Shown here: positions 1-58,184 of the stretch, piece after piece
Numbering within the stretch: position 1 is the stretch's first letter
Layout: the number at the start of each line of letters is the position of its first letter
Source of the DNA: an uncultured Candidatus Saccharibacteria bacterium
Lineage (GTDB): Bacteria; Patescibacteriota; Minisyncoccia; Phycocordibacterales; UBA9973
Length of the DNA stretch: 58,184 bases
NCBI GenBank assembly: GCA_964362545.1
Contig: CAYIEM010000002.1
Coordinates: 1-58,184 of the forward strand
Direction: 5' to 3'
The notes under the pieces: model-generated
Told to the model about the DNA's origin: nothing
Seen by the model: only the letters and a program-made list of their open reading frames with translations
Databases searched by the model: none
Position numbers and translations under genes: made by a program

Positions 1-2
1 TA

Positions 3-416
3 GGGGACAGAACAGCTGAAGAAATAAAAATAAAAATAGGCGCAGCTGTCCCGCTCGAGGAAGAACTCCGGGTAACTATTAAGGGGCGGGACTTCATCCA
101 AGGATTACCGAGATCGGCGCAAGTCGGAACCAATGAGATAGTGAAAGCCATAGATGGAGAATTGAAACAGATAATAAAAGCGATCAAAGACGTATTGCAA
201 GAGACTCCGCCAGAACTTGCCTCTGACATCATGGATTACGGTATTATCATGACGGGTGGAACATCGCAGTTGCGCAATTTTACGGATTTGGTTTACAGAA
301 AGACTGGCGTAAAGGCAACCTTGGCGGAAGATTCTCTGTTTTGCGTAGTGAAAGGGACAGGCATTGCTCTCGAGCATTTGGACGTATATAAAAAAACAGT
401 TCTTAGTAAAAAATAA
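3..416 (+). CDS. mreB: Rod-shape protein MreB, C-terminal fragment (5' end lies outside the window)
   Basis: The frame is open from base 3. The translation GDRTAEEIKIKIGAA...IMTGGTSQLRNFTDLV...VVKGTGIALE is the C-terminal half of the MreB actin fold. The ORF track shows only the part after an internal Met (141..416). Confidence 0.85.
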   Translation, partial: GDRTAEEIKIKIGAAVPLEEELRVTIKGRDFIQGLPRSAQVGTNEIVKAIDGELKQIIKAIKDVLQETPPELASDIMDYGIIMTGGTSQLRNFTDLVYRKTGVKATLAEDSLFCVVKGTGIALEHLDVYKKTVLSKK

Positions 417-420
417 ATAT

Positions 421-441
421 TTTGGACATCCGATGTCCAAA
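421..441. promoter_or_regulatory. Perfect 21-nt palindrome TTTGGACATCCGATGTCCAAA between the mreB stop and the next start codon (terminator hairpin or operator)
   Basis: Read directly: 10-nt arms around a central C. It carries the same GGACAT/ATGTCC half-sites as the elements at 30757 and 32907. Confidence 0.5.
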
Positions 442-442
442 A

Positions 443-1168
443 ATGATTATGAATATTCTAGAGCATTTAGATAAAAACAATTTGCATCATGCGTATCTCA
501 TAGAGGGAGTAAGCGAAGAAATAATCCCGGAACTTTTCAAATTTGTTGAAAGTATGGGTATAAAAGTTTCTGGTAATCCGGATTTTTATAATATCTCTAT
601 CGATACTTTTAAAGTAGAAGATGCTCGCAATTTGAAATCTGTAGAACATGAAAAAGGATTCTCTACTGACAAAAAAATATATATAATTTCCGCCAATAAC
701 TTTTTACTAGAAGCGCAGAATACTTTGCTTAAAATTTTTGAGGAACCGATAGAAGGTACTCACTTCTTCTTGGTTGTCCCAGACAAAAATGCTTTGCTTC
801 GGACCTTAGTTTCCAGGTTTTATGTCATCTCCGCGAGAGTTGACCTAGCAGAGAAAAAAAATGAGTTTAAAGAAGATGCAGAGAAATTTATTGAGATGCT
901 TTTAGGAAACAGGATTAGTTTTATCAAAGAATTATTGACTGAGCCAGAAGAAGAAGAAGAAGAGGAAGTTTTACAGTTAGATTCCAACAGATCCAAAGCG
1001 TTGAAATTCTTAAATTCGCTTGAAACTACACTTGTGTCAAAGGCTGCCTTTGACACAAAGGTTGATTTTTTTGGTCATATTTTCAAAGTTCGTGAATTTA
1101 TCAATCAACCTGGTTCATCAGTGAAAACCTTAATGGAATCTGTGGCCTTAATGATGCCCCGTTTTTAG
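443..1168 (+). CDS. holB: DNA polymerase III delta-prime-like clamp-loader subunit
   Basis: Motifs LHHAYLIEG, QNTLLKIFEEP, FFLVV and LVSRF. The track start at 422 is TTG inside the palindrome, so I use the in-frame ATG at 443. Confidence 0.7.
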   Translation: MIMNILEHLDKNNLHHAYLIEGVSEEIIPELFKFVESMGIKVSGNPDFYNISIDTFKVEDARNLKSVEHEKGFSTDKKIYIISANNFLLEAQNTLLKIFEEPIEGTHFFLVVPDKNALLRTLVSRFYVISARVDLAEKKNEFKEDAEKFIEMLLGNRISFIKELLTEPEEEEEEEVLQLDSNRSKALKFLNSLETTLVSKAAFDTKVDFFGHIFKVREFINQPGSSVKTLMESVALMMPRF

Positions 1169-1182
1169 TTTTTAACATTAAA

Positions 1183-1191
1183 TGTTATAAT
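1183..1191 (+). promoter_or_regulatory. Extended -10 box TGtTATAAT, 6 nt upstream of the frr ATG
   Basis: Sequence atgTTATAATggatttATG read directly. Confidence 0.5.
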
Positions 1192-1197
1192 GGATTT

Positions 1198-1749
1198 ATG
1201 CAATATAATTTTTCAAATTTTAAGACAGAATTAAACAAGGTCGCTGAATTTCTAAGTAAAGAATATAGCCAGCTCAATATCGGAAGAGCCTCGCCGATGA
1301 TTTTAGATGGTGTTTCTGTAGAATCCTATGGTTCTTATGTTTCGTTAAAAAATGTTGCTTCGGTTTCGATCGAAGACCCAAAGACGCTTCGTATTGCGCC
1401 ATGGGATAAAAATCAAGTGAAGGAAATAGAAAAAGCCATAGTAGCGGCAAATTTGGGTCTATCAGTAGCTACCGACGAATCTGGGATTAGAGTTATTTTT
1501 CCGCAGTTGACAACAGAAACAAGGCAAAAATTAGTTAAGGTCTTAAAAGAAAAACTCGAAGAGCAGAGAATTACCGTTCGCCAAGAACGTGAGAGAATTT
1601 GGGACGAAGTGCAAAAGTTGGAAAAAGAAAGCAAACTCACTGAAGACGAAAAATTTAGAGCCAAAGACGATTTACAAAAAATAATAGACGAAATAAACCA
1701 AACACTGGAGAGCATCTTTGAAAAGAAAGAGAAGGAGGTTATGGGGTAA
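1198..1749 (+). CDS. frr: Ribosome recycling factor
   Basis: 183 aa. GRASPMILDGV, IRVIFPQLTTETR and RNIRRD-like REERERIWDE are typical of Frr in length and pattern. Confidence 0.9.
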   Translation: MQYNFSNFKTELNKVAEFLSKEYSQLNIGRASPMILDGVSVESYGSYVSLKNVASVSIEDPKTLRIAPWDKNQVKEIEKAIVAANLGLSVATDESGIRVIFPQLTTETRQKLVKVLKEKLEEQRITVRQERERIWDEVQKLEKESKLTEDEKFRAKDDLQKIIDEINQTLESIFEKKEKEVMG

Positions 1750-1782
1750 ATTAATTACAAATTATAAATTACGAATTACGGA

Positions 1783-2904
1783 TTGAATATATTAATTTTT
1801 GTTATCATCTTATTAGTCTTGGTTTTAGTTCACGAGTTTGGACATTTTTGGAGCGCAAAAAAGTTTGGTATCAGGGTGGACGAATTCGGTTTTGGTTTCC
1901 CCCCAAAGTTGTTTGGTTTTAAAAGGGGAGAGACAGAATACAGCATCAATCTTTTGCCTATTGGAGGATTTGTAAAAATTTTTGGCGACAATGCGGATGC
2001 TTTATCTGCCAGTAAGACGGAAGAAAATATCTCCGAAATTGATGCTTCCAGGGCTTTCATAAACAAACCAAAATATAAACAGGCGATAGTTCTTTTTGCC
2101 GGAGTTTTTGCTAATTTTCTGCTTGCGTGGATTTTATTTTCTATAGGTTTTATGTCGGGGCTTCCCACCTCAGTTGGAAGCGAACCAAAAGGATATACCG
2201 CAACGGATGTTTATTTGGTTATAGTTTCGGTTTTGCCTGATTCGCCAGCCGAAGTGGCAGGATTAAGGTCTGGAGATAAGGTTGTTTCTATCGAAAGTGG
2301 CGGTGACGTGGTTTCAGACATAAACCCTACGACACTTAAATCTTTTATAGTTTCTCATGGAGGAAAAGAAGTTACGCTTGGGTATTTGCGCGAAGAAGAT
2401 CAAACCGTGAATATGGCGAAAGTAACTTCCGTCCAAAATCCTGATAGAGAAGATTTCAGCATAGGCATAGTTATGGATGAGATAGGGGTAGTAAAATTGC
2501 CCCTTTTAAGGGCTTTTTCTGAAGGAATGGTCTTGAACTGGTCTGTCACCAAAGGTACTGCTATAGGCCTTTTTACGCTTATTAGGGAGGGTGTAGCGGG
2601 CAAAGGAAGTCTTTCTTCAGTTTCCGGACCTGTGGGAATGGTAGGTATTGTCGGAGATGCTTATCAATTTGGTTTCGCATACCTGCTTTCTTTTGCCGCT
2701 TTGATTTCAATAAATTTGGCAATTATAAACCTCATTCCGTTTCCGGCGCTTGATGGCGGGCGACTTCTTTTTCTTTTAATCGAAAAAATAAAAGGTTCTC
2801 CCTTGAATCCCAAATTTGCCAATTCTGCCAATATGGTTGGTTTTGCCATATTAATTATTCTGATGATATTCATAACTTATCATGATGTAGCTAAATTGCT
2901 TTAA
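1783..2904 (+). CDS. rseP: M50 site-2 protease (RseP-like) with PDZ domain
   Basis: HEFGHF (HExxH), a PDZ-like middle segment (PDSPAEVAGLRSGDKV) and NLIPFPALDGG. TTG start at 1783. Confidence 0.85.
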   Translation: MNILIFVIILLVLVLVHEFGHFWSAKKFGIRVDEFGFGFPPKLFGFKRGETEYSINLLPIGGFVKIFGDNADALSASKTEENISEIDASRAFINKPKYKQAIVLFAGVFANFLLAWILFSIGFMSGLPTSVGSEPKGYTATDVYLVIVSVLPDSPAEVAGLRSGDKVVSIESGGDVVSDINPTTLKSFIVSHGGKEVTLGYLREEDQTVNMAKVTSVQNPDREDFSIGIVMDEIGVVKLPLLRAFSEGMVLNWSVTKGTAIGLFTLIREGVAGKGSLSSVSGPVGMVGIVGDAYQFGFAYLLSFAALISINLAIINLIPFPALDGGRLLFLLIEKIKGSPLNPKFANSANMVGFAILIILMIFITYHDVAKLL

Positions 2905-2908
2905 AATT

Positions 2909-3964
2909 ATGCTCCTCAATCTGGTCAAAATATTCCTACCCACGGTAACGGCCTTATTGATAGGACTTTTTGTTACACCTTTCGCAACACATTTTTTTTA
3001 CAAGTACAAGATGTGGAAAAAATATTCTCGCAGTACTGGAGTCGATAACTCTGATTTTAAAAAAATCAATAATGAAAAAGAAGAGCTCAAAACTCCTCGC
3101 GTGGGTGGAGTGATAATTTGGGTTTCAATACTTTTTTCCACTCTTCTTTTTTATTTAGTTTCAATTTTATTTCCATCTCCAATCACCGAGAAAATAAATT
3201 TTCTTAGTAAAAACCAAACCCTGATACCGCTTTTAGTTTTACTTTTTGGTTCTTTCTTGGGACTTTGGGACGATCTGGTGCAGATCTATGGAAAAGGGAA
3301 AATTGCTCATGATGATAAATCTTGGCGTATGTGGAAAGCGTTGTTGGTATTTTTCATTTCTTTTTTGATCGGACTTTGGTTTTATTATAAGTTGGGAATG
3401 ACGTCTATACATATTCCTTTCGGGGGAGATCTATACTTGGGTATATTCATAATTCCAATTTTTATAATAGTTGCCTTGGGAACCTTTTCTGGCGGAGTCA
3501 TTGACGGCATAGATGGACTCTCGGGAGGAGTATTGTCGGCCATATTCGCTTCGTATTCTATGGTAGCTTTTGCTAACAATCAGATAGACATAGCGGCTTT
3601 TTCAGCTGTAATTACCGGAGCCATACTTGCCTTTTTGTGGTTTAATATACCGCCAGCCAGATTCTATATGGGAGAAACTGGTATTTTAGGACTCACTATC
3701 ACTCTGGCTACTTTAGCTTTTTTAACTGATTCAGTTTTGATTCTTCCTGTTATCGCCATGCCTCTCGTCATATCTTCTCTCTCTGTTATTTTGCAACTTG
3801 TTTCTAAAAAATTAAGAAATGGAAAAAAGATTTTTAAGGTGGCTCCCATACATCACCATTTCGAGGCGTTGGGTTGGCCATCTTATAAAGTTACTATGCG
3901 TTTTTGGATTTTTTCCGTCGCTTTCTCCATTATAGGAATAATTTTAGCGATTGTAAGCAGATAA
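2909..3964 (+). CDS. mraY: Phospho-N-acetylmuramoyl-pentapeptide transferase
   Basis: Polytopic membrane protein with GLWDDLVQ, GVIDGIDGLSGG and APIHHHFE motifs. Confidence 0.9.
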   Translation: MLLNLVKIFLPTVTALLIGLFVTPFATHFFYKYKMWKKYSRSTGVDNSDFKKINNEKEELKTPRVGGVIIWVSILFSTLLFYLVSILFPSPITEKINFLSKNQTLIPLLVLLFGSFLGLWDDLVQIYGKGKIAHDDKSWRMWKALLVFFISFLIGLWFYYKLGMTSIHIPFGGDLYLGIFIIPIFIIVALGTFSGGVIDGIDGLSGGVLSAIFASYSMVAFANNQIDIAAFSAVITGAILAFLWFNIPPARFYMGETGILGLTITLATLAFLTDSVLILPVIAMPLVISSLSVILQLVSKKLRNGKKIFKVAPIHHHFEALGWPSYKVTMRFWIFSVAFSIIGIILAIVSR

Positions 3965-3968
3965 GGAT

Positions 3969-5072
3969 ATGACGAAAGAAAAGAAAATAGATAGATTCTT
4001 TTTGACGATAGTTCTGCTTTTGGTTTTTTTTGGAGCGGCTATGTTTGTTTCCGCATCTTTGGGGATTCTGATGAAAAACAAACAACTTTTTTATTCTGTT
4101 CTCTTCAACCAAATAGTTCTCGGTTTTGGACTTGGTTTTCTTGGTATGTATCTTGTTTATAAAATAAATTATAAATTTTGGCGCAAATATTCTTTTTATA
4201 TTTTTTTAGGATCAATACTCTTAACCGCTGCTGTCTTCATTCCTTCTCTGGGATGGAGTCGTTTCGGGGCGGAGAGATGGATAGAAATAGGATCACTCCG
4301 TTTTCAGCCAGTAGAATTTCTGAAGTTCGGGTTTGTAATTTACTTCGCCGCATGGCTTGCCTGGGCAAAAAGTAGGGTCCAAGATTTCAAATTTGGAATT
4401 CTGCCTTTGGGTATAATGCTCACGGTTATAGCTTTTATTTTATTTAATCAACCAGATACCAAAAGTTTCATTTTGATCGCGATTGCCGGGATATCGATGC
4501 TTTTTATTTCTGGTGTATCAATGAAGTACATCTCTTTACTCGGAGCAGGAGCTATTATTGTGTTATCCATCCTAGTTTTCTTTACGCCTTACCTCCAAGA
4601 GCGAGTGAAAACTTTCATTGACCCTTCACAAGACCCTCAAGGTTCTTCTTATCAAATACAACAATCTCTAATAGCGATAGGTTCTGGAGGTATTTTAGGC
4701 CGGGGATACGGACAGAGCATTCAAAAATTCAGCTACTTACCAGAACCACAGGGTGATTCCATTTTTGCTGTTTTGGGAGAGGAGCTTGGCTTCGTGGGGA
4801 GCGTTGCCATAATAGTGCTTTACCTGCTTTTTGTTTTGCGTGGTCTTCGCATTGCCAATAATTCTCCCGATCTTTTCAGTAGACTTTTGGTTTCCGGAAT
4901 TGTTATACTAGTTGTGGCGCAGTCATTTATGAACATTGCTTCTGTTACCGGGGTTTTTCCACTGACAGGAGTGCCACTGGTATTCATGAGCCACGGAGGT
5001 ACTTCACTAATGGTGTATCTCATGGCGATTGGTCTTGTGTTTCAAATATCAAAGTTTCAGGAGAAAAATTAA
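3969..5072 (+). CDS. ftsW: SEDS-family peptidoglycan polymerase (FtsW/RodA)
   Basis: 367 aa, multi-TM. Motifs QPVEFLKF, QSLIAIGSGGILGRGYG and PEPQGDSIFAVLGEELGF. Located between mraY and murG. Confidence 0.85.
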   Translation: MTKEKKIDRFFLTIVLLLVFFGAAMFVSASLGILMKNKQLFYSVLFNQIVLGFGLGFLGMYLVYKINYKFWRKYSFYIFLGSILLTAAVFIPSLGWSRFGAERWIEIGSLRFQPVEFLKFGFVIYFAAWLAWAKSRVQDFKFGILPLGIMLTVIAFILFNQPDTKSFILIAIAGISMLFISGVSMKYISLLGAGAIIVLSILVFFTPYLQERVKTFIDPSQDPQGSSYQIQQSLIAIGSGGILGRGYGQSIQKFSYLPEPQGDSIFAVLGEELGFVGSVAIIVLYLLFVLRGLRIANNSPDLFSRLLVSGIVILVVAQSFMNIASVTGVFPLTGVPLVFMSHGGTSLMVYLMAIGLVFQISKFQEKN

Positions 5073-5112
5073 TGAGATTTTCTTTAATAATAGAGAGTCA
5101 TAAATCAAAAAA

Positions 5113-6243
5113 ATGAAAATAGTTTTTACAGGGGGAGGAACAGGTGGACATTTTTATCCGATTATTGCTGTTGCAGAGAAAGTAAATGAAATAATAGATA
5201 AAGAGAATATTATAGGAGCGAAGCTATATTATATATCTGACAGTCCCTATGATAAGGAATTGCTTTTAGAAAATGGACTTTCTTATGAGGAGATAACGGC
5301 GGGAAAGGCACGAATACATTTTTCTTTAAAAAATATCTCTGATGTGTTTAGAACACTTTTCGGCATTATAAACGCTGTTTATAAAATGTTTTCAATCTAT
5401 CCTGATGTTGTTTTTGGGAAGGGTGGATATGCGTCTTTTCCTACCATACTAGCAGCAAGGATTTTACATATTCCTATATTAATCCACGAATCAGATTCTG
5501 TCCCCGGCCGAGTGAATAAGTGGGCTGGGAGCTTTGCGAAAAGAGTGGCCGTTTCTTTCAGAGAGGCAGCCGATTATTTTCCCGAAGACAGAGTTGCTTG
5601 GACTGGGCATCCGATAAGAATAGAAATAGAACATCCTGCTCCTCCTTCGGAAGGATTGCAATACTTCAAGTTAGAATCAGATTTACCAGTAGTTTTAATT
5701 TTGGGCGGCTCTCAGGGAGCAGAACTTATCAACAACATAGTACTAGATGCATTGCCTCGACTCCTGCACAATTTCCAGGTCATCCATCAGACAGGAGTTA
5801 ATAATTTTAAAAATGTTGTCGGACAGGCGGAGGTTATACTTGCTTCGAACGAAGAGAAAGTCAGGTACATGCCTTTTCCTTTTCTAAACCAGCTTGCCGT
5901 AAAAATGGCCGCTGGGGCAGCGACGATCATAGTCACTCGAGCCGGGTCAACACTATTTGAAATAGCATCTTGGGGGATCCCCTCCATTATTGTCCCTATA
6001 ACCACGACTAACGGAGATCATCAAAGAAAAAACGCTTTCAACTATGCTCATGTGGGTGCTTGTAATGTCATAGAAGAAGCAAATATGACCGCCAACATAT
6101 TGGTTTCAGAAATTGAAAGAATTGCGAATAACAAAACGATTTGGGATAAAATGGCGCAGAATGCTAAGACTTATAATAAACCCGATGCCGCCTACAAGAT
6201 AGCTCGAGAGCTTGTAGATATAGCTTTGAGCCATGAAGAATAG
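5113..6243 (+). CDS. murG: UDP-GlcNAc:lipid I GlcNAc transferase
   Basis: FTGGGTGGHFYP, LILGGSQGA and the VTRAGSTLFEI pattern. Confidence 0.9.
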   Translation: MKIVFTGGGTGGHFYPIIAVAEKVNEIIDKENIIGAKLYYISDSPYDKELLLENGLSYEEITAGKARIHFSLKNISDVFRTLFGIINAVYKMFSIYPDVVFGKGGYASFPTILAARILHIPILIHESDSVPGRVNKWAGSFAKRVAVSFREAADYFPEDRVAWTGHPIRIEIEHPAPPSEGLQYFKLESDLPVVLILGGSQGAELINNIVLDALPRLLHNFQVIHQTGVNNFKNVVGQAEVILASNEEKVRYMPFPFLNQLAVKMAAGAATIIVTRAGSTLFEIASWGIPSIIVPITTTNGDHQRKNAFNYAHVGACNVIEEANMTANILVSEIERIANNKTIWDKMAQNAKTYNKPDAAYKIARELVDIALSHEE

Positions 6244-6244
6244 G

Positions 6245-6253
6245 TGCTAAAAT
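6245..6253 (+). promoter_or_regulatory. Extended -10 box TGcTAAAAT, 6 nt upstream of the gltX ATG
   Basis: Sequence gTGCTAAAATgggtggATG read directly. Confidence 0.45.
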
Positions 6254-6259
6254 GGGTGG

Positions 6260-7675
6260 ATGGAGAATAAAGTTGTCACAAGATTCGCGCCTAGTCCGAC
6301 AGGGTTTATGCATATTGGAGGCATACGCACTGCGCTTTACGCGTATCTTTGGGCTAAAAAAAATAAAGGCACTTTCATACTAAGAATTGAAGATACGGAC
6401 AAAGAAAGAGAAGTTAAAGGTTCGATAGAACATATCATCGAATCCTTGAATTGGTTGAATATAAAATGGGACGAAGGACTAAACATAGGAGGACCACATG
6501 CCCCATATCTACAATCAGAGAGACTCGATTCGTATAAAAAGTACGCTCAAACTCTTTTTGATAAAGGATTGGCATACTCAGACCCGTATACGAAAGAAGA
6601 AGTGGATGCATTTCGCACCCAAGCTGAATTAGCTAAAAAACCTTTTTTGTATAGAGAACATCGGCCCGATAAATTTGAAAAATGGGATGGTTCGAAACCA
6701 CTTCGTTTCAAAGTGTTAGAAATAAAAAGTTATAAGTGGCATGATTTAGTGTATGGCGATCTCTCTGCCGGGACTGAAGCATTGGATGATTTTATTTTGA
6801 TAAAAAGCGACGGCTATCCGACATACAACTTTGCTCATATCATAGATGATATTGAAATGGGAGTTACCCACGTGATGCGTGGACAAGAATTTATTTCTTC
6901 TACGCCAAAATTTTTATCAATTTACGAAGCCCTAGGTATCAAACCCCCATTCTTCGCTACTTTGCCACCGATCATGGCTTCTGATGGTAAAAAGAAATTG
7001 GGTAAAAGAGATGGAGCTAAAGACGTCTTAGAATACAAGAGTGATGGATATTTGCCCCAGGCGATGGTTAATTTCTTGGCTTTAATGGGTTGGAATCCTG
7101 GAGACGAAAGAGAAATTTTTAACATGGATGAGCTCATTGAAGCTTTTGATATTTCAGGTATTGGACACTCTGGTGCGCAAGCCAATTCGGAGAAGCTGGA
7201 TTGGATAAACAAAGAATATATTAAAAAACTTTCTGATTCAGAATTAAAAGAAAATATTTTTAAATATTTGCCGGATGAATTAAGAATCGAAAAAATTATT
7301 CCAATTATTGCGGAAAGGATTTCCAAATGGGGAGAAGTAGTGGAGATGGTGGAGAGGGGAGAGCTTGATCTGTTTTATAAAAGACCAGCAATAGAAAAAG
7401 GGAAATTAATTTACAAAGGCGCATCTGCTGAAAAAATTTCTCAAAACCTGAGTCAGTCTATAGACGCGCTTCAAAAATTAGATGAAAAAGATTTCACGGT
7501 AGAAAATATAAAAAATTCCTTAATGCAAGTAGCGAATGCGCTCGAAAACAGGGGAGAACTGTTTCATCCTGTGCGTTACGCGCTTTCCGGCTTAGAAAAA
7601 TCTCCGGATCCATTTACTATTGCCTCTGTAATAGGTAAAGATGAAACAATATCGAGATTACAAGAAGCTATATAG
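6260..7675 (+). CDS. gltX: Glutamyl-tRNA synthetase
   Basis: RFAPSPTGFMHIGGIRTAL (HIGH-type), KLGKRDG (KMSKS-type) and a class I Glu/Gln catalytic core. Confidence 0.9.
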   Translation: MENKVVTRFAPSPTGFMHIGGIRTALYAYLWAKKNKGTFILRIEDTDKEREVKGSIEHIIESLNWLNIKWDEGLNIGGPHAPYLQSERLDSYKKYAQTLFDKGLAYSDPYTKEEVDAFRTQAELAKKPFLYREHRPDKFEKWDGSKPLRFKVLEIKSYKWHDLVYGDLSAGTEALDDFILIKSDGYPTYNFAHIIDDIEMGVTHVMRGQEFISSTPKFLSIYEALGIKPPFFATLPPIMASDGKKKLGKRDGAKDVLEYKSDGYLPQAMVNFLALMGWNPGDEREIFNMDELIEAFDISGIGHSGAQANSEKLDWINKEYIKKLSDSELKENIFKYLPDELRIEKIIPIIAERISKWGEVVEMVERGELDLFYKRPAIEKGKLIYKGASAEKISQNLSQSIDALQKLDEKDFTVENIKNSLMQVANALENRGELFHPVRYALSGLEKSPDPFTIASVIGKDETISRLQEAI

Positions 7676-8939
7676 ATTACCTTTGTTTATTTTCATTGGG
7701 ATCCTTTTGTTGGTCCCAACTGTTTTTTCTTATGCGGAAACAGCGAAAGAGTTAAGAGAAAAAATTGACCAAAAGAATGAAGATATAGATGAGCTCGAAG
7801 AGGAAATCAAACAATATCAAATTCAATTGAATGGATTAGAAAAAGAAAAAAATTCCTTGAGCGTTTCGTTAAAACAGCTTGATTTAACAAAGAAAAAGTT
7901 GACGGTTGATATGTCGGTGACGCAGAAAAAAATTGATAAAACAAATTTAAAAATACTAGAATTGAGTCTGGATATAAACGATAAGGAAAGTATCATTGGA
8001 GACAATACTGAAGCTATCTCAGAGGGTATTCGAAAAGTAGATGAATTCGAACAGCGGGATACGTTGACCACCTTGCTCTCGGAAAATAATTTTACTGTTG
8101 TCTGGAACGACCTAGACAACGTGGCGACTGTCGGAGAAGAGATTAGAAAGAATATCATCAGATTAAGAGAAGTTAAGAATGAGCTGGAAGACACCAGGAA
8201 CGAAACGACCAAAGCCAAGAATGAACTGGTGACGCTTAAATCCAAACTAGCTGATCAGAAAAAAGTGGTAGACCAAAGCACTAAAGACAAACAAAAACTT
8301 TTAATCCAGACCAAAAACAACGAAGCCAATTACCAAAAACTTTTAAAAGATCAGCTGGCGAAAAAATTAGCCTTCGAGGCAGAATTGCGAAATTATGAAT
8401 CGCAACTCCAATTCATCTTGGACCCTTCCAAATTGCCCTCAGCGGGAGTCTTGAGTTGGCCCCTGGATGAGATATTTGTCACTCAACAATTCGGAGCCAA
8501 GACCGGCCCACACCGAACATATGCGAGCGGACACAGTGGCGCTGATTTTAGAGCCAGGACTCCGTTGCCGGTAAAATCAATGGCAGATGGAGTGGTGAAG
8601 GGAGTAGGCGACACAGATGCGAGCTGTCCTGGAGCTTCTTTCGGCAAGTGGATTTTTATAGAATACAATAACGGCCTTTCAAGCGCTTTTGGGCATCTCT
8701 CCCTCATCAAAGTATCGGAAGGGGAAAGGGTGCAGAGAGGAGAGACTGTGGGCTATACGGGAGGCACAGGCAGGGTCACTGGGCCTCATTTACACGTTTC
8801 TTTGTATGTTTCAGAGGCCGTGAGTGTGCAAACGGTACCTTCTAAATCTTGCCCGGGGAGAATCTTGAAACAGCCCATAGCGGCTATCAACGCCTACCTC
8901 GACCCGATGTATTATTTGCCTCCTTACTCATTTAATTAA
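7641..8939 (+). CDS. Coiled-coil M23 (LytM-type) peptidoglycan endopeptidase, EnvC-like architecture
   Basis: Signal/TM segment, then a long K/E/L-rich coiled coil. The C-terminal part carries HSGADF (HxxxD) and GPHLHVSLY (HxH). Confidence 0.8.
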   Translation: MKQYRDYKKLYRLPLFIFIGILLLVPTVFSYAETAKELREKIDQKNEDIDELEEEIKQYQIQLNGLEKEKNSLSVSLKQLDLTKKKLTVDMSVTQKKIDKTNLKILELSLDINDKESIIGDNTEAISEGIRKVDEFEQRDTLTTLLSENNFTVVWNDLDNVATVGEEIRKNIIRLREVKNELEDTRNETTKAKNELVTLKSKLADQKKVVDQSTKDKQKLLIQTKNNEANYQKLLKDQLAKKLAFEAELRNYESQLQFILDPSKLPSAGVLSWPLDEIFVTQQFGAKTGPHRTYASGHSGADFRARTPLPVKSMADGVVKGVGDTDASCPGASFGKWIFIEYNNGLSSAFGHLSLIKVSEGERVQRGETVGYTGGTGRVTGPHLHVSLYVSEAVSVQTVPSKSCPGRILKQPIAAINAYLDPMYYLPPYSFN

Positions 8940-8977
8940 AATTACCTAACTCTACCGATCGGAAAAGTTAGGTAATT
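8940..8977 (+). terminator. Hairpin after the M23 peptidase gene (AATTACCTAAC / GTTAGGTAATT, 16-nt loop)
   Basis: 11-bp perfect stem read directly. No clear U-tract follows, so termination is only plausible. Confidence 0.4.
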
Positions 8978-9027
8978 AACAATTTAGATTGTCAAAAATG
9001 AACACAAAATGGTAAAATATTTATATT

Positions 9028-9198
9028 ATGAATAAAGAATTCGAAAATAAAGGGGATAATGTTTTGTCTAAACAAGGCGGGTTTTTGAAGACCATTATAA
9101 TTATAATTATTGCTCTAATCATACTCAAGTATTTCAACATTTCCTTATCTGACGCGATTAATTGGCTTAAAGATTTATGGGACAGCGTTTTTAATTAG
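9028..9198 (+). CDS. Small (56 aa) single-TM protein, not in the ORF track
   Basis: ATG at 9028, TAG at 9196. Hydrophobic core GFLKTIIIIIIALIILKYF. TTGTCA-18-TGgTAAAAT promoter-like boxes end 9 nt upstream of the ATG. Confidence 0.4.
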   Translation: MNKEFENKGDNVLSKQGGFLKTIIIIIIALIILKYFNISLSDAINWLKDLWDSVFN

Positions 9199-9223
9199 GG
9201 TTGATAATAAAGCAGCTGAATGA

Positions 9224-9544
9224 ATGGCCAATCTAAATAAAAACCAAAAGGGAATTAGCATCATCGGGGTTTTGTTTTTTGGTGTTCTTCTTGTCTTAGT
9301 GCTTAGCTATTCGGGAATAAGTATTAAATCTATAGTGGAGAGTCCCGAAGGACAGGAAAATATAAACTATATTACCGGAGGTGTGAGGAACTTGTGGTAT
9401 GAATATCTCAAAGAGCCAGCAGAATATATTTGGAATGATATTATCATAGGTATCGTTTGGGAGAATTTAATTTCTGCTGTAGGGAACTTAAGGAATATGA
9501 ACTCAATAAACCTTGGCAACTTTTCTCCTGATATAAATTATTAA
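9224..9544 (+). CDS. Hypothetical membrane protein
   Basis: 106-aa ORF with an N-terminal TM helix (ISIIGVLFFGVLLVLVL). No recognisable family. Confidence 0.5.
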   Translation: MANLNKNQKGISIIGVLFFGVLLVLVLSYSGISIKSIVESPEGQENINYITGGVRNLWYEYLKEPAEYIWNDIIIGIVWENLISAVGNLRNMNSINLGNFSPDINY

Positions 9545-9576
9545 AACCAATAATAATATTAGAAGAAATATCTAAA

Positions 9577-9918
9577 GTGCCTAGAAAAATTCCTAAAAAA
9601 GTTCCGGAAAAAACATTCTACTATCACTATAAGCATGATTCAGATAAGGGAGTCAATGATCATGCTTATGAAGTTATCGGAGTCGGGTATCACACTGAGG
9701 AAGATTGCAGACCCGAAGATATTCATATGGTTGTTTATCTACCACTCTATAAGTCTTCGCGTGCTTATCAAGCAGGGAAGTTATTTGAACTTCGGCCACT
9801 AGAGATGTTTATGGGAAATGTTACAAAAGATGGAAAAACTTTTCCTAGATTTAAAAAAATTACGGATGAAAATATAATTACTCAGCTAAAGATAATAAAA
9901 ACTCAATTATATAGTTAA
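9577..9918 (+). CDS. DUF1653-like protein
   Basis: YKHDS...HAYEVIGVGYHTEE...MVVYLPLY...LRPLEMF fits the DUF1653 pattern. GTG start. Confidence 0.6.
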   Translation: MPRKIPKKVPEKTFYYHYKHDSDKGVNDHAYEVIGVGYHTEEDCRPEDIHMVVYLPLYKSSRAYQAGKLFELRPLEMFMGNVTKDGKTFPRFKKITDENIITQLKIIKTQLYS

Positions 9919-10012
9919 CCTCCTTCCTCCAGGATTCTCTCGGTTTCCTTGTAGGGAATAGGGCTTTGTTTAATTAATATCATGTCGCACAATATATCTT
10001 TAGTACGTGGTA

Positions 10013-10438
10013 CTACTCACATGAACTGGAAAGCTCATAACCAGCGGTTTCTACCTCTTCTTGAGTATTGAAGTAAATCCTGTTCTCTTGCTTGATAGTT
10101 TTTCCGCCTGAACAACCGATAGAATAATATTTACTTCCCCTATTCGAAGCAAAAAAACTTCCGGAACTTGTTTTCGGTAAATTTTGTGAAATATTTGAAT
10201 TGAGATTTGCGTCTAAAAAACCTCCGCTTATGGAGTCTATGACGTTGGCTCTCTGGTTCTCATATTCGATTCTTAGGCCTGAATTTTGATTTTTAGATAG
10301 TCTACCTAGCCCAAATGAGCCCAAACCAACCAAAATAACGATAATTACCACCAAAACATCCTTTCTCTTTTCGCTTTCCAAACATTGATTTATGAATGGC
10401 TTGATTTTTTCCATATAATTGTTTATACTATTAGGCAT
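10013..10438 (-). CDS. Membrane-anchored hypothetical protein with a C-terminal Cys-containing Ada-like/sunset-like motif
   Basis: N-terminal TM helix. C-terminal KYYSIGCSGGKTIKQENRIYFNTQEEVETAGYELSSSC fits Y-x3-C-x5-I-x3-N-x3-F-x-[ST]-x2-E-x3-AGY-x-C. Confidence 0.55.
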   Translation of the reverse strand: MPNSINNYMEKIKPFINQCLESEKRKDVLVVIIVILVGLGSFGLGRLSKNQNSGLRIEYENQRANVIDSISGGFLDANLNSNISQNLPKTSSGSFFASNRGSKYYSIGCSGGKTIKQENRIYFNTQEEVETAGYELSSSCE

Positions 10439-10496
10439 TAATTATATAAGAAAGTAATGAGTAAAGCGAGTTGCTTCACTCAAGAAAATCAATCAT

Positions 10497-10769
10497 ATGG
10501 CACATAGAAAGGCCGGAGGAACGGCCAAAAACTTAAGAGATTCGAACCCAAAATACCTAGGCATTAAGCTTTCCAGCGGCCAAAAGGCGCAATCTGGCTC
10601 TGTTATCGTCCGTCAACGCGGTACAGTCATTATGGCTGGCAATAATGTATCTATGGGCAAGGATCACACCCTTTTTGCTCTGAAGCCCGGTACGGTCAAA
10701 TTCGGCTCTCGCCGCAAGACCTCTTTCAACGGCAAAACCGTGGTCAAAAAGACAGTGAGCGTAAACTAA
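10497..10769 (+). CDS. rpmA: 50S ribosomal protein L27
   Basis: [24 protein letters not shown]...VRQRGT is the canonical L27 N-terminus. Confidence 0.93.
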
Positions 10770-10772
10770 TTT

Positions 10773-11216
10773 TTATTCTCTCTCAATAATAAGTTTAAAC
10801 GAAGATTTTTTGGTTCCAATTGCGATTGGGATTTCAAACTCCCCTACTTCTTTCACTTGTTTTTCTAGAACGATGAATTTCTCGCTGATCTGAACATGGC
10901 ATTCTTTATCTAGCGCTTCTACCAGCATTTTTTCATGAATTGCAGAGAACAAATGGCCTTTGTCGTCTGCTTTTGCCTTAATCGTGACAGTCTTATCCTT
11001 GACATCTTCCAAGTTTTTCTCCAATAAATCTTCTTGCACTTCCCTTTCGATTACGATTTCTTTTTTGAGTCTTTCTATGCCTGCAATAGCTTTAGGTGTA
11101 GCAAGAATTGCCCATTTTCTGGGAAACAAAAAATTTAGAACATATCCGTCGTTCAACTCTTTTATGTCATATTTTCTGCCCACTTTCGGCACATCTTGTA
11201 AAAATATTATTTTCAT
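10773..11216 (-). CDS. rplI: 50S ribosomal protein L9
   Basis: MKIIFLQDVPKVGRKYDIKELNDGYVLNFLFPRKWA is the canonical L9 N-domain. 147 aa. Confidence 0.9.
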   Translation of the reverse strand: MKIIFLQDVPKVGRKYDIKELNDGYVLNFLFPRKWAILATPKAIAGIERLKKEIVIEREVQEDLLEKNLEDVKDKTVTIKAKADDKGHLFSAIHEKMLVEALDKECHVQISEKFIVLEKQVKEVGEFEIPIAIGTKKSSFKLIIERE

Positions 11217-11230
11217 ATATTATTTCTTGT

Positions 11231-12454
11231 TTATTTTATAGGCCAATTATTTAATAACTCCACTGCTTTATCCAACTGAGTATCTTTTTTCGCTTCAACA
11301 TCTTTTTTTGTGTAAGGCACGACGTAATCAGGAATCAATCCCTTGTCGGATATGGATTTGCCGTTTGGAGTCAGCCATTTTGCTACTGTGATTTTTAGGA
11401 GAGTGTCCGGGGTTACTCTCATGACCTCTTGCACTGAACCCTTGCCATAGCTTTTTTCTCCTACCAGCAAGGCCTTTTTATAATCCTGCATTGCGCCAGC
11501 GAGTATCTCAGAACCTGAGGCTGATCCTTCATCTATCAAGATGACAAATTTTAATTTGTCATTAAGCATATTGTAACCTTGGCTTCTGTATATGGTAGGT
11601 TTTTTGTTGTTTCCGTAATCCTCTGTCACGACCACTTTGCCCTTTTCCAAAAACCAACTCGACATGTTGACGGCTGCGTCTAGATACCCTCCTGGATTGC
11701 CCCTCAAGTCAAGCAAGAGTTTGCTCGACTTAGACGCGGAAAATTTCTTCAGCGCACCGCGAAATAGTTTTACTGAATTAGCCGAAAAGCTGTAAAGTTT
11801 AATAACAAAAATACCATCTTTCCGGAGTTCTGTATCTAAGATAGGTATATTTATGGTTTCCCGTGTGATTTTTAATTCTTTTGGCGGTTCACCTTCGTCA
11901 TGCAGAATGGTCAGTATCACAATAGTACCCACTTCTCCTCTAATCAAGCTGACAGCTTTCTCTATAGTTAAATTGGCGGTAATGATATCATTTATTTTAA
12001 GAATTTTATCTCCAGGTTTTATATTGGCTTTATAAGCGGGAGTATCTTTGAGAGGGGCTATTACGGTGAGTATTTTGTTTTTTATGCCGACTTCCATGCC
12101 GACTCCGCCAAAGTTGCCTTGTATGTCGTCTTCCCAGAGTTTCGCTTCATCTGGTTTTAAGAAAACAGTATATGGATCATTCAATGAATCCACGAGTCCA
12201 GAGATAGCACCATAGACTTTTTCTTGGTCAGTTGTTTTATTGAGTGGATATTTTTCGTTAATACTATTCCATACTTTCCAGAAAGGAGAAAAATCAGCTT
12301 CTGCTGCGTCAGCAATATTTTTTTTGCCTAAAGTATTGACAACATCTTTTATGTCTGACCCTTTGTAGATACCCACAAAGACGCCTGAAGCAAAGAAAAG
12401 AACCACCAGAAGTGTTGTAAAAAAAACGCGCCTCATTTTAAAATATTCAAACAT
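11231..12454 (-). CDS. ctpA: S41 C-terminal processing peptidase with PDZ domain
   Basis: PDZ segment (PAYKANIKPGDKILKIND) and S41 core (LRGNPGGYLD, GSASGSEILAGA, KSYGKGSVQ). I use the ATG at 12454, which lies 5 nt after the upstream stop, rather than the track start at 12481. Confidence 0.85.
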   Translation of the reverse strand: MFEYFKMRRVFFTTLLVVLFFASGVFVGIYKGSDIKDVVNTLGKKNIADAAEADFSPFWKVWNSINEKYPLNKTTDQEKVYGAISGLVDSLNDPYTVFLKPDEAKLWEDDIQGNFGGVGMEVGIKNKILTVIAPLKDTPAYKANIKPGDKILKINDIITANLTIEKAVSLIRGEVGTIVILTILHDEGEPPKELKITRETINIPILDTELRKDGIFVIKLYSFSANSVKLFRGALKKFSASKSSKLLLDLRGNPGGYLDAAVNMSSWFLEKGKVVVTEDYGNNKKPTIYRSQGYNMLNDKLKFVILIDEGSASGSEILAGAMQDYKKALLVGEKSYGKGSVQEVMRVTPDTLLKITVAKWLTPNGKSISDKGLIPDYVVPYTKKDVEAKKDTQLDKAVELLNNWPIK

Positions 12455-12458
12455 ATTA

Positions 12459-12716
12459 CTAAATCTCTCCCCTACCCCCATTTATTTTTTCTTCAGTTTT
12501 TGTTTCGTCTTCTTCGAAAACATCATTCTCGGGAAAATCATGAGGAATCTCCTCCCCTTCTCCCTTTTTTGCATTCTTGTAGAGTACGAAACTAATAAGA
12601 ATAAAACCTATTCCAGTCAACGAAAAAAGTATGTTTTTAAGAAACAGTGGAAAACCCAAATATGGCAATATTGCTACCCAAACCCCTGAAATCAAAAGAA
12701 TTCTTGCTTCACGCAT
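12459..12716 (-). CDS. Small two-TM membrane protein with an acidic tail
   Basis: Trimmed from track ORF 12459..12863 to the Met of MREARILLISGVWVAILPYLGF. The longer version would overlap the upstream gene's 3' end. Confidence 0.45.
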   Translation of the reverse strand: MREARILLISGVWVAILPYLGFPLFLKNILFSLTGIGFILISFVLYKNAKKGEGEEIPHDFPENDVFEEDETKTEEKINGGRGEI

Positions 12717-12778
12717 GTATATATTATATTTCATGCACAGGCAAAAAGCAACACAAAAAAAACACCCCCTGATTAAGG

Positions 12779-15523
12779 TTAATAAAGTGTGGACACAAAT
12801 GGCGCGTTCGGATTTTTTGACCACGATATTAATATTGGCATTTCTATTGAAGCTTCCGGGCATTCAAGCTTATTGATCCATCTTTGAGTAGTTTGATAGA
12901 CAATTCCGGTTGGGTCCTTTATATTCCAAGGCGCAAGAATTTCATCGGCATATTTTTTCTGTAGCTCTTTTACCGCTCTAAATGTAAGCGGACCGTAAAA
13001 ACCCGTAATCGGGAGATTTGCATTCATATACTCGTTTAATAATTCCTGAAGTTTTTTTACTTGTTCCCTGTCATTTTCTATCCCCTGGCGCAAAAATTTT
13101 TCCAGAGATAAGCCACATGAAGCTCCAAGCACTTCTCCTTCGGCTGGAATTGCCGGAATTTCAATCTCCTCCTTAAAAATGGTTACTGAAGAGGTCGCGA
13201 TATTTGAATCAGCATTGGTTCCTAAGGCAGGGTCTTCTTGGTAACCTCCCCCGTATGCCAGAACCCAAGCGGAGTTGGTATAAATCCCCGGAGCGGCATT
13301 TTCTTTGAAGTTCATTGTGTACGTCATGGTTATCTCTTCGTTTGGAAATATCTCTCCGAGTTCCCAATTATTTTGCGTCACTACATTCCCTTCTTTATCT
13401 TTCAAAACATCATACAAAATCCCGGCAAAAGCGGAACCTCCTTTATTTTTTACCACAATAGTGTAATCCACCGCTTCAGATGCGGAAACAGGGCCAGCGG
13501 CAGAGTTCGTTTTAGTCACCTCTAGGGAAGGAACAGTTATTGTGTAAGTACTTGCCTTACCTGCTGATCTCCGCGAAGACTGCCTTAGAGCAACCAAAGA
13601 AACTAAATCAGAGTTGTCAACCGTATTCGCGTCGGTTTCATCTGCAGAGACTTCCAGTGTATGGTCAATAAAAGATCGGCCGGGCGGAATAAGGTCGCTC
13701 ACTCTTGCCCTATACGAGAATTCTTTTACTTCGCCGGGTAAAATACTTCCGATATTTTGGGAATACGATGCGCCGTAGTCCTCGTCTTCCAAACCGACAA
13801 GCGATGAATTTAAACTACCTTTAAATAAAACATTGCTGGCTTTAGCGTCACCGCGATTAGCTACCGTGGTATGGAATACCGCTTCCGAACCAATCCTCAA
13901 GATTTCCGGCCCTTCCACTTGAGTGCCTATCCACAAATCTGGCTGGCCGAAAGAAACATTTCCGCTCCAGTCTCCGAAAATATTAATCAGCGCCAGAACC
14001 CAATTGGAGCTTATAACATTGGTATTTGCGACATTCAGCACATTGGCTCCAGCGTAGGCATTTCCGGTTGAAACGGAGGCAGTTCCGCCCTCGCTCACTG
14101 CTTTATTTGCGCCAGTCAGAGCAAATACTTTTACATTATTGGCAATACTGGCAGTGTTTTCCGTTTTTATATCCGTTTCCCCCGATATGACCGTTCCGTT
14201 CACAGGGCTTGTTCCATCCGAAAAGAGTTCGACGCCCGACGGGGTTTCAATCCAGGATACGCCTTCCGGCGCATTGAAGACTGAGCCATTCCAGGAGCCA
14301 AATATTCTGAAAGCGACATAGAAGACGGAAGTGTTGGTAAGGTTAGTATTGACCGTGTTTAAAACATTGGCGTTAGAGAGGGCTTCTCCAGTTTCAACCA
14401 CACCCTCTCCTTCGGCGCTATTGCCTCCTGTGTCGGCCAAAACTTCCACATTGTTTTCTATGCTTGATTCGTTATTGTTTTCAAGCGTCATCTCCGACGT
14501 AGATCCGGTTCGAGAAAAGAAAGAAGTGAAAAACTCCGCATTAGGCAAAATAAGATCGCCGTTCCAATTCCCAAAATTGTTGAAAGCGAAGAGCAGGTAA
14601 TTTGAATCTATTATGTTGGTATTGGCGATGTTCATTAGATTCGTTCCTGCATAAGCGTTGCCGGTCAATATTAGAGAACCTGTGCCTCCTTCCGCGCTAT
14701 TATTCCCTGTTTCCGAACGGGTCAAAAGCACGTTTGAAATTGTGGCATTGTTTTTTATTTCTGTTTCCAGGGAGGTATTCAGAGCGTCGCAGTCTGGAGG
14801 GATGCATGGATTGTCGCTGTTCGCAGTCTCAGGAGAAGAAGCAAGAGGACGGAGATCGACGTGCCCCAGAGAACCAAGGAAGTTATTGAGAAGATATAAA
14901 AGACCGTTTGATTCTGCTAGGTTCAGGTTAACCACCGAGACGGCATTGGTACTGGCAAAAGCATCCCCGGTTCCAATTAAAGCCTTGCCTTCTTCGCTTA
15001 ACGCGCTGTTTTCTCCGGTTTCTGCTGCAGTTTCTGCCTCATTTTTCACTGTCGCTTCATTTTCAAGCAAAGTATCTGAACCCGGAGTATCTCCACTACC
15101 GAATTGTTCTTCAGTCGCCACTTCCTCTGTTTGTATTCCTGTCCCTTCGTTTGTTTGTACAGTTGACTCTAACGGAACTTCTTCTCCGCTACCTTCCGTT
15201 GGACTTTCCAGACCGTTCTCCGTAGAAATTTCTGAGCCAACAATATTTGTATTCGCTTCGTTTAGAATTTCGGTCTCGGCCGTGGCATTACCTGTATTAA
15301 CGACGGCATCGCCACCTCCTGAAACTTGTTCAGTCTGACTTTGGTTTATAGCGGGCGTGGCGGATTCTGTCGCAGATTCTTCCTGGGAAAGGTTTAGAGA
15401 CGTTTCTTCAGCTATAACCTGAAGAGGATAGACAGGCGACAGCGCTAAAGTCAAAACCAAAAATAGAGCCGCATAACGTTCTATAGTTTCTAAAATGTTT
15501 AATTTAAAATATTGATAAAACAT
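12779..15523 (-). CDS. 914-aa secreted surface protein: N-terminal TGxNxA repeat modules, CARDB/DUF11-like Ig domains, C-terminal peptidoglycan-binding (PG_binding_1-like) module
   Basis: Signal peptide. At least four modules of the form N-x-V-x-V-x-A-x-TG-x-N-x-A...TG-x-A-x-A-x-[AT]N-V-x-N-x-x-NTN. DUF11-like segment LEVTKTNSAAGPVSASEAVDYTIVVKNKGG. C-terminal VKKLQELLNEYMNANLPITGFYGPLTFRAVKELQ. Confidence 0.8.
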   Translation of the reverse strand: MFYQYFKLNILETIERYAALFLVLTLALSPVYPLQVIAEETSLNLSQEESATESATPAINQSQTEQVSGGGDAVVNTGNATAETEILNEANTNIVGSEISTENGLESPTEGSGEEVPLESTVQTNEGTGIQTEEVATEEQFGSGDTPGSDTLLENEATVKNEAETAAETGENSALSEEGKALIGTGDAFASTNAVSVVNLNLAESNGLLYLLNNFLGSLGHVDLRPLASSPETANSDNPCIPPDCDALNTSLETEIKNNATISNVLLTRSETGNNSAEGGTGSLILTGNAYAGTNLMNIANTNIIDSNYLLFAFNNFGNWNGDLILPNAEFFTSFFSRTGSTSEMTLENNNESSIENNVEVLADTGGNSAEGEGVVETGEALSNANVLNTVNTNLTNTSVFYVAFRIFGSWNGSVFNAPEGVSWIETPSGVELFSDGTSPVNGTVISGETDIKTENTASIANNVKVFALTGANKAVSEGGTASVSTGNAYAGANVLNVANTNVISSNWVLALINIFGDWSGNVSFGQPDLWIGTQVEGPEILRIGSEAVFHTTVANRGDAKASNVLFKGSLNSSLVGLEDEDYGASYSQNIGSILPGEVKEFSYRARVSDLIPPGRSFIDHTLEVSADETDANTVDNSDLVSLVALRQSSRRSAGKASTYTITVPSLEVTKTNSAAGPVSASEAVDYTIVVKNKGGSAFAGILYDVLKDKEGNVVTQNNWELGEIFPNEEITMTYTMNFKENAAPGIYTNSAWVLAYGGGYQEDPALGTNADSNIATSSVTIFKEEIEIPAIPAEGEVLGASCGLSLEKFLRQGIENDREQVKKLQELLNEYMNANLPITGFYGPLTFRAVKELQKKYADEILAPWNIKDPTGIVYQTTQRWINKLECPEASIEMPILISWSKNPNAPFVSTLY

Positions 15524-15890
15524 ATTTAAAAATTTTTCCTAAAAAGGCAATTACCACACCTCGTTTATTTTCCGGCTCCGTTTCTACTTTTTCTTCAACT
15601 GAAGTCAAAACATCAGAAACATTTACTTCAACCTTTTGCTTTATCACTGCATCTTCGCCTTTGGGTGCGATTTTTGTTTCCTCAATATCAGTTAGAACTT
15701 CCCCGTCAACTTTAGTGTAAATCTTTACCTCTGCTCTGCTTTCTCCTTCCACTACACTCCCGCCGCCAGCCGAGTTACCACCTGTAGAGGCTGAAGTGGA
15801 AATATTATTGACAATCTCCACAGCCGAAAGGGATGCAAAAGGGACAAGCATCGCAGTTACAAATAATATTTTTTCAATAAATTTTTTCAT
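15504..15890 (-). CDS. Small secreted protein with one TGxNxA module
   Basis: Signal peptide followed by IVNNISTSASTGGNSAGGGSVVEGESRAEVKIYTKV. Its 3' end overlaps the next gene by 20 nt. Confidence 0.6.
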   Translation of the reverse strand: MKKFIEKILFVTAMLVPFASLSAVEIVNNISTSASTGGNSAGGGSVVEGESRAEVKIYTKVDGEVLTDIEETKIAPKGEDAVIKQKVEVNVSDVLTSVEEKVETEPENKRGVVIAFLGKIFKYVLSIF

Positions 15891-15976
15891 TTCCCTCGAA
15901 CTCCCCGCCGTTTTTTAAAAACCGCGAGGCGCCCGAAGGTCCTCCGCTAATAAACGGAAGACACTTCGAAGAAGAA

Positions 15977-16648
15977 CTATCTTACGTAAGTTCTATTCAC
16001 ATTGACATTAGTTCTGACAACGGTTGTGGATGTGGCGCCACCGGTGCGAATTTCTCCACCGACATCACCATTACCCCCTGCGCCTCCGCCGTTCGCGTTA
16101 AGATCATTACCGTGTCCTCCGACAGAACCAGCGTTGCCGCCAGCGCCACCGCTAGATCCTTCGGCTATATTGCTTCCGGTTTCTGCTTCGGTTTCAACAT
16201 TGTTTTCAACTTGAGCTTCGTTTCTGCTTTTAACTTTCAAGTAGCGACCATTATACTCCTCATATTCGTTATATTCATACCCTTCACAACCGCATGAGTC
16301 TACTTTGGTCTTGTTATGGTTGACTCGGTTGGTAACCGTAGTCAAAGCTGAAGCATCGCCAGTCGTAATGAGACCTCCGGCTCCGCCGTTTCCTCCGGCT
16401 CCGCCTTGTGAATCATTCTCGTCATTCTTGGTTCCGCTGATGTCTCCGCCGTTTCCTCCGGCTCCGCCAGCGCTTCCGCCAGCTAGGTTCTCGCCAGTGT
16501 TAGCTTTGGTTTCAACCGTGTTTGAAACATGAGCAGAGTTGGAACTCCTAATCTCGACATCATCGCTCCAGAAAAAAGCTGAAGCTGACAATGGAGATGT
16601 TGATACAACAAATGTTAGAATTGCAAAAATTGCTATATACTTTTTCAT
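15977..16648 (-). CDS. Gly-rich secreted protein built from two TGxNxA modules with GGAGGNGG inserts
   Basis: Signal peptide, then two about 80-aa halves: VETKANTGENLAGGSAGGAGGNGG...TTGDASALTTVTNRVN and VETEAETGSNIAEGSSGGAGGNAG...RTGGATSTTVVRTNVN. Confidence 0.65.
   Translation of the reverse strand: MKKYIAIFAILTFVVSTSPLSASAFFWSDDVEIRSSNSAHVSNTVETKANTGENLAGGSAGGAGGNGGDISGTKNDENDSQGGAGGNGGAGGLITTGDASALTTVTNRVNHNKTKVDSCGCEGYEYNEYEEYNGRYLKVKSRNEAQVENNVETEAETGSNIAEGSSGGAGGNAGSVGGHGNDLNANGGGAGGNGDVGGEIRTGGATSTTVVRTNVNVNRTYVR
16381..16405. repeat. 25-nt perfect direct repeat, copy 1 (CTCCGCCGTTTCCTCCGGCTCCGCC)
   Basis: Identical to 16444..16468. The offset is 63 nt (in frame), inside the Gly-rich gene. 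Confidence 0.9.
16444..16468. repeat. 25-nt perfect direct repeat, copy 2
   Basis: Identical to 16381..16405. Confidence 0.9.
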
Positions 16649-16746
16649 TTTGTTTTTTGTTTAGTTAATTTGTAATAAGAATTTCTATTTTATCCCTTAA
16701 GGGCCAACAAAAGAAAAGTTCTTTTTTATCGACCGCTTGAATCCGC

Positions 16747-16800
16747 TTGGAATCCAAGAGACGAAAGACGTTCGTTCATCTTCCGTCTTTTGAATTCCAA
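16747..16800. other. Long imperfect hairpin (17-nt arms TTGGAATCCAAGAGACG / CGTCTTTTGAATTCCAA) with an alternative inner stem AAAGACG/CGTCTTT
   Basis: Read directly: two forward AGACG copies compete for one CGTCT. Confidence 0.5.
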
Positions 16801-16807
16801 CCAACAT

Positions 16808-16840
16808 AAAAAAGCAACGCGTAAAACGTGTTGCTTTTTT
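16808..16840. terminator. Bidirectional-looking terminator hairpin: A6-GCAACGCG-TAAAA-CGTGTTGC-T6
   Basis: 8-bp stem with one G-U pair on the + strand (A-C on the - strand), flanked by A-run and T-run. Confidence 0.55.
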
Positions 16841-17064
16841 CTATAAAACTCCTCTTTTGTGACGGGAAACGATTTCATCTGAAGTCGCGCCTTCTTTGGT
16901 TTCCCTTCAAAGAAAGCTTTTGCTATTACTTTGCTATGTAAACTACAATATACTCTCTTTCTTGGTTGTCAACTATGTTTTCCCCAAGTCCGACTAGTCC
17001 TCTATAAGAACCTGCCATTGCGATAAAACTTCTGAAAATGATATAATATCAATAAAGAAAAAAC

Positions 17065-17133
17065 TCCCGGGAGGGGCGCTAGATGGGAAACTAACCTATT
17101 TATAAGGTAAGTAATCTAACGTCCCTCTCGGGA
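17065..17133 (+). other. 20-bp-stem hairpin (17 WC + 2 G-U + 1 mismatch on the + strand) with a 29-nt loop, followed by ATTTTTG
   Basis: TCCCGGGAGGGGCGCTAGAT ... ATCTAACGTCCCTCTCGGGA. The G-U pairs exist only on the + strand, arguing for a + strand RNA, either a terminator or a small structured RNA. Confidence 0.45.
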
Positions 17134-17284
17134 ATTTTTGTATTTACTCTAAAAATTGGATAAATCTACAACAAGAACGCAAAAATTTTAATACTTTTTT
17201 AGTATTACACTTCTAACCTCATTTGTCAAGTCCGCGTTATGGTTCAATACCTTGGAATCACCCTAAGTGGTTTAAGGTATGGTC

Positions 17285-17401
17285 ATGGCATATACAACAA
17301 ATGAAAACGCGGGTAAGGTACGAATACAAGCAATTCGTATGATTCGAGACAGTAAAAGCACTCGAGAAGTAGCAAGATATCTGGGATACGCTCTTGCGTA
17401 A
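17285..17401 (+). pseudogene. 38-codon ORF resembling the N-terminal HTH of a DDE (rve-type) transposase; truncated remnant
   Basis: MAYTTNENAGKVRIQAIRMIRDSKSTREVARYLGYALA*. The K-V-R-x-x-A-[IV]-R-[ML]-x3-G/S-x-S-x-R-x-VAR-x-x-G pattern is like IS481/IS3-type transposase N-termini. It stops after the HTH and sits exactly at the GC shift. Confidence 0.4.
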
Positions 17402-17479
17402 AGATAAATTTAATGCATAATTGAAAATTAAGGAATAATTACACGCCGCCAGATTTAATAATCATTTAAATAATTTTTT

Positions 17480-18913
17480 ATGCAAATCAACCCTTATATT
17501 TTTCGTAATTATGACATCCGCGCACGCGTGCCGGACGAAATTGACACGGCTAAAGTCGAAGCTATCGGCAAATCTTACGGCACTTTCCTGCGCCGCCGCA
17601 AAATTCGCCAGGCTGTGGTCGGTTATGACTGCCGCCTGTCCGGACCAGAATTTCACGCCGCTTATATCAACGGACTCACCTCTACCGGCGTTGATGTTGT
17701 CGATATCGGTATGTGTATGACCCAGATGGTTTATTGGAGCCAATATTATTTTCAAACCAACGGTGCGACCATGATTACCGCCTCGCATAATCCCAAAGAT
17801 TTCAACGGTTTTAAAATCGCCACAGCTTTTTCTCAGACGACCCTACCTCGCGATATAAAAGAGATAAGGGAGGCAGTGGAAAAAGATAAATATTTCGTTG
17901 CGGAGAAAAAAGGCGCGGTCACCGAAGTTGATATTCATGGGGCTTATCAAAAGGACATTCTGAAAAGAGTCGATATTAAAAAGAAATTAAAGGTATTAGT
18001 TGATTTTCGCCATGGCACACCGGCTTTTTTTATTCCGGAAATTTTGCGCGCTGCCGGCTGCGATGTCATTGCAAAAAATGATACGGTGGATGGCAGCTTC
18101 CCCAAAGGCACGCCCGATCCGACCGATGAAGATTACATGCGCGGATTGGGCGAGGAAGTGAAAAAGGGAAATTTTGACGTTGCTTTTTGTTATGATGGCG
18201 ACGGTGATCGCATCGGTCTAGTAGACGAAAAAGGCCGAATTATGTGGAACGATATGATGCTAGCAATTTTTGCGGGAGAGATACTGGAAAGATTCCCAGG
18301 CGGTAAAATTATTTACAACACTCTCTGTTCGCAAGTCGTTCCTTGGGCTATCAAACAAGCCGGCGGAGTACCAATTATGTGGCTTACCGGCCATACTTTC
18401 ATTAAAGATAAGATGATTACGGAAAACGCGGTTTTTGGCGGTGAACTCTCCGGTCATTTCTTTTTCCGGGACAACTTTTACGGTTATGACGATGGCACTT
18501 ACGCGACGTTGCGCGTTCTGGAATATATGTCGGAAAAGAATTTAAAAATGAGCGAAATTTTTGACCGTTACCCTAAATATTATTCTTCTCCGGAGATCAA
18601 AATCGGTTGTCCGGACAGCAAAAAAGTCGAAGTTATAAGGATACTTTCGGAAAAATTCAAGAAGGACTTTCCAAACGGGCGCGTGAGTGACGAACACAAC
18701 ATCCCCGGCAACGATGGCGCCAGGATTGACTTCGACGACGGGATGATGATTTTTCGCTACTCACAGAATGGTCCCTATATTACAGTGAGATTCGAAGCTA
18801 AAGACAAAACAATGTATAACAAGAGAAAAGATTATTCCCGTGAAATTCTGGAATCCTACCCGGAAATGATATGGAAAGACGAGCTTTGCGTTAATCTTGA
18901 TGCGCTAAAATAA
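17480..18913 (+). CDS. Phosphomannomutase/phosphoglucomutase (alpha-D-phosphohexomutase)
   Basis: IFRNYDIRA start, active-site ITASHNPKDFNG, Mg site CYDGDGDRIG, sugar loop GGELSGHFFF. Confidence 0.9.
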   Translation: MQINPYIFRNYDIRARVPDEIDTAKVEAIGKSYGTFLRRRKIRQAVVGYDCRLSGPEFHAAYINGLTSTGVDVVDIGMCMTQMVYWSQYYFQTNGATMITASHNPKDFNGFKIATAFSQTTLPRDIKEIREAVEKDKYFVAEKKGAVTEVDIHGAYQKDILKRVDIKKKLKVLVDFRHGTPAFFIPEILRAAGCDVIAKNDTVDGSFPKGTPDPTDEDYMRGLGEEVKKGNFDVAFCYDGDGDRIGLVDEKGRIMWNDMMLAIFAGEILERFPGGKIIYNTLCSQVVPWAIKQAGGVPIMWLTGHTFIKDKMITENAVFGGELSGHFFFRDNFYGYDDGTYATLRVLEYMSEKNLKMSEIFDRYPKYYSSPEIKIGCPDSKKVEVIRILSEKFKKDFPNGRVSDEHNIPGNDGARIDFDDGMMIFRYSQNGPYITVRFEAKDKTMYNKRKDYSREILESYPEMIWKDELCVNLDALK

Positions 18914-18980
18914 ATTACACCAGACCAGATCATTTATATCAAGTAGACTTCGAAATTCTCTGGTTTATAATAGTAGAAAG

Positions 18981-20405
18981 ATGAAATATAAAGGATGGTC
19001 TACAGTAGTAATAATTGCTTTTGTATTTGTAATAAGCACTAATAATAAATTAGCCACAGCAGCAACTGTACCTTCGCCTGATATTCTATACAGCGACTGG
19101 AAAAGTCGTTTTGTTACCTCGTCGGGCGCCAGTGGGTTTTTGCGTGTCCGAGTAACTGAAGATAATGATGTCACTGTTTCAGAAGCCCAAGGATACGGCA
19201 TGCTTCTGTCGGCATATCGGGCTGATAAAAGCACGTTTGACAAACTCCTTTCTTATACCGAAAAATATCTTGATCCCCGCGGCTTGATGCACTGGAAAAT
19301 AGATAAGAACGGGAACGTTGCCGGTCAAAACGCGGCGACCGACGGCGATGAAGATATTGCTTACGCGCTCCTCGTAGCCCACAGCAAGTGGGGCGAACCT
19401 TACGGAGGTAAAGCCAAAATTTATATTAAAAACATTTTTGACTACGAGGTTGAACCCGACACTTACGTTTTAAAACCGGGCGATGTCTGGGGCGGTTCAG
19501 ATATTACAAACCTTTCTTATTGCGCTCCGGCTTTTTATCGCGCCTTCGCCGAATTTACCGGAAACCAGGATTGGTTCAAAGTTATTGACCGCTGTTACGA
19601 CATTCATGAAAAAGCCGAAAATACTGCGACAGGACTTGTGCCCGACTGGACCACAATAGACGGCGGCTCTGCTGTAGGCCTAACCCATAACCCTAACAAA
19701 GACAATTTCTCTTATAACGCGATCCGCGTGCCTTGGCGGCTTTTTATGGACTATAAGTGGTTCGGAGAACCGCGAGCTTACAACAATATTAACCTCATGG
19801 CTAAATTCTTCGCTGGAGAAAATTCTCTTTACAGTGGCTACACCCTCCCCGGATCTCCGACCGTAAATTATTTTGATACCACTTTCGCGGCTGGGATAGC
19901 CACGGCCGCGGCAGGATCCGAAGAAGGTGCTTTTGCGTCAAAAATTCTTGAAAAACTTTCTTCGATGAACCCGTCGAGTTACTATGGCGCTTCTCTTCGA
20001 ACTCTCGCTCTGCTTCTTCTTTCCGGCAATTTCCCGGCAGTTGTTTTGCCTGCGAGTACTGGAAGCTCTGCGCCTTCCCCCTCTCCCGCACCGGAGCCAC
20101 CTCCAGTTGGACAATATGTGATCATTCTTGAAGATCCGAACGACAACCAAGAAATCTCTGGAGAGAAAAAGATAAAAGCTTATATAGACAACATTACGTT
20201 AAAAAACTACACGATGACTTATTCAGTTGACGGATCGAAGGAAGTGCCGATGGCTGACGCAGCCGGTATGTTTAAACAAATAAAAGTACAATTCGACAGC
20301 TGGACATGGAACAAAGCAGGACCTTATAAAGTAACTCTTACGGCTCGCGATCTTTCCGGAAACATCATCGGAACCAAACTTTTTTCACTTTTCGTTAAGC
20401 AATAA
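18981..20405 (+). CDS. Secreted GH8 endoglucanase with Pro/Ser linker and C-terminal Ig-like domain
   Basis: Signal peptide. ATDGDEDIAYALLVAHSKW fits the GH8 signature A-[ST]-D-[AG]-D-x2-[IM]-A-x-[SA]-[LIVM]-[LIVMG]-x-A-x3-[FW]. Linker SSAPSPSPAPEPPP. Confidence 0.8.
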   Translation: MKYKGWSTVVIIAFVFVISTNNKLATAATVPSPDILYSDWKSRFVTSSGASGFLRVRVTEDNDVTVSEAQGYGMLLSAYRADKSTFDKLLSYTEKYLDPRGLMHWKIDKNGNVAGQNAATDGDEDIAYALLVAHSKWGEPYGGKAKIYIKNIFDYEVEPDTYVLKPGDVWGGSDITNLSYCAPAFYRAFAEFTGNQDWFKVIDRCYDIHEKAENTATGLVPDWTTIDGGSAVGLTHNPNKDNFSYNAIRVPWRLFMDYKWFGEPRAYNNINLMAKFFAGENSLYSGYTLPGSPTVNYFDTTFAAGIATAAAGSEEGAFASKILEKLSSMNPSSYYGASLRTLALLLLSGNFPAVVLPASTGSSAPSPSPAPEPPPVGQYVIILEDPNDNQEISGEKKIKAYIDNITLKNYTMTYSVDGSKEVPMADAAGMFKQIKVQFDSWTWNKAGPYKVTLTARDLSGNIIGTKLFSLFVKQ

Positions 20406-20448
20406 AAGTGGTAAGCTTTAAATACGAAAAACACAGGTAGTGGAAGTT

Positions 20449-20859
20449 TCAGGAATTTTTGATTCTTTCCCGCAACTCAGTAGTGGAATAGGAGTGGTTT
20501 CGGTTGTTGTAGTAGATTTTTATGGGTAAATCGTGACCGGTAAATTTTTTACCTTTCCAGTCGGCTCCGATTATGCGTATGTCAGGTTTCAGTTCTTTCA
20601 AGATGTTATACAAATCATCTTCTGTTCTGTAGATAATAATTTCATCCACATACCGGTTTGCTTTTAGCTGGATGTATCTTTCCTCCAGTGTCTGAATGGG
20701 TGTACTTTTCTTCTTTCCTCTGTACTCCAAAGGGGCTACGCTCGGATCATCATGAAGCCCCACAATAAGCCAGTCGCATTGTTTCTTGGCTTCTTCCAGC
20801 ATCAAACAATGCCCCGCATGGAGCAAATCGAAGGCCGAAAAAGTGATTCCTTTTATCAT
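20449..20859 (-). CDS. Cytidylyltransferase, TagD-like (glycerol-3-phosphate cytidylyltransferase family)
   Basis: FSAFDLLHAGH (HxGH) and C-terminal HSYSTTELRERI (RTxGISTT-like). 136 aa. Confidence 0.75.
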   Translation of the reverse strand: MIKGITFSAFDLLHAGHCLMLEEAKKQCDWLIVGLHDDPSVAPLEYRGKKKSTPIQTLEERYIQLKANRYVDEIIIYRTEDDLYNILKELKPDIRIIGADWKGKKFTGHDLPIKIYYNNRNHSYSTTELRERIKNS

Positions 20860-20973
20860 ATAATTTTAATTACGAACATAATAATACCCAAAATATACCA
20901 CACTTTTTATTAAAATCAAGACCCCCTGTTGAGTTTTTCGATGCGACATTTAAAGTCATATAAACATGCTCTG

Positions 20974-22656
20974 TCATTCCACGTCAGGAATTAATGCAGG
21001 AATTAGCAACTTATCTCCTATCTCTATCCGGTGCGGGTTAATAATATTGTTCGCCTCCACTATAACGTCATACTTTTTGGCATTTTTGTAAAATCTCTTG
21101 GCAATTGAGGAGAGATTGTCGCCCCGCACCACTTCATAATATACTTCATATTTTTCTTCCAAATATTCGGCTTGGTACACATGAAGCCACAGGGTCCTTG
21201 AAAATTGACGTTTTTCAAGTTTCCGAAGATTCGAGTCAAAATAATCTTTTACTTCCGTGGCACCCTCCAGGTTATCCGCCATAAAGAGAAAAATTCGCTT
21301 ATGATGCCCTTTCACAATCTCCGCGTCCGCTTCAATCCTCTCCCTTGTAGCGAGAGGAATGGCGCCCTTGCGCTTATCCCAGATGGGCATCGAAGTCACC
21401 TGGGCCATACCCCGGTAATAATATTGAAAAGGATAAACGACATACGGAGGCGCCAAGGCGACTACGTCCCGCGGGGTTACCGTTTCGCTGATGTATCGAG
21501 CGGCTTCGCGGTAGTCTTCTTTGGCCGGGTTTTCGGCGCTCACATACTGGTTTACAAGTGATACCGCGATACCTAGAAACAGGATGAATGCGAATGCCTT
21601 CTTGCCAAATCCGCGCAGTTCGCCGAGCGTCCAGGCGAGAAGTATGTAGTAAAGCGGAGAAACTATAGACAAATACCTGGTAAGATACATCGGTTTTAAA
21701 AGCACGCTCACCCCGAACACGATAATGATCGGAAGCAATATGCCGGCGCACACAAGGATCATTCCTTTCCCCGAATACTTTCTTTTAGAGAGAAAAACAA
21801 ATCCGAGCAGAATTACCGCGGGCCACAGAGCGATAATGGTAGACGTAATGGCGTCTGACTGAAAACCGAAGGTGAATTCAAAGAAGCTCAAGGCAATATT
21901 GAAGGTCGTGGGACGTTCAAGCACTGGAGCGAGCGATCCTGATCCGTATGAATTTAAAAGCTCGTAGGCCCACGGAAAGAATGCCGCCGCCAGAATAACG
22001 GCAACCAGAATAAGCTTTATGAATATTTTTTTCTTTTCCGGAACATTGACGCTGAAATTACTCTTCCATGTGGTAAAGAAGAAAACTATCTGCGACAAAA
22101 GAACCAGAAAGAAAAAGTAATGGGTATACATTCCGATCAGGTTCACTGCCACGTAACCGGCGTAAGACAGGAAGCGATCGGTTTTCAGAATGCGAAGCAG
22201 AAAGTAGTACGAAAGGGTTGTGACCAGAATAAGAAGCGTGTACATTCTGATTTCCCGGCTATACCACACCCAGAATGGCGAAAGAGCGCCGATTGCCGTG
22301 GCCAGAAGGGCGATTTTTTCTTCAAAAAGCTCTTTCGCCAAAAAAAACAAGGCAAAAAGCGCGAGGACCCCTGGTATCAGCGAAAGAGCTCTCACGGATA
22401 CTTCTCCTGAACCGAAAAAATACATCCAGAAATGAAGCACTGTGTTGTGAAGCGGAAGATGCACGTTTTTCAGCATGTAGGTGGCGATGAAAGATGCCGA
22501 ATGCGAAGCCTGCCAGACGCTCTGTGCCTCGTCGAGGCGCAGGCTTTCCCCTCCCAAGTTCCAAAGCCGTAGAAAAACACCGACCGCTATGATAAGGGCC
22601 ACCAGGACGAACGTTTTCCAAAAATTATTTCTTGAGCTGGGTTCGGTGTTATTCAT
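20974..22656 (-). CDS. GT-C fold glycosyltransferase (family 39, ArnT/PMT-like) fused to a C-terminal LysM domain
   Basis: About 11 TM helices, first-loop LRLDEAQSVW motif, C-terminal YEVVRGDNLSSIAKRFY...IEIGDKLLIP (LysM). Its start overlaps the upstream stop in ATGAATAA. Confidence 0.8.
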   Translation of the reverse strand: MNNTEPSSRNNFWKTFVLVALIIAVGVFLRLWNLGGESLRLDEAQSVWQASHSASFIATYMLKNVHLPLHNTVLHFWMYFFGSGEVSVRALSLIPGVLALFALFFLAKELFEEKIALLATAIGALSPFWVWYSREIRMYTLLILVTTLSYYFLLRILKTDRFLSYAGYVAVNLIGMYTHYFFFLVLLSQIVFFFTTWKSNFSVNVPEKKKIFIKLILVAVILAAAFFPWAYELLNSYGSGSLAPVLERPTTFNIALSFFEFTFGFQSDAITSTIIALWPAVILLGFVFLSKRKYSGKGMILVCAGILLPIIIVFGVSVLLKPMYLTRYLSIVSPLYYILLAWTLGELRGFGKKAFAFILFLGIAVSLVNQYVSAENPAKEDYREAARYISETVTPRDVVALAPPYVVYPFQYYYRGMAQVTSMPIWDKRKGAIPLATRERIEADAEIVKGHHKRIFLFMADNLEGATEVKDYFDSNLRKLEKRQFSRTLWLHVYQAEYLEEKYEVYYEVVRGDNLSSIAKRFYKNAKKYDVIVEANNIINPHRIEIGDKLLIPALIPDVE

Positions 22657-24298
22657 GTCGCGTGTCTTTATTTTCCGGATTAAGCACCTCTCTTTCGATC
22701 ACGCCCAGCACAGCGGCCGTTTTCGGACGGAGCAGGGGTGCTTTCATAGAGAGAGTGTCCGAACGGAACCATGTTTTTATTCTCTCCGGTATCGCGCGCC
22801 ACGGATAAGCGACGCGGATAAAACCGAAAAAGAAAACAATATTAAAAACTATCCAGGCGCTGTTTGTCATCACGGAAGGCGTGAGCCCGTAGGTATAAAC
22901 GGCATAGACGATAGCGCAAATAGAGATAACAGCGTAGATGATGTTGGGCAGGGCGTACATGATATAGTTCCCGGCCTGTACAGTTTTTGGAGTAATGTTC
23001 CAGCTATCTTTCACTCCCGTCATGGCCGAGATGGTCGCGCGAAAAAAGACAAAGAAAGAACTCATGGACATCTGAATCGCCCGGAAAGTTATTTCGAACT
23101 TGGTCGAACGCATCAAAAGATAAATAGTCGAGAAAATGAAGGGGAAAAAATAAGCCATGAAATCGTGCGTGTTTTCCCTGATCGGAGAAATATTCGTCGT
23201 AATGACGACGATGGGAATGACGGCATCCACGAGCGCCACAAGCCCATTTAAGTAATAGCTCGAAGAATACAGATAGTGGATTTTCTGAGCAAAGGTAAGC
23301 CCCTTGCGGAAAAATGGATTATAGTGGAAAATCACATCGAGACAGCCTCTTGCCCACCGATACTGCTGTTTCGCGAAAGAGCCGAGATCAAGAGGCGCCA
23401 TTCCCTCCGAAAGCACTTCGGGAACATACACAGACTCATATCCTTTCCCGTGAAGCAAGAGAGAAACCAAAAAATCTTCCGTAATCGAATCGGTCGGAAT
23501 GCCTCCAACCATTTCAAGAGCGCTCCTTCTAAGCACGGCATTGGTCCCGCACCAGAAAGTCGCGTTATCAGAGTTCTTTCCTCGACAAATCGGGCCAAAA
23601 AAAAGCTCCTGCTGTTCCCAGGCCGCCTCAGTGAGATAATTTTCCTCGTGATTTGCGTAATACTGGGGTGTCTGTACCAAAGCCATTTTTTCGTTCTCGA
23701 AATACCCCATAGTGCGCGCCAAAAATTCCGGATAAGGCGCCTGGTCTGTGTCGAAAAGAGCGAAAAACGGCGCGTCTGTATGCTTTAGGGCATTGTTGAT
23801 ATTGCCCGCCTTCGCCCCGCCCGGAATATCACGGGTTATCACCGAAACGCCGAGCCTCTTTCCGAGATTTTCTACTTCCCGCCAGTTTTCTTTTTTAGCC
23901 ACAAACCCGTCGTTTAAAACGAACACCTGAAAATCAGGATACTCCATCGCTTTAGCCGCCAAAATAGTTTTTTCTGTAACCTTTAACGGCTCTCCGCAGG
24001 CTGTGATGAAAACGTCCACTCGCGGAGCATACGATCCGAGCATTTTCGGCTGGTAGGGCTTTTGATTACGGACCGTGAAAAGGTACCCGACCGCTTGCCA
24101 AACGTGATAGACTTCTCCGGCAAAGAGAAGTGAAAAAAGGATCCAGGAAGAAGCGTTCGAGAAATCCAGCCACCATCTCGCGTAAATTATCGTAAGGAAA
24201 AGACAAGTTATTATTAATATTTTTGGAACGATTTCGCCGGGCAGTATGAAAGGACGCTTCGGAGCCAGAGAGGCCAGAGAAGAAAAAGGAGTGTTCAT
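22649..24298 (-). CDS. Processive family-2 beta-glycosyltransferase, cellulose synthase (BcsA)-like, without a PilZ domain
   Basis: VDVFITACGEP, VLNDG, KAGNINNAL, FDTDQ, VQTPQYY, FWCGTNAVLRR, ITEDF and QQYRWARG run parallel to the BcsA D,D,D,QxxRW motif set. 549 aa; the C-terminal tail has no RxxxR/DxSxxG. Confidence 0.8.
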   Translation of the reverse strand: MNTPFSSLASLAPKRPFILPGEIVPKILIITCLFLTIIYARWWLDFSNASSWILFSLLFAGEVYHVWQAVGYLFTVRNQKPYQPKMLGSYAPRVDVFITACGEPLKVTEKTILAAKAMEYPDFQVFVLNDGFVAKKENWREVENLGKRLGVSVITRDIPGGAKAGNINNALKHTDAPFFALFDTDQAPYPEFLARTMGYFENEKMALVQTPQYYANHEENYLTEAAWEQQELFFGPICRGKNSDNATFWCGTNAVLRRSALEMVGGIPTDSITEDFLVSLLLHGKGYESVYVPEVLSEGMAPLDLGSFAKQQYRWARGCLDVIFHYNPFFRKGLTFAQKIHYLYSSSYYLNGLVALVDAVIPIVVITTNISPIRENTHDFMAYFFPFIFSTIYLLMRSTKFEITFRAIQMSMSSFFVFFRATISAMTGVKDSWNITPKTVQAGNYIMYALPNIIYAVISICAIVYAVYTYGLTPSVMTNSAWIVFNIVFFFGFIRVAYPWRAIPERIKTWFRSDTLSMKAPLLRPKTAAVLGVIEREVLNPENKDTRHE

Positions 24299-24300
24299 GT

Positions 24301-25494
24301 TTATTCTAACTTACTTAGGTCTAGTAATCGTCCCGCATGAAAGGCCAGCCCAAACCATACCCAGTTCTGGGCGTAATAGCCGAGCGGTTTTGAAAAGTCT
24401 TCTATGTCCGGATCATAAAGAGGCGCGAGCTTACCCGCGAATATCTCCTTGGCGAGATCGGGGCGCTTGATTTTGAAATAAGGGTAAGTTGCAGCATACA
24501 TACTGGAGCTTTCGTCCTCACGTGCGGGTAGTCCGTCATGTGTGTAAGCGCTGAAGAGTATCCCTCTCTTCTCCCACTCTAAAGCAAGAAACCCGAGAGT
24601 GTCTAAATATTTTTCGGCTCTCTCGTCTTTATGCCATACAAAATCAAGCGCGACCCGCCAGGGAACGCGGAAAGCATCGTCTGAGAAATCGGTTGTCTTA
24701 TCCGCGTATGGCGGAGGTGTAGCAGAAAGAGTTTTCCTGTCGAAACTCGCCCAGTCCGGAGGTAGAGAAACGCTTGTTTTTTTATTGAGAGAGGATTCCG
24801 TAACTTTTTGCAGCATTTCATAGGAAGTATTTTTCACCGCCATCCAGTCGTGAATCCTATCCGCTTCCGCGAAGATCGGATAAGCATAAAACATATAATA
24901 GGAGGGATTAATGGAAAGAGAGCCGTCTTCTTTCGCCCAGTTTCCTGCCAGAAGATACGGTTTCCCGCTCACTGTCTGTATTTCCTTGTCCCAGATGTCT
25001 TTGAGTATTTTGATCGCCTGTTCCATATAATGGTCCTGATTCCACCGCTTGGAAGCAAAAATGAGCGCTAGGGCAATATCCTGGTCTGCATCGGAGGCAC
25101 TGTTTATGCCTCCCTCATCCCTAAGCACATCCCATTTTCCTTCCGCGTCTTTTCCCCATTTCCACGCGAATAATTCATCCGGACGCTTGCCTAGGTTGTG
25201 GTTGGTCCACTTGAGCACCTGGTCGAAAACATCCTTCTCGTCCATCCACACTGCCCTAAGGAGCGCGTACGATTGCCCTTCGGATGTGGTGATGTAGTCC
25301 CTATCGCGGTCTATGGTTCGTCCGTCTCTTTGGATTTTGTCTTTGTGTGCTATCCACAAGTTGTCCACCGCAAGGTTGGGATAGGTGTTGATGAACGTAG
25401 AATTATCCGAAATGGCGGAAATCGCCAAAGACGTAAGCAGGTGGCTTACAAGGACAATCGACGATATTATTTTTGTAAAAAATGTCTCTATCAT
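24301..25494 (-). CDS. GH8 endoglucanase (BcsZ-like position)
   Basis: ASDADQDIALALIFASKRW fits the GH8 signature exactly. N-terminal TM/signal segment. Ends 2 nt upstream of the synthase gene. Confidence 0.8.
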   Translation of the reverse strand: MIETFFTKIISSIVLVSHLLTSLAISAISDNSTFINTYPNLAVDNLWIAHKDKIQRDGRTIDRDRDYITTSEGQSYALLRAVWMDEKDVFDQVLKWTNHNLGKRPDELFAWKWGKDAEGKWDVLRDEGGINSASDADQDIALALIFASKRWNQDHYMEQAIKILKDIWDKEIQTVSGKPYLLAGNWAKEDGSLSINPSYYMFYAYPIFAEADRIHDWMAVKNTSYEMLQKVTESSLNKKTSVSLPPDWASFDRKTLSATPPPYADKTTDFSDDAFRVPWRVALDFVWHKDERAEKYLDTLGFLALEWEKRGILFSAYTHDGLPAREDESSSMYAATYPYFKIKRPDLAKEIFAGKLAPLYDPDIEDFSKPLGYYAQNWVWFGLAFHAGRLLDLSKLE

Positions 25495-25500
25495 AATGTT

Positions 25501-26496
25501 TTACGGATTTTCTTTGCTGATAAAAGGCGTCCCATCTAACATAGAGGCAGATCTATCTAAAAGAAAAGATATCCCTCCGAAGAGAAGCGTACCGAGAAGA
25601 GTTGAAATATCTACTGAAAGAGACGCGAGCACAGCGGTTTCCTTGCCGATTCCAGATAGAAGAAGACCCGCTACCCACCCCGCTTCCATAACTCCCAAAC
25701 CCGCTATGTTCGGTATGGTATTCGTGAAAATCTGAACCGCCCCTCCTACTACGATAGCCAAGGGCGGAATATTAAAACCAAACCCTTTCATAAAAAACCC
25801 ATAGGCTAAAAACATCGTTCCCCAAAGCAAAACGGAGTACAGGATGGCTCTTTCGTACACCCGGCACTCTTTGAATTGTCCGAAGGCGTTTACCACTTTC
25901 GTCAAAAACGTCTCCGCTTTGTTTCGAAAGGCGCCAACGGGGATAAGACGGAGTATTTTGCTGCCGAGAAAAAGCGCTAAAGACGGGCGGGTGGAAAGAA
26001 TAAACAACACGCCTACGCCAAAGACTATAACAGTGAAAGATATTAATGTCCACCAGAGCCCTGCTTTGCCCGCTGCTCCAAGGGTGAAAACAAGTCCCGC
26101 TGTCAGAAAGCAGGCCACGATAATAAAATCCAGAGTACGGTTCACAATCACTACGGCGAGGGAATCCGGGTACGGAATGTTACGCCCTTTCATCTGATTC
26201 ATAAACACGAACTCCCCTGCGGGGTTCGGGAGAATTCTAACAGCCATGTTGTGAATACCGGTAAGAATCGCCAGTGTTTTGAAAGAAAGCGCGGAAGGCA
26301 GGAACGCTTTCACCCTAAAAGTCCTCCACGCATAGGTCAAGAAGTACACCGCGGCGCCAAGAGTAAGCCAGAGCGCCGAGATATTTTTTTTCATTTCTCT
26401 AAGCGCTTCCATGTCTATGCCGGAAAGAACCCAAGTAATCAGAACTACTGTAATAACGGATGCAATTATTTTTCTGTTTCTTTGAAGAAAGCGCAT
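25501..26496 (-). CDS. Flippase-like polytopic membrane protein (LPG_synthase_TM / UPF0104 type)
   Basis: 331 aa, about 8 TM helices, N-terminal basic segment, GxxxxP-rich loops typical of the family. The assignment rests on pattern memory only. Confidence 0.6.
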   Translation of the reverse strand: MRFLQRNRKIIASVITVVLITWVLSGIDMEALREMKKNISALWLTLGAAVYFLTYAWRTFRVKAFLPSALSFKTLAILTGIHNMAVRILPNPAGEFVFMNQMKGRNIPYPDSLAVVIVNRTLDFIIVACFLTAGLVFTLGAAGKAGLWWTLISFTVIVFGVGVLFILSTRPSLALFLGSKILRLIPVGAFRNKAETFLTKVVNAFGQFKECRVYERAILYSVLLWGTMFLAYGFFMKGFGFNIPPLAIVVGGAVQIFTNTIPNIAGLGVMEAGWVAGLLLSGIGKETAVLASLSVDISTLLGTLLFGGISFLLDRSASMLDGTPFISKENP

Positions 26497-26521
26497 ATTA
26501 TTTTTTATAATATTCTGTATT

Positions 26522-27520
26522 TTATCCGACGATTCTCCGGATTACGTATGTCTTTTTGTTTTGGGATTCAAAATAAATCCTGGAAAGCACTTCTCCCAGT
26601 ATACCCAGAATGACGATCTGGATTCCGGCAAGGATCAGTGATACGGACAAAAGCAAAAGCGGGCGATTCGCGATTTCCTCTCCCCGAAAAATCTTGATAT
26701 AACTTAGATAGCTTCCTATCACAAGCCCGCTTCCCAAAAAGAGAACGCTCAATCCTCCAAAAAACCGGATGGGCTTCGTCAAAAACCGAATAAGGAACTG
26801 TATCACCAGAAGATCAAAAATGACCTTAAAAATCCTGCCCAGCCCATACTTAGATCTGCCAAATTTTCTTTCGTGATGATTCACTTCGATTTCGCCCACC
26901 TTGAAGCCCCCGATACTCGCGAAGGCCGGAAGAAACCTATGCATATCGCCGTAAAGGTGTAGACCTTCGAGCGCCTCCCGGCGGTAAGCTTTCAGGGTAC
27001 ACCCATAGTCGTGCAATCGCACGCCTGTGAGCGCTCCGATCAAGCGGTTGGCAAGTACGGAAGGAATCCGGCGGGTGATGAGCTTATCTTTCCGGTCCTT
27101 CCTCCAGCCGGAAACTACGTCGTACCCCTCTTCTATCTTCGATAAGAGGCGCGGAATGTCCGCCGGATCGTTCTGCAAATCGGCATCCATTGTGATGATT
27201 ATTCCCCCACGGGCAAGATCAAAGCCGGCAGACATAGCGGCCGTTTGTCCGAAATTCCTCCGCAATTCTATTCCCCTGACCCTAGAGTCTTTCTTCTGCA
27301 AGCGCTCAATGACCTTCTGTGTGCCGTCTTCGCTCCCGTCATTGATAAATAATATTTCCGAATTCGCCAGATTGCCGGAGGCTACGGCGGAGATCTTTTC
27401 ATAAAGCAAGGCAAGACTTTCCTCCTCGTCTTTTACCGGAATGACAATAGAAATAATGGGTGGCGCGATCTGCCCACCCGAGTCAGAAGGTATTATTTTT
27501 TTTATTGTGTATTCTTTCAT
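26522..27520 (-). CDS. GT2 polyprenyl-phosphate glycosyltransferase (GtrB/ArnC/DPM1-like) with two C-terminal TM helices
   Basis: ISIVIPVKDEEESL, INDGSEDGT, MDADLQNDP. The track start at 27532 is TTG, so I use the ATG at 27520 (MKEYTIKK). Confidence 0.8.
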   Translation of the reverse strand: MKEYTIKKIIPSDSGGQIAPPIISIVIPVKDEEESLALLYEKISAVASGNLANSEILFINDGSEDGTQKVIERLQKKDSRVRGIELRRNFGQTAAMSAGFDLARGGIIITMDADLQNDPADIPRLLSKIEEGYDVVSGWRKDRKDKLITRRIPSVLANRLIGALTGVRLHDYGCTLKAYRREALEGLHLYGDMHRFLPAFASIGGFKVGEIEVNHHERKFGRSKYGLGRIFKVIFDLLVIQFLIRFLTKPIRFFGGLSVLFLGSGLVIGSYLSYIKIFRGEEIANRPLLLLSVSLILAGIQIVILGILGEVLSRIYFESQNKKTYVIRRIVG

Positions 27521-27634
27521 TCCAAAATCCAATCCAAACTAATAATCCTAAAAACAAAGCCGATTATGTACCTACATTCTTAATAATGTATGGTCTATAA
27601 AATAATATAAAAACAAAAAAAAGTCAATAGCACG

Positions 27635-28375
27635 TTACTTCTCCACATTTATTGTCGCTGGTTTTTTTAGTTTATTGCGTATAGCAAATCCTATAATAAA
27701 CGCCAAAACAAGGATGATAACACCATAGACAATGTTTTTTGAGAGAGGAATTTCGGCGCTTATTGCCGTAGCTAGTTGAGTGTCCGCATCGATAGATGTC
27801 TGGTCGCTTCCTGCAGAACCCCCTGAGGTATTTGTCCCCCTATTGTTTGCTGTATTTTGAGAAGTTGTCGCAGAGAAAATGTTGGTCGACTGTGCTGTGG
27901 ATCTGGTGATGATAATCTGAGAATCATGCAAGGCCCCAGAGAAAGTGTCGCTGTTGGCGCCGTCAAGCACTTGTGTATCCTCATGAAGGACAATATTCGC
28001 AACACCTTCCCCTCTTGCCCTGAAAATAATCGAGCCGAATAATTTGTCCGTCGAAAAACCACCAGGATAGCCGGCAGTTTTCATAATAAAGCCGCTTGTC
28101 ACAACGTCATATCCGGAAACAGGGAGCGTTAGCCATGTCGGAGCAAAGGAGAATGATACGACCTCCAACATGTCGCCTGGATAAGACACGGCTATTCTTG
28201 AGGTGTAAACTTTTTCACCCGAAATAGGGACAACTGTCACAGAAACAGAAAACTGTTCACCCAATCTCACATTTTGGTTTGATGCCGAGAGAGATATGTC
28301 GGTTTCCGCCTCCACAAAAATCGGAGCTAGTGTGAGGGCGAGAAACATAAATAAAGTTAGCGTGATTTTTTTCAT
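27635..28375 (-). CDS. Cohesin-like domain protein with signal peptide and C-terminal TM anchor
   Basis: MKKITLTLFMFLALTLAPIFVEA, then LSASNQNVRLGEQFSVSVTV...IAVSYPGDMLEVVSFSFAPTW...GSIIFRARGEGVANIVL (cohesin-type beta-sandwich pattern). Ser/Thr/Gly/Asn linker, then TM helix VYGVIILVLAFIIGFAI. Uses the ATG at 28375; the track start at 28399 is TTG. Confidence 0.6.
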   Translation of the reverse strand: MKKITLTLFMFLALTLAPIFVEAETDISLSASNQNVRLGEQFSVSVTVVPISGEKVYTSRIAVSYPGDMLEVVSFSFAPTWLTLPVSGYDVVTSGFIMKTAGYPGGFSTDKLFGSIIFRARGEGVANIVLHEDTQVLDGANSDTFSGALHDSQIIITRSTAQSTNIFSATTSQNTANNRGTNTSGGSAGSDQTSIDADTQLATAISAEIPLSKNIVYGVIILVLAFIIGFAIRNKLKKPATINVEK

Positions 28376-28389
28376 ATTTTTATTACGTA

Positions 28390-30615
28390 TTATTTCCAAT
28401 TAACAATTAATAAATTAAAGTCGAATATATCAACAACATTATCGTTGTTAAAATCTGCCGGATTGTTCGGACCGACTTCTCCCCAATGGATGATCAAGGT
28501 ATTAAAATCAAAAATGGTAAAAACTTGGCTCGAGTTAGTATTACTGGTGTTCCTTCTTCTACTGCTTCCACCTCCGCCACCACTACTTCCCCCACTATCC
28601 TCCAATGTAGGGGCAGAAACGATAACCGTTCTAACGATTTCTACTGCCTGATTTAAGGCAGCATCGATTGCGTTATATGTAATTCTATAAGTGCCGACAG
28701 CTCCGGTATTCACTGTGTCTCCGCCGATAGCAACAACTACAGCTCCGTCTATATTGTCAGTAGCGGTAGCGCCTTGTTCGGTATAAGTTTCCCCGGTGTT
28801 TAGATTTATGGTTGCGGAACCAGTAAGTGTGATGATTGGGGGAATAGTATCAGTTGCCGGAGGGACTATAGTTGTAACTTCGACAATAGCATGATCTAAA
28901 CGTTTCACTGCTATGTTGCCTGCAAAGACTTGGCCATTAAGCCAAGACATTTGAGTATCAAAATCAGCCTTGTGCGTGTCAAAAGTATCAAATTCTGCTC
29001 CGGCTGGTATAATTCCGTGATAGACAAGAATCAGCCAAGTTTTATCTTCTTTCGCTTTATTTACCCATTCTTGAAACTGAGATAAGGTGGTTGTCGGTCT
29101 CATGTTTTGAACTCTAAGTCTGTAAACATTTAAATTGTCTCTTGAATTATATCCCTCATCTACTGTCCGATGAGCTCTGTAATAATCATTTATTTGGTCT
29201 ATAACCGCGGCATTGTAATCTCCGAAAGGACTGGAGAAACTAGTTACCGGAGTACCTCCGATTAAATTCTCTAGATATGCTTGCGGCTCTGAAAGCTCGG
29301 CGGCAACTTGCGCGGGAGAAATCTCTGTCAAAAAAGGATGCGTGATGGTGTGAGAACATATCTCGTGTCCGGCATTAAATAATGTATTGACAGAAGCAGG
29401 ACTTTCATCACCCACTATGAGAGGTCTAGTATTGAAACAATGTGTAGTATCAAAATCATAGTTTTCAAGCACTGGCAGAGCGTTGATTATGTTACCCTCT
29501 GTTATGTCATCAAACGTCAAAGTGATAAGAGGTCTGTTGAAACCACTGAATGTGTAAGGAGTAATGTGATAGTCATCCGACTGTATCCATCCATTTTCTC
29601 TAAGAATGAAAAATACCTGCACCCCTACAGAACCCATGGGTACAAAAAATTCACTGGAGTATTCTTGCCAGACTGTCGCACTGCTAGCTCCTGGAAATGG
29701 ATTTGGCAAACCAAAAAAAGTCGCGTTGCCGGCTCCATCTAAAAATCGAGCAACTACGCGAGGAGTGCTTCCTGTGCTTGACTTGTACCAGGCTGTAAAT
29801 CGATAGTCTCCTCCCGGAGTCAGTGGTTGTGGACTAAATACCCAATTTGCATCACCGTCGACGTAGTTTGTGACCGTAAACTTGACGCTTTTAGAACCAG
29901 TGTGTCCATCATTGTTTATATATTCGTAAGTGCGAGTGTTGTTGCCGAATCCGCCACGAAGCCATGCGCGGGGTGTGTCAGGATTGACAGAGATCTCCTC
30001 CAGAGAATTATTGGGAACCAAATCTGTCACACCGACAGATGAAACGGGTACCAAACTCGTATTATCTATTTCCAACCAGCCGTTACTCTCTAAGAGATGA
30101 TAAACAACCAACCATTCTGTAGTATTCAGAGTATGTATTTCAACACCAATTTCCTTCCAGGAACTTGGAGAAGCGGCAACTACCGGGACCCCGTCAGTGT
30201 AAGTAAACTGCGATGGAACAGCGCCATTTCCCTGACCTATCATTATATGCGTCGGCACATTGGATCTATAACTGTTCTTGTAGATGTAGTCGCTGTTCGG
30301 ATTAACTTTTACTATTTCGAAGGCCCATTTAGAATCACCGGAAGTATAATTGCTAATGTCCACTCTTGCTGCTTTACTGCCTACTCCATTAGCCCCCTCC
30401 ACCGGGTAAGTGAAAATCGCAGTATTGTTTTGGTAAGTACTCGTCTCCCAATTGTCTGGTGTCGTGAGAGTTGCGACCTCAAGTGAAGGATTCAAGATGA
30501 GGTTGCCGGGAATTATATCTTCTACCGCAGAAACATCTATCGGGATAATCGAAAAAATCGCAAGTCCGACAAACATTCCTATTTTTATTGAAATCAATTT
30601 TATGTGATTCTTCAT
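28390..30615 (-). CDS. Multidomain secreted polysaccharide deacetylase (CE4): two CBM-like modules, NodB domain, DUF5011/Ig-like domain, C-terminal dockerin
   Basis: NodB-type TLTFDDITEGN and HEICSHTITH. Ig-like PPIITLTGSATINLNTGETYTEQGATATDNIDG. C-terminal NTNSSQVFTIFDFNTLIIHWGE + DFNNDNVVDIFDFNLLIVNWK, which is two dockerin segments (D1,N3,D5,D9,D12 Ca-loop in the second). Start moved to the ATG at 30615 because the GTG at 30681 lies inside the predicted -10 box. Confidence 0.75.
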   Translation of the reverse strand: MKNHIKLISIKIGMFVGLAIFSIIPIDVSAVEDIIPGNLILNPSLEVATLTTPDNWETSTYQNNTAIFTYPVEGANGVGSKAARVDISNYTSGDSKWAFEIVKVNPNSDYIYKNSYRSNVPTHIMIGQGNGAVPSQFTYTDGVPVVAASPSSWKEIGVEIHTLNTTEWLVVYHLLESNGWLEIDNTSLVPVSSVGVTDLVPNNSLEEISVNPDTPRAWLRGGFGNNTRTYEYINNDGHTGSKSVKFTVTNYVDGDANWVFSPQPLTPGGDYRFTAWYKSSTGSTPRVVARFLDGAGNATFFGLPNPFPGASSATVWQEYSSEFFVPMGSVGVQVFFILRENGWIQSDDYHITPYTFSGFNRPLITLTFDDITEGNIINALPVLENYDFDTTHCFNTRPLIVGDESPASVNTLFNAGHEICSHTITHPFLTEISPAQVAAELSEPQAYLENLIGGTPVTSFSSPFGDYNAAVIDQINDYYRAHRTVDEGYNSRDNLNVYRLRVQNMRPTTTLSQFQEWVNKAKEDKTWLILVYHGIIPAGAEFDTFDTHKADFDTQMSWLNGQVFAGNIAVKRLDHAIVEVTTIVPPATDTIPPIITLTGSATINLNTGETYTEQGATATDNIDGAVVVAIGGDTVNTGAVGTYRITYNAIDAALNQAVEIVRTVIVSAPTLEDSGGSSGGGGGSSRRRNTSNTNSSQVFTIFDFNTLIIHWGEVGPNNPADFNNDNVVDIFDFNLLIVNWK

Positions 30616-30671
30616 GCTGAAACTATACCCGTGATTCTTTATATATTGATTTTTTAAGAATTGGTGTTTTG

Positions 30672-30699
30672 ATATTAACACAACATGTAACTAAAGCAA
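30672..30699 (-). promoter_or_regulatory. Sigma70-like promoter TTGCTT-16-TAATAT for the CE4/cohesin operon
   Basis: Read on the minus strand: cacTTGCTTtagttacatgttgtgtTAATATcaaaac. Confidence 0.5.
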
Positions 30700-30756
30700 G
30701 TGTGTATAACAATGCGCGAACTTGAAAATAAAAAGGAGGATTATTTTTGCACCTGT

Positions 30757-30793
30757 AAAGGACATGTTCATGTCCGATAGATAGATGTCCTTT
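30757..30793 (-). promoter_or_regulatory. GGACAT-element copy A (AAAGGACAT-N19-ATGTCCTTT)
   Basis: 9-nt perfect arms. The loop is the reverse complement of the loop in copy B (shared CTATCGGACA). Lies 57 nt upstream of the -35 box of the CE4 promoter. Confidence 0.6.
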
Positions 30794-30813
30794 ATGAATT
30801 ATGAATGTGCCAC

Positions 30814-30839
30814 CAAAAAGAGAGAAGGAAACTTTCTCT
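30814..30839 (-). terminator. Rho-independent terminator of the 612-aa gene
   Basis: The minus strand reads AGAGAAAGTTTCCTTCTCTCTTTTTGG: a stem followed by a T-run, 23 nt after the stop. Confidence 0.55.
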
Positions 30840-30861
30840 AGTAAATATAATCTATTATTTT

Positions 30862-32700
30862 CTAATTTATTGCGTTAGGCGTGAAATTTATTAGGTAGGT
30901 AGGTATCGCTAGGTTGAGATCAGGGCACATAATGTTGTTTACCTCTGTTTGCGTTGTTAGATAGAATATTCCTGTAGGCGCTGATATACCCCAAGGATTT
31001 AGAACTTTCTCTTTGCGAGCAAGCTGAAAGTTTTTCACTGCCATCTCCGTCTTAGAGCCGTATATTCCGTCTACCACAAGTCCGGCATTCATGTAATTAT
31101 TCAAGAAAATTTGAACTTTCTTAACTGTCTCAACGTTGTTGTTATATCCCTTGCGTAAATATTTATCTACATAGATACCGCAAGAAGTCTGCGCGCCAAG
31201 CACTTCGCCACCTTCATTTAGCTCGCTATTATCTCTTGAGACATATGAACTTGCATTGTTTGCATTACCGTCGGAATGACACCCGGGGTCAGCTTTATCT
31301 GTCAAACCATCCCTGTCATTGTCTTTTTTGTCAGCACATTGTCTGCGGCTACTTCCTCCACCCCCGCCGCCAGTATTGGTATTTGTATCATTTTCATCAT
31401 TATCTGACAGTGAGTCACAGTTAGGGTCGCCATTCGTGCTGGAGAAATCGATTTTACCATCGTTATCATTATCTATTCCATCTGAACATTGAGTAAGTAC
31501 TGCATTGGTCTCATTGTTATCAGTTGGAACATATGAGTTAGGATTGCCTGCATTTCCATCAGAGTGACAACCTGGGTCTAAAGCATCTACAAGTCCGTCG
31601 TTGTCATCATCTCCTGTATTAAAACAAGCAGGAACATCTGTCTCATCGTTGTCGTTTGGATTGTATGAACCAGTATTAGATGGATTTCCATCTGTGTGAC
31701 AACCTGGGTCTAATTCATCTACAAGAGTATCTTCTGAGTCATTGTTGTCAATATCATCAGAACATGCTGGTGTAGAAACTACTGCAGGATTTACTGTAAT
31801 GGACACGCTATCTGCACCTGTAGCGCCATCATCATCGGTAACTGTTAGAGAAAATACATACGTACCAGCTACAAGAGAGCTGGCAGTTGTGGAAACTGTA
31901 TCAGATGGATTTACATCTGAAGGTCCGGAAATAAAATTCCAAACATATGAGGTTATTGTTCCGTCTGAATCAGTACTACCTCCCCCGTTTAGAGTAATAG
32001 AGTTGGTTGGCAATGTAATTATTTGATCAAGACCTGCGTTTGCGGTTGGAGCAATGTTTGAGGGCAGACTACCGACTTCAACGGTCACATGAGCTACTGT
32101 TTCATCATCATCATCATCGTTGTGGTCTGTGTCGCCTTCATCCTCTGGCTCACTTCCGCAAATTATGCTATAGGTAGTATCGCTGGTTAAATTTCCAGTT
32201 GGAAAACTTCCAGAGAGTCCTCTAGAACCTGCCCAACCATTGACCCCATCAAATCCATTACAAAAAACTGCTTCATTCGAAGACCAGCGAACAATAGTAG
32301 AACTACCGTAACTTATGTTTTGATCGTCGGCCGTCAAAGTGACAGTAGGCTTTGGATAATTATCATCATCCTCGTCATCATTATCGTCGTCATTACTGTC
32401 TTCATCATCGTCGTCGTCATTATCATGTTCGTGACCATCGTCATCTTCATAGTTATCATCATGTTCCTCTGAATCCTCTTCTTCATCTTCATGATTATTA
32501 TCGTCGTCATCGTCTGAGTCATCATTGTCATCATTATCGTCGTCATAACCGTCATTCCCGGCATAAGCAATAGGAATCAAGCTCGTAGTAGAAGAGCTGT
32601 AAGAAAGAAGTCTGCCTAAATCCGCAGAACTCTCAGCAGTAACAAAACAAATTGCAAAAACAAAACTCAAAGTTAATAAAAGATTAATAATTTTTTTCAT
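30862..32700 (-). CDS. 612-aa secreted protein: poly-acidic tract, Ig-like and PKD domains, four Cys-bracketed D/N-rich repeats, C-terminal peptidoglycan-binding module
   Basis: Signal peptide. D/E/N/H tract at aa 49-114. PKD-like NAGLDQIITLPTNSITLNGGGSTDSDGTITSYVW...LTVTDDDGATG. Repeats C-x-D-x-[IDK]-DN[DN]-x-DG-x-x-D-x-x-DPGCHSDGN. C-terminal VKKVQIFLNNYMNAGLVVDGIYGSKTEMAVKNFQ. Confidence 0.8.
   Translation of the reverse strand: MKKIINLLLTLSFVFAICFVTAESSADLGRLLSYSSSTTSLIPIAYAGNDGYDDDNDDNDDSDDDDDNNHEDEEEDSEEHDDNYEDDDGHEHDNDDDDDEDSNDDDNDDEDDDNYPKPTVTLTADDQNISYGSSTIVRWSSNEAVFCNGFDGVNGWAGSRGLSGSFPTGNLTSDTTYSIICGSEPEDEGDTDHNDDDDDETVAHVTVEVGSLPSNIAPTANAGLDQIITLPTNSITLNGGGSTDSDGTITSYVWNFISGPSDVNPSDTVSTTASSLVAGTYVFSLTVTDDDGATGADSVSITVNPAVVSTPACSDDIDNNDSEDTLVDELDPGCHTDGNPSNTGSYNPNDNDETDVPACFNTGDDDNDGLVDALDPGCHSDGNAGNPNSYVPTDNNETNAVLTQCSDGIDNDNDGKIDFSSTNGDPNCDSLSDNDENDTNTNTGGGGGGSSRRQCADKKDNDRDGLTDKADPGCHSDGNANNASSYVSRDNSELNEGGEVLGAQTSCGIYVDKYLRKGYNNNVETVKKVQIFLNNYMNAGLVVDGIYGSKTEMAVKNFQLARKEKVLNPWGISAPTGIFYLTTQTEVNNIMCPDLNLAIPTYLINFTPNAIN
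32359..32556 (-). repeat. Low-complexity GAT/GAC/GAA/AAT-rich coding tract (aa 49-114, almost entirely D/E/N/H)
   Basis: Read directly. It generates the spurious alternate-frame ORFs 32334..32570 (-) and 32352..32573 (+). Confidence 0.85.
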
Positions 32701-32906
32701 AATATTTTTAGAATAAATAATTCATAATTTACAATAGTAATTTCAAAAATGGTAAAACTTAAATTGACATTTAGACATATTTAATATCTAATAAAAATCT
32801 AATCTAAAATCAAATTAGCATATATAAAACATTTGTCAAGTCTATGTGTATTAAGAGTTAGCCAGAGGATGGGTTAACGAAGGAAAAAACCAAAAATTTT
32901 TCTTTT

Positions 32907-32947
32907 AAAGGACATCAATGATTCTATCGGACACGTTAATGTCCTTT
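32907..32947 (+). promoter_or_regulatory. GGACAT-element copy B (AAAGGACAT-N23-ATGTCCTTT)
   Basis: Same 9-nt arms as copy A, in inverted orientation. Lies 33 nt upstream of the -35 box of the GH26-like/GT2 promoter. Confidence 0.6.
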
Positions 32948-32980
32948 ATAAAACCATTTTTGGTTAAGATTGGCTAAACC

Positions 32981-33008
32981 TTGCCTTATAGACCATTTTT
33001 GATATACT
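32981..33008 (+). promoter_or_regulatory. Sigma70-like promoter TTGCCT-16-TATACT, 14 nt upstream of the ATG at 33023
   Basis: Sequence cTTGCCTtatagaccatttttgaTATACTcttaatataaattaATG read directly. Confidence 0.5.
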
Positions 33009-33022
33009 CTTAATATAAATTA

Positions 33023-34048
33023 ATGAAAAATTACCGTTTTGGACTTATATTCATTCTATGTTTTTTGACGCTTGTTTCAGTATATGTTGTCCTGCCAAAG
33101 AGAGAAGCCCCTTATTTAATTGAAAACCCTTCACAAGAGCTTGTGCAAGAGCAAGAATCTGCAAGATCAGTTAATTACATACCGACCGAGATAAATACTC
33201 CCATATCAACAAAATCCATTGTCCCGACTCCCCCATCTACTGCCATTACCCTACAATGGGGTTCATACGTCGGAGACGATATAAACGATCTTCCTCTATT
33301 TGAATCTCTGGTCGGAAAAAAGGTAGATCTTTATGCTGTCTTCGTGGGTTGGAACGATGACGATACTTTTCCTTTCGTTCTTAGCACAAAGGCGGGAGCG
33401 GATGGTAAAACTTTAGTAATCTTCTGGGAAACATCGTTTGGGTATGACGCTATTAACAATGGCGATAAAGATAGCTATATAAAACAATTTGCCTTAGATG
33501 CAAAGACTTATGGATATCCGGTCATCTTGTCTCCATTTGAAGAAATGAATTTAAATGAAGAGGCATGGGGTTATGGTATGAACGGCAATACTGCGGCAAA
33601 GTTTAAGACAGCTTGGATACGCACGCACAACATCTTTAAAGAAGTAGGCGCAATGAACGTAAAATTCGCTCTTACTTTCAACAACGTTACAATACCAGAT
33701 ATCCCCGGTAATAAAATGAGCGACTATTATCCAGGAGACATTTACGTTGATTATATAGGCCTAGACGGTTTTAATTTTAACGATCCATGGTTGACATTTG
33801 CTCAAGTTTTCGATGAAGCGATAGCTGATGCTTCACAATTTAATAAACCCATCTATATTCTCTCGACAGGGTCATGGCCTGGACCGCAAAAAGCTAAATG
33901 GATTACTGATGGACTCGGTGCTCATGTCAAAACATATCCCAATGTTCTTGGCTGGGTTTGGTTTAATGAGAACAAACCAGGAGATGGAAATTGGCTTGTA
34001 AACTCGGACAAGACCTCACTCGAAGCATTTAAGGCTGTTTTGCCCTAA
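33023..34048 (+). CDS. Secreted glycoside hydrolase, GH26-like TIM barrel (mannanase-type fold)
   Basis: Signal/TM segment. ILSPFEEMNLNEEAWGY compares with HEMNG-WFWWG, and YYPGDIYVDYIGLDGFNF with YPGDDYVDIVGxDxY. The family call is tentative. Confidence 0.45.
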   Translation: MKNYRFGLIFILCFLTLVSVYVVLPKREAPYLIENPSQELVQEQESARSVNYIPTEINTPISTKSIVPTPPSTAITLQWGSYVGDDINDLPLFESLVGKKVDLYAVFVGWNDDDTFPFVLSTKAGADGKTLVIFWETSFGYDAINNGDKDSYIKQFALDAKTYGYPVILSPFEEMNLNEEAWGYGMNGNTAAKFKTAWIRTHNIFKEVGAMNVKFALTFNNVTIPDIPGNKMSDYYPGDIYVDYIGLDGFNFNDPWLTFAQVFDEAIADASQFNKPIYILSTGSWPGPQKAKWITDGLGAHVKTYPNVLGWVWFNENKPGDGNWLVNSDKTSLEAFKAVLP

Positions 34049-34090
34049 TTCATTTAAAATAACGAAGTATTGACATAAAATTAAAATTAT

Positions 34091-34130
34091 GTATTATGAA
34101 TGTATCTTAAAAGAGATATATTCATAATAC
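34091..34130 (+). terminator. AT-rich 17-bp hairpin (one mismatch) followed by a T-rich run, between the GH26-like gene and the GT2 gene
   Basis: GTATTATGAATGTATCT-TAAAAG-AGATATATTCATAATAC then TTATTTATTTTTTT. Confidence 0.45.
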
Positions 34131-34172
34131 TTATTTATTTTTTTGAGGTAATCATATCTTCCACATATTTTT

Positions 34173-35198
34173 ATGAAAATATCACTTCTAGTGCCGTGCT
34201 ACAACGAAGAAAAATCGCTTGAAGCATCGGTCAGATCCTGCCTAAATCAAACTCGTCCATTCGATGAACTTATATTCATCGATGATTGCTCAGGGGATAA
34301 AACCCCACAAATCTTGGCAAGTTTTGGAAATCGAATAATCACACATCGCGCACTTAAAAACACTGGTAATAAATCAAGTGCACAAGAATTTGGATTTCAG
34401 TTTGTTACAGGTGACATTGTCGTTACCACCGATGCCGATACTCTTCTCAAGTATAATTTTGTAGAGGAAATTGAAAAAAGTTTTAAAGATGAAGATGTGG
34501 TAGCCGTGGCTGGCGCTGTGAAAAGTCTACCGTATAATTGGCTAACTCTTTGTCGCGCATTTGATTACGCTTTAGGACAAAATATTCACAAACTTGCGCA
34601 GAGTTATTTGCGTTGCATATTCGTTATGCCCGGCGCGGCAAGCGGATTTCGCACGAAAATATTTCGTGAGCACATCACTTTCGACCACGACACTATTACA
34701 GAGGATCTAGACTTTACATATAAACTACACGACAAACGATTCAAAATCGTATACAACCAGCAAGCTATCTCGTATACCCAGGATCCATCTGATCTCTCAA
34801 ATTATATAAATCAAATGCGACGTTGGTTTGGTGGAGGATGGCAAAACCTGGTAAAACACCACAGAATAGTAGCGACCAAGCCGATCCTTGCCTTTGAGAT
34901 ATCAATCATTTACGCCGAAGGACTAATCTTTTCCATTCTTATTTTCGTGATGCCGCTCATTAACTTATGGCTCGGATTTTGGCTGCTAGTGGGGTATCTG
35001 CAGGTCACCCTCGTTTTTGCAATGTGGGCGGCATGGAAAGAAAAGAGGTGGACTCTCCTCTTGGCTCCCTTCCCTTACATTATTTTAATGTTCATCAACG
35101 CATACATTTATCTTGAACAATTTGTGAAAGAGGTCGTATTAAAGAGAAACAATCTTATCTGGTATAAACCAAGTCGGATTGCCATTAAGACCTCATGA
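34173..35198 (+). CDS. Processive GT2 synthase, PgaC/IcaA/NodC-like, with C-terminal TM helices
   Basis: LVPCYNEEKSL, IDDCSGDKT, TTDADT, ITEDLDFT and QMRRWFGGGWQN form the D,DxD,(T)ED,QxxRW set. 3-4 TM helices after the catalytic domain. TGA stop. Confidence 0.75.
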   Translation: MKISLLVPCYNEEKSLEASVRSCLNQTRPFDELIFIDDCSGDKTPQILASFGNRIITHRALKNTGNKSSAQEFGFQFVTGDIVVTTDADTLLKYNFVEEIEKSFKDEDVVAVAGAVKSLPYNWLTLCRAFDYALGQNIHKLAQSYLRCIFVMPGAASGFRTKIFREHITFDHDTITEDLDFTYKLHDKRFKIVYNQQAISYTQDPSDLSNYINQMRRWFGGGWQNLVKHHRIVATKPILAFEISIIYAEGLIFSILIFVMPLINLWLGFWLLVGYLQVTLVFAMWAAWKEKRWTLLLAPFPYIILMFINAYIYLEQFVKEVVLKRNNLIWYKPSRIAIKTS

Positions 35199-35205
35199 TA
35201 CAATC

Positions 35206-35748
35206 ATGCCCCTAACTCCATTTTTCGGTTTATCGGTACTTATACATCTCCTCATTATTGCCCTACATTGGATTTTCCCGTGGACGCGCAAGAAACAGAT
35301 ACAGAAAAAAAACGTATCCCCCTATACACGTATCGGTACTTTTTCTATTGTTGTAATAATTTTCCTATTTGTAATCATGCAGGCAGGGTTCCTCGTATAT
35401 GTAAGCGTCAACGATAAACATTCTAATATTAAATTCCTAGCTAATCACATGGAAGAAGTCAAGAAATATGTCTACTACAGATTGCCTGTCGCCATTGCGG
35501 AGAAAAACATTCCGAAGCAAACGCCAGAAAACACGGTCACCATTCGTTGCCAAACAGAATCAGCCACTTATTACTTACTGCTAAATGAATCTGCCAGCTC
35601 TTTCTCAGAGAGAAAAGAATTGGCATCTCTGCTTGAAATAAAAAACTATTCGGGTAGATACGGGGAAAACCAAATGCTATTTCAAGAATTATCTAAGAGA
35701 TTCAAAAAACCATCTTCAATCGAAAACTTACATTGTGAGAAGGTCTAA
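35206..35748 (+). CDS. Hypothetical two-TM membrane protein
   Basis: The ATG lies 7 nt after the GT2 stop (the track start at 35179 is TTG). No recognisable family. Confidence 0.5.
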   Translation: MPLTPFFGLSVLIHLLIIALHWIFPWTRKKQIQKKNVSPYTRIGTFSIVVIIFLFVIMQAGFLVYVSVNDKHSNIKFLANHMEEVKKYVYYRLPVAIAEKNIPKQTPENTVTIRCQTESATYYLLLNESASSFSERKELASLLEIKNYSGRYGENQMLFQELSKRFKKPSSIENLHCEKV

Positions 35749-35764
35749 ATTATTATTTAGTTCG

Positions 35765-35773
35765 TGATATAAT
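35765..35773 (+). promoter_or_regulatory. Extended -10 box TGaTATAAT, 8 nt upstream of the pilB ATG
   Basis: Sequence cgTGATATAATctaactccATG read directly. Confidence 0.45.
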
Positions 35774-35781
35774 CTAACTCC

Positions 35782-37002
35782 ATGGACGAATTTAACAAAG
35801 CTCTTGAAAAAGAATTGGAGGCCGGAGTCAATATTTCTATTATTAACGTGATAGATCATTTGATAAAGTACGCTAGCATCATGCACGCTTCAGATATTCA
35901 CATTGACCCTCAAGAAAAATCGGTTCGAGTCAGACTCCGCATTGATGGAGTACTAGAAGATGCTCACCCTCTGCCTAAAAATATACACGATGAGATAATT
36001 TCGCGCATAAAAGTTTTATCCGGGTTACGTACAGATGAACACAACACCGCCCAAGACGGACGTTTTAGAAGTATCATCTCCGATTTAGGTTCTGTAGACG
36101 TACGCGTTTCCATTGCCCCCACTTATCATGGAGAAAATGCCGTACTAAGATTGCTCTCTGATAACGCCGAAAATTTTACTCTGGAGACACTCGGCTTTAC
36201 AAAAGAAGATCGACAAAAGATATTATATGCGATAAAAAAACCAAACGGAATGATACTGGTCACTGGCCCTACCGGGTCCGGCAAAACAACTACACTCTAT
36301 ACCCTCATCAAGATGTTGAATTCCAAAGAGATATCTATTATTACCATAGAAGACCCGATCGAATACGCTGTGGGCGACGTGGAACAAATACAGGTAAATC
36401 CGAGAACTGGGCTCACTTTCGCCAATGGACTTCGTTCTATTTTGCGTCAGGATCCGAACGTTATCATGGTTGGAGAAATTCGCGACATGGAGACCGCCGG
36501 CATCGCGGTAAACACAGCCCTGACTGGACACTTGCTTCTATCGACGCTTCACACGAATGACGTTTCAACCACTCTTCCCAGGCTTCTCGACATGAAAATC
36601 GAGCCATTTCTTGTGGCTTCCACAGTATCCATCGCCATTGGGCAACGTTTAGTACGTAAAATATGCGACAAGTGCAAAGAGGCAAAAGTTGTGACCGATG
36701 AACAGTACAAGCGACTAGTCGAAACCATCTCAAACAAAACTTTATTGCAAAATAAAAGTTATTTTTACGGCAAGGGATGTGAATCTTGCAATAATACCGG
36801 ATACAAAGGCAGGATAGTCATCGCGGAGGTGCTTGTGGCTGATGAAGAAATCCGTACGGCAATTTTACGCAAGGCATCAGCCTCTGAAATAAAACAAATT
36901 GCAATTAAAAATGGAATGACTACTATGCTTATAGATGGTTTCAAGAAAGCGGTTTTAGGACTTACCACCGTAGAGGAAGTCCTGCGCGTGACTCATGAAT
37001 AA
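35782..37002 (+). CDS. pilB: Type IV pilus / T2SS assembly ATPase (short PilB/GspE form)
   Basis: Walker A GPTGSGKTTT, Walker B IMVGEIRD, His box TGHLLLSTLHTND, tetra-Cys CDKC...CESC. Confidence 0.88.
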   Translation: MDEFNKALEKELEAGVNISIINVIDHLIKYASIMHASDIHIDPQEKSVRVRLRIDGVLEDAHPLPKNIHDEIISRIKVLSGLRTDEHNTAQDGRFRSIISDLGSVDVRVSIAPTYHGENAVLRLLSDNAENFTLETLGFTKEDRQKILYAIKKPNGMILVTGPTGSGKTTTLYTLIKMLNSKEISIITIEDPIEYAVGDVEQIQVNPRTGLTFANGLRSILRQDPNVIMVGEIRDMETAGIAVNTALTGHLLLSTLHTNDVSTTLPRLLDMKIEPFLVASTVSIAIGQRLVRKICDKCKEAKVVTDEQYKRLVETISNKTLLQNKSYFYGKGCESCNNTGYKGRIVIAEVLVADEEIRTAILRKASASEIKQIAIKNGMTTMLIDGFKKAVLGLTTVEEVLRVTHE

Positions 37003-38194
37003 AAAAATCTCTGATTTTAAAATGAGTTTAAAAAACAGGAAGAAGTTATACCTGCCGAAAATAAATATTTCCTTCCATAAAATAGGAAATTGGGTTGCGC
37101 GAAAACTAAATAATTCCAAAACAGTGAAAATGGGATTCTTTTCTTATGCGAAATTCTCGATAAAAAATCAAACGTTTTTTGCTAAACGTCTTTCTTTCTT
37201 GATTAAAGCCGGAGTACCAATGCTGGAGAGCATCCACGTCATAAAAGAACAGACGAAGTCAAAAAGAGAAGCTAAAGTATTTGAAAAAATTATTGCGGAT
37301 GTCTCAAACGGACAAACACTGTCCGGATCGCTTTCTCGTTTCAAACAAGTTTTTGGAAACTTCGCCATCAACATAATCAAGGCAGGAGAAGGGAGCGGCA
37401 CGCTCATGGACAACCTAAACTACCTGGCAGACGAATTGAAAAAGAAAGAACTGCTCCGCAAGAAAATAAGGAGCGCAATGCTATACCCCATCATTGTGAC
37501 CCTAGCTACTTTCGGTATCATTGGTTTTTTAACTGCTTACATTTTTCCTAAAATTATTCCCCTATTCCAAAGTCTAAATGCAAAACTCCCGCTCTCTACC
37601 AGAGCAATTATTTACCTCACTGATCTCATAAGAAACGATGGGCTGTGGATTTTGTTAGGATTAATAATCGTCATTGTGGGAATAGTTGTAATGATTAAAA
37701 ATGTACCGAAGGTGAGATCTGCCTATGATGGATTGATTCTGAGAATTCCTATTTTTGGTTCTATGATTTTAAATTATAATCTTACCAATACCACAAGGAC
37801 ATTGGGACTACTCCTAAAGAGTGGAATCTCTCTTACTGAAGCGCTCGTGATAACCACAGACACCACAGAGAATGTCAGATATAAAGAAGCCTTTTCTAAT
37901 ATAAAGGCAGGCGTAATGAAAGGTAAAACTTTGTCGGAATTGATAAATAAATATCGCGCCGTGTTTCCTTTAATGTTGGTACACATGATATCTATCGGAG
38001 AAAAAAGCGGAAATCTGTCCAACACGCTGATGTATCTGTCTGAATATTATGAAAATGAATTCGACGAACAAACCAAAAATCTTTCCAGCACCATCGAGCC
38101 GGTGCTCATGATAATAATGGGTATTATGGTCGGCTTTGTAGCTATATCGGTCATCACACCTATTTATGAAATCACAAATAGCATTCATAAATAA
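36995..38194 (+). CDS. pilC: Type IV pilus platform protein (PilC/GspF family)
   Basis: Two GspF repeats (LSFLIKAGVPMLESI and LGLLLKSGISLTEAL) and 3 TM helices. Its start overlaps the pilB stop in ATGAATAA. Confidence 0.85.
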   Translation: MNKKISDFKMSLKNRKKLYLPKINISFHKIGNWVARKLNNSKTVKMGFFSYAKFSIKNQTFFAKRLSFLIKAGVPMLESIHVIKEQTKSKREAKVFEKIIADVSNGQTLSGSLSRFKQVFGNFAINIIKAGEGSGTLMDNLNYLADELKKKELLRKKIRSAMLYPIIVTLATFGIIGFLTAYIFPKIIPLFQSLNAKLPLSTRAIIYLTDLIRNDGLWILLGLIIVIVGIVVMIKNVPKVRSAYDGLILRIPIFGSMILNYNLTNTTRTLGLLLKSGISLTEALVITTDTTENVRYKEAFSNIKAGVMKGKTLSELINKYRAVFPLMLVHMISIGEKSGNLSNTLMYLSEYYENEFDEQTKNLSSTIEPVLMIIMGIMVGFVAISVITPIYEITNSIHK

Positions 38195-38651
38195 AAAAGA
38201 GGGTCTGGCCAAAGGGTTCACCTTAGTGGAAATCATAGTAGTAGTAGCGCTCATTACGATAATATTTGCCTTTGGCGCTTTTGCCAATGTAAATTTATTC
38301 ACCAGGCAAATTTCCTTGTCGGAAGAAAGCGCACTGGTAGGGGTCTTGCAAAAAGTGCGAAGTCGAGCTATGAATAATATAGATGCGAGCAGGCACGGAG
38401 TTCATATTGAAGACGGTTCGGATTATTATATTATCTATAGAGAGTTCCCTTACAATGCTATCAATATAACTAATGAAAAATTCTGGAGAGAAAAGAAGGT
38501 TGTTATTACAAGTTCTGGCAATATTTCAAGTGATGTTGTGTTTGAACAATTATCAGGCAATACGGTAAATGACGGAATGATCACTCTTTTAGACACAGGA
38601 GGACAGACAAAAGTCATTACAATTGCGCCAAATGGGCTCATAGACTGGTAA
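38166..38651 (+). CDS. Prepilin-type N-terminal cleavage/methylation domain protein (minor pilin)
   Basis: AKG/FTLVEIIVVVALITIIFA class III signal. Confidence 0.7.
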   Translation: MKSQIAFINKKEGLAKGFTLVEIIVVVALITIIFAFGAFANVNLFTRQISLSEESALVGVLQKVRSRAMNNIDASRHGVHIEDGSDYYIIYREFPYNAINITNEKFWREKKVVITSSGNISSDVVFEQLSGNTVNDGMITLLDTGGQTKVITIAPNGLIDW

Positions 38652-38657
38652 AATAAG

Positions 38658-40241
38658 ATGAATATACAAAATAAAAAAATAGATAATAGAAGAGGCTTTT
38701 CGACGATTGAATTGCTTATCGCTTTCGCAATATTACTCGTAAACATCACCGGCATTCTCCTGCTCTCAAGCGGCGTACAAGGGCAAGGACAAGGCACCGC
38801 CGCGCTTTTGTATCAAGGACAATCTGTTTCTGTAAATTCCGAGACAAATCAGGAAGCTATACATATGGCACAAGGTTTGCTTGAAAAAGCTCGTGCTGAT
38901 TCTCGAGAAGATTTCAATTTAGTAAATCCCTATACTGGCAGCAACCCAAGCGGACCATTGACCTACACTGAAACTCTTAATGTAACACAGCCTGATTTTT
39001 TTACGAAAGAAGTAGTTTCAACTGTCACATGGGAAATAGCCGGTAAAAATTTTTCAAGCATTCTCACTACTCTACTAACAAATCCGGAAGCCATAAATGG
39101 TGGAGACACCTGTGGTTCGGTACTTGAGGGTGATTGGACAAATCTTCAAAAAACCGAATATGAATTCGGGGACGATATATTAAATGACACATCTAGTGGC
39201 TTCCCTATCACTGCCATACAGACTTTCGATAAAAAAATGTACATCACTGTCAACAATGTAAACGGGAATAACGACGAAACTTTTTTTATTTTAAATATTA
39301 CAGATTCCGTACTGACAAATGGAGATGTCTTGGGTAAATTAGATAATAGCCCAGGCGCCATCAGTGAAGGCCTTAGTTCTGTCGCTGTCGACGGAACAAG
39401 CTACGCTTATGTCGCGAATGCTTATGATAGCTCTCCTAAGACATGTATAGAAAACCATAATTGCGCGCAACTCCAGATAATAGACATAGGTAACCCATCC
39501 AACCCTTCCGTAATAAGAAATTTCAAGGTAGATAGCTCTACCTCCGGCAACAAACTAGCCAACGGAACAAGTGTTTTTTATAGAAATAAAATTGTTTACT
39601 TAGGCTTGGCTAATGCCACGAGCGGACCAGAGCTTTATATCCTGGACGTCGGTGGAGGAGGAATGGGGGGAACACCCTCGAGTCCAATCGTTTTATCGAG
39701 CATCGAAATAGGAAACGGGATAAATGCTATATCCGTAAAAGATAATTATTTATATATGGCTTCCCCGCACAGCCAGGAGTTGAAAATATTTAATGTCTCC
39801 GACTTATCAAGTCCAGCTTCAGCCGGGAACTTCAATTCTTTGTCTGGTTCAGGCAACGGCAAAAGCATGTATTTAGTTGGGAGCAAGCTATATCTTGGAA
39901 AAACCGTACCCAATACCGGAAATGATTTTCATATTTTAAATAAAACAAACTCTGATATTGCTCTACCTGAATTAGGAGGGAAAAATTTCACAAGCAGTAT
40001 AAACGGAATAATAGTAAGAAATTATTTAGCTTTCTTTATCACTTCCAATGGCCAGTTCCAAACGTGGAAGATAGACGACCCGACAAACATCACGGAATAT
40101 GCCAGTCCCCTCACCCTCCCGCCAGGTAGCGGGGGGGGTCTTCAAGGCACGGCCACGGATTGCGAGGGAAATTATATTTTTGTAGGTTCTGAAAGCAGCA
40201 ACGACAAGGGATATATTTCAGTTATAACCGGAGGTCCATAA
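38658..40241 (+). CDS. Pilin-like protein: prepilin N-terminus fused to an LVIVD-repeat beta-propeller-like domain
   Basis: RRG/FSTIELLIAFAILL signal. Repeats such as YAYVANAYDS...LQIIDIGNPSNPSVI, IVYLGLANATSGPELYILDV, NYLYMASPHSQELKIFNVSDLSSPA and KLYLGKTVPNTGNDFHILN. Confidence 0.7.
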   Translation: MNIQNKKIDNRRGFSTIELLIAFAILLVNITGILLLSSGVQGQGQGTAALLYQGQSVSVNSETNQEAIHMAQGLLEKARADSREDFNLVNPYTGSNPSGPLTYTETLNVTQPDFFTKEVVSTVTWEIAGKNFSSILTTLLTNPEAINGGDTCGSVLEGDWTNLQKTEYEFGDDILNDTSSGFPITAIQTFDKKMYITVNNVNGNNDETFFILNITDSVLTNGDVLGKLDNSPGAISEGLSSVAVDGTSYAYVANAYDSSPKTCIENHNCAQLQIIDIGNPSNPSVIRNFKVDSSTSGNKLANGTSVFYRNKIVYLGLANATSGPELYILDVGGGGMGGTPSSPIVLSSIEIGNGINAISVKDNYLYMASPHSQELKIFNVSDLSSPASAGNFNSLSGSGNGKSMYLVGSKLYLGKTVPNTGNDFHILNKTNSDIALPELGGKNFTSSINGIIVRNYLAFFITSNGQFQTWKIDDPTNITEYASPLTLPPGSGGGLQGTATDCEGNYIFVGSESSNDKGYISVITGGP

Positions 40242-40246
40242 ATAAC

Positions 40247-40723
40247 ATGAAAAATAGAGGTTTTACTTTGATCGAAGTCATAATCTATATCGCACTTTTT
40301 TCTTTAATGATCGGAAGTCTAGTTGTGACCGCCTTCCATCTTTTGCAAAACAGCGGCAAGACAAACGCACGGACAGTAGCGCAGGAAGAAATGAATTTTG
40401 TTTTGAAAAAAATAGATTGGGTTTTTACCGGAGTTGAAAGCGTAGAAAATCCTACTTCCGGCAGTGGAAACACTTTGGAAATAACTAAGGCTGGTAACAC
40501 TTTATCCATCAGATTAAATACCACCGATAACAAAATAGAGCTTTGCGTAGACGACCCCTGTACAGACGACGCTGACTTTTTTCCCATTACTACCGTCAAT
40601 GTTCATATTGACGACTTGAATTTTACATACCTTCCTGCTGTCGGTTCATCCCCAGAAGGCATCATGACGACCGTTACCATAGATGGCCAAACAGCAACTT
40701 CGAGCAAATATCTAAGAATATAA
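40247..40723 (+). CDS. Prepilin-type minor pilin
   Basis: NRG/FTLIEVIIYIALFSLMIG. Confidence 0.7.
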   Translation: MKNRGFTLIEVIIYIALFSLMIGSLVVTAFHLLQNSGKTNARTVAQEEMNFVLKKIDWVFTGVESVENPTSGSGNTLEITKAGNTLSIRLNTTDNKIELCVDDPCTDDADFFPITTVNVHIDDLNFTYLPAVGSSPEGIMTTVTIDGQTATSSKYLRI

Positions 40724-40724
40724 A

Positions 40725-41147
40725 ATGAAAAGAAAAACAAGCAAGGAAAAAGGATTTATAGCTTTGTTTTCGGTGGTTATCATATCATTCGTTTTATTGC
40801 TAGCCGTAATAAGTCTAACCTTCACGGGATTTTTCAGTCGTTTTAACATCTTGGATTCCGAATCAAAAGAAAGAAGTGATGAGCTTGCAAGCGCATGTAT
40901 AGAGATAGCGCGATTAAAAATAGCGCTAAATAATTCTTATACAGGATTTGATAATAATGTTTCAGTCGGTACTGGAATTTGCGGATACAAAGTTGAAAGT
41001 GGAGGAATAATAAGAGCTCATGCTTGCGTAAACAAAGCAGCGACTTTTTATACAGTCACGGTAGACGCCGCAATACCAAATATTCCTATCTTGTCCTTCG
41101 AAGAAAATGCAGAGTTATCAACCTGTCCTATCGTTGCCTTTTTCTAA
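40725..41147 (+). CDS. Pilin-like protein lacking Glu5 (PilX-like minor pilin)
   Basis: KEKG/FIALFSVVIISFVLLLAV. Starts 2 nt after the previous stop. Confidence 0.55.
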   Translation: MKRKTSKEKGFIALFSVVIISFVLLLAVISLTFTGFFSRFNILDSESKERSDELASACIEIARLKIALNNSYTGFDNNVSVGTGICGYKVESGGIIRAHACVNKAATFYTVTVDAAIPNIPILSFEENAELSTCPIVAFF

Positions 41148-41230
41148 AACTCGTGATATAAATATGGAATTAAAGAAGTCGAAAAAGTTCCGCCAAGGAG
41201 GAAAAAATTATAAATTCAACAATAAATATT

Positions 41231-41764
41231 ATGAAGAATTTTAATAGGAAAAATAAGGGCTTAGTCCTGAGGAATTCGAAGGGTTTTACTTTAATTGAGA
41301 TATTGGTCGTTATCGCTATTATCGCTATATTGGCAGCTATAGTACTCGTTGCTATCAATCCGGGAAAGAGATTTCTGGATGCTCGAGAATCACAAAGACG
41401 AGCCAACGTAGAAGCTGTATTAAGCGCTGTACAGCAAAATATGGTAGATAATAAGGGAATCTTTACATGTACAAGTGGTACAGCTGGTTCTTTACTTGAT
41501 AATACCGTGCGCAATATAGAATATGTTGTACCTGCAACCGCTTTAAAAACCAATCTTGCACCATGTTTGAGTTCATATCTTGCAGTCTTACCAGTTGATC
41601 CGCAAACCCCTGGTTCATGGATCAGCCCCACAAACTACAACACAGCTTACACAATTACACAAAACGCCACTACTTTCCAAGTAACAGTGTCTTCGAAATC
41701 AGAAGTAGACCAAGATGCTGATGGTGATGTAGATTCTAACGACAAAATTTCTTTGACTCGCTAA
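41231..41764 (+). CDS. Major type IV pilin-like protein
   Basis: SKG/FTLIEILVVIAIIAILAAIVLVAINPGKRF...ARESQRRANV is the classic type IVa pilin N-terminus. Confidence 0.8.
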   Translation: MKNFNRKNKGLVLRNSKGFTLIEILVVIAIIAILAAIVLVAINPGKRFLDARESQRRANVEAVLSAVQQNMVDNKGIFTCTSGTAGSLLDNTVRNIEYVVPATALKTNLAPCLSSYLAVLPVDPQTPGSWISPTNYNTAYTITQNATTFQVTVSSKSEVDQDADGDVDSNDKISLTR

Positions 41765-41783
41765 ATATAATTTGTAATTCTGT

Positions 41784-41813
41784 AAAAAATCCGTCTCTTT
41801 GACGGATTTTTTT
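41784..41813. terminator. Bidirectional terminator between the convergent pilin and PBP2 genes
   Basis: AAAAAATCCGTC-TCTTT-GACGGATTTTTT: perfect stem with A-run and T-run. Confidence 0.75.
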
Positions 41814-41815
41814 GT

Positions 41816-43534
41816 TTACTCGAAATACTCTGGAGTACTTATAGACATCCAATCTAATAGTTGACGCATCACGGATGCTGCACCCACATTCCCTGTCGAA
41901 GGACCAGCTTCCATCATTATGGTGAATGCATATGTGGGGTTATCGTATGGAAAAAAGCCCACAATCCAAGAATTAATTTTGTTTTTGCTCACACCTAGTT
42001 GCGCTGTTCCTGTCTTAGCAGCGACTTTTACGTATGACACATTAAGCGGCAAAGAGGTGCCGAAGAGGACGCTCTGCCTCATTCCCTCTCGCACAACATC
42101 AAAATACTCTTTTTTCAAATTTATTAACTTGGAGGCAAGGCCTCCACTTGGAGGCAAGGCCTCTAAGTTTGTGTTTTCCAATAAATAATGCGGAGTGACG
42201 AGCGTCCCATAATTCGCCAAGGCAGATATAGCGCGAGTCATTTCCATAGGAGTCACTTGAAATCCATATTGACCAATAGCGGTGTTATAGGTATCACCTA
42301 CTCGCCATTCTTCGCCCTTAAAGTTTTTTGCTTTCCATGAGGGGCTAGGCATGACACCACTTTTCTCGTCCGGTAGGTCAACTCCAGTTTTTTCCCCAAT
42401 ACCGAAAAGCTTCGCGTATTTTTCGATGTTCGCTATACCCAAACCCCTCTGATCTTCGAAACCTCCGCCTATTTCGTAAAAATAAACGTCACTAGAAACA
42501 GCTATGGCATCTCGCATATCCACCCATCCATGAGCTTTCCAATCTTTAAAAATAGTCGGCTTGTCGGGGAAATATGGGTTAGGAATCGATATAGAACCCG
42601 TCGATAATATTTTTTTATATGGGTCAATTATATTTTCTACCAATGCTCCAATAGCAAGGAAAGGTTTTACAATGGAACCTGGAGTATAGAGTCCTGAAAT
42701 AGTTCTATCCAAGAAAATCATTCTCTTGTCGGTAAGATAGCTCTCGATGCTTTGCGCATCCTCTCCGAGAGATAAAATCTCAGAGTCATATTCCGGAAAA
42801 CTGGCAGAGGCTAAGATCTCGCCATTCAAAACGTTCATCAATACGCCAGCACCACCAGAAAAAGAGTTATTCCCTGATAATTTTTCAATTAAAGTAAATA
42901 GTTCTTTTTGAATGCGCGAATCTATCGTCGTTGTCAAATCCCCTCCGCGGATAGGAGCATTTACAATGTTTTCCGAGTGAATTACCCTGCGAGCGTCTAT
43001 CTCCACTATTTTTTCTCCATTTTCTCCTTTTAGTATTGTATTATATTCTTTCTCCAGTCCATCCCTCCCCACGAATTCTGTCTGCCAATAATTTCCCTTA
43101 CTGTCCTGCATTGGATAACTCACATACCCTATGGTATGTGAAAACCCAGGAGACAGATACGCGCGAATGACACCAGAAGAATCTTCTTCTTCTTTTTTGT
43201 TCCAAGCGAGTTCTACTTTATTTCTGTCGTAGATAATACCCCTATCGCTAAAGAGTATTTGTTTTTCTAAAACATTATTCTGGCTTCTGTTTAAATACGC
43301 TTCCCCTTTTTGTATTTGAAGGTAGCTCAACCTAGCAGAGAATGCAATCAAGAATAGCAAAAAAAAAGCGCCTACAAGAAAGATAGTTTTTTTAGAAATC
43401 GGCTTTTCTATTCTACCCTCAAATTGTTGAAGGTCGAAATTCTGCAAATTCTTTGAATCAAGAAATATCTCGTCGGGCTCCACGAGAAAATTTGAATCTC
43501 TGATTTTCTTTCTTTGTAGTATATTTCTGATCAT
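41816..43534 (-). CDS. mrdA: Penicillin-binding protein 2 (class B transpeptidase)
   Basis: N-terminal TM helix and dimerisation domain. SIVK (SxxK), SSD (SxD/N) and KTGTAQ (KTG). Confidence 0.85.
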   Translation of the reverse strand: MIRNILQRKKIRDSNFLVEPDEIFLDSKNLQNFDLQQFEGRIEKPISKKTIFLVGAFFLLFLIAFSARLSYLQIQKGEAYLNRSQNNVLEKQILFSDRGIIYDRNKVELAWNKKEEEDSSGVIRAYLSPGFSHTIGYVSYPMQDSKGNYWQTEFVGRDGLEKEYNTILKGENGEKIVEIDARRVIHSENIVNAPIRGGDLTTTIDSRIQKELFTLIEKLSGNNSFSGGAGVLMNVLNGEILASASFPEYDSEILSLGEDAQSIESYLTDKRMIFLDRTISGLYTPGSIVKPFLAIGALVENIIDPYKKILSTGSISIPNPYFPDKPTIFKDWKAHGWVDMRDAIAVSSDVYFYEIGGGFEDQRGLGIANIEKYAKLFGIGEKTGVDLPDEKSGVMPSPSWKAKNFKGEEWRVGDTYNTAIGQYGFQVTPMEMTRAISALANYGTLVTPHYLLENTNLEALPPSGGLASKLINLKKEYFDVVREGMRQSVLFGTSLPLNVSYVKVAAKTGTAQLGVSKNKINSWIVGFFPYDNPTYAFTIMMEAGPSTGNVGAASVMRQLLDWMSISTPEYFE

Positions 43535-43535
43535 T

Positions 43536-43799
43536 TTATTCTGAAACTCTAATTTTCTTTTTAACTAATTCTATTACCACAAAGACCGCCAGGCAAACAA
43601 TGAAAGAAACGAAGAAAATGCCGAAGTATCTTGATACTCCTACTCCATATAGTAAATCCGAAAGGAAAAATATGGCTACACCTTCCCAAAAAAAAGAGAA
43701 ATAAATCATCGCTACCAGAGCCATCAAAGCGGATAGCCAAAGAGGCATGTAGAGTATCGAAAATAATAGAGCTATGGACGCCAAAATTCGAAGTAACAT
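43536..43799 (-). CDS. Small three-TM membrane protein in the position usually held by mreD
   Basis: 87 aa and hydrophobic. Ends 1 nt upstream of PBP2. The MreD identity is a guess from position only. Confidence 0.4.
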   Translation of the reverse strand: MLLRILASIALLFSILYMPLWLSALMALVAMIYFSFFWEGVAIFFLSDLLYGVGVSRYFGIFFVSFIVCLAVFVVIELVKKKIRVSE

Positions 43800-43839
43800 A
43801 GCTCTATTTTACACGCTTAGACTAAAAATACAAACCTGT

Positions 43840-44664
43840 CTAATAAAGTATTTTATTGAAAATAAATCTTAGAATAGAAAAGATGATAACAATTAAAATA
43901 CCGTAGAAGATTATTCTATCACCAGTAATTACTGAAAAAAGAGAGAGTAGAAACAATTCTATCTGCTTGAACGGTTTTAGAAGAGGACTCCCTGCCTTGT
44001 CTTCTTTTGGTTCGGTTTTACCTTCTTCTAAAACTTTTATTTCGTTCCTGACTTCTTCCCTTTTGATGTCTGTGGCAATTCTTGTATCTTCCCGAACCTT
44101 TTCTAAACTATTAGTGGCTGAAATTATCGGTTTGCTTACAAACTCAGGTGTCTTTTCTAAAATCGTATCTTTTATACTAGAAATGGATGTAGGGCCAGCA
44201 TTTTCAGTTTTATCTTCAACCACTACTTCTGTTCCAGAAACTATCCTCTTAGATACAGTCTGCGAATTTTTATCTGTTTCGTCCTCCGCTAAATCAGCTT
44301 TTTCGTAAACTCCTTTTGATACAAAAAATCTAGCATTATCGATTCTCCCAAATATCGCGTGGCTTCCAGCTGTCACCGTCCAGTCTATAGAAACATCCAG
44401 GGCATCCCTGGGAGGGACAACGAAATCTTTTTTGCCCAACAGAACCGTTTTATCAAAAAAAATAACAGTCCCGGACAACTCCCTACTATTAGGGTTAAAA
44501 ATAAAAGTATAAATTTTCACCTTCTCCCCTTCTTCCAAGGGCTCTTTTGAATACCAGATATTCCCAGACACAAAGCCGGTGTTATTGCTCTGCGCCAATA
44601 CATTACCGACTGGCAACATGAAAATTAACGTAAACAAAAAGATAGTGACCTTTTTTAGTGACAT
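43840..44664 (-). CDS. Secreted hypothetical protein with C-terminal TM helix
   Basis: I use the ATG at 44664 (MSLKKVTIFLFTLIFMLPVGNVLA). The track TTG start at 44682 overlaps the TGgTATAAT box. Confidence 0.55.
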   Translation of the reverse strand: MSLKKVTIFLFTLIFMLPVGNVLAQSNNTGFVSGNIWYSKEPLEEGEKVKIYTFIFNPNSRELSGTVIFFDKTVLLGKKDFVVPPRDALDVSIDWTVTAGSHAIFGRIDNARFFVSKGVYEKADLAEDETDKNSQTVSKRIVSGTEVVVEDKTENAGPTSISSIKDTILEKTPEFVSKPIISATNSLEKVREDTRIATDIKREEVRNEIKVLEEGKTEPKEDKAGSPLLKPFKQIELFLLSLFSVITGDRIIFYGILIVIIFSILRFIFNKILY

Positions 44665-44670
44665 AGTCCG

Positions 44671-44679
44671 ATTATACCA
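44671..44679 (-). promoter_or_regulatory. Extended -10 box TGgTATAAT, 6 nt upstream of the ATG at 44664
   Basis: The minus strand reads TGGTATAATcggactATG. Confidence 0.5.
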
Positions 44680-44722
44680 CAAGTTAACTGATGTTGTGTT
44701 GGATTCTTGAACGTAGGTTTAA

Positions 44723-44745
44723 TGTTGAACACCGAGTGTTTAACA
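44723..44745. promoter_or_regulatory. 23-nt palindrome TGTTGAACACCGAGTGTTTAACA
   Basis: 10-bp stem (one G-T) with a 3-nt loop. Related to 44775..44797. Confidence 0.5.
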
Positions 44746-44774
44746 CTTAATAGGTATTGCCTAGTCATATAATA

Positions 44775-44797
44775 TGTCAAACATCGGGTGTTTGACA
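44775..44797. promoter_or_regulatory. 23-nt palindrome TGTCAAACATCGGGTGTTTGACA
   Basis: 10-bp stem (one T-G) with a 3-nt loop. 18 of 23 positions are identical to 44723..44745, with one compensatory pair change. Confidence 0.5.
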
Positions 44798-44827
44798 AAT
44801 TGGGTTAGATAATTTTGTTTCGTTACT

Positions 44828-45382
44828 CTATAGTCCTTCATCATCATCAAAGTCATCAAAACTACCTTGATGATTAGATACCTTTTTATGGATAATAGTA
44901 TTTTTCTCATTAAAATTAAAAAATCCTATAGCGTTGTGAATAAGTATTATTTCTTCCTCCAATTCCTCAATTTCCGTGTTAAAACCAAAAATATCATTCT
45001 TCTTTAACACACTAAATTTTTTAAAAATAAACTGAAAATCTTTTTCTGCCTTTGCCCTTGTTTTATATTTTTTAATTTCCTCTTCATTAATTTCTGCTAG
45101 TGCATGCTCCACTTCTTCAACAGATATTTCCTTGTCATTTAACAACAAACTATACAAAGACGGAGAAACAGAAGTAATAGAACTTAAATTCTCAAGCGAA
45201 TGGTCGATTTCAAAAGTTTCAATCATTTTCTGTAGTTCTATAATCTTTAAACCAAACTCTCTTTTTTTTTCTTCATAAGCCAACTGATTAGGAGACAATG
45301 TAAGATTCCTCGTCAACCATTCAGCTTCTTGTACGCTTTTTGGAACTAGGCTTTTATTTAAAGAGCCTTCTTGATTTCCCAT
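44828..45382 (-). CDS. Hypothetical acidic protein
   Basis: 184-aa ORF, E/K-rich with a DDFDDDEGL tail. TTGACT-16-TATAAT ends 6 nt upstream of the ATG. Confidence 0.55.
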   Translation of the reverse strand: MGNQEGSLNKSLVPKSVQEAEWLTRNLTLSPNQLAYEEKKREFGLKIIELQKMIETFEIDHSLENLSSITSVSPSLYSLLLNDKEISVEEVEHALAEINEEEIKKYKTRAKAEKDFQFIFKKFSVLKKNDIFGFNTEIEELEEEIILIHNAIGFFNFNEKNTIIHKKVSNHQGSFDDFDDDEGL

Positions 45383-45388
45383 AACGTA

Positions 45389-45416
45389 ATTATAGTAAAT
45401 TTATAAAATAAGTCAA
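45389..45416 (-). promoter_or_regulatory. Consensus-like promoter TTGACT-16-TATAAT, 6 nt upstream of the ATG at 45382
   Basis: The minus strand reads TTGACTtattttataaatttacTATAATtacgttATG. Confidence 0.6.
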
Positions 45417-45444
45417 AGGGAATTTATATATATTTATGTATGTC

Positions 45445-45472
45445 GTGAATTTGCGCATATGCATAAATTCAC
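45445..45472. promoter_or_regulatory. Palindrome S1: GTGAATTTGCGCATATGCATAAATTCAC
   Basis: 28 nt, with 12 of 14 positions pairing. Shares the TGCGCATATGC core and flanks with S2. Confidence 0.55.
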
Positions 45473-45516
45473 AACAAGAAATTTATTGGAGGAGGTCGGA
45501 CCTCCTCTAGTTAGGT

Positions 45517-47211
45517 TTAGTATACTTCTTGCTGATAACAACACTCGCAATATATTATCTCCGGTCTCTCAGGCGCGTAAGAAGTCTCAAATTCATTTTG
45601 GCAACCTTCTTTCGTGCACTTGCGATGCCAAAGTTGTGGCGGATTTTTGAGCATAAAACGTTTTTTATACCTTTCATCTTGATGGATCCGCGGAATTGGT
45701 ATGTTCATTCGACGATAAAATTGAAGTTCGGATGGATTGATTTTAAATGGTTTCTTGGTGATGGCGCACTCGATGGTTTCATTCAAAATGCTATCGGAAA
45801 CATCTTTTATATCGTCGGGGATTTCTTCCGCTTTTTTTGTTGTTACGTATTTATTTTCCATTTTGTCTTTCCAGTTGTAACCCATTTGAAGTGCCTCTTC
45901 TTTAGTGAGAGGAAAAAGATCGTTGATCAGAGTTTCGTTGTAACCAAAAGGAGAGAGTTCAAACGGAAAAAATTCACCATATTTATATACTCTCCCTTTC
46001 TTATCTATATACGGCAGGTCACTCATCTGTTTTTTTATTTGATTGATTAGGCCTACATACTCGTCCTTCCCGTATTGCTTATTTAAGATACAGTATTTTT
46101 TAGATTTAATACCGGTACAACCAAAAAAATTACTGGATGACTGGCATAAATCCGAATACTCTATGTCGTTTGATGTTTGGCACCCATTCATAATAAATTT
46201 TATATTAGAACTTTGAGGTGATCCACCGGATGCGTGCTCATAGGCTGATTCAGCTTCCATAAAACAGACATCCATAGAATTTTTTGCTTGTTTACACCTA
46301 TAAGCAAATTTTGTATTTTCCGAGTCATAGACATAAAATGCAAAATTAACATTTTTGCAATTTCTAATATCGTCGCCGATTGAATTCACACTGTTTAGAA
46401 TCCTGGAGTATTTTCTCGGAAATTTTTGAGTTAAATCCCAAAATCTTTTGTATGTCTCTTGTACGAAACTATGGCTACCCATGTTTAGGTTTTTCGTTTT
46501 CTCCAAGTATTCTTCACGACTATATCGTTCGTTCCAAATGCAATACTGCTTGTTTCTTAAATTCACACACCCAAAACAGTTACTGCAGTTTATACAGTCG
46601 AAAACAAAATTACAATTCATACAATTGGAAGACCAATAAGTATATTTAGAGTCATAATTTTTAACACTACTTAAATTCTCATACAGTAAATTACCCTCTG
46701 TGACACTATAGGAATCCATAATTTCTTTTGAATCATCTATCATGTTTGAATACCAAACGTTCTCGGAAAGAACCACAGAATAAGATAAATACACATTTTT
46801 CGCGTCTTTTATCAAATGGGTGTACTCCACGTTTAAACAGTTTCCTATTTGGAAAAGAGATGGTCTTGGTACTCTGGAAAATAGCTCCTTCCACTGTTCA
46901 AAAAAAGACTTTGAAAAATCATAATTTTTTCCATATTCCAACCCTTCCCAAGCGTCGCTTCGCCAACATTCTGGACAGTAAACCGGGAAAGAAACACCTG
47001 AGTCGTAAGAAGATATTATACTTTTCTTACATAGGTCACAAGCGCGTTTGTATAAAAAACGCTCGTTTCTGAAACATAAACGCCTTACAAACCTGCACTC
47101 CGGGCAGAAAGTAGGCGGAGGCACTTTTATTTTTTCGTAAAATTTAAAATCTTCAGATTCTATTGTAAATTCTTTTTTGCAATTCTGGCATTGCTTAATT
47201 TCAGCATCCAT
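45517..47211 (-). CDS. 564-aa Cys-rich multi-zinc-ribbon protein of unknown function
   Basis: 30 Cys by my count. N-terminal CQNC...CPEC and CDLC...CPEC ribbons. Central NCMNCNFVFDCINCSNCFGC cluster. The C-terminal module repeats the N-terminal F-x-I-x3-[DE]-x2-FY-x5-P-x-P pattern and ends in CECCYQQEVY. Confidence 0.75.
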   Translation of the reverse strand: MDAEIKQCQNCKKEFTIESEDFKFYEKIKVPPPTFCPECRFVRRLCFRNERFLYKRACDLCKKSIISSYDSGVSFPVYCPECWRSDAWEGLEYGKNYDFSKSFFEQWKELFSRVPRPSLFQIGNCLNVEYTHLIKDAKNVYLSYSVVLSENVWYSNMIDDSKEIMDSYSVTEGNLLYENLSSVKNYDSKYTYWSSNCMNCNFVFDCINCSNCFGCVNLRNKQYCIWNERYSREEYLEKTKNLNMGSHSFVQETYKRFWDLTQKFPRKYSRILNSVNSIGDDIRNCKNVNFAFYVYDSENTKFAYRCKQAKNSMDVCFMEAESAYEHASGGSPQSSNIKFIMNGCQTSNDIEYSDLCQSSSNFFGCTGIKSKKYCILNKQYGKDEYVGLINQIKKQMSDLPYIDKKGRVYKYGEFFPFELSPFGYNETLINDLFPLTKEEALQMGYNWKDKMENKYVTTKKAEEIPDDIKDVSDSILNETIECAITKKPFKINPSELQFYRRMNIPIPRIHQDERYKKRFMLKNPPQLWHRKCTKEGCQNEFETSYAPERPEIIYCECCYQQEVY

Positions 47212-47220
47212 ATATTATAA

Positions 47221-47248
47221 ATTATATGCTTTTCGTAAACCAAATCAA
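47221..47248 (-). promoter_or_regulatory. Promoter TTGATT-16-TATAAT, 9 nt upstream of the ATG at 47211
   Basis: The minus strand reads TTGATTtggtttacgaaaagcaTATAATttataatatATG. Confidence 0.6.
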
Positions 47249-47259
47249 GAATTTTACGT

Positions 47260-47293
47260 GTTGCTAATCTGCGCATATGCGTGATTTAACAAC
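47260..47293. promoter_or_regulatory. Palindrome S2: GTTGCTAATCTGCGCATATGCGTGATTTAACAAC
   Basis: 34-nt imperfect palindrome centred on GCATATGC. Begins 11 nt upstream of the -35 box. Confidence 0.55.
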
Positions 47294-47318
47294 AAAAAAT
47301 TTGGAATTTGGACAAAGT

Positions 47319-48002
47319 TTAACCTTGTTTTTGAACAGTCTGCCTGACGATTTTACCATCTTCGAGATACACGATACGGTTGCAATATCTGGAATATTCC
47401 TCCTCATGAGTCACCATCACAATAGTCTGCCCTTTACTGTTTAAATCTTTGAAAAGCTCTATTACGGACTGCCCAGAAATACTATCTAAGTTCGCTGTCG
47501 GTTCGTCAGCGAATAAAATTGTCGGATTATGCGCCACTGCCCGCGCAATAGAAACTCTCTGTTGTTCTCCGCCCGAAAGCTGGCCCGGCTTATTGTCAAT
47601 TCTGTGAGAAAGACCGACTCTAGAAAGCACATCCATGGTAATATTTTTAGCTTCTGAAAAAGATTTACCCTGCATTAAAAGAGAGATCATCACGTTTTCT
47701 CCCGCGGAGAGTTCTGGAATAAGCGCATAGTCTTGAAAAACGTATCCTAGTGTGGAGAGTCTTAAATTTGTTCTTTCCTCTGTTGTTAATTTCTCAGCAC
47801 TAATGCCATTTAAAATAATTTCTCCCGAAGTCGGATGATCCAGTAATCCTATTTGATACATGAGAGTAGATTTACCAGCGCCAGACTTACCCATGATACC
47901 CAGGAATTCTCCCCCTTTAACTTCTAAATCAATACCGCGTAGAACGGTGGTTTCTAGGTCTTTAGTCTTGTATGATTTGTGTAAATTTTTTATGCTAATC
48001 AT
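47319..48002 (-). CDS. ABC transporter ATP-binding protein (MacB/LolD-type)
   Basis: Walker [10 protein letters not shown], signature LSGGEQQRV, Walker B ILFADEPT. Confidence 0.9.
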
Positions 48003-48051
48003 TTTCGTTTTTTATTTCATTCTAATATTCTATAGAATATTAGAATGACTT

Positions 48052-49335
48052 TTATCTTCCTAAAATACTATCTAACGTATTTTTCTTTACTATCCTCCTA
48101 GCCGGGATATAGCCTGCGATGATGGTGACTAAAAGAAGTAAGAAGAATTTAAACATCGTACCACCCGGAGGTGCGACTAATATGCCGTCAGAGAAAGGAA
48201 AATCTAGCGGATGCGCCAAGAAAAAAGGAACGAGTAAACCATACACAATTAAAAGTCCCAATAACCCCCCTAGAGTTGCATAAAAGATCGATTGAATAAC
48301 GTAGGAAATTTCTATGGCCTTTTCTTTTATTCCTATACCTTTCATAATTCCTATATATTTTCTTCTAGTAACAGCATTGATGAAAATCACGATAAAAATA
48401 GTGATAGAAGCCACGACTATGCCTATTAATCCGATAACGTTCCCCAAAAGCCCAAAAGCTAAACTAATCTGATTTAAAAAGTCCGGGATAGCTTCTATGT
48501 TTGTTTGAATTTTCCCATTTTCTGAAAAACCAACTTGCACTAAATTATTTTTCAACTGATCGGCGAACAAAGAAGAATCTGGCGAAATTTTAATGGCAAC
48601 TTCATTTCCGTTTACTATAGGCCTATCCACCATTCTCCAAAAATCCTCTTTGGTTAAAAAACTTCGAAGCGAGACCTCACCCACTTTTGAATCAACTATT
48701 CCCTTTACAATAAAAGTTTTTGTATTACCATCGACGGTGATTTTTACCTCTTCGCCCGGAAAAACTCCCTCCAAGGAAGCAAAGGTGTCACCGAAATCTG
48801 AAGAATAACGATAAAGCAAGTTTGCCCCCAGTAGAACGTATCCATTTTCGTTTTCGTTTAGATATTCTCCTTCCACCACGTATTTAGATAAATTAGAGAG
48901 ATTATCTTCCCCCAACACATCAATGCCTGTTACTTGAGTTACGGCAACATCTGGTAGGATACTAAAGTCCCGTCTAGTTTTATAATTTGCTTCTACCTGA
49001 CCGTTTTCTATGTACCTAGTGCTTACATTCAAAATTCCCGGCATTTTTTCTAGGGTATTTTGAAGCGAATGAGTGTTCTTGATATCTTTTTCGCCGGCGA
49101 TAGTTTTGATTATTACGTCTCCCGTATACTGCTCTTTGTTGGCTATATTTCCACCCTCAATGAGACCCACTAATATACCAGAAACAACTACGAGATTGAG
49201 AAATGTCAGCATCATTATAAACACTATCAACATTGTGGTTGATTTGTTTGAACCTTTTATCTGCCTATATGCAAGGAACCAACCCACTCGGATAATGTTT
49301 CCAATTTTTTTTATTCTAGTTGTATCCTCTTTCAT
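48052..49335 (-). CDS. ABC transporter permease, FtsX/MacB-type with a large extracytoplasmic domain
   Basis: TM1, an extracytoplasmic domain of about 250 aa, then three C-terminal TM helices (FtsX-like). 427 aa. Confidence 0.8.
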   Translation of the reverse strand: MKEDTTRIKKIGNIIRVGWFLAYRQIKGSNKSTTMLIVFIMMLTFLNLVVVSGILVGLIEGGNIANKEQYTGDVIIKTIAGEKDIKNTHSLQNTLEKMPGILNVSTRYIENGQVEANYKTRRDFSILPDVAVTQVTGIDVLGEDNLSNLSKYVVEGEYLNENENGYVLLGANLLYRYSSDFGDTFASLEGVFPGEEVKITVDGNTKTFIVKGIVDSKVGEVSLRSFLTKEDFWRMVDRPIVNGNEVAIKISPDSSLFADQLKNNLVQVGFSENGKIQTNIEAIPDFLNQISLAFGLLGNVIGLIGIVVASITIFIVIFINAVTRRKYIGIMKGIGIKEKAIEISYVIQSIFYATLGGLLGLLIVYGLLVPFFLAHPLDFPFSDGILVAPPGGTMFKFFLLLLVTIIAGYIPARRIVKKNTLDSILGR

Positions 49336-49349
49336 TATTTATTCGTCCC

Positions 49350-50774
49350 TTATTTGAAAGAAACTATCCTCTCTCCCTCGGTAAGTCCTGTAAGAACTTC
49401 AGCCATACTATCAGAACCAGTAAGCCCAAGCGTTATTTCCCTTTCTTCTATGCCTCCGCCCGGGGACAACACCCGCACAAAATTATTGTTGTCTTTTTTT
49501 TTAACTAAATAAGAGGGAATGGATAGGACATTTGTCGCTTCACTTAATACAATAACGCCACTGGCACTCATGCCTGTTTTTATTCTGGGGTCAGATTTCA
49601 ATTCCACAAAAGCTTCATATACTGGCACGCCGTCAAGAAGAGTTTCGCGAGAATTTATGGTTTTTAGAATTCCCGAAAATTCTTCACCTTTAAATGCATC
49701 AAAAGTTAACGCGACCGGCCCGTCTACTCTAAGTTTGGAAACATCGAGTTCGGAAACCTGAAGTACGACTTCCAAATTTCCCCTGCCCAAAATTGAAATA
49801 ACTCTTTCTCCCGCGCCAGCACTTTCGCCAACTTCTTTTTCGATATTGGTTACTAGTCCTTCGAATGGAGCATAGATCGTATTTTTTCTAATGAGCGCAT
49901 TTATCTTCTCTATTTCTGCTTCCGCCACAGAAGATCCATCACTTTTTTTCGTTAGAAGTTTGTCATATTCGGCCTGCGCATCTTTAATTTTTAAATCGCG
50001 ATCATTTTTTGCTTCAATGTATGCGTTATAATTTGCTAAATAAGATGCGCCCGATTTATTCGGAATCTCTAAATACCAAACAGTATCCCTATAGTCTTCC
50101 AAATCATCATCAAAAGAAACATAAAGACCCTCTGTGCCGAGCGGTGTCGGCTTTTCTTTATTTATGGAACGATTATTCTTTTCTAAGTTAAAAGTAAGAA
50201 GAGTAAAATTATCAGTTGTCACACTTTCTCCGTGTATGATTATCTTATAAGTTCCTTCTCCACCATTATAAATACCTGTTATGTTGGGATAGGTTACGGT
50301 ATAGTTATCTGAACCTGGAACCAGCGTCAAGTCTTCAGTAAGTAAATTCCTGTAAGCATTGGCAACTTTTGCATCTTCTTGAGAAATAATTTGCTTCAAG
50401 TTGTTTTCTGCCGATTTTAAATCGACATAAGATGTTTTAAAATTTGCTTTTTTTATATAAAGATCAGCTAAAAGATCACCAATTTCAAGTTGCGCCAACA
50501 TTTGTCCCTTTTTCACAGATTGGTTATTTTTTACATTAATCTGCGAAAGTCTGCCAGAAGAAGCGAAACCAAGATCAGCTTTGAGACTCGTTTCCGCCTT
50601 GCCAGAAAGCGCAACCCATTGTTTTATGTCAGCTCTTTGCATAGCATAACTTTCTACCTCACCATTTTTTTGCTTAAAAATTAAGGTAATCAGAAACACG
50701 ACAACGATAAGCAATATAAGGACATATTTCCTCTTTTTTATGAAACCCTTTATTTTAGTCATACAAAGCTGCAT
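49350..50774 (-). CDS. HlyD/MacA-like periplasmic adaptor protein
   Basis: N-terminal TM helix, biotinyl-lipoyl-like GRLSQINVKNNQSVKKGQMLAQLE, coiled-coil hairpin, beta-barrel. An alternative start is the ATG at 50762. Confidence 0.75.
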   Translation of the reverse strand: MQLCMTKIKGFIKKRKYVLILLIVVVFLITLIFKQKNGEVESYAMQRADIKQWVALSGKAETSLKADLGFASSGRLSQINVKNNQSVKKGQMLAQLEIGDLLADLYIKKANFKTSYVDLKSAENNLKQIISQEDAKVANAYRNLLTEDLTLVPGSDNYTVTYPNITGIYNGGEGTYKIIIHGESVTTDNFTLLTFNLEKNNRSINKEKPTPLGTEGLYVSFDDDLEDYRDTVWYLEIPNKSGASYLANYNAYIEAKNDRDLKIKDAQAEYDKLLTKKSDGSSVAEAEIEKINALIRKNTIYAPFEGLVTNIEKEVGESAGAGERVISILGRGNLEVVLQVSELDVSKLRVDGPVALTFDAFKGEEFSGILKTINSRETLLDGVPVYEAFVELKSDPRIKTGMSASGVIVLSEATNVLSIPSYLVKKKDNNNFVRVLSPGGGIEEREITLGLTGSDSMAEVLTGLTEGERIVSFK

Positions 50775-50813
50775 TTTAACATGAAAAAACCGTATCGCAA
50801 AATAATAACGTTT

Positions 50814-51329
50814 TTAGTCAATCTGGCTTGTTTTATCGTATCCCAATTCTTTCGCTCTAGCGACTGATTTTTTCAAATAGTAAATCCAGTGACCAGAACC
50901 CTGATCCTTTTTATTTCTCAACTCGAAACTATCTAAAATCTCTCGGGCTCCCAGCCATGTTAAAACAAATTTTTCATGTTCTTCCAACTTAGTGGATTCT
51001 AGATTCATACTCTTTAATATAACCAGAAAACATGTTGTGTGAGCTACGCGATTGACGTTTTTAAGAGGATTTCGATAATGCGCCAATGCCTCTGCTATTT
51101 TCTCAATGTATAAAAAATCATAAAGCCCACTTTCTTCCCTCACCTCTCTTAAGACACCCTCTCTTATATCCTCTCCTTCCTCTACTCCTCCTGAAAAAAG
51201 CCATAGATTTCCATCAGGTAATTTCCCCACGGCATATTTTTGGTTCACAGGATCGAAAACAACAGCGCATCCGCCATCTCTACGCTCTTCGTTGTCTCTT
51301 TTTATGCCAAATTCTAAAATATCGTCCAT
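50814..51329 (-). CDS. NUDIX hydrolase
   Basis: Nudix box GGVEEGEDIREGVLREVREESG. I prefer the Met at 51329 (MDDILEFG) over the track start at 51368 (MCYYLWY). Confidence 0.75.
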   Translation of the reverse strand: MDDILEFGIKRDNEERRDGGCAVVFDPVNQKYAVGKLPDGNLWLFSGGVEEGEDIREGVLREVREESGLYDFLYIEKIAEALAHYRNPLKNVNRVAHTTCFLVILKSMNLESTKLEEHEKFVLTWLGAREILDSFELRNKKDQGSGHWIYYLKKSVARAKELGYDKTSQID

Positions 51330-51407
51330 ATTGTTCTGGGTATTTATATACCATAAATAATAACACATTATATTTTTATATATAAACCTGATTAAATTAA
51401 AAGTTTC

Positions 51408-51416
51408 TGCTATAAT
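51408..51416 (+). promoter_or_regulatory. Extended -10 box TGcTATAAT, 6 nt upstream of the ATG at 51423
   Basis: Sequence tcTGCTATAATggcaaaATG read directly. Confidence 0.5.
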
Positions 51417-51422
51417 GGCAAA

Positions 51423-53183
51423 ATGAAAAGGAATTATTCGCGGATATTTTTTTATTTATGGCCTCATGCCAAAGCGCACTGGTTATCTTTTACGTTGATA
51501 TTTGTGAGTTATGGGGTAGGAATCATATTTGACAGCATTTTCAAGCCTTTCATCTATAAGCAAGTTATAGATACTCTCGTCTCAGGAAATTTGAAGGAAG
51601 TTATTTTACAGCAAGCCATGACTCTCGGCATAACTCTGTGCCTGGCAGTTGTATTACAGAATGTGGGTTATCGCGCCGGCGATTATATGCTCACTATCTT
51701 CGAAAGCAAGATAATGAAAGAATTACACGACTCTACCTTCAAACGTTTACTTGGTCACTCCTATCATTTTTTTACTAATAATTTTTCCGGAAGTATCGTA
51801 GCTAAATCAAAACGTTTCGCCAAATCTTTCGAAACGTTCATGGACATTCTTAGTTTTCAGATATGGTTTTCTTTGGTTATAATCACCGGGATAGTGATCA
51901 TTCTTTTAACGCAAGCGCCTATTCTTGCATATATATTTCTCGGTTGGTCATTATTTTATATTTTAGTAACCTTCCTGTTTATAAAGCAAAAAATAAAGTA
52001 TGACACACAAGAAGCAGAAGCTGATTCTTTGGTCACGGCAAGTTTAGCCGATTCAATATTGAACATAATAAATATAAAGATTTTTAGTAGCGAAAAGAAA
52101 GAACAAGAAAGGTTCGGGCTAGTAACCAAAGATGAAGAAATAAAAAGGCGCAAGGCTTGGATTTTTGCCAACATGCAGAATACTGTACAAGCTTTATTGA
52201 TGGGAATACTTCAAGTAACCATTCTTTTTTTATGCATTCACCTTTGGTACATAGACGAATTATCACTGGGAGTGATTGTGTTAGTTCAAGCTTATATGCT
52301 CAATCTGTTTGAGATTCTTTGGAGTTTAGGCAGATCCGTGACAAAAGCCATGAAAGCTTTAACGGACATGAAGGAAGTAATAGACATTTTCGACACTAAA
52401 ATAGATATTTCTGATCCTAAAGAACCTCAAAAATTAAGAACAAAAGAAGGGAGTATTTTCTTTGACGATATATCATTCACATACATGGGGGGAGCTTCTG
52501 TGTTTGATGATTTCACTCTTATGATAAAACCCGGGGAACGCATAGGTCTCGTAGGACATTCGGGTGCAGGTAAATCGACCATTACCAAGCTCTTGCTTCG
52601 CTTCGCTGATGTTACAAAAGGCTCGATTTTCATAGACGGACAAGACATAAGCACATTAAAGCAAAACGATTTACGAGCTATTATTTCTTATGTTCCCCAA
52701 GAATCCATTTTATTTCACAGAACAATTAAAGAAAATATTTCTTACGGCAAACAACTCGCAACAGATGAAGAAGTGAAGGAAGTCGCTAAGAAGGCTCATG
52801 CTCACGAATTTATTATAAAATTGCCAAACGGATACGAGACTATGGTCGGGGAACGCGGAATTAAGCTATCCGGCGGAGAAAGACAGAGAGTGGCGATAGC
52901 TAGAGCAATGTTGAAGAACGCCCCCATTCTTGTGCTTGATGAAGCCACGAGTTCGCTTGATAGTGTAAGTGAATCATATATTCAAAGCGCTTTCGTCGAA
53001 CTCATGAAAGGAAAAACTACATTGGTCATCGCGCACCGACTTTCTACTATTCAGAAGATGGATAGAATTATTGTTCTGGAAAATGGAAGAATCGCTGAGA
53101 TGGGGAATCATCAGGAACTCATTGAAAGGAGGGGGGTCTACGCCAACTTATGGCATCACCAAAGCGGAGGATTTATAAAATAA
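51423..53183 (+). CDS. ABC exporter, fused permease/ATPase (MsbA/type IV exporter-like)
   Basis: Six-TM N-terminal domain. Walker A GHSGAGKST, signature LSGGERQRV, Walker B LVLDEATS. Confidence 0.88.
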   Translation: MKRNYSRIFFYLWPHAKAHWLSFTLIFVSYGVGIIFDSIFKPFIYKQVIDTLVSGNLKEVILQQAMTLGITLCLAVVLQNVGYRAGDYMLTIFESKIMKELHDSTFKRLLGHSYHFFTNNFSGSIVAKSKRFAKSFETFMDILSFQIWFSLVIITGIVIILLTQAPILAYIFLGWSLFYILVTFLFIKQKIKYDTQEAEADSLVTASLADSILNIINIKIFSSEKKEQERFGLVTKDEEIKRRKAWIFANMQNTVQALLMGILQVTILFLCIHLWYIDELSLGVIVLVQAYMLNLFEILWSLGRSVTKAMKALTDMKEVIDIFDTKIDISDPKEPQKLRTKEGSIFFDDISFTYMGGASVFDDFTLMIKPGERIGLVGHSGAGKSTITKLLLRFADVTKGSIFIDGQDISTLKQNDLRAIISYVPQESILFHRTIKENISYGKQLATDEEVKEVAKKAHAHEFIIKLPNGYETMVGERGIKLSGGERQRVAIARAMLKNAPILVLDEATSSLDSVSESYIQSAFVELMKGKTTLVIAHRLSTIQKMDRIIVLENGRIAEMGNHQELIERRGVYANLWHHQSGGFIK

Positions 53184-53190
53184 AACTCGA

Positions 53191-54495
53191 TTATATCACA
53201 TTCGTAGTGTCGTATTTAATACTCGGAGATTTAATGGTTATACCCACGGCGTTTTCGAGCACCTCTTCCACAAGATTGTTCGGAGTCCCGGCCGGAATCA
53301 CCACATATTCGCCGGTACCAAGTGTCACGGGTTCTTCGCCGATGTGTCCTCGTATTTTGCCCTTGATAATAAGGGTATATTCCGTAGATGAAAAATGTTT
53401 TTTTCTTTCGTGTAAAACGTGCTCGTCTTTGGTAAATGCCCAGTATTTCATATAGAAGTCTCCGTTCTTTTCTAAATCTCCATCTCTCAGGTGATCAAGG
53501 TTGCCGAAGATGTGGACTGAATCCCGAATGCCCGGCTGATCGCTTTTTATTAATTCGAAAAAATCTTTCTCAGTTTTTCCTTTTTTATATTTTATTCCGT
53601 TTATCTTTATGGCAGAATTATATATCCCAACTCCTAAAAACGACAATGCTACGCCTGCCAGGAAAAGAAGAGTGATTTTCTCGGAAAGAAAAAAGTAAGA
53701 AAGGATGAAAGTCGCGAAGGGTTGCAGGTATAGTATCATCGAGGCCATTACCGGCGTCGCTTTTTTTACAATAATCTGATGCAAGAGATAGTAGATGGCA
53801 GTGCAAAAAACAGCTACAAAAAGAAGTGACCAGTACGCACCAGTAGAAACGCCCTCCCACCAGCGAGGACTGTTGAAAAAATCCAAAACGGACAAGAAAA
53901 GCATGCAAAACGCAGTAGTCAAAATAAAATAATTGTTTATTTGCATCGGTGTGTATTCGGCTTGGATTTTTTTGGAAAGCACCCAATACAGCGAGATAGA
54001 AAGCATAGCTAGGAAAATTATTAGATTCCCGTAAAGTGAACTGCCGTCGCTACCACCCGAGATAAGGGGTAAAAAAACTACAAACCCCGCTCCCAAAAAA
54101 CCTATGACTATACCCATTATTTTCCGAGCATCGAATTTTTCTTTCAGAAAGTAAAAAGAAAAAACCGCCGAGAAGATGGGGACAGCGGTGTAAATTACCT
54201 GACCTATGTTGGCCGTAGTGTGTTTAATACCAAACGCAAACAACACCACATTGGCAGAGGCCAACAACGAAAGAAGGATTATTTTGTAATCCTTCTTTCT
54301 GAAAGCGGGCAGGGATTTAATAGAAAACGGTATTAGGAAAACAAAGGCAACCAGGAATCGAAGAAAAGTAAAAGAAAAAGGCGGTATCTCACGCAAAGCG
54401 ATTTTTCCAAAGACTCCTGCCCCTGCGCCCAAAAGCGCAGCGACCAATATTAACGATAAGATAAAAAGATTATTTTTCTGGAATAGGAAGCTCAT
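53191..54495 (-). CDS. EamA/DMT-family transporter fused to a C-terminal cupin domain
   Basis: About 10 TM helices over aa 1-300 in two EamA halves. A soluble tail follows with HERKKHFSSTEYTLIIKGKIRGHIGEEPVTLGTGEYVVIPAGTPNN (cupin_2-like). Confidence 0.7.
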   Translation of the reverse strand: MSFLFQKNNLFILSLILVAALLGAGAGVFGKIALREIPPFSFTFLRFLVAFVFLIPFSIKSLPAFRKKDYKIILLSLLASANVVLFAFGIKHTTANIGQVIYTAVPIFSAVFSFYFLKEKFDARKIMGIVIGFLGAGFVVFLPLISGGSDGSSLYGNLIIFLAMLSISLYWVLSKKIQAEYTPMQINNYFILTTAFCMLFLSVLDFFNSPRWWEGVSTGAYWSLLFVAVFCTAIYYLLHQIIVKKATPVMASMILYLQPFATFILSYFFLSEKITLLFLAGVALSFLGVGIYNSAIKINGIKYKKGKTEKDFFELIKSDQPGIRDSVHIFGNLDHLRDGDLEKNGDFYMKYWAFTKDEHVLHERKKHFSSTEYTLIIKGKIRGHIGEEPVTLGTGEYVVIPAGTPNNLVEEVLENAVGITIKSPSIKYDTTNVI

Positions 54496-54877
54496 GCGAA
54501 TGAGAATCTACAGAAAAAGGACCGGCCCCTAATAAAGAAAGTGTCAAAGCAGCCACAGCAAGCCCCATGTCCCGAACACCCGTAGCCGAAAACCCGATCG
54601 AGGAAGCAATAATAAATAAATGAATAGACAACAGCAAAGCCACGATGTTTGTGCGTACACCAAGCAAAAGCAGTATTGCGGCTATAATCTCGAATATTCC
54701 GTTTGCGTATATCAGATGAATCTGAGATATAGGAAGTGCCGAAACCCAATCTGGAAGAAAGCTGACCCATCTTGCCGCATCCTGCAATTGGTTAGTGCCA
54801 AACCAAATAAAGACAAAAGCCAAACCAAAACGAAGTATAAGCGGAGCAAATTTATTTAAACGTTGAAAATATTTCAT
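54470..54877 (-). CDS. DoxX-family membrane protein
   Basis: LILRFGLAFVFIWFGTNQL and four TM helices. I use the ATG at 54877, 7 nt after the upstream stop; the track start is 54904. Confidence 0.7.
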   Translation of the reverse strand: MKYFQRLNKFAPLILRFGLAFVFIWFGTNQLQDAARWVSFLPDWVSALPISQIHLIYANGIFEIIAAILLLLGVRTNIVALLLSIHLFIIASSIGFSATGVRDMGLAVAALTLSLLGAGPFSVDSHSHELPIPEK

Positions 54878-54884
54878 AAACTTA

Positions 54885-55487
54885 TTATTGAGCACCAACT
54901 TCATTAAAAGTTACTCCCCTGGGCAAAGCAAACTTGTCCAAGCCTACTGTCCAAGCCACGCAATTATAATCCCCGATTTGTTCGGCGTTCCAAGAGTAGG
55001 TGCCGCTAGTGTCTGCTTTTGTGTCGCCTGTAGCAGTTTTTTCAACCTTCATTTTGAAACCTGTGTTTGGTAAGGCTGAAGACCAGGTGTATGAATACCC
55101 TTCTCGGAAAATAAAAGAAGTGTCCATCTTTCTCCCTTCCGCGATAGTCGTGAAATCACCTCGGATTCTTTCTCCATCAATATAAACCGTTCCACTATTG
55201 TCCATATCACTCAGAGCTTGCTTGACTTCGCATTTGTATGAACCGCCATTTTTAATGAATTCATTAAAGGCCATTTTTTTACTGCTTGGTTGTTCTGTCG
55301 TCGAAACAGTAATTTCTGGTTCGTCACTAGTAGTTTCAGTAGCTTCTTCGTTGGTATTTTTAGTTTCTTCTTGAACGACAGTCTTTTCTTCAACTTCTGG
55401 AGTCTGTTCCTTATTTAAACCCAAGGCGAAATATCCACCTATTAACGCTAATATCGCCACCACTACTCCCAATAATGTTTTTGACAT
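54885..55487 (-). CDS. Membrane-anchored hypothetical protein
   Basis: N-terminal TM helix, E/T-rich linker, then a globular domain of about 130 aa. TTACAA-16-TAATAT ends 9 nt upstream of the ATG. Confidence 0.55.
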   Translation of the reverse strand: MSKTLLGVVVAILALIGGYFALGLNKEQTPEVEEKTVVQEETKNTNEEATETTSDEPEITVSTTEQPSSKKMAFNEFIKNGGSYKCEVKQALSDMDNSGTVYIDGERIRGDFTTIAEGRKMDTSFIFREGYSYTWSSALPNTGFKMKVEKTATGDTKADTSGTYSWNAEQIGDYNCVAWTVGLDKFALPRGVTFNEVGAQ

Positions 55488-55677
55488 GATTTTTATATAT
55501 TACCAATAATGTCGTCCATTGTAACACAAAGTTTATTTTTTTACCTAATCTAAAAGATTTTTTAATTTTCGCACCAATAATGCTTTGGCTATATCCGTAA
55601 ATATCCCACAGTCATCCTCCAAAACTCCGAACCCGTGTGAATATATTATGATGTGCTTGTTCTTTAGTTGTACCATT

Positions 55678-56121
55678 TTATAATTCCCTGATCCCCTCGT
55701 AAAAACTTCTGCTTAGGTAACATTTGACAGCCAAAAGACTTGCGTCAAAATGGGGTTGAGGGAGTTCTTTCGGATCTACCCAAATCCATTCCTCGCATTT
55801 TGCTGGCTCCATAAGTTTCAATTCGCCGGAAAACTTTTTCACTAACAAAATCACGGAGACGTAATGTTTCTTCTCTTCTTTGAAAGTTTCTAAATTATTA
55901 CTAACGGCAATAACCTTTGGATCAAAAATATCCAAATTGGTTTCTTCTTTGATTTCTCGGACAACCCCTGCCTCAAATGTCTCACCCAGACCCAACTTCC
56001 CTCCAGGAATAGAGTATTTCAGGGCGGCATGACTCCCTTTTCGCTTGCCAACCAAAATATTACCGTCTTCATTGACGATAACCACTCCCAGACCCACCCC
56101 CGGATATTTTATATCTTCCAT
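55678..56121 (-). CDS. NUDIX hydrolase (MutT-like)
   Basis: Nudix box GGKLGLGETFEAGVVREIKEETNL. 147 aa. Confidence 0.85.
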   Translation of the reverse strand: MEDIKYPGVGLGVVIVNEDGNILVGKRKGSHAALKYSIPGGKLGLGETFEAGVVREIKEETNLDIFDPKVIAVSNNLETFKEEKKHYVSVILLVKKFSGELKLMEPAKCEEWIWVDPKELPQPHFDASLLAVKCYLSRSFYEGIREL

Positions 56122-56128
56122 AACTTAA

Positions 56129-56839
56129 TTATATGCTATTTTTATACAACTCGGCAGTAGCTAAAGAATGACTGCAAATAGCATATTGCTTGAAGAAATC
56201 GCAGTCACACGACCATTGTCCCTCGTTTTGTAAAATAAGGGTCCTTGTGCCGTGTTCCGAATTTAATATTATTTTGTCATTTTGTTTTACGAATCTAACC
56301 GGCTCGTTTATATAATTCCTGGCTTTTTCAATTTTTCTTGGTAATTGTCGTACAAATTCCGTCCTGCCATCTCTATTTTCTACCGAAATCTCAACTAAAA
56401 TAATGTCATCACGTTTTTTAATATCTTCTATGAAGCTATCCTCGAATATTTCAGAGACAGTCATGATGCAAGTGTTTTGAGAATTTAAAAACTTTAGAAC
56501 CAGTCCTTTAAATTTTTCCGAAAAAAGTTGCATTTGGCCGACTTCGTCTAAATACAAGATATCTTCGTCGCCAAAATTGAAAACCTCTGTGATCAGTGGC
56601 TCTAAATTTTGCACATTCACAAAATATCTAGCAACTTTAAATGGAGTTTTGAAATCTAGATGAGAAAGCACTGCTTTATGTTCAAGATGTGTGACCACCT
56701 CAAAACCCACTCGTTTATTCTCTTCAAGAATTTCGTTCGTAACAAAACCAACCCTAAAAGGAATATCTGAAATAACTTTCTTTAAAAGTGTTGTTTTTCC
56801 GCTTTTAGGTAATCCTGTTATCAAAATATTTTTCCGCAT
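56129..56839 (-). CDS. THEP1-type P-loop NTPase fused to a C-terminal SWIM zinc finger
   Basis: ITGLPKSGKTTLL, GFVTNEILEENKRVGFEV, YLDEVGQMQLFSEKF (NTPase_1/THEP1 pattern). C-terminal SCDCDFFKQYAICSH fits CxCx9CxH (SWIM). Confidence 0.7.
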   Translation of the reverse strand: MRKNILITGLPKSGKTTLLKKVISDIPFRVGFVTNEILEENKRVGFEVVTHLEHKAVLSHLDFKTPFKVARYFVNVQNLEPLITEVFNFGDEDILYLDEVGQMQLFSEKFKGLVLKFLNSQNTCIMTVSEIFEDSFIEDIKKRDDIILVEISVENRDGRTEFVRQLPRKIEKARNYINEPVRFVKQNDKIILNSEHGTRTLILQNEGQWSCDCDFFKQYAICSHSLATAELYKNSI

Positions 56840-56845
56840 ATCTAA

Positions 56846-57391
56846 TTAGATAGTTTGTTCCCTCTTCTGTAACATGAGAATATCATATCCTAAAAATACA
56901 CGGTCTTCGCGTTTCACACCGATTGACTCAAAAAATTTAAACATTTCCTCTTGTATTGTTTTCACATCTCCAGTTTCGGTAAGTTTCTCCATCTCAATGA
57001 AACTCCCTAAATCTTCAACTTCGTCAATGCAAATCTCGCAACCATCAAAATGAGTTTTCACTCTTGTCTTATTCACCTGAACAGCTTCCCTGTATCCCAT
57101 AAGAAAAAGGGCTTGTTCCATCTCCCCTTTGGAACTTATCTCAACCTCATGCTCTGTCGCTTCAAGATTGCCGTCTCTCTTCTTAAGAGTGAAGAAAACT
57201 TTTTTATTGTCATTCACTCGGATTCGAAGAAATACGTCATTGGCGCAAAATTCTTTCAACGAGCCAACATTTTTCACGTATACTATATCTTCTTGTTTTA
57301 TCATCGGACCAAAGACACAATCTAAGGCCTTCAGCCTTTCCATTATTCCTTCTCGATTTACCAGTTTTGCTTTGATTTCTATTTCCTTCAT
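56846..57391 (-). CDS. CYTH-domain protein (class IV adenylate cyclase / triphosphate tunnel metalloenzyme)
   Basis: N-terminal EIEIKAK (ExExK), LRIR, TLKK, EHEVEI and CIDEVEDLGSFIEME match the CyaB/ThTPase tunnel pattern. Confidence 0.8.
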   Translation of the reverse strand: MKEIEIKAKLVNREGIMERLKALDCVFGPMIKQEDIVYVKNVGSLKEFCANDVFLRIRVNDNKKVFFTLKKRDGNLEATEHEVEISSKGEMEQALFLMGYREAVQVNKTRVKTHFDGCEICIDEVEDLGSFIEMEKLTETGDVKTIQEEMFKFFESIGVKREDRVFLGYDILMLQKREQTI

Positions 57392-57423
57392 TGTTTTAGT
57401 ATATATAATTAATTTTCCAACTT

Positions 57424-57452
57424 GTTTCCGCTAGGTCTTGCCTAGCGGAAAC
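57424..57452. terminator. Perfect 12-bp hairpin GTTTCCGCTAGG-TCTTG-CCTAGCGGAAAC between tRNA-Gln and the CYTH gene
   Basis: Read directly. No clean U-tract on either strand. Confidence 0.45.
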
Positions 57453-57470
57453 TACTAAACTTCTATTTCT

Positions 57471-57544
57471 TGGCTGGGAGACTTGGAATCGAACCAAGAT
57501 TAAGAGCTTCAAAGGCTCCGGTCCTACCGTTAGACGATCTCCCA
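57471..57544 (-). tRNA. tRNA-Gln (anticodon UUG), CCA encoded
   Basis: The reverse complement folds as TGGGAGA-TC-GTC/TAACGGTAG/GAC-C-GGAGC/CTTTGAA/GCTCT-TAAT-CTTGG/TTCGATT/CCAAG-TCTCCCA-G-CCA. U1-A72 and G73 are typical of bacterial tRNA-Gln. Confidence 0.9.
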
Positions 57545-57666
57545 ATATATATATAAACGATATTTGAAAACATGGAAAATATACCATAAAACAAGTCTCT
57601 ACTCAATTAAGCCAAATGAAAGTTAAAAGTAATTATTTACTTCAACTCATTTACATATGTCATAGA

Positions 57667-57840
57667 TTATTCATTCTTTTCATCTTTCTTACATGCATGA
57701 GTAATTTTTTCCTTACAAAGGCGGCATACTGAGACTAGCTTCTCACAAATAGAACATTTAACTACATCATCCCAGATATGTGCTTTGCCATCTAGACAAA
57801 ACGTATGTTCCTGTTTATACAATTTTTTTTCCATAGACAT
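57667..57840 (-). CDS. Small (57 aa) Cys-rich protein, not in the ORF track
   Basis: MSMEKKLYKQEHTFCLDGKAHIWDDVVKCSICEKLVSVCRLCKEKITHACKKDEKNE with 6 Cys, including C-x2-C and C-x2-C pairs. Confidence 0.35.
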   Translation of the reverse strand: MSMEKKLYKQEHTFCLDGKAHIWDDVVKCSICEKLVSVCRLCKEKITHACKKDEKNE

Positions 57841-57898
57841 AAATAATTAATAAAAATTTGTAAATGCGGTTGCAATAATAATTATTGCACAATTATTC

Positions 57899-58161
57899 TT
57901 ATTCCTTGCCTATTATATTTACTAACGCAAGCTCAAGCGGAAGTTCGGAAATGAAAGCGCGGTCGATGTCGCTATAGGCTTCTAGCAGTATCGCCAGAGT
58001 GGAAGAATGAAACATTTCGGGATTATCTTTTACCAAACCTTTCAAAAAAACCAAATCTTCTTCTCCCAAATCCCCCGCCAGCTCCTTTTCCAATTTCGGC
58101 ACGTATTTCAAAATGACCGCCATGCGAAATTTTTCTATAATAAGTTGGAGTAGAGCTTCAT
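57899..58161 (-). CDS. 3' fragment of a gene truncated by the contig end; possibly a DNA polymerase III gamma/tau (dnaX)-like C-terminal domain
   Basis: The frame stays open upstream of the track Met (58123) up to the adapter: ...YEALLQLIIEKFRMAVILKY...LLEAYSDIDRAFISELPLELALVNIIGKE. The functional call is weak. Confidence 0.4.
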
Positions 58162-58184
58162 AGATCGGAAGAGCGTCGTGTAGG
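58162..58184. other. Illumina TruSeq adapter sequence (AGATCGGAAGAGCGTCGTGTAGG) at the window end; non-biological
   Basis: Exact match to the first 23 nt of the standard read-2 adapter-trimming sequence AGATCGGAAGAGCGTCGTGTAGGGAAAGAGTGT. Confidence 0.95.

Follow-up and report, generated by a model that had tools for sequence, protein, structure and literature searches.

Gene content and composition of the block

Within the window (the whole 58,184-nt stretch of DNA analysed), which belongs to an ultra-small bacterium of groundwater from the CPR (Patescibacteria), eight contiguous genes occupy positions 17480–27532 (Table 1). All eight identities proposed in the initial annotation were confirmed by Pfam/NCBIfam, and all NCBIfam scores of the encoded proteins lay under the equivalog cutoffs.

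Table 1. Positions of genes, borders and surrounding insertion
Feature	Position	Strand	Basis or description
Lineage-specific insertion, ~29 kb	12864..41815	.	Between S41 protease/small-ORF genes and PBP2 gene
Left border, AT-rich intergenic	16649..17479	.	831 bp, GC 0.35
40-aa ORF, marginal helix-turn-helix similarity	17279..17401	+	HTH_23 E=0.009, below cutoff
Phosphoglucomutase/phosphomannomutase, PGM/PMM (putative hexose-1-phosphate supply)	17480..18913	+	PGM_PMM domains I-IV
GH8 glycoside hydrolase ‘a’ (GH8a)	18981..20405	+	Glyco_hydro_8 E=2.5e-63
Small cytidylyl/adenylyl-transferase-like enzyme (TagD / RfaE domain II type)	20449..20859	-	CTP_transf_like E=3.3e-15
GT-C fold glycosyltransferase (PMT_2/GT39-like) with C-terminal LysM	20974..22656	-	PMT_2 and LysM (Pfam)
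BcsA-like processive GT2 synthase without PilZ domain	22649..24298	-	BcsA alignment, motifs
GH8 glycoside hydrolase ‘b’ (GH8b; BcsZ-like), membrane-anchored	24301..25494	-	Glyco_hydro_8 E=7e-47
Polytopic membrane protein, MprF-flippase-domain family (LPG_synthase_TM)	25501..26496	-	PF03706 E=1.4e-26
ArnC/GtrB/PgfS-type GT2 (putative polyprenyl-phosphate sugar synthase)	26522..27532	-	Glycos_transf_2 E=2.9e-32
Right border, intergenic	27533..27634	.	102 bp, upstream of minus-strand operon

Three adjacent genes form a core triad of GH8 glucanase, PilZ-less BcsA-like synthase and GT-C glycosyltransferase. The synthase aligned to BcsA over 11–499 (7lby 19–499; 4hg6 11–488; E ~1e-52) and scored 277 bits against CelA TIGR03030 (cutoff 699); its DxD, TED and QQxRW motifs, as well as T436/K438 of the gating loop, were invariant in the family. 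The protein ends shortly after its last TM helix, and neither a PilZ domain in the synthase nor a BcsB in the block was found. The start of the GT-C gene and the end of the synthase gene share 8 nt. An AF2 model of the GT-C protein (pLDDT 92.3) matched ArnT best among PDB folds, followed by STT3/PglB, ALG9/12 and Pmt4, and D42-E43 in its first loop were invariant across 50 homologues. GH8b scored 146 bits against BcsZ (cutoff 299).

Profile scores for the flanking genes were all below cutoffs: the PGM/PMM protein gave 351 bits with PgmG and 325 bits with archaeal-type GlmM, the cytidylyltransferase 82 bits with RfaE-II and 70 bits with TagD, and the ArnC-like GT2 217 bits with ArnC and 163 bits with PgfS. 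The last of these carries C-terminal TM segments at 230–319 and is encoded by the first gene of the minus-strand operon, upstream of which lies a promoter-like site (27627–27599, minus strand; consensus match only). GH8a has one hydrophobic segment at its N-terminus, either a signal or a membrane anchor, and at its C-terminus a domain of ~95 aa that reappears on GH6 neighbours of other loci, and the flippase-like protein has ~6–8 hydrophobic segments. No UDP-glucose pyrophosphorylase was found in the block.

The initial annotation had described this stretch as GC-richer than its surroundings, from eight 60-nt counts that all proved exact on recount, and the description was borne out. GC was 0.46 across the eight genes, compared with 0.37–0.38 in the backbone (0.457 at 17285–27540; flanks 0.381 at 1–12860 and 0.374 at 41816–58184), and among island-length intervals across the whole contig the GC maximum begins at ~18001. 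Per-gene GC3 was 0.43–0.555 in the block and 0.25–0.45 elsewhere in the window; synonymous GC3s was 0.515 in the five-gene core, 0.435 in the PGM/PMM, GH8a and cytidylyltransferase genes (PGM/PMM gene 0.45) and 0.339 in the backbone. Synonymous-codon log-likelihood was negative (island-like) for 8/8 island genes but only 1/29 backbone genes, and tetranucleotide correlation with the backbone fell from ~0.97 to 0.72 at 22–26 kb. The reported enrichment in antisense ORFs likewise held: the window has ~29 non-genic ORFs that reach 100 aa, and 10 of them, including both those originally cited, sit in the block, which makes up 17.6% of the window. The block is confirmed as a real compositional island. 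A GC rise at 13–17 kb is a separate effect, produced by Gly/Ala-rich surface proteins with high GC1/GC2 and native codon usage.

Insertion site and distribution across CPR bacteria

The block is no more than the compositionally deviant part of a larger accessory region. Initially it had been taken as a 10-kb accessory island; its absence from the syntenic site in 4/4 relatives agrees with this, but the accessory region measures ~29 kb (12.86–41.8 kb) and also carries surface proteins, a CE4 deacetylase, a PKD protein, a second GT2 and type IV pilus genes. S41, small ORF and PBP2 lie next to one another in all four backbone relatives examined (L084/L085, L086, L095 and L096), which are Nomurabacteria-like (GluRS 76–80% identical, backbone proteins 61–84%, moderately conserved backbone proteins only 49–61%), and the best 120 synthase matches include no long contig of these relatives (598, 339 and 203 kb). 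Outside 17480–27532 the codons of the insertion are used as in the backbone; the anomaly in composition may thus differ in history from the insertion, a point against the transfer reading below.

Cellulose-type synthase loci had been considered alien to CPR bacteria, a view that the distribution of the triad contradicts at the level of genomes. A relative is encoded in 390 GTDB species genomes; the three-gene core was present in 71 of the best 80 loci, with gene order kept in 62/80 and GH8b directly upstream of the synthase in 62/80. Close homologues of the synthase and GT-C protein that bear names were all from Patescibacteria (46–63% identity; labelled Parcubacteria, WWE3, Yonathbacteria or Patescibacteria), and identity is correlated among the three core genes (r 0.76–0.89). 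No published description of the module in CPR bacteria was found.

Conservation extends beyond the triad: in CPR loci the synthase has as neighbours relatives of GH8a and GH8b and those of the ArnC-like GT2, flippase-like protein and cytidylyltransferase. An extended five-gene order is common to the window and loci L004, L005, L014 and L017, in which the flippase-like gene holds the equal position and ArnC-like orthologues are 58–67% identical. GH8a orthologues (49–58%) come after the module in L012, L014 and L017, and cytidylyltransferase relatives (49–59%) lie near it in 6 loci; in L083 the cytidylyltransferase domain is fused to GT2-GtrA. Hydrolases of families GH8, GH6 and GH5 recur beside the triad, the neighbour being GH6 in 32 CPR loci, and GT2-GtrA fusions are adjacent in 41 related loci.

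Origin of the block

In our view the block is probably a single copy of an envelope-glycan module conserved in Patescibacteria (CPR), most likely received laterally by a Nomurabacteria-like lineage from a GC-richer CPR bacterium, into a variable surface region between S41 and PBP2. Horizontal acquisition, as first proposed, is a reasonable inference from the composition, the absence at the relatives' site and the spanning of both borders (below); the part that did not stand is a donor group outside CPR, since a module common to hundreds of CPR bacteria makes another CPR bacterium the probable donor. No donor can be named because the nearest homologues are only 59–63% identical, and we infer the direction and timing of transfer. 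The closest homologues lie in L004 and L005. An NJ tree, calculated without support values, joined the window synthase first to Gr01-1014_2 and H51-bin021_1 and next to Yonathbacteria-type loci (GC 0.48–0.53) and WWE3, while Nomurabacteria-labelled loci fell in the other major clade; read through coarse NCBI labels, this tree suggests gene-tree incongruence.

Vertical inheritance, in which the module is ancestral and was lost or relocated in relatives, its higher GC3 being a local peculiarity, is unlikely but carries appreciable weight. The triad is ancient, broadly distributed across CPR classes and co-diverging as a unit, and in one distant CPR genome (L068) it lies within the same FtsW-MurG-GluRS-M23...L9 (dcw-GluRS-L9) neighbourhood, which hints at old linkage. 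Neither the block nor the 29-kb insertion has an integrase, transposase, tRNA, att-like or flanking repeat or terminal inverted repeat, which counts against lateral transfer; the block resembles classical genomic islands in compositional deviation, accessory surface polysaccharide genes and absence at the relatives' site, but differs in lacking integrase, tRNA, repeats and IS elements and in a probable donor within the same phylum-level radiation. Synthase identities of 59–63% are not in themselves discordant, given those of moderately conserved backbone proteins, and two Nomurabacteria-labelled loci (L026 and L072) show a similar triad GC3 excess (~+0.14), a possible lineage-specific bias that also counts against transfer. 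Against vertical descent stand the sharp codon-usage break limited to eight contiguous genes, the empty site in all four relatives and the absence of their large contigs from the best 120 synthase matches. Moreover, triad GC follows flank GC in 67 other loci (r 0.97, mean difference -0.004), so host-like composition is the norm, whereas the window ranks 1st for dGC and 2nd for dGC3 among 68 loci; expression bias is unlikely, as the highly expressed backbone genes L9 and GluRS are not GC3-rich.

That the block is the cargo of a degraded transposon or IS, with a leftover transposase N-terminus at its left edge, is very improbable. The initial annotation had reported such a remnant, and a marginal HTH_23 match does lie at the exact left edge, but it scored 16.3 bits (Pfam cutoff 24.6), an NCBIfam profile search of this ORF matched nothing, and none of the related loci contains a homologue of the ORF. 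Only 78 bp separate it from the next gene, a six-frame check of the left intergenic region (~830 bp) gave no transposase-like frame and no DDE trace, and the edges of the block lack inverted as well as direct repeats. Identification of the ORF as the N-terminus of a DDE transposase is not demonstrable. No Rfam family was found in the left-border intergenic region.

A donor outside CPR, for example a Proteobacterium or Firmicute carrying a bcs operon, as the initial annotation implied, has a slim chance at best. GC above that of the host and the fact that classical cellulose synthesis is most familiar from bacteria other than CPR would favour it, as would the PGM/PMM protein, whose nearest cluster representative (62% identity) is labelled Woesearchaeota (next 42%, Collierbacteria). 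Only this protein is ambiguous, and such a donor is contradicted for 7/8 genes: the named close synthase and GT-C homologues are all from Patescibacteria, proteobacterial BcsA proteins of known structure reach only 183 bits, BcsB and PilZ are absent, and the five-gene order is shared with CPR loci.

Least credible, and already contradicted, is an assembly or binning artefact fusing two populations at the GC boundaries, to which low source-contig coverage (~6.5x) and a 10-N scaffold gap in the ENA version (13910–13919, outside the block) might point: six independent contigs, which belong to four further assemblies made from other samples, cross the right border (L088, 27251–34375; L089, 24170–29618; L090, 25898–30715; L091, 26609–29658; 99.9–100% identity) and the left (L093, 14674–22103; L094, 14746–21589; 100%), so the block is not a chimera.

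Comparison with known systems and proposed function

Bacterial Bcs systems of types I–III comprise a BcsA-BcsB core, BcsZ (GH8) and BcsC (PMC8892547). The module shares with them a whole BcsA core (TM channel region, GT2 DxD/TED/QxxRW motifs and gating-loop Thr/Lys) and a BcsZ-like hydrolase gene directly beside it. It differs in lacking BcsB, BcsC and other accessory Bcs genes, in scores far under the CelA and BcsZ equivalog cutoffs, in its invariant GT-C partner, and in the absence of the C-terminal PilZ, which argues that the synthase is not gated by c-di-GMP. The CslA-GlxA-CslZ system of Streptomyces offers a parallel in a monoderm-type envelope (PMC11022532; PMC8892547), with a BcsA-like synthase without BcsB, another membrane-bound partner (required for activity in Streptomyces), an adjacent endoglucanase and a polymer laid down at the wall; the GH6 neighbours of related CPR loci add to the likeness. 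CslA is reported to retain PilZ domain elements (PMC11022532, section 5), whereas the module synthase stops soon after its last TM helix, CslA being compared by description only. The Streptomyces partner is a copper radical oxidase, that of the module a GT-C glycosyltransferase.

The remaining genes recall a different group of systems. Extracytoplasmic glycosylation is carried out by three-component systems such as GtrA/GtrB/GtrC, ArnC/ArnE-F/ArnT, CsbB/GtcA/YfhO and those of PgfS type. Likewise, the module has an ArnC/GtrB/PgfS-like GT2 whose C-terminal part forms TM helices, a polytopic flippase-like protein and a GT-C protein closest in structure to ArnT, and the GT2 is elsewhere fused to a GtrA domain. 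Unlike these systems, the operon also holds a processive synthase and glucanases, the GT-C protein bears a LysM domain, and the flippase candidate in the window's subclade is an MprF-flippase-domain protein rather than GtrA.

From these likenesses a scheme can be proposed, although the lack of a UDP-glucose pyrophosphorylase gene in the block and the NCBIfam scores under the equivalog cutoffs count against it. The PGM/PMM enzyme would supply hexose-1-phosphate for nucleotide sugars, and the synthase would polymerise a beta-linked glucan, most likely beta-1,4 and cellulose-like, exporting it through its own membrane channel without c-di-GMP control or BcsB. Both GH8 enzymes, probably membrane-anchored, might act like BcsZ, trimming or releasing chains outside the membrane. 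In a parallel branch the ArnC/GtrB-like GT2 would charge undecaprenyl phosphate with a sugar, which the flippase-like protein may then carry, in its linked form, across the membrane. The GT-C enzyme, presumably tethered to peptidoglycan by its LysM domain, would pass this sugar to an acceptor outside the cytoplasm, which is probably either the nascent glucan or the wall. The module is best read as one for envelope beta-glucan synthesis and glycosylation.

A GC-rich block of eight polysaccharide genes

The block at 17285-27540 has a GC content of 0.457, compared with 0.381 and 0.374 in the syntenic backbone on its two sides (1-12860 and 41816-58184), and the GC-richest stretch of island length in the entire contig starts at about position 18001. 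Eight single-line (60-nt) GC counts in the initial annotation were matched exactly on recount. The shift lies at synonymous sites: GC3 per gene was 0.43-0.555 in the eight genes at 17480-27532 and 0.25-0.45 elsewhere, while synonymous-site GC3 was 0.515 in the five-gene core (20974-27532), 0.435 in the phosphoglucomutase/phosphomannomutase (PGM/PMM), GH8a and cytidylyltransferase-like genes, and 0.339 in the backbone. Codon usage, assessed as a leave-one-out synonymous-codon likelihood ratio, was island-like in 8/8 block genes and 1/29 backbone genes. Tetranucleotide profiles, which correlate with the backbone at about 0.97, do so at only 0.72 at 22-26 kb. The excess of long antisense ORFs was also borne out: about 29 non-genic ORFs reach 100 aa or more, and 10 of these lie within this 17.6% of the window.

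GC driven by amino-acid content is ruled out for the block by the shift in GC3 and synonymous codons, and explains instead the surface-protein genes at 12.8-16.6 kb. At 13-17 kb the rise in GC stems from surface proteins rich in Gly and Ala, with high GC1 and GC2 and native codon usage; since this rise is separate in cause, the borders originally drawn fit the compositional anomaly accurately. Expression-linked GC3 bias is ruled out by the low GC3 of the ribosomal protein L9 and GluRS genes.

Misassembly does not account for the block. The source contig, 64.6 kb long, is from Hainich groundwater (well H51, 0.1 µm filter fraction), and contigs of four other assemblies, from different samples, run across both borders with 99.9-100% identity (see table). 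The sole scaffold gap in the ENA version (13910-13919) lies outside the block. Where ENA has this 10-N gap, the window has 20 bases (13900-13919), and two called genes (381 and 538 aa) become one 914-aa ORF; the low-complexity Gly/Ala/Asn-rich surface-protein genes of this region extend over 12779-16648, with GC high through codon positions 1 and 2.

All eight gene identities proposed initially were confirmed (see table). With spacings of 25, 6, 2, -8 and 114 nt, the six minus-strand genes resemble one operon, read from about 27.6 kb, on which the two plus-strand genes (PGM/PMM and GH8a) converge.

Features of the window and contigs spanning the block borders (window positions)
Feature	Position	Strand	Remarks
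Imperfect long hairpin	17058-17140		AT-rich left-border intergenic region
HTH ORF	17279-17401		40 aa
PGM/PMM	17480-18913	+	
GH8 (GH8a)	18981-20405	+	
Cytidylyltransferase-like	20449-20859	-	
PMT_2 GT-C protein with LysM	20974-22656	-	
BcsA-like GT2 (synthase)	22649-24298	-	549 aa
Second GH8 (GH8b)	24301-25494	-	Glyco_hydro_8 E=7e-47
LPG_synthase_TM (MprF-flippase-domain) protein	25501-26496	-	PF03706 E=1.4e-26
ArnC/GtrB/PgfS-like GT2	26522-27532	-	ArnC 217 bits, PgfS 163 bits (best matches, under cutoffs)
Large CE4 polysaccharide deacetylase	28390-30681		
Inverted repeat, left arm	30756-30781		26 nt
PKD/PG-binding surface-protein gene	30862-32700		
Inverted repeat, right arm	32923-32948		26 nt
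GH26-like protein	33023-34048		
PgaC/IcaA-like GT2	34173-35198		TIGR03937 E=3.8e-33, under cutoff
189-aa two-TM protein	35179-35748		start overlaps PgaC/IcaA-like GT2
tRNA-Gln	57471-57544		
Left-border spanning contig L093	14674-22103		
Left-border spanning contig L094	14746-21589		
Right-border spanning contig L088	27251-34375		
Right-border spanning contig L089	24170-29618		
Right-border spanning contig L090	25898-30715		
Right-border spanning contig L091	26609-29658		

The original observation stands as a whole, with the exception of the transposase remnant placed at the left edge. The short ORF there matches only HTH_23 in Pfam, below threshold (E=0.009, 16.3 bits; gathering score 24.6) and without a DDE domain; it had no NCBIfam match and no tblastn homologue in 98 fetched loci, and six-frame reading found no DDE-like frame after it (78 bp remain). 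On these four lines the ORF is rejected as a transposase remnant, and neither a DDE transposase or IS remnant nor terminal inverted repeats were found. More generally, the block showed no integrase or transposase, tRNA target or flanking repeats as signatures of mobility. An Rfam scan of the whole window returned the tRNA-Gln at 57.5 kb, the sole tRNA, and no RNA family in the block borders. In a search over 12.3-42 kb, neither the 10-kb block nor the 29-kb insertion in which it lies proved to be bounded by direct or inverted repeats; the matches were low-complexity Asp-rich/Gly-rich coding repeats and short chance pairs. Counts from a promoter/terminator consensus scan scarcely exceeded those in shuffled sequence. 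Upstream of the HTH ORF is an imperfect long hairpin (CTCCCGGGAGGG ... CCCTCTCGGGA, then a T-run), which matches no Rfam family.

A synthase module conserved across CPR

The synthase aligns to BcsA structures over residues 11-499 (19-499 to 7lby, 11-488 to 4hg6; E ~1e-52) and has the BcsA catalytic core, comprising GT2 motifs, channel helices and gating loop. It retains the UDP-binding and catalytic motifs LNDG, DxD, TED, QQxRW, KAGN and FWCG and the gating-loop Thr/Lys, all invariant in the family (D130, D183/D185, E274-D275, Q311-Q312-R314-W315, T436 and K438 in 14 members); its gating loop reads WNITPK, where the BcsA pattern is FxVTxK. GH8b, which resembles BcsZ, lies about 2-3 nt upstream. 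The system is nevertheless not a canonical Bcs type, because both PilZ and BcsB proved absent when tested for, and every NCBIfam score falls well under its equivalog cutoff. There was no Pfam match to PilZ in the synthase, whose BcsA alignment ends ahead of the PilZ region, and no BcsB family match among 40 proteins scanned (5-49 kb); the synthase missed both equivalogs for UDP-forming cellulose synthase (277 against a cutoff of 699 for TIGR03030, 206 against 992 for PRK11498), and GH8b scored 146 bits against the BcsZ model (cutoff 299).

The GT-C gene overlaps the synthase gene by 8 nt. An AF2 model of its product (pLDDT 92.3, pTM 0.86) best matched ArnT in the PDB (5ezm/5f15; E 3e-9, TM 0.52-0.55), followed by STT3/AglB/PglB, ALG9/12 and Pmt4, enzymes that use polyprenyl-phosphate-linked donors at the membrane's outer face. 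An Asp-Glu pair (D42-E43) of its first extracytoplasmic loop does not vary across 50 homologues; LysM is found only in the nearest 20 or so. The ArnC-like GT2 has C-terminal TM helices (hydrophobic segments at 230-319), and GH8a and GH8b each carry a single N-terminal hydrophobic anchor. The window combines a Bcs-like catalytic core with a second branch (GT2, flippase-like protein and GT-C) like that of Gtr/Arn/CsbB-YfhO systems, although, unlike in Gtr systems, the flippase candidate belongs to the MprF-flippase-domain family rather than GtrA; related loci have GT2-GtrA fusions instead. The nearest analogue in logic is Streptomyces CslA-GlxA-CslZ, which likewise lacks BcsB and combines a monoderm envelope with an unusual partner and a neighbouring glucanase, but that partner is unrelated to GT-C.

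Cellulose-type loci had been considered unusual for CPR (Patescibacteria), which the distribution of the synthase contradicts. Relatives are encoded in at least 390 genomes (one per GTDB species) spanning WWE3, Paceibacteria, Gracilibacteria and Microgenomates-type lineages, the 80 best being almost all Patescibacteria; among the best 120 homologues, those named were all Parcubacteria, WWE3, Yonathbacteria, Patescibacteria or unclassified 'bacterium'. GT-C homologues, annotated as family GT39, are likewise from CPR, and relatives of GH8a, GH8b, the ArnC-like GT2, the flippase-like protein and the cytidylyltransferase-like protein lie beside the synthase in CPR loci. In tblastn searches with the island proteins, the triad of GH8b, synthase and GT-C was alike in order and strand in 62/80 loci, a further 7 having the order GH8, GT-C, synthase and the rest being incomplete contigs. 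The identities of the three core genes co-vary (r 0.76-0.89, 71 loci), and the triad therefore travels as a unit. The window's extended order (ArnC-like GT2, flippase-like, GH8, synthase, GT-C/LysM, then GH8a) is common to loci L004 and L005 and the Yonathbacteria loci L014 and L017, and is kept in L012 except for the flippase-like gene. Clustering of flanking ORFs identified as recurrent neighbours a GT2 fused to GtrA_DPMS_TM (41 loci), GH6 with a domain of about 90 aa the same as the GH8a C-terminus (32 loci), GH113 (7 loci), a GT87-like protein (7 loci) and GH5 cellulase (4 loci).

The triad appears undescribed. Full-text literature searches (mostly outside subscription journals, so that absence is not proof) found no paper on a CPR cellulose synthase, and the terms looked up in a paper on CPR protein families and in a Minisyncoccota review of 2026 led to none either.

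Two domain arrangements in these loci touch on individual block genes. The C-terminal domain of GH8a (about 95 aa; 20100-20405), which matches no Pfam family, is found again at the N-terminus of the GH6 enzymes beside the triad in the 32 CPR loci with GH6 (for example L082:12900-14339), and may serve in carbohydrate binding or anchoring. Next to the triad in another locus, a single ORF (L083:6935-8512) fuses GT2, GtrA_DPMS_TM and a cytidylyltransferase-like domain, a Rosetta-stone link that ties the small nucleotidyltransferase of the block to the lipid-sugar branch.

Probable acquisition within CPR

Composition, position and a synthase tree together make it probable that the GC-rich block was NEVERTHELESS acquired in this genome, from within CPR. 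In 67 homologous loci, with host GC of 0.29-0.61, triad GC tracks that of the flanks (r 0.97, mean difference -0.004, SD 0.022), whereas the window ranks 1/68 for the difference in GC (+0.050) and 2/68 for that in GC3 (+0.139), both underestimates because its flanks include other island genes. The backbone is Paceibacteria/Nomurabacteria-like, its GluRS matching proteins named Paceibacterota, Nomurabacteria and Minisyncoccia at 76-80% identity. Four backbone relatives of this GluRS identity (L084/L085, L086, L095 and L096, the last being Nomurabacteria GW2011_GWE1_32_28), with backbone proteins 61-84% identical to the window's, all share the order MraY, FtsW, MurG, GluRS, M23, further genes, L27, L9, S41, small ORF, PBP2. 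Between the small ORF and PBP2 the window has about 29 kb (12.86-41.8 kb) that is absent from the site in 4/4 relatives, and their long contigs (598, 339 and 203 kb) were not among the 120 best synthase matches. Vertical inheritance, which would leave the composition unexplained, is unlikely, and other readings are each very improbable.

A neighbour-joining tree, which has no support values or matching species tree, placed the window synthase with Gr01-1014_2 and H51-bin021_1, then with loci of GC 0.48-0.53 (Yonathbacteria, L012, L007) and a WWE3 clade, and Nomurabacteria-labelled loci in the other major clade. A donor cannot be named because the nearest homologues are only 59-63% identical. 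The case for acquisition is also limited by the absence of mobility genes, tRNA and att-like repeats and by the native codon usage of the remainder of the insertion. The earlier interpretation holds in that the block is accessory and probably acquired, but an origin outside the lineage is refuted by the test which that interpretation set itself: island homologues are from CPR, PGM/PMM alone being ambiguous. The latter has one close cluster representative (62%, labelled Candidatus Woesearchaeota), the next relatives being no more than 43% identical (Collierbacteria, 42%). The Woesearchaeota (DPANN archaeon) relative (L097:5425-6861) lies on an 8.7-kb contig beside an NTP_transferase gene with generic sugar-metabolism neighbours, and reflects either CPR-DPANN exchange, and hence inter-domain relatedness, or mis-binning. 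The island itself is an unremarkable instance of compositional heterogeneity together with probable intra-phylum transfer.

Three other loci temper the case for acquisition. Two, both Nomurabacteria-labelled (L026 and L072, triad at about 8700-12900), have GC3 0.14-0.15 above their flanks, the sole other outliers among the 67, and may represent repeated uptake of the module by low-GC Nomurabacteria-like lineages. In the third (L068:1185-20247), from a distant Patescibacteria MAG (REEB45, GC 0.55), the triad lies between M23 and L9 in an FtsW-MurG-GluRS neighbourhood like the window's backbone, a position that reflects either a long-standing link with the cell-wall gene cluster or a site of repeated insertion.

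Outside the block, the insertion (12864-41815) has native codon usage and encodes only cell-surface functions (DUF11/PG-binding, Gly-rich and cohesin-like proteins, CE4 deacetylase, a PKD protein, GT2s including one PgaC-like, and the type IV pilus genes PilB/PilC and pilins), and looks like a variable surface-structure region. Within it, the genes at 28390-30681 and 33023-35748, also of native codon usage, form a possible second synthase-type polysaccharide system, reminiscent of PNAG-type PgaC/PgaD/PgaB. Between these, the PKD/PG-binding surface-protein gene is flanked by two inverted 26-nt repeats (85% complementary), both arms being themselves palindromic around GGACATG..CATGTCC; the arms could be shared operator/terminator hairpins or bound an invertible segment.

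A putative beta-glucan system

The synthase would make and export a beta-glucan, most likely beta-1,4, in keeping with the GH8, GH6 and GH5 families found repeatedly next to the triad. Its activity would be constitutive or controlled by transcription, not by c-di-GMP, with PGM/PMM presumably supplying hexose-1-phosphate and the GH8 enzymes processing the chains on the outside. Together, the GT2, GT-C and the flippase-like protein could form a three-component extracytoplasmic glycosylation route by which the glucan is either decorated or joined to the wall; LysM would position GT-C at peptidoglycan. BcsB and GlxA are obligate partners of the synthase elsewhere (PMC8892547, PMC11022532); GT-C may also be such a partner, which would fit with the overlap of the two genes. 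Tentatively, a cellulose-like system may exist across CPR, in which a lipid-sugar-dependent GT-C replaces BcsB/GlxA as obligate partner and either modifies the growing glucan or tethers it to the wall (by LysM, in this subclade), forming a glycan layer for attachment or protection of ultra-small episymbionts, and in which the module is exchanged among CPR; we regard this CPR-wide scheme as possible but doubtful.

In the current view, CPR bacteria have minimal biosynthetic capacity and live fixed to host cells; to our knowledge, very little is known of the surface covering of their own cells. That the island is real and probably acquired within the radiation fits with CPR lineages exchanging surface-structure modules. 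Interest rests mainly on the conserved triad, however, rather than on the transfer: an operon conserved in so many genomes suggests that these organisms have widely retained a dedicated beta-glucan, in the envelope or outside the cell, and, if the proposed role is true, GT-C would be a third partner solution for activating bacterial cellulose synthase, after BcsB and GlxA.

What the first reader, a model, noticed from the sequence alone, without database searches (positions are those of the whole stretch)
20974..25494. PilZ-less, BcsB-less cellulose-synthase-like enzyme sandwiched between a GH8 glucanase and a GT-C/LysM protein
The 549-aa protein carries the BcsA motif series in order: KAGNINNAL, FDTDQ, VQTPQ, FWCGTNAVLRR, ITEDF, QQYRWARG. 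It ends about 60 aa after the last TM helix with no PilZ signature (RxxxR...DxSxxG). No BcsB-like gene is nearby. A GH8 gene ends 2 nt upstream of it, and that gene carries an exact GH8 signature (ASDADQDIALALIFASKRW). The synthase stop overlaps the start of a GT-C (ArnT/PMT-like) protein with a C-terminal LysM domain in the sequence ATGAATAA. A second GH8 (ATDGDEDIAYALLVAHSKW) with an Ig-like tail lies at 18981..20405. Established knowledge: canonical bacterial cellulose synthase needs BcsB and is gated by c-di-GMP through PilZ. Inference: this is a c-di-GMP-independent beta-glucan synthase variant, and its partner may be the GT-C/LysM protein, which would link the polymer to peptidoglycan.
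Basis: partly seen in the sequence, partly recalled or inferred. Interest (0 to 1): 0.7.

Follow-up and report, generated by a model that had tools for sequence, protein, structure and literature searches.

The report
Cellulose-type synthase paired with GT-C enzyme
A groundwater ultra-small bacterium carries a stripped-down cellulose-type synthase that is always encoded next to, and in some relatives fused with, a second membrane sugar-transferase, a pairing found in hundreds of such bacteria and a few culturable actinobacteria but apparently not yet described.

Summary
The 549-aa protein (22649-24298, minus strand) is the BcsA catalytic and channel core. It has all the motifs and a gating loop, and it has no PilZ domain and no BcsB partner. 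It lies between a BcsZ-like GH8 gene and a GT-C glycosyltransferase with a LysM tail.

This is not a one-off. The window is from a Hainich groundwater Patescibacteria contig. At least 565 species genomes encode the same short synthase. In 160 related loci, GH8, synthase and GT-C are adjacent wherever the contig allows it to be seen. The GT-C subfamily occurs only beside this synthase. Four protein clusters less than 50% identical to each other are natural synthase::GT-C fusions, so the two enzymes work as one machine.

About 40% of loci also carry a polyprenyl-phosphate-sugar synthase (GT2) with a GtrA-type or MprF-type flippase candidate. About 40% carry extra GH6 or GH5 cellulases. My best reading is a PilZ-free beta-1,4-glucan synthase whose product is glycosylated or anchored outside the membrane by the GT-C. 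That step is inferred, not shown.

The LysM tail, and so the proposed peptidoglycan link, is confined to the window's close relatives. The cassette also occurs in culturable Geodermatophilus obscurus. I rate it a new variant of a known kind.

The parts
26522..27532 (-). GT2 of the polyprenyl-phosphate sugar synthase class (ArnC/GtrB/DPM1-like). It is the first gene of the tightly packed run. The deposited gene call starts at the ATG at 27520.
   Evidence: Pfam Glycos_transf_2 2.9e-32. NCBIfam ArnC model PRK10714 scores 217 bits over its full length, below the cut-off of 529, and PgfS scores 163 bits. The gene is conserved upstream of GH8 in close relatives L008, L084, L089 and L093. A GT2 of this class lies within 3 kb of the trio in 27 of 66 loci with enough flank.
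25501..26496 (-). Polytopic membrane protein with the MprF-type flippase domain (LPG_synthase_TM). It is the candidate flippase for the lipid-linked sugar.
   Evidence: Pfam PF03706 1.4e-26. It is conserved with the GT2 in L008, L084, L089 and L093. In other loci its place is taken by a GtrA_DPMS_TM domain, either fused to or next to the GT2.
24301..25494 (-). GH8 endo-beta-1,4-glucanase, BcsZ-like, with an N-terminal signal or anchor sequence.
   Evidence: Pfam GH8 7e-47. NCBIfam BcsZ scores 146 bits over nearly the full length, below the cut-off of 299. The best PDB relatives are CelA of C. thermocellum (7.6e-26) and BcsZ-type enzymes (about 1e-23); chitosanase reaches only 1e-9. It is adjacent to the synthase in 76 of 80 loci, and the other 4 are cut by contig ends.
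22649..24298 (-). BcsA-core processive GT2 synthase, 549 aa. It has 6 TM helices, 3 interface helices, a GT-A domain, a gating loop and a disordered tail of about 50 aa. It has no PilZ.
   Evidence: AlphaFold pLDDT 87.5. Foldseek top hits are BcsA at 1e-30. PilZ is absent in 0 of 30 homologues by Pfam and 0 of 124 by motif.
20974..22656 (-). GT-C fold glycosyltransferase (PMT_2, ArnT-like), 560 aa, with an invariant RLDEAQSxWQ loop after TM1 and a soluble C-terminal domain. The LysM domain (aa 505-553, about nt 20998-21144) is a lineage-specific addition.
   Evidence: Pfam PMT_2 7e-14 and LysM 3.2e-09. Invariant D42, E43, H66, E135, R137 and H179. AlphaFold pLDDT 91.6. Foldseek top hit is ArnT 5ezm at 8.5e-10, followed by OST/PglB/ALG/PMT. 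It is obligately linked to the synthase and fused to it in P0366, P0385, P0394 and P0483.
20449..20859 (-). 136-aa cytidylyltransferase-like nucleotidyltransferase (TagD / RfaE-domain-II-like). It is a possible supplier of an activated donor for the lipid-linked arm. Its role is inferred.
   Evidence: Pfam CTP_transf_like 3.3e-15. NCBIfam hits are below the cut-offs. The same gene follows the synthase::GT-C fusion in L172. It is fused to GT2-GtrA in L048.
18981..20405 (+). Second GH8, a CelA-type cellulase, with a C-terminal module of about 90 aa that is probably Ig-like.
   Evidence: Pfam GH8 2.5e-63. PDB CelA 2.6e-76. The tail gives only sub-threshold Ig-like hits. The same module sits at the N-end of GH6 proteins beside the cassette in 24 loci.
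17480..18913 (+). Phosphoglucomutase/phosphomannomutase, a plausible supplier of hexose-1-phosphate for the nucleotide sugar. The association is weak.
   Evidence: All four PGM_PMM Pfam domains are present. It gave no reportable match in the related loci in the tblastn survey.

Best explanation
The window carries a conserved cell-envelope glycan module of Patescibacteria.

**Core.** The core is one machine of three parts.
- A minimal BcsA-type synthase: a GT-A domain, a six-helix channel and a gating loop, without the PilZ brake and without the N-terminal helices that dock BcsB. It polymerises a beta-glucan from a UDP-sugar and pushes it through the membrane.
- A BcsZ-like GH8 endoglucanase outside the membrane that trims or releases chains.
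- A dedicated GT-C glycosyltransferase that sits beside the synthase, and is fused to it in some lineages. It acts on the outer face.

**Supply arm.** In this window the GT-C is supplied by a classical three-component arm. An ArnC/GtrB-like GT2 loads a sugar onto polyprenyl phosphate. An MprF-type flippase-like protein turns it outward. The GT-C then transfers it.

**Most likely acceptor.** The most likely acceptor is the emerging glucan itself, as a side-chain or end glycosylation. This would be analogous to BcsG decorating cellulose, or GacL/GtrC decorating other polymers.

**LysM and regulation.** In the window's lineage a LysM tail holds the GT-C's outer domain on peptidoglycan. Without PilZ the gating loop has no brake, so activity is probably controlled by expression rather than by c-di-GMP.

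**Shown here:** domain content, absence of PilZ and BcsB, obligate synteny and the fusions.

**Inferred:** the beta-1,4-glucan product, the lipid-linked donor, the glucan as acceptor, and independence from c-di-GMP.
For: **Synthase identity**
- TIGR03030 2.4e-82 covering only the pre-PilZ part of the model.
- PDB BcsA 7.5e-53, with the alignment ending just before PilZ.
- A confident AlphaFold model with a BcsA fold.
- Motifs conserved in 116-124 of 124 homologues, and a PilZ motif in 0 of 124.
- PilZ by Pfam in 0 of 30 homologues.

**Coupling to the GT-C**
- 78 of 80 loci found through the synthase have the GT-C adjacent. The other 2 are cut by contig ends.
- Among the loci found through the GT-C, every close member with usable upstream flank has the synthase adjacent. 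Only distant members (under 150 bits) lack it.
- The gap is 200 nt or less in 120 of 122 loci. Adjacency survives inversion of gene order in 10 loci.
- It also survives transfer into Actinobacteria.
- Four fusion clusters, each less than 50% identical to the others, have an uninterrupted ORF. One of them was recovered in independent assemblies.

**GT-C is catalytically intact**
- The DE loop and other residues are invariant, and the fold is ArnT-like.

**Lipid-linked donor**
- The window has a GT2 and a flippase-like gene upstream.
- GT2 with a GtrA domain or a GtrA gene is found in about 40% of loci and in all actinobacterial operons examined.
- This logic is established for other glycans (PMC11127046).

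**Beta-1,4-glucan product**
- The GH8 is closest to cellulases and BcsZ.
- GH6 or GH5 cellulases lie within 3 kb in 26 of 66 loci.
- The TED motif is kept.
Against: - No biochemical data exist for any member, so product and linkage are unknown. GH8 and GH6 enzymes can also cut mixed-linkage glucans.
- The GT2 and flippase arm is absent from the immediate neighbourhood in about 60% of loci. The donor pathway may be encoded elsewhere, or it may differ.
- The GT-C acceptor is not identified. A protein, lipid or peptidoglycan acceptor fits the same data.
- No co-fold of synthase and GT-C could be run.
- A c-di-GMP receptor acting in trans is not excluded; a GGDEF-EAL gene lies 6.5 kb from the Quadrisphaera operon.
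- All curated NCBIfam equivalog cut-offs are missed, so no function transfers automatically.
Confidence: 0.6

Rival explanations
1. The GT-C is an anchoring enzyme rather than a decorating one. It attaches the glucan, or a first primer sugar, to an envelope acceptor such as a lipid, protein or peptidoglycan. The polymer then stays on the cell, as with ligases and oligosaccharyltransferases of the same fold.
For: Foldseek matches OST/PglB/AglB almost as well as ArnT. The window's lineage adds a peptidoglycan-binding LysM. The fusions place the GT-C at the channel exit. The actinobacterial operons add a GT4, a class that elsewhere includes enzymes making glycolipid anchors.
Against: BcsA-type synthases need no lipid primer (established knowledge for BcsA-BcsB). 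A polyprenyl-phosphate monosaccharide synthase and flippase candidate recur next to the trio, which points to single-sugar transfer. LysM is absent from most members.
Confidence: 0.17
2. The product is not cellulose. It could be another beta-glucan (mixed-linkage 1,3;1,4 or 1,3) or another hexose polymer. In that case the glucanases nearby serve a different purpose, such as attacking host or environmental glucans.
For: The synthase is equally distant from E. coli BcsA and from S. meliloti BgsA, the mixed-linkage glucan synthase (26-28% identity). Close BcsA relatives can make mixed-linkage glucan (PMC10374906). All curated BcsA cut-offs are missed.
Against: The GH8 is obligately adjacent and is closest to cellulases and BcsZ. 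GH6 is a family known only for beta-1,4-glucanase and cellobiohydrolase activity (my own knowledge), and it lies within 3 kb of the trio in 22 of 66 loci and in the Geodermatophilus loci (L164-L167).
Confidence: 0.15
3. The GT-C is a general protein O-glycosyltransferase (PMT-like), or a catalytically irrelevant scaffold that merely replaces BcsB. Its adjacency would then reflect shared envelope regulation and not chemistry on the glucan.
For: Pfam and NCBI name the family PMT_2 / GT39 'mannosyltransferase'. No acceptor has been identified.
Against: The subfamily is found only beside this synthase and is fused to it in four clusters. General protein glycosyltransferases are not distributed in this way. 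The catalytic loop and several other residues are invariant, which argues against a mere scaffold.
Confidence: 0.08

Closest known systems
BcsA-BcsB cellulose synthase with BcsZ (Rhodobacter sphaeroides, E. coli; PDB 4hg6, 4p00, 7lby, 9b8v)
   Same: The GT2 catalytic core has the D, DxD, TED and QxxRW motifs. The channel-forming TM helices, the interface helices and the FxVTxK gating loop are shared. A GH8 endoglucanase is encoded next door.
   Different: There is no PilZ domain. There are only two TM helices ahead of the GT domain; by the alignment offset, the first two BcsA helices are missing (inference). No BcsB gene is present. Identity is only 26%. The obligatory partner is a GT-C enzyme.
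Streptomyces CslA-GlxA-CslZ cellulose-like glycan system (as reviewed in PMC8892547)
   Same: It is a Gram-positive-type envelope system that pairs a cellulose synthase-like enzyme with an endoglucanase gene and an unusual extracytoplasmic partner that is not BcsB.
   Different: The partner there is a copper radical oxidase (GlxA). No such gene was found in any locus here, and a GT-C takes that position. CslA did not appear among the best 120 relatives of the actinobacterial member, all of which are at least 60% identical. I did not compare the sequences directly.
Three-component extracytoplasmic glycosylation systems (GtrA/GtrB/GtrC, CsbB/GtcA/YfhO, GacI/K/L, Citrobacter GT136 system; PMC11127046)
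   Same: They combine a polyprenyl-phosphate sugar synthase (GT2), a flippase and a GT-C enzyme that modifies a finished polymer outside the membrane. All three gene types are in the window's operon.
   Different: Known systems modify polymers made on lipid carriers, such as O antigens, teichoic acids and rhamnan. They are not tied to a BcsA-type synthase. Here the GT-C is welded to a synthase-dependent pathway, literally so in the fusion proteins.
BcsG phosphoethanolamine transferase of E. coli-type cellulose systems
   Same: It is a polytopic membrane enzyme encoded in the synthase cluster. It binds the synthase and decorates the emerging glucan outside the membrane with a lipid-derived group (PMC8892547; PDB 9fmz and 9b8v).
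   Different: The fold and the chemistry are unrelated: BcsG is an alkaline-phosphatase-type enzyme that transfers pEtN from phosphatidylethanolamine.
PilZ-less or BcsB-less BcsA relatives: S. meliloti BgsA, Romboutsia RiGT2, plant CesA
   Same: They show that BcsA-type cores can work without BcsB. BgsA and CesA also lack PilZ. RiGT2 keeps a PilZ domain but is active without c-di-GMP (PMC10374906).
   Different: BgsA pairs with an HlyD-type protein and binds c-di-GMP through a long C-terminal region. RiGT2 keeps a PilZ domain. None of them has a GT-C partner.

Membership tests
Canonical bacterial cellulose synthase BcsA (NCBIfam TIGR03030 / PRK11498) | GT2 catalytic core with D, DxD, TED and QxxRW, plus membrane channel helices and an FxVTxK gating loop | tested here: met
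   Motifs seen in the sequence, aligned to E. coli BcsA, invariant in 30 homologues and present in 116-124 of 124. BcsA fold by Foldseek at 1e-30.
Canonical bacterial cellulose synthase BcsA (NCBIfam TIGR03030 / PRK11498) | C-terminal PilZ domain that binds c-di-GMP | tested here: not met
   The HMM match stops at model position 564 of 714. No PilZ hit at E<=5 in the tail. PilZ found in 0 of 30 homologues. RxxxR...D/NxSxxG found in 0 of 124. The tail is disordered and unconserved.
Canonical bacterial cellulose synthase BcsA (NCBIfam TIGR03030 / PRK11498) | Adjacent bcsB gene for the periplasmic co-subunit | tested here: not met
   No BcsB Pfam hit in the window ORFs scanned or in the deposited annotation. 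No other gene family is conserved across the first 77 loci clustered (81 sources incl. the window). The rest of the genome could not be examined.
Canonical bacterial cellulose synthase BcsA (NCBIfam TIGR03030 / PRK11498) | Score above the curated equivalog cut-off | tested here: not met
   277 bits against a cut-off of 699, and 206 bits against a cut-off of 992.
Canonical bacterial cellulose synthase BcsA (NCBIfam TIGR03030 / PRK11498) | Product is beta-1,4-glucan made from UDP-glucose | not testable with these tools
   Only contextual support: GH8, GH6 and GH5 cellulases next to the gene.
GT-C fold glycosyltransferases (ArnT/PMT-like, Pfam PMT_2) | Pfam PMT_2 above the gathering score, and a polytopic membrane protein with a GT-C fold | tested here: met
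   52.8 bits against a cut-off of 26.1. AlphaFold pLDDT 91.6. Foldseek hits ArnT, OST, PglB, ALG and PMT.
GT-C fold glycosyltransferases (ArnT/PMT-like, Pfam PMT_2) | Acidic catalytic motif in the first extracytoplasmic loop | tested here: met
   R40-L41-D42-E43 directly after TM1. D42 and E43 are invariant in 34 sequences, and the motif is present in 117 of 125 loci.
GT-C fold glycosyltransferases (ArnT/PMT-like, Pfam PMT_2) | Uses a polyprenyl-phosphate-linked sugar donor | not testable with these tools
   Context only: a GT2 of the polyprenyl-P-sugar synthase class and flippase candidates lie in the operon.
Three-component extracytoplasmic glycosylation system (GtrABC type) | A polyprenyl-phosphate sugar synthase GT2 encoded with the GT-C | tested here: inconclusive
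   The window GT2 matches the ArnC model end to end, but at 217 bits against a cut-off of 529. A GT2 of this class is found within 3 kb in 27 of 66 loci.
Three-component extracytoplasmic glycosylation system (GtrABC type) | A dedicated flippase (GtrA family or equivalent) | tested here: inconclusive
   The window has an LPG_synthase_TM (MprF flippase-type) protein rather than GtrA. GtrA_DPMS_TM is fused to or next to the GT2 in other loci. Flipping activity is not testable here.
GH8 / BcsZ-type endoglucanase | GH8 domain with the signature region and the catalytic Glu/Asp context | tested here: met
   Pfam 7e-47. SEGQSY and ASDADQDIA are present. PDB cellulases and BcsZ score 1e-23 to 1e-26. 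The curated BcsZ equivalog cut-off is not reached (146 against 299).
Streptomyces CslA-GlxA-CslZ system | GlxA-type copper radical oxidase partner next to the synthase | tested here: not met
   No such family appears among the conserved neighbours or in the actinobacterial loci.
LysM peptidoglycan-binding domain | Pfam LysM above the gathering score | tested here: met
   37 bits against a cut-off of 20.9, residues 507-553. It is present only in the window's close relatives.

The most novel reading that the evidence does not exclude
The synthase and the GT-C form a single hybrid machine that joins two pathways so far thought separate: synthase-dependent polymerisation and lipid-linked GT-C glycosylation. 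It would make a branched or covalently anchored beta-glucan that is a major envelope polymer of Patescibacteria, with the GT-C taking the structural place of BcsB at the channel exit. Because the Saccharimonadales version is shared with Actinobacteria, the phylum that hosts them, the polymer might take part in episymbiont-host contact.
Probability: 0.3. Interest if true: 0.8.

Novelty: new variant of a known kind. Interest (0 to 1): 0.64.

Why it matters
- **Envelope biology of Patescibacteria.** Patescibacteria make up a large share of bacterial diversity, yet their envelope chemistry is almost unknown. This module is one of their few widely conserved glycan-building gene sets. It is present in at least 565 species genomes across many of their classes.
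- **Cellulose field.** It adds a new answer to how a BcsA core works without BcsB and without c-di-GMP. It is also, as far as I could find, the first case of a synthase-dependent polymer tied to a GT-C enzyme, including natural fusions.
- **Testability.** The same operon sits in culturable Geodermatophilus obscurus, Modestobacter and Quadrisphaera. The chemistry can therefore be tested by genetics and glycan analysis without cultivating an episymbiont.
- **Limit.** If the GT-C only adds a side sugar, the finding is a useful but incremental variant.

Tried and rejected
- **Cryptic PilZ or other c-di-GMP module in the tail.** Rejected. Pfam finds nothing at E<=5, the tail is about 50 aa, it is disordered in the model and it is unconserved.
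- **BcsB analogue among the neighbours.** Clustering all ORFs of the first 81 sources (80 genome loci plus the window) found nothing conserved beyond GH8, synthase and GT-C, followed by GT2, GH6 and GH5.
- **CE4 deacetylase (28390-30681) as a sign of a chitin or chitosan product.** Rejected. It is not conserved in any related locus, and the GH8 is much closer to cellulases than to chitosanases.
- **LysM as a general feature.** Rejected.
- **Promoter and terminator scan of the operon.** Counts were not above the shuffled controls, so it was uninformative.
- **Profile search of the GT-C against PDB sequences.** No hit at E<=1. Only the fold comparison worked.
- **Apparent long ORFs in L026, L034 and L147.** These are adjacent genes separated by one in-frame stop, not fusions. 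The true fusions came from the representative search.
- **P0215, a GT2-GT-C fusion.** Its GT2 is DPM1-like, not BcsA-like, and its GT-C is a distant relative. It was not used as evidence for the coupling.
- **Organism labels.** Labels such as 'Gammaproteobacteria', 'Chloroflexi' and 'Verrucomicrobiia' on some MAG contigs were not taken at face value. Several of these are contigs of 0.6-0.8 Mb, a size typical of Patescibacteria genomes.
- **Literature.** Five searches found nothing on cellulose synthase in CPR, Patescibacteria or Saccharibacteria, or on a BcsA-GT-C pairing. 'Not described' therefore rests on a partial search of open-access papers.

Full report
**1. What is in the window**

On the minus strand six ORFs are packed with gaps of 25, 6 and 2 nt, an 8-nt overlap, and a final gap of 114 nt.

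| Coordinates | Product |
|---|---|
| 26522-27532 | GT2 |
| 25501-26496 | Membrane protein |
| 24301-25494 | GH8 |
| 22649-24298 | 549-aa synthase |
| 20974-22656 | 560-aa GT-C/LysM protein |
| 20449-20859 | 136-aa nucleotidyltransferase-like protein |

A phosphoglucomutase (17480-18913) and a second GH8 (18981-20405) lie next to these on the plus strand.

The GH8 stop TAA is followed by two bases and then the synthase ATG. The synthase stop and the GT-C start overlap in ATGAATAA. All six synthase motifs and both GH8 signature strings are present as quoted.

An identical synthase is encoded on a 64.6-kb contig from a 0.1-µm filter fraction of Hainich groundwater (ENA ERZ1292627). Its best relatives are from Parcubacteria, WWE3 and Yonathbacteria. 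The organism is therefore a member of the Patescibacteria (CPR).

**2. The synthase is a BcsA core without PilZ**

- Pfam gives GT2 families and Cellulose_synt.
- The NCBIfam BcsA domain model TIGR03030 matches at 2.4e-82, but only over model positions 59-564 of 714, and far below the curated cut-off (277 against 699 bits). PgaC scores 66 bits and NodC 30 bits.
- Against PDB sequences the protein aligns with E. coli BcsA residues 193-691 and R. sphaeroides BcsA residues 53-564. The alignment ends just before the PilZ domain. WNITPK lies on the gating-loop FNVTAK.
- The AlphaFold model is confident (pLDDT 87.5). It shows two TM helices, the GT domain, three interface helices and four more TM helices, then a disordered tail at 517-549.
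- Foldseek ranks BcsA structures first (1e-30), then plant CesA, then hyaluronan synthases.
- No PilZ hit appears at E<=5 in the last 110 residues or in any of 30 homologues. The RxxxR...D/NxSxxG pattern is absent from all 124 full-length homologues examined, while CGTN, TED, QxxRW and the gating-loop motif are present in 123-124 of them.
- Only two helices precede the GT domain, where R. sphaeroides BcsA has four (my own knowledge). The alignment with that protein begins at its residue 53. I infer from these two points that the first two BcsA helices are missing. A published analysis of another BcsB-less relative notes that an N-terminal BcsA helix pairs with BcsB (PMC10374906).

**3. The partner is an intact GT-C enzyme**

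- The 560-aa protein hits PMT_2 and LysM.
- Its AlphaFold model (pLDDT 91.6) is closest to ArnT (8.5e-10), then to oligosaccharyltransferases, ALG and PMT enzymes.
- In an alignment of 34 homologues the loop after TM1 reads RLDEAQSxWQ, with D42 and E43 invariant. H66, E135, R137 and H179 are also invariant. This is the place and type of the GT-C catalytic motif (established knowledge for ArnT, PMT and PglB).
- The close homologues form a distinct group. About 85 score above 250 bits, and then there is a gap down to about 100 bits.
- Only about 16 of them, all close relatives of the window protein, carry LysM. The rest end at about 500 aa.

**4. Synteny in both directions**

Nearly all were labelled as Patescibacteria classes. 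In the best 80 loci, tblastn found the GT-C next to the synthase in 78. The other two end at the contig edge. GH8 was found in 76, and the other four are truncated upstream.
- *From the GT-C.* A scan of metagenome contigs with the GT-C profile gave 80 more loci. Every GT-C scoring 230 bits or more with usable upstream sequence sits next to the synthase. Only distant GT-Cs (under 150 bits) stand alone.
- *All 160 loci together.* 122 show both genes and 104 show the full trio.
  - The order is synthase then GT-C in 112 and the reverse in 10.
  - The two genes are within 200 nt in 120 of 122.
- *Other neighbours.* Clustering all neighbouring ORFs of the first 80 loci and the window found no other near-universal family, and nothing BcsB-like.

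**5. Natural fusions**

A search of 1.84 billion representative proteins with the GT-C profile returned four proteins of about 1000 aa whose GT-C part is C-terminal: P0366, P0385, P0394 and P0483.

- Their N-terminal halves are complete synthases with all motifs. Their C-terminal halves carry RLDESQSLWQ or, in P0394 and P0483, a variant of this DE-loop motif.
- As representatives of 50% clusters, they are less than 50% identical to each other.
- The ORFs are uninterrupted in the DNA. P0366 occurs in four contigs from an NCBI assembly and an independent Logan assembly.
- The linkers contain no W or G that would suggest read-through of TGA.
- The fusion fits the topology. By analogy with BcsA, whose C-terminal PilZ is cytoplasmic, the synthase C-terminus is cytoplasmic, and the GT-C N-terminus is cytoplasmic with a positively charged stretch before TM1.
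- I take this as strong evidence that the two enzymes act in one complex.
- The P0366 locus reads GT2, GH8, fusion, cytidylyltransferase-like, GtrA. This is almost the gene content of the window.

**6. Accessory genes point to a lipid-linked sugar and to a beta-1,4-glucan**

*The lipid-linked arm*
- The window GT2 matches the ArnC model end to end (217 bits, below the cut-off) and also PgfS.
- The next gene has the MprF-type flippase domain.
- In other loci the GT2 is fused to a GtrA_DPMS_TM domain or lies next to a separate GtrA gene.
- Among 66 loci with a complete trio and at least 3 kb on both sides, a GT2 of this class lies within 3 kb in 27.
- GT2, flippase and GT-C together are the established three-component route for adding sugars to polymers outside the membrane (PMC11127046).

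*The glucanases*
- GH6 lies within 3 kb in 22 of the same 66 loci, and GH5 in 4.
- The operon GH8 is closest to C. thermocellum CelA and to BcsZ-type enzymes; chitosanases are far behind. The second GH8 is a clear CelA relative (2.6e-76).
- Together with the retained TED motif, this favours a beta-1,4-glucan. It does not prove it.

**7. Culturable relatives and a transfer event**

- The high-GC members belong to Actinobacteria. Geodermatophilus marinus, G. obscurus DSM 43160 (CP001867.1, 233,641-251,275) and Quadrisphaera oryzae carry GtrA, GT2, GT4, GH8, synthase (543-547 aa, no PilZ) and GT-C. In Geodermatophilus a GH6 follows. Modestobacter and Klenkia have the synthase.
- In a neighbour-joining tree of 51 sequences rooted with E. 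coli BcsA and two BgsA-type proteins, three groupings each have 100/100 bootstrap support. These are the PilZ-less clade, the actinobacterial clade, and actinobacteria plus Saccharimonadales.
- The actinobacterial proteins are 60-65% identical to Saccharimonadales proteins and 42% identical to the window protein. This points to horizontal transfer between Saccharibacteria and Actinobacteria.
- The direction is not resolved. The specific nesting inside Saccharimonadales has only 34/100 support. The broad distribution in Patescibacteria favours an origin there.

**8. Mechanism, with what is shown and what is inferred**

*Shown*
- The enzyme is a BcsA-type core without PilZ or BcsB.
- It has an obligate, sometimes fused, catalytically intact GT-C partner.
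- It has an obligate GH8.
- A polyprenyl-phosphate sugar arm and extra cellulases are frequent neighbours.

*Inferred*
- The synthase makes a beta-1,4-glucan from UDP-glucose and exports it.
- With no PilZ to hold the gating loop, it is not gated by c-di-GMP. In BcsA, breaking the PilZ-gating-loop salt bridge activates the enzyme, as summarised in PMC10374906.
- The GT-C transfers a sugar from a flipped polyprenyl-phosphate donor onto the emerging chain. The closest functional analogy is BcsG decorating cellulase-sensitive cellulose in E. coli (PMC8892547).
- Anchoring to an envelope acceptor is the main alternative.
- In the window's lineage, LysM would hold the outer domain on peptidoglycan.

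**9. Comparison and novelty**

- The protein fails three defining features of canonical BcsA: PilZ, BcsB and the curated score. It should be described as BcsA-like, not as BcsA.
- Other PilZ-less or BcsB-less relatives are known: Streptomyces CslA with GlxA and CslZ, S. meliloti BgsA with an HlyD-type partner, Romboutsia RiGT2 and plant CesA. The absence of PilZ and BcsB alone is therefore not new.
- What I could not find described is the pairing with a GT-C enzyme, or any account of this family in Patescibacteria. Half of my literature searches failed by time-out, so this negative is provisional.
- Databases already name the proteins 'cellulose synthase (UDP-forming)' and 'glycosyltransferase family 39 protein'.
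- I rate it a new variant of a known kind.

**10. Limits**

- No multimer prediction was possible.
- No genome-wide check for bcsB or c-di-GMP genes was possible.
- The neighbourhood surveys cover the 160 best-matching loci, not all relatives.
- Start codons in my ORF calls were taken as the most upstream start, so the counts of overlapping genes are upper bounds.
- The tree is distance-based.

Noticed in passing
L165, L166, L167, L168 (Geodermatophilus marinus, G. obscurus CP001867.1 233641-251275, Quadrisphaera oryzae); proteins P0245-P0307: The same cassette occurs in culturable Actinobacteria, with the order GtrA, GT2, GT4, GH8, synthase, GT-C, and with GH6 in Geodermatophilus. Their synthases form one clade that groups with Saccharimonadales (100/100 bootstraps) at 60-65% identity. 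This suggests horizontal transfer between Saccharibacteria and the phylum that hosts them.
   Followed up: partly
window 18981-20405 (aa 386-474 of the second GH8); c4 proteins such as L058:8868-10343: A module of about 90 aa with only sub-threshold Ig-like Pfam hits sits at the C-end of the window's second GH8. The same module sits at the N-end of GH6 cellulases next to the cassette in 24 other loci. It may be a shared surface-anchoring or glucan-binding module.
   Followed up: partly
window 20449-20859; L048:6935-8512; L172:8995-9474: The small cytidylyltransferase-like gene downstream of the GT-C recurs directly after a synthase::GT-C fusion (L172). It is fused to GT2-GtrA in L048. It probably belongs to the lipid-linked sugar arm, but its substrate is unknown; the TagD and RfaE-II models both score below their cut-offs.
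   Followed up: partly
window 33023-34048 and 34173-35198 (+): A second membrane GT2 (Glyco_trans_2_3, 341 aa, with a faint chitin-synthase hit) directly follows a 341-aa protein with a weak GH26 hit. This may be another small synthase and hydrolase pair.
   Followed up: no
window 28390-30681 (-) and 27635-28399 (-): A 763-aa protein has a CE4 polysaccharide deacetylase domain, a surface Ig-like domain and a long N-terminal region with no family hit. It overlaps a 254-aa protein with no family hit, just upstream of the operon. Neither is conserved in related loci.
   Followed up: partly
window 12779-15523 (-), 30862-32700 (-), 15977-16648 (-): Two large secreted proteins have a C-terminal PG_binding_1 domain. 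One has DUF11. The other has PKD domains and a long tract of almost pure D/E/N. There is also a 223-aa glycine-rich protein built of two similar halves (GGAGGNGG repeats).
   Followed up: no
window 35782-41764 (+): A type IV pilus gene set: a T2SSE ATPase, a T2SSF platform protein and three prepilin-like proteins. A 527-aa protein with a weak LVIVD repeat hit lies in between. PBP2-type, FtsW, MurG and MraY-like genes elsewhere in the window show that peptidoglycan synthesis is encoded.
   Followed up: no
L034:10001-12958, L026, L147: In some loci the synthase and the GT-C are in the same reading frame, separated by a single stop codon. This is one mutation away from the fused form seen in P0366, P0385, P0394 and P0483.
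   Followed up: partly
L175 (Logan SRR24079466): One fusion locus reads GH6, GH8, synthase::GT-C, GH113. Two sugar-nucleotidyltransferases and an epimerase/dehydratase-type gene lie upstream. GH113 members characterised so far are beta-mannanases (my own knowledge), which might be a hint about the side-chain sugar.
   Followed up: no

Follow-up and report, generated by a model that had tools for sequence, protein, structure and literature searches.

Known cohesin-dockerin pairs act as high-affinity assembly modules, and in the cellulosome a multi-cohesin scaffoldin integrates many dockerin-bearing plant-cell-wall enzymes. In OlpA and OlpC of Clostridium (Acetivibrio) thermocellum (3ul4 and 4dh2), one envelope-anchored cohesin binds the dockerin of an enzyme directly, with no multi-cohesin scaffoldin; both proteins attach by SLH modules to the wall of this cellulolytic Firmicute and are docking sites for a large set of cellulosomal enzymes whose genes lie elsewhere. 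The cohesin and dockerin modules of C. perfringens sit within large secreted enzymes and link these enzymes to each other, and in Ruminococcus flavefaciens sortase (LPXTG) couples ScaE, a small protein with a single type III cohesin (2zf9), covalently to peptidoglycan; ScaE binds an X-dockerin of a scaffoldin and CttA. Cohesin/dockerin "adhesins," sometimes encoded adjacently, have been proposed for surface or cell-cell assembly in ANME archaea and their sulfate-reducing partners (PMC10553843). A non-cellulosomal cohesin (2xdh) also comes from Archaeoglobus fulgidus, a non-cellulolytic host.

On the enzyme side, the CE4 domain of C. thermocellum Xyn11A (2c71) is a precedent for a CE4 domain on a dockerin protein. 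Other CE4 enzymes are held at the surface by a lipid anchor, a surface-binding loop or a TM segment, among them PgaB and IcaB, which act on exopolysaccharide, and PgdA and PdaC, which act on peptidoglycan.

Here, we analyzed a stretch of 58,184 nucleotides (58 kb; the window) from a groundwater Patescibacteria (CPR) bacterium. Two adjacent genes in it encode a predicted secreted CE4 deacetylase with a C-terminal dockerin and a predicted membrane anchor with a single cohesin. As in OlpA and OlpC, one envelope-anchored cohesin is predicted to bind the dockerin of the enzyme directly, with no multi-cohesin scaffoldin. The window's anchor differs from those two proteins in using a C-terminal TM helix, in having its partner gene immediately adjacent, in its Patescibacteria host, and in a cohesin whose sequence has diverged too far for PDB sequence searches to recognize. 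The C. perfringens glycoside hydrolase modules (2jh2, 2vo8, 2w1n, and 2o4e) are the best structural matches of this cohesin (TMt, 0.80 to 0.85) and, like the window's pair, use cohesin and dockerin outside cellulose degradation, assembling carbohydrate-active enzymes; however, they include no small dedicated membrane anchor and no conserved two-gene cassette. ScaE, another structural match (Foldseek), is also a small single-cohesin protein anchoring dockerin partners, whereas the window's anchor lacks a sortase motif, with a TM helix followed by a basic tail at its C terminus. The Archaeoglobus cohesin is likewise a Foldseek match, but the Archaeoglobus and ANME systems belong to different lineages, lack an anchor family composed of signal peptide, cohesin, linker, and TM helix, and have not been described as cassettes with swappable cargo.

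Among solved structures, the acetyl-xylan esterase of Streptomyces lividans (2cc0) and the CE4 domain of Xyn11A are nearest in sequence to the window's CE4 domain, and PdaC (6h8l) and Bc1960 (4l1g) match it structurally. Unlike the window's enzyme, Xyn11A belongs to a cellulosome, as a multi-enzyme subunit docked on a scaffoldin with several cohesins. In contrast to PgaB, IcaB, PgdA, and PdaC, the window's enzyme would be retained noncovalently, through a separate anchor protein.

RESULTS

Organization of the locus

Both open reading frames lie on the minus strand, with the deacetylase gene 5' of the anchor gene. The deacetylase gene was called at 28390..30615 including the stop, which gives 741 aa from an ATG at 30615 and a TAA stop at 28392-28390; if a GTG at 30681 is used as an alternative start, the frame becomes 28390..30681 and encodes 763 aa. 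The ATG start provides a good Sec signal peptide (MKNHIKLISIKIGMFVGLAIFSIIPIDVSA, followed by VED; aa 1-30, 30526..30615, minus strand), in which we read a basic n-region, a hydrophobic core, and an AXA-like cleavage site between VSA and VED. An intergenic spacer of 14 nt (tacgtaataaaaat; 28376..28389, minus strand) separates this gene's stop from the ATG of the anchor gene, called at 27635..28375 including the stop (246 aa, ATG at 28375); from a TTG, the anchor frame would be 27635..28399 and 254 aa. An earlier note on this DNA had reported a cohesin-like anchor adjacent to a dockerin-bearing CE4 deacetylase at 27635-30615, with both enzyme lengths and the 14-nt gap, and all of this was confirmed.

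Gene spacing is similarly tight at homologous loci, some of which show overlaps of a few bases. The 14-nt spacing suggests that the deacetylase and anchor genes are co-transcribed; a search for RNA data for the locus yielded only groundwater DNA runs. Processive GT2 and GH8 genes neighbor the deacetylase gene. In the closest relative (L001), a SpaA-like giant protein, not a GT2, comes after the anchor. Since even this relative does not keep the neighborhood, the case for a connection with the adjacent glycan locus is weak.

Domain architecture of the deacetylase

From its N terminus, the deacetylase runs through a signal peptide, a pair of CBM-like domains, the CE4 domain, and an Ig-like domain to a Gly/Ser linker and a dockerin of 53 aa in two segments. 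Its full-length AF2 model had a mean pLDDT of 81.7, and a search retrieved 386 homologues, the window's own entry being P0008. The two tandem CBM4_9/CBM22-like beta-sandwich domains (aa ~40-195 and ~200-355; 29551..30498, minus strand) were recognized from Pfam matches in homologues (CBM_4_9, PF02018), from AF2, where the region is confident, and from Foldseek, where the top match was a tandem CBM22-1-CBM22-2 structure (4xup, E = 1e-15).

The CE4 (NodB-homology) catalytic domain follows at aa ~360-585 (28861..29538, minus strand). Its identity, as proposed in the earlier note, was borne out by Polysacc_deac_1 (PF01522; 80 bits against a cut-off of 23.1, E = 1.8e-22). The catalytic and metal-binding motifs are intact, with TFDD at aa 367-370 and HTITH at aa 422-426, and D369, D370, H422, H426, and H533 are invariant across 63 homologues. 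Furthermore, the AF2 model confidently shows the (beta/alpha)-barrel CE4 fold and was matched by the CE4 structures 7ax7, 4l1g, and 6h8l at TMt ~0.7 (Foldseek). The closest solved sequence relative of the domain was 2cc0 (E = 3e-8, at low identity), with 2c71 at E = 6e-6. The NCBIfam equivalogs HfsH, PdaB, NodB, and PgdA all scored far under their cut-offs, so no substrate could be assigned.

Downstream lie an Ig-like domain (Bact_surface_Ig-like, PF16403; 52 bits, E = 5e-14; aa ~594-667, 28615..28836, minus strand), modeled as beta strands with a pLDDT of 55 to 83, and a Gly/Ser-rich linker followed by RRR (aa 672-688; 28552..28602, minus strand; read from the sequence). A Gly-rich linker ahead of the dockerin is common to nearly all partner proteins of the anchor family described below. 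A dockerin was found in none of the 119 other homologues of the deacetylase listed (0/119), although the family sharing the core of CBM4_9-like repeats and CE4 is large. One homologue that is 53% identical (P0010) carries a PG_binding_1 domain at its C terminus in place of the dockerin, and tethering would thus fit this enzyme family.

The dockerin tail

The dockerin module occupies aa 689-741 (28393..28551, minus strand). The two dockerin-type peptides quoted in the earlier note were found at aa 692-713 (NTNSSQVFTIFDFNTLIIHWGE) and aa 721-741 (DFNNDNVVDIFDFNLLIVNWK). Segment 2 has the canonical Ca2+ ligands D1, N3, D5, D9, and D12 as claimed, while segment 1 has an intact helix and a degenerate loop, with N-N-S-T-D at positions 1, 3, 5, 9, and 12. 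The two-fold repeat and the length appear as expected for a dockerin, and it is doubtful that loop 1 ligates Ca2+ fully; given its degeneracy, the module may depart from other dockerins in Ca2+ stoichiometry and in the dual binding mode that is usual for them.

Pfam Dockerin_1 applied directly to the tail gave a sub-threshold match to segment 2 only (E = 0.054; 14.1 bits, cut-off 22.9). We relate the tail to dockerins through a family profile: 43 partner dockerins from other loci were combined and searched against the window's six-frame translation, and the deacetylase tail was the only match in the 58 kb (67.5 bits, E = 1.2e-20, aligned across both segments; next best E = 0.6), a signal stronger than chance would give. 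Among 54 partner tails, 33 matched Pfam Dockerin_1 at E ≤ 1e-3 (best E = 1e-11), and the best PDB matches of the family profile were the dockerins 5lxv_B (2e-7) and 2y3n_B (1e-5). Both helices of the window's tail, FDFNTLIIHWG and FDFNLLIVNW, agree with the family consensus. These results indicate that the tail is homologous to the established dockerins (PF00404), by way of the partner-dockerin profile. The AF2 model of the full enzyme assigned no secondary structure to aa 675-741 (pLDDT, 23 to 49); the alignment there held the query only, and the model is uninformative for this region.

The anchor and its cohesin

All the anchor parts that had been claimed were present: a signal peptide, cohesin-like strings, an S/T/G/N linker, and a TM helix. 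In order, the protein has a signal peptide (aa 1-23, read from the sequence, with cleavage between VEA and ETD; 28307..28375), one cohesin (aa 24-158; 27902..28306), a disordered S/T/N/G-rich linker (aa 159-213; 27737..27901; AF2 pLDDT < 50 over aa 161-211), and a TM helix (NIVYGVIILVLAFIIGFAI, aa 214-232) with a basic, predicted cytoplasmic tail (RNKLKKPATINVEK, aa 233-246), the last two at 27638..27736 and all on the minus strand. AF2 placed the helix at 211-236, and RNKLKK directly follows the TM segment.

The cohesin was modeled as a beta-sandwich with a pLDDT above 90 for most of aa 25-157. A Foldseek search of the anchor model against the PDB returned almost exclusively cohesins among the top 50 (E = 1e-8), the best being the non-cellulosomal cohesins 2jh2 and 2vo8 of C. 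perfringens (TM, 0.80 to 0.85) and others including 6kgc, 1g1k, 3ul4 (OlpA), 4dh2 (OlpC), 2xdh, and 2zf9. An unrelated Ig-like fold, which the earlier note had named as one finding that would speak against its reading, is ruled out by these matches. By sequence, Pfam Cohesin (PF00963) was sub-threshold on the anchor itself (E = 0.0047 at 17.6 bits, and 17.6 to 20.5 bits across scorings, against a cut-off of 24.1), its homologue P0004 (E = 2.9e-19 to the anchor) cleared the same cut-off with 29.1 bits, and 17 of 53 anchors matched at E ≤ 1e-3. Searching PDB sequences with cohesin-family profiles gave no significant solved cohesin (best 6kgc, E = 1). The domain is thus predicted with confidence to be a cohesin, its sequence homology being transitive, via P0004, and its fold coming from AF2 and Foldseek. 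In the Pfam check that had been proposed, neither module reached its threshold when scored directly; with P0004 supporting the cohesin and the partner-dockerin profile supporting the tail, neither this check nor the fold refuted the earlier reading.

The anchor family comprises 448 clusters at 50% identity (E ≤ 1e-30), with members of ~230 to 280 aa and a single cohesin; one homologue is already named [quoted passage not shown] Its hallmark, KTAGYPGG in the window (aa 99-106; 28058-28081, minus strand), lies in the cohesin, and W, AGYP, and G are invariant in the alignment. An N-terminal hydrophobic segment was present in 120 of 122 members, a C-terminal hydrophobic 17-mer in 117/122, and at least two K/R after it in 121/122; the linker has a median of ~60 aa and is rich in T/E/A/P/S. 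The signal peptide, linker, TM helix, and basic tail, common to about 117 to 121 of the 122 anchors, point to an anchor that is held in the membrane with its cohesin outside.

Conservation of the gene pair

In each of three contexts examined first, a dockerin protein was encoded directly 5' of the anchor homologue. Across loci, nearly all from Patescibacteria, a same-strand dockerin ORF was immediately upstream of the anchor in 51 of 53 evaluable genome loci and in 71 of 73 metagenome loci, the dockerin of the remaining two metagenome loci being 228 and 680 nt from the anchor. The order of dockerin gene and cohesin anchor was thus kept in 122/126 evaluable loci while the cargo varied, with essentially one dockerin per ~8-kb locus. 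Cargo types were unrelated between loci (CHB_HEX_C_1, fn3, beta-helix/NosD, LTD, subtilase, and domains of unknown family) and across the family were mostly small non-enzymatic beta-domains; among the loci compared, CE4 cargo was seen only in this window. Since the cargo is unrelated, the dockerin is the only feature with which the anchor could be co-conserved.

The L001 pair is orthologous to the window's pair (anchor 70% and tail 73% identical). At another locus (L057), cargo, dockerin, cohesin, and TM helix form one natural fusion without an internal signal peptide. There was also a weak co-variation between the modules, resting on about four lineages and confounded by phylogeny: all 12 pairs (12/12) in which the cohesin loop before KTAGYPGG is 2 residues shorter have atypical dockerins (≤81 bits, against a median of 93).

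DISCUSSION

Our results make it likely that the two genes form a cognate, non-cellulosomal cohesin-dockerin pair, a minimal surface-display device, and the recurrent gene pair is very probably a plug-in system that holds secreted proteins on the cell surface. Both the deacetylase and the anchor would be exported by Sec. The C-terminal TM helix would keep the 246-aa anchor in the cytoplasmic membrane with its basic tail inside, presenting the single cohesin outside the cell on a flexible linker of ~55 residues. The 741-aa enzyme would be released across the membrane and its C-terminal dockerin then captured by the anchor's cohesin, presumably in a Ca2+-dependent manner, so that the deacetylase would act tethered near the envelope and not diffuse away. 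Physical binding of cohesin and dockerin is suggested by their adjacency in 122/126 loci and by the one natural fusion. Tethering of the deacetylase to the membrane by the pair, as the earlier note had supposed, is supported by the same conserved order, the varying cargo, and the fusion, and its "one-enzyme, one-anchor system" holds within the window, where there is one dockerin and one cohesin. The pair resembles the anchoring step of a cellulosome, yet it is not a cellulosome: each anchor has one cohesin, the 58-kb window has one dockerin, and the cargo across the family is mostly non-enzymatic.

The anchor might instead bind the dockerin only transiently, as a receptor for export, folding, or hand-over, for example until Ca2+ or a target triggers release. 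Conserved pairing tells us that anchor and dockerin are functionally coupled but not how long their complex lasts, and the window's degenerate first Ca2+ loop could weaken the interaction. However, the anchor's series of signal peptide, cohesin, long flexible linker, and TM helix is the architecture of a display stalk, the L057 fusion joins cargo to anchor permanently, and known cohesin-dockerin pairs are high-affinity modules; we consider a transient receptor unlikely.

That the dockerin has its true partner on a different scaffold of this cell, or on a host-cell structure, with the adjacent anchor binding other dockerins and adjacency reflecting co-regulation only, appears very unlikely. Some genomes do hold more than one near-identical pair (L027 and L031, two pairs with near-identical modules in one 0.65-Mb genome), and at L024 two dockerin genes lie ahead of one anchor. 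Given these cases, cross-binding is likely, and anchors and dockerins need not be matched strictly one to one. Nevertheless, the gene order shared by 122 of 126 loci with unrelated cargos, the tight spacing, and the L057 fusion are hard to explain unless the neighbors interact directly, and no second cohesin or dockerin was found within the 58-kb window.

Least probable of all is that the dockerin is a decaying remnant of a historical pairing and the enzyme is simply secreted: although segment 1 lacks the canonical D-x-N/D-x-D ligands in its Ca2+ loop and Pfam Dockerin_1 detects segment 2 only, in L001 the two helices and the loop pattern are those of the window's tail, which is thus conserved between the two relatives with no sign of decay, similar loop-1 variants recur in L007 and L073, lineages that still keep the pair, and both helices match the family consensus.

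We thus favor a cognate display pair. The window's pair belongs to a cassette that is widespread in Patescibacteria: only its dockerin and anchor stay constant from locus to locus, and the cargo changes. Candidate substrates of the window's deacetylase are a host-cell glycan and an own-envelope or exopolysaccharide glycan whose synthesis would fall to the neighboring GT2/GH8 genes. We found no description in the literature of this two-gene cassette of anchor and swappable cargo. More tentatively, this may be a Patescibacteria-wide modular "plug-and-display" cassette, a membrane cohesin stalk with interchangeable dockerin cargo, by which ultra-small, probably episymbiotic cells could put glycan-binding and adhesin-like domains, as well as enzymes, on their surface. 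Cargo would be exchanged by domain shuffling before a constant dockerin, and in the window's lineage a widespread CBM-CE4 deacetylase would have been recruited, which may deacetylate glycan at the host contact zone or in the cell's own envelope.

The paired genes in the window

ORF calling placed two open reading frames, both on the minus strand, in the region that an earlier note had described as a possible surface-display pair. The deacetylase frame (28390..30681) encodes 763 aa from a GTG and 741 aa from the ATG at 30615, the latter yielding a typical Sec signal peptide at the N terminus; the anchor frame (27635..28399) encodes 246 aa from the ATG at 28375. The database entry for the same deacetylase (P0008) is 728 aa long, corresponding to a start at Met14 (30577-30615, minus strand). 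Because a Met14 start would leave the signal peptide without its basic n-region, we consider the ATG at 30615 the more plausible one. The earlier note's reading of the sequence held up: exactly 14 nt (tacgtaataaaaat) separate the deacetylase TAA from the anchor ATG at 28375 on the same strand, every peptide quoted was found where it had been placed, and the Ca ligands D1, N3, D5, D9, and D12 were read in the second dockerin segment.

The anchor belongs to a divergent cohesin subfamily

The Pfam Cohesin model scored the window anchor at 17.6 to 20.5 bits, under its cutoff of 24.1, but exceeded that cutoff (29.1 bits) on P0004, a homologue of the anchor (E value = 2.9e-19) named [quoted passage not shown], and 17 of 53 members of the anchor family matched it at an E value of ≤1e-3. 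The AF2 model of the anchor consisted of a beta-sandwich at aa 25 to 157 (pLDDT mostly >90), a disordered stretch at aa 161 to 211, and a helix at aa 211 to 236. When this model was compared with the PDB using Foldseek, the top 50 matches were nearly all cohesins, so the 246-aa protein is not the unrelated Ig-like domain that the earlier note had allowed for. The best were non-cellulosomal Clostridium perfringens modules (2jh2 and 2vo8, TMt 0.80 to 0.85), followed by type I cohesins, among them OlpA and OlpC (single-cohesin anchors), and then by ScaE and the A. fulgidus cohesin. Searches of PDB sequences with cohesin-family profiles gave no relevant match (profile A1), only Gly-rich or fn3 artefacts (A3, contaminated by long insertions), or one marginal cohesin, 6kgc, at an E value of 1 (trimmed A4), none of them significant; the assignment therefore rests on the fold and on the Pfam matches of homologues. 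By these criteria the window anchor is a predicted member of a cohesin subfamily that has diverged very far and whose hallmark is an invariant motif of the KTAGYPGG type.

An exhaustive HMM search for this family returned 448 clusters (50% identity) at an E value of ≤1e-30 and 2294 at ≤1e-3. Nearly all of the best 150 matches measured 220 to 280 aa, and their domain spanned residues ~25 to 160. Among 122 complete members, 120 had an N-terminal hydrophobic segment, 117 had a C-terminal hydrophobic 17-mer, and 121 had at least two K/R residues after it; the linker had a median length of ~60 aa and was rich in T/E/A/P/S. We infer a topology in which the cohesin would lie outside the cell on a flexible stalk and the tail inside.

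The deacetylase ends in an atypical dockerin

Pfam Dockerin_1 recognized only the second segment of the deacetylase tail (14.1 bits, cutoff 22.9), and the NCBIfam GC-type dockerin model scored marginally. We therefore turned to a profile made from the C termini of 43 proteins encoded beside anchor homologues, with the window protein and its orthologue excluded. It matched the window tail over both segments (67.5 bits, E value = 1.2e-20) and had no other match in the window translated in six frames. Furthermore, 33 of 54 proteins encoded beside anchor homologues matched Dockerin_1 at an E value of ≤1e-3, and a search of the PDB with the dockerin-family profile ranked the dockerins 5lxv_B (2e-7) and 2y3n_B (1e-5) at the top, with calmodulin EF-hand loops lower. 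The Pfam check proposed in the earlier note gave matches for some of the homologues and partners, and the window's own modules stayed below threshold when scored directly. AF2 left the tail unstructured; since no homologue in the alignment spans it, the model is uninformative rather than negative.

In the alignment, the first Ca2+ loop of the window dockerin reads N, N, S, T, D, versus D, N, D, D, D in the family, and both helices are conserved. The closest relative, the orthologous pair at locus L001, has the same loop 1 pattern, and degenerate loop 1 variants of other kinds occur at two further loci (L007 and L073). That the window dockerin is decaying fits less well with the conserved helices, and also with the conserved synteny and the gene fusion described below.

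Dockerin and anchor genes are adjacent across Patescibacteria

In the first homologue contexts, a Dockerin_1 protein ended 4 to 8 nt ahead of the anchor gene, with a different cargo each time. Scanning one genome per species gave 56 anchor loci, 53 of them with upstream sequence and nearly all from Patescibacteria (Paceibacterota, Saccharibacteria, Wolfe-, Jorgensen-, Magasanik-, Kaiser-, Vogel-, and Nealsonbacteria, Kazan, and others). A dockerin-profile match lay immediately ahead of the anchor, on the same strand, at 51 of the 53, and each ~8-kb locus held essentially one dockerin. Exact peptides from the window anchor brought up no relatives when metagenomes were scanned; a scan with the family pattern found 80 anchor loci, of which 73 could be evaluated, and 71 of these had the same arrangement, the dockerin ORF being 228 and 680 nt upstream at the remaining 2. 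Cargos ranged from ~125 to >1300 aa and carried CHB_HEX_C_1, Pur_ac_phosph_N/fn3, Ig-like, beta-helix/NosD, or LTD domains, one subtilase, and several unknown small domains; among the loci compared, a CE4 cargo occurred in the window only. Because the cargo domains are unrelated between loci, the dockerin alone is conserved together with the anchor. We regard this gene-order pairing as the decisive evidence for the predicted cohesin-dockerin partnership.

The small cargos included at least four unrelated domain types. One recurrent cargo of ~200 aa, whose conserved N-terminal domain starts with PQ(F/L)PHxFYG and has no Pfam match, was found in the upstream genes of L020, L021, and L025 and at L045:2570-4705. 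Typical cassettes were also present in MAGs labelled Gammaproteobacteria (L041) and Planctomycetota (L042); the contigs concerned are short and may derive from Patescibacteria through mis-binning, instead of recording true occurrences beyond the phylum.

At locus L057 (L057:2570-4537, Candidatus Brennerbacteria, JACPEK010000003.1), a single ORF of 656 aa combines two fn3-type cargo domains, a degenerate dockerin (aa 421 to 453), a cohesin, and a TM helix, with no internal signal peptide. The two partners are naturally fused in this sequence. A protein database search with its dockerin-cohesin part returned P0259 only, and the fusion itself was not among the matches. The possibility that the true partner of the dockerin lies elsewhere agrees less well with this fusion, with the conserved synteny, and with the conserved dockerin helices.

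Cargos and anchors are not always matched one to one, since at L024 a single anchor follows a tandem of two dockerin-ended genes (L024:1212-3951), and a complete 0.65-Mb Nealsonbacteria genome (CP179889.1) has two separate pairs (L027 and L031) whose cohesin loops and dockerins are nearly identical. All 12 pairs in which the cohesin loop before KTAGYPGG is 2 residues shorter, the window included, have atypical dockerins, and loop length and dockerin type co-varied significantly (rank test). Because only about four lineages are represented, we treat this weak signal of co-variation between the partners as a hint only.

The enzyme and its genomic neighborhood

Pfam identified Polysacc_deac_1 (80 bits) and Bact_surface_Ig-like (52 bits) in the deacetylase; NCBIfam equivalog models all scored far under their cutoffs. 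Most of the 386 homologues that share the core of CBM4_9 repeats plus CE4 come from Patescibacteria, and some come from Actinobacteria and Verrucomicrobia. When 63 of these homologues were aligned, the CE4 metal and catalytic residues D369 and D370 (TFDD), H422 and H426 (HTITH), and H533 were invariant. The AF2 model (mean pLDDT 81.7, pTM 0.72) was confident over two beta-sandwich domains, the CE4 barrel, and the Ig-like domain, and its Foldseek matches were a tandem CBM22 structure (4xup) and the CE4 enzymes 7ax7, 4l1g, and 6h8l; the closest solved sequences to the CE4 domain were the acetyl-xylan esterases 2cc0 and 2c71. Among the 120 homologues listed of the 386, the window protein alone carries a dockerin, and most of the others terminate directly after the CE4 domain, so the dockerin is, on this comparison, a module that one lineage has added to the C terminus of a common enzyme. 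One homologue, 53% identical to the deacetylase (P0010), ends in a peptidoglycan-binding domain.

The pair sits within a gene cluster of glycan or exopolysaccharide type (20974-27532, minus strand; 17480-20405 and 33023-35198, plus strand). Downstream of the pair, on the minus strand, are a GtrB/DPM1-like GT2 (26522-27532), an LPG_synthase_TM flippase-like protein (25501-26496), a GH8 (24301-25494), a processive cellulose-synthase-like GT2 (22649-24298), and a PMT_2+LysM protein (20974-22656). The plus strand carries a second GH8 (18981-20405) and a mutase of the PGM/PMM (phosphoglucomutase) family (17480-18913) on one side and a GH26-like protein (33023-34048) and another GT2 (34173-35198) on the other. 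These neighbors suggest an envelope or exopolysaccharide glycan as the enzyme's target, a suggestion to which we give little weight because the association is not conserved, the downstream neighbor being a different one at L001. The pair and the glycan genes lie in a block (~14000 to 30000) with a GC content of 0.42 to 0.47, versus 0.35 to 0.40 in both flanks, and this block is possibly a horizontal acquisition. Groundwater metagenomes are the source of the contig, and a search for sequencing runs that contain the region found groundwater DNA only and no RNA runs.

Upstream of the deacetylase lies a gene for a secreted 612-aa surface protein (30862-32700, minus strand). It combines a PKD domain, four "acidic double-disulfide" repeats, and PG_binding_1 at its C terminus with a very long acidic, low-complexity stretch rich in Asp, Glu, and Asn. 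The 246-nt spacer between the two genes holds a perfect palindrome, GGACATG-AA-CATGTCC (30760-30775, minus strand), and, directly after the PKD gene, a weak AT-rich hairpin with a T-run (AGAGAAagtttccTTCTCTcttttt; 30815-30839, minus strand), which could be an operator and a terminator. A promoter and terminator consensus scan around the pair gave nothing convincing and did not pick up either element; its matches in this AT-rich DNA, near or above shuffle expectation, were not used. The window also encodes a PG_binding_1 surface protein with DUF11 repeats (12779-15523, minus strand) and, a few kilobases from the pair, a type IV pilus/T2SS-like ATPase (T2SSE, 394 bits) with its platform protein (T2SSF; 35782-38194, plus strand).

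Probable surface retention by a two-gene cassette

We consider it likely that the two genes encode a cognate, non-cellulosomal cohesin-dockerin pair that keeps the CE4 enzyme at the cell surface. A Sec-exported type I membrane protein would display a single cohesin on a flexible stalk, this cohesin would capture the dockerin of the separately exported enzyme, and the captured enzyme would stay at the surface. Binding might instead be transient, serving export or hand-over; the conservation of synteny and helices, together with the fusion, is less readily reconciled with that. The minimal one-enzyme, one-anchor arrangement proposed in the earlier note agrees with the one dockerin and the single-cohesin anchor seen in the window. 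The pair would work like the anchoring step of cellulosomes, as in OlpA/OlpC and ScaE. It is not itself a cellulosome; we rejected that reading given the single cohesin and single dockerin in the window and the mostly non-enzymatic cargos across the family.

Cohesin-dockerin pairs are best known from cellulosomes, and non-cellulosomal modules are usually annotated singly, with partners unknown. Cohesin and dockerin domains were already known in non-cellulolytic prokaryotes, some of the anchors had been automatically annotated as cohesin-domain proteins, and proposals exist for Cloacimonadota, Omnitrophota, and ANME-SRB consortia. Full-text literature searches found no description of the two-gene cassette in Patescibacteria. 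SEML1_0315, an essential dockerin-domain protein of the cultivated Saccharibacterium Southlakia, was rejected as an instance because the published gene table shows no adjacent anchor gene (PMC10633639).

Here, gene order identifies the anchor's predicted partner: a single-cohesin family of 448 clusters almost always directly follows a dockerin-ended secreted protein. For the window, the CE4 enzyme is predicted to act at the cell surface, a location that limits where its substrate should be sought. If binding is confirmed, the family would be a large natural source of cohesin-dockerin pairs, compact and orthogonal, for protein engineering, including variants with one canonical Ca2+ loop only, and location and partner would be assigned to hundreds of "hypothetical" proteins. 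Patescibacteria make up a large, mostly uncultivated share of bacterial diversity, and their cell-surface biology is thought to underlie an episymbiotic lifestyle. With the pairing, an isolated domain observation becomes a family-wide, directly testable surface-display rule in a poorly understood phylum, one that, with binding confirmed, would explain in simple terms how many Patescibacteria retain secreted proteins at their surface.
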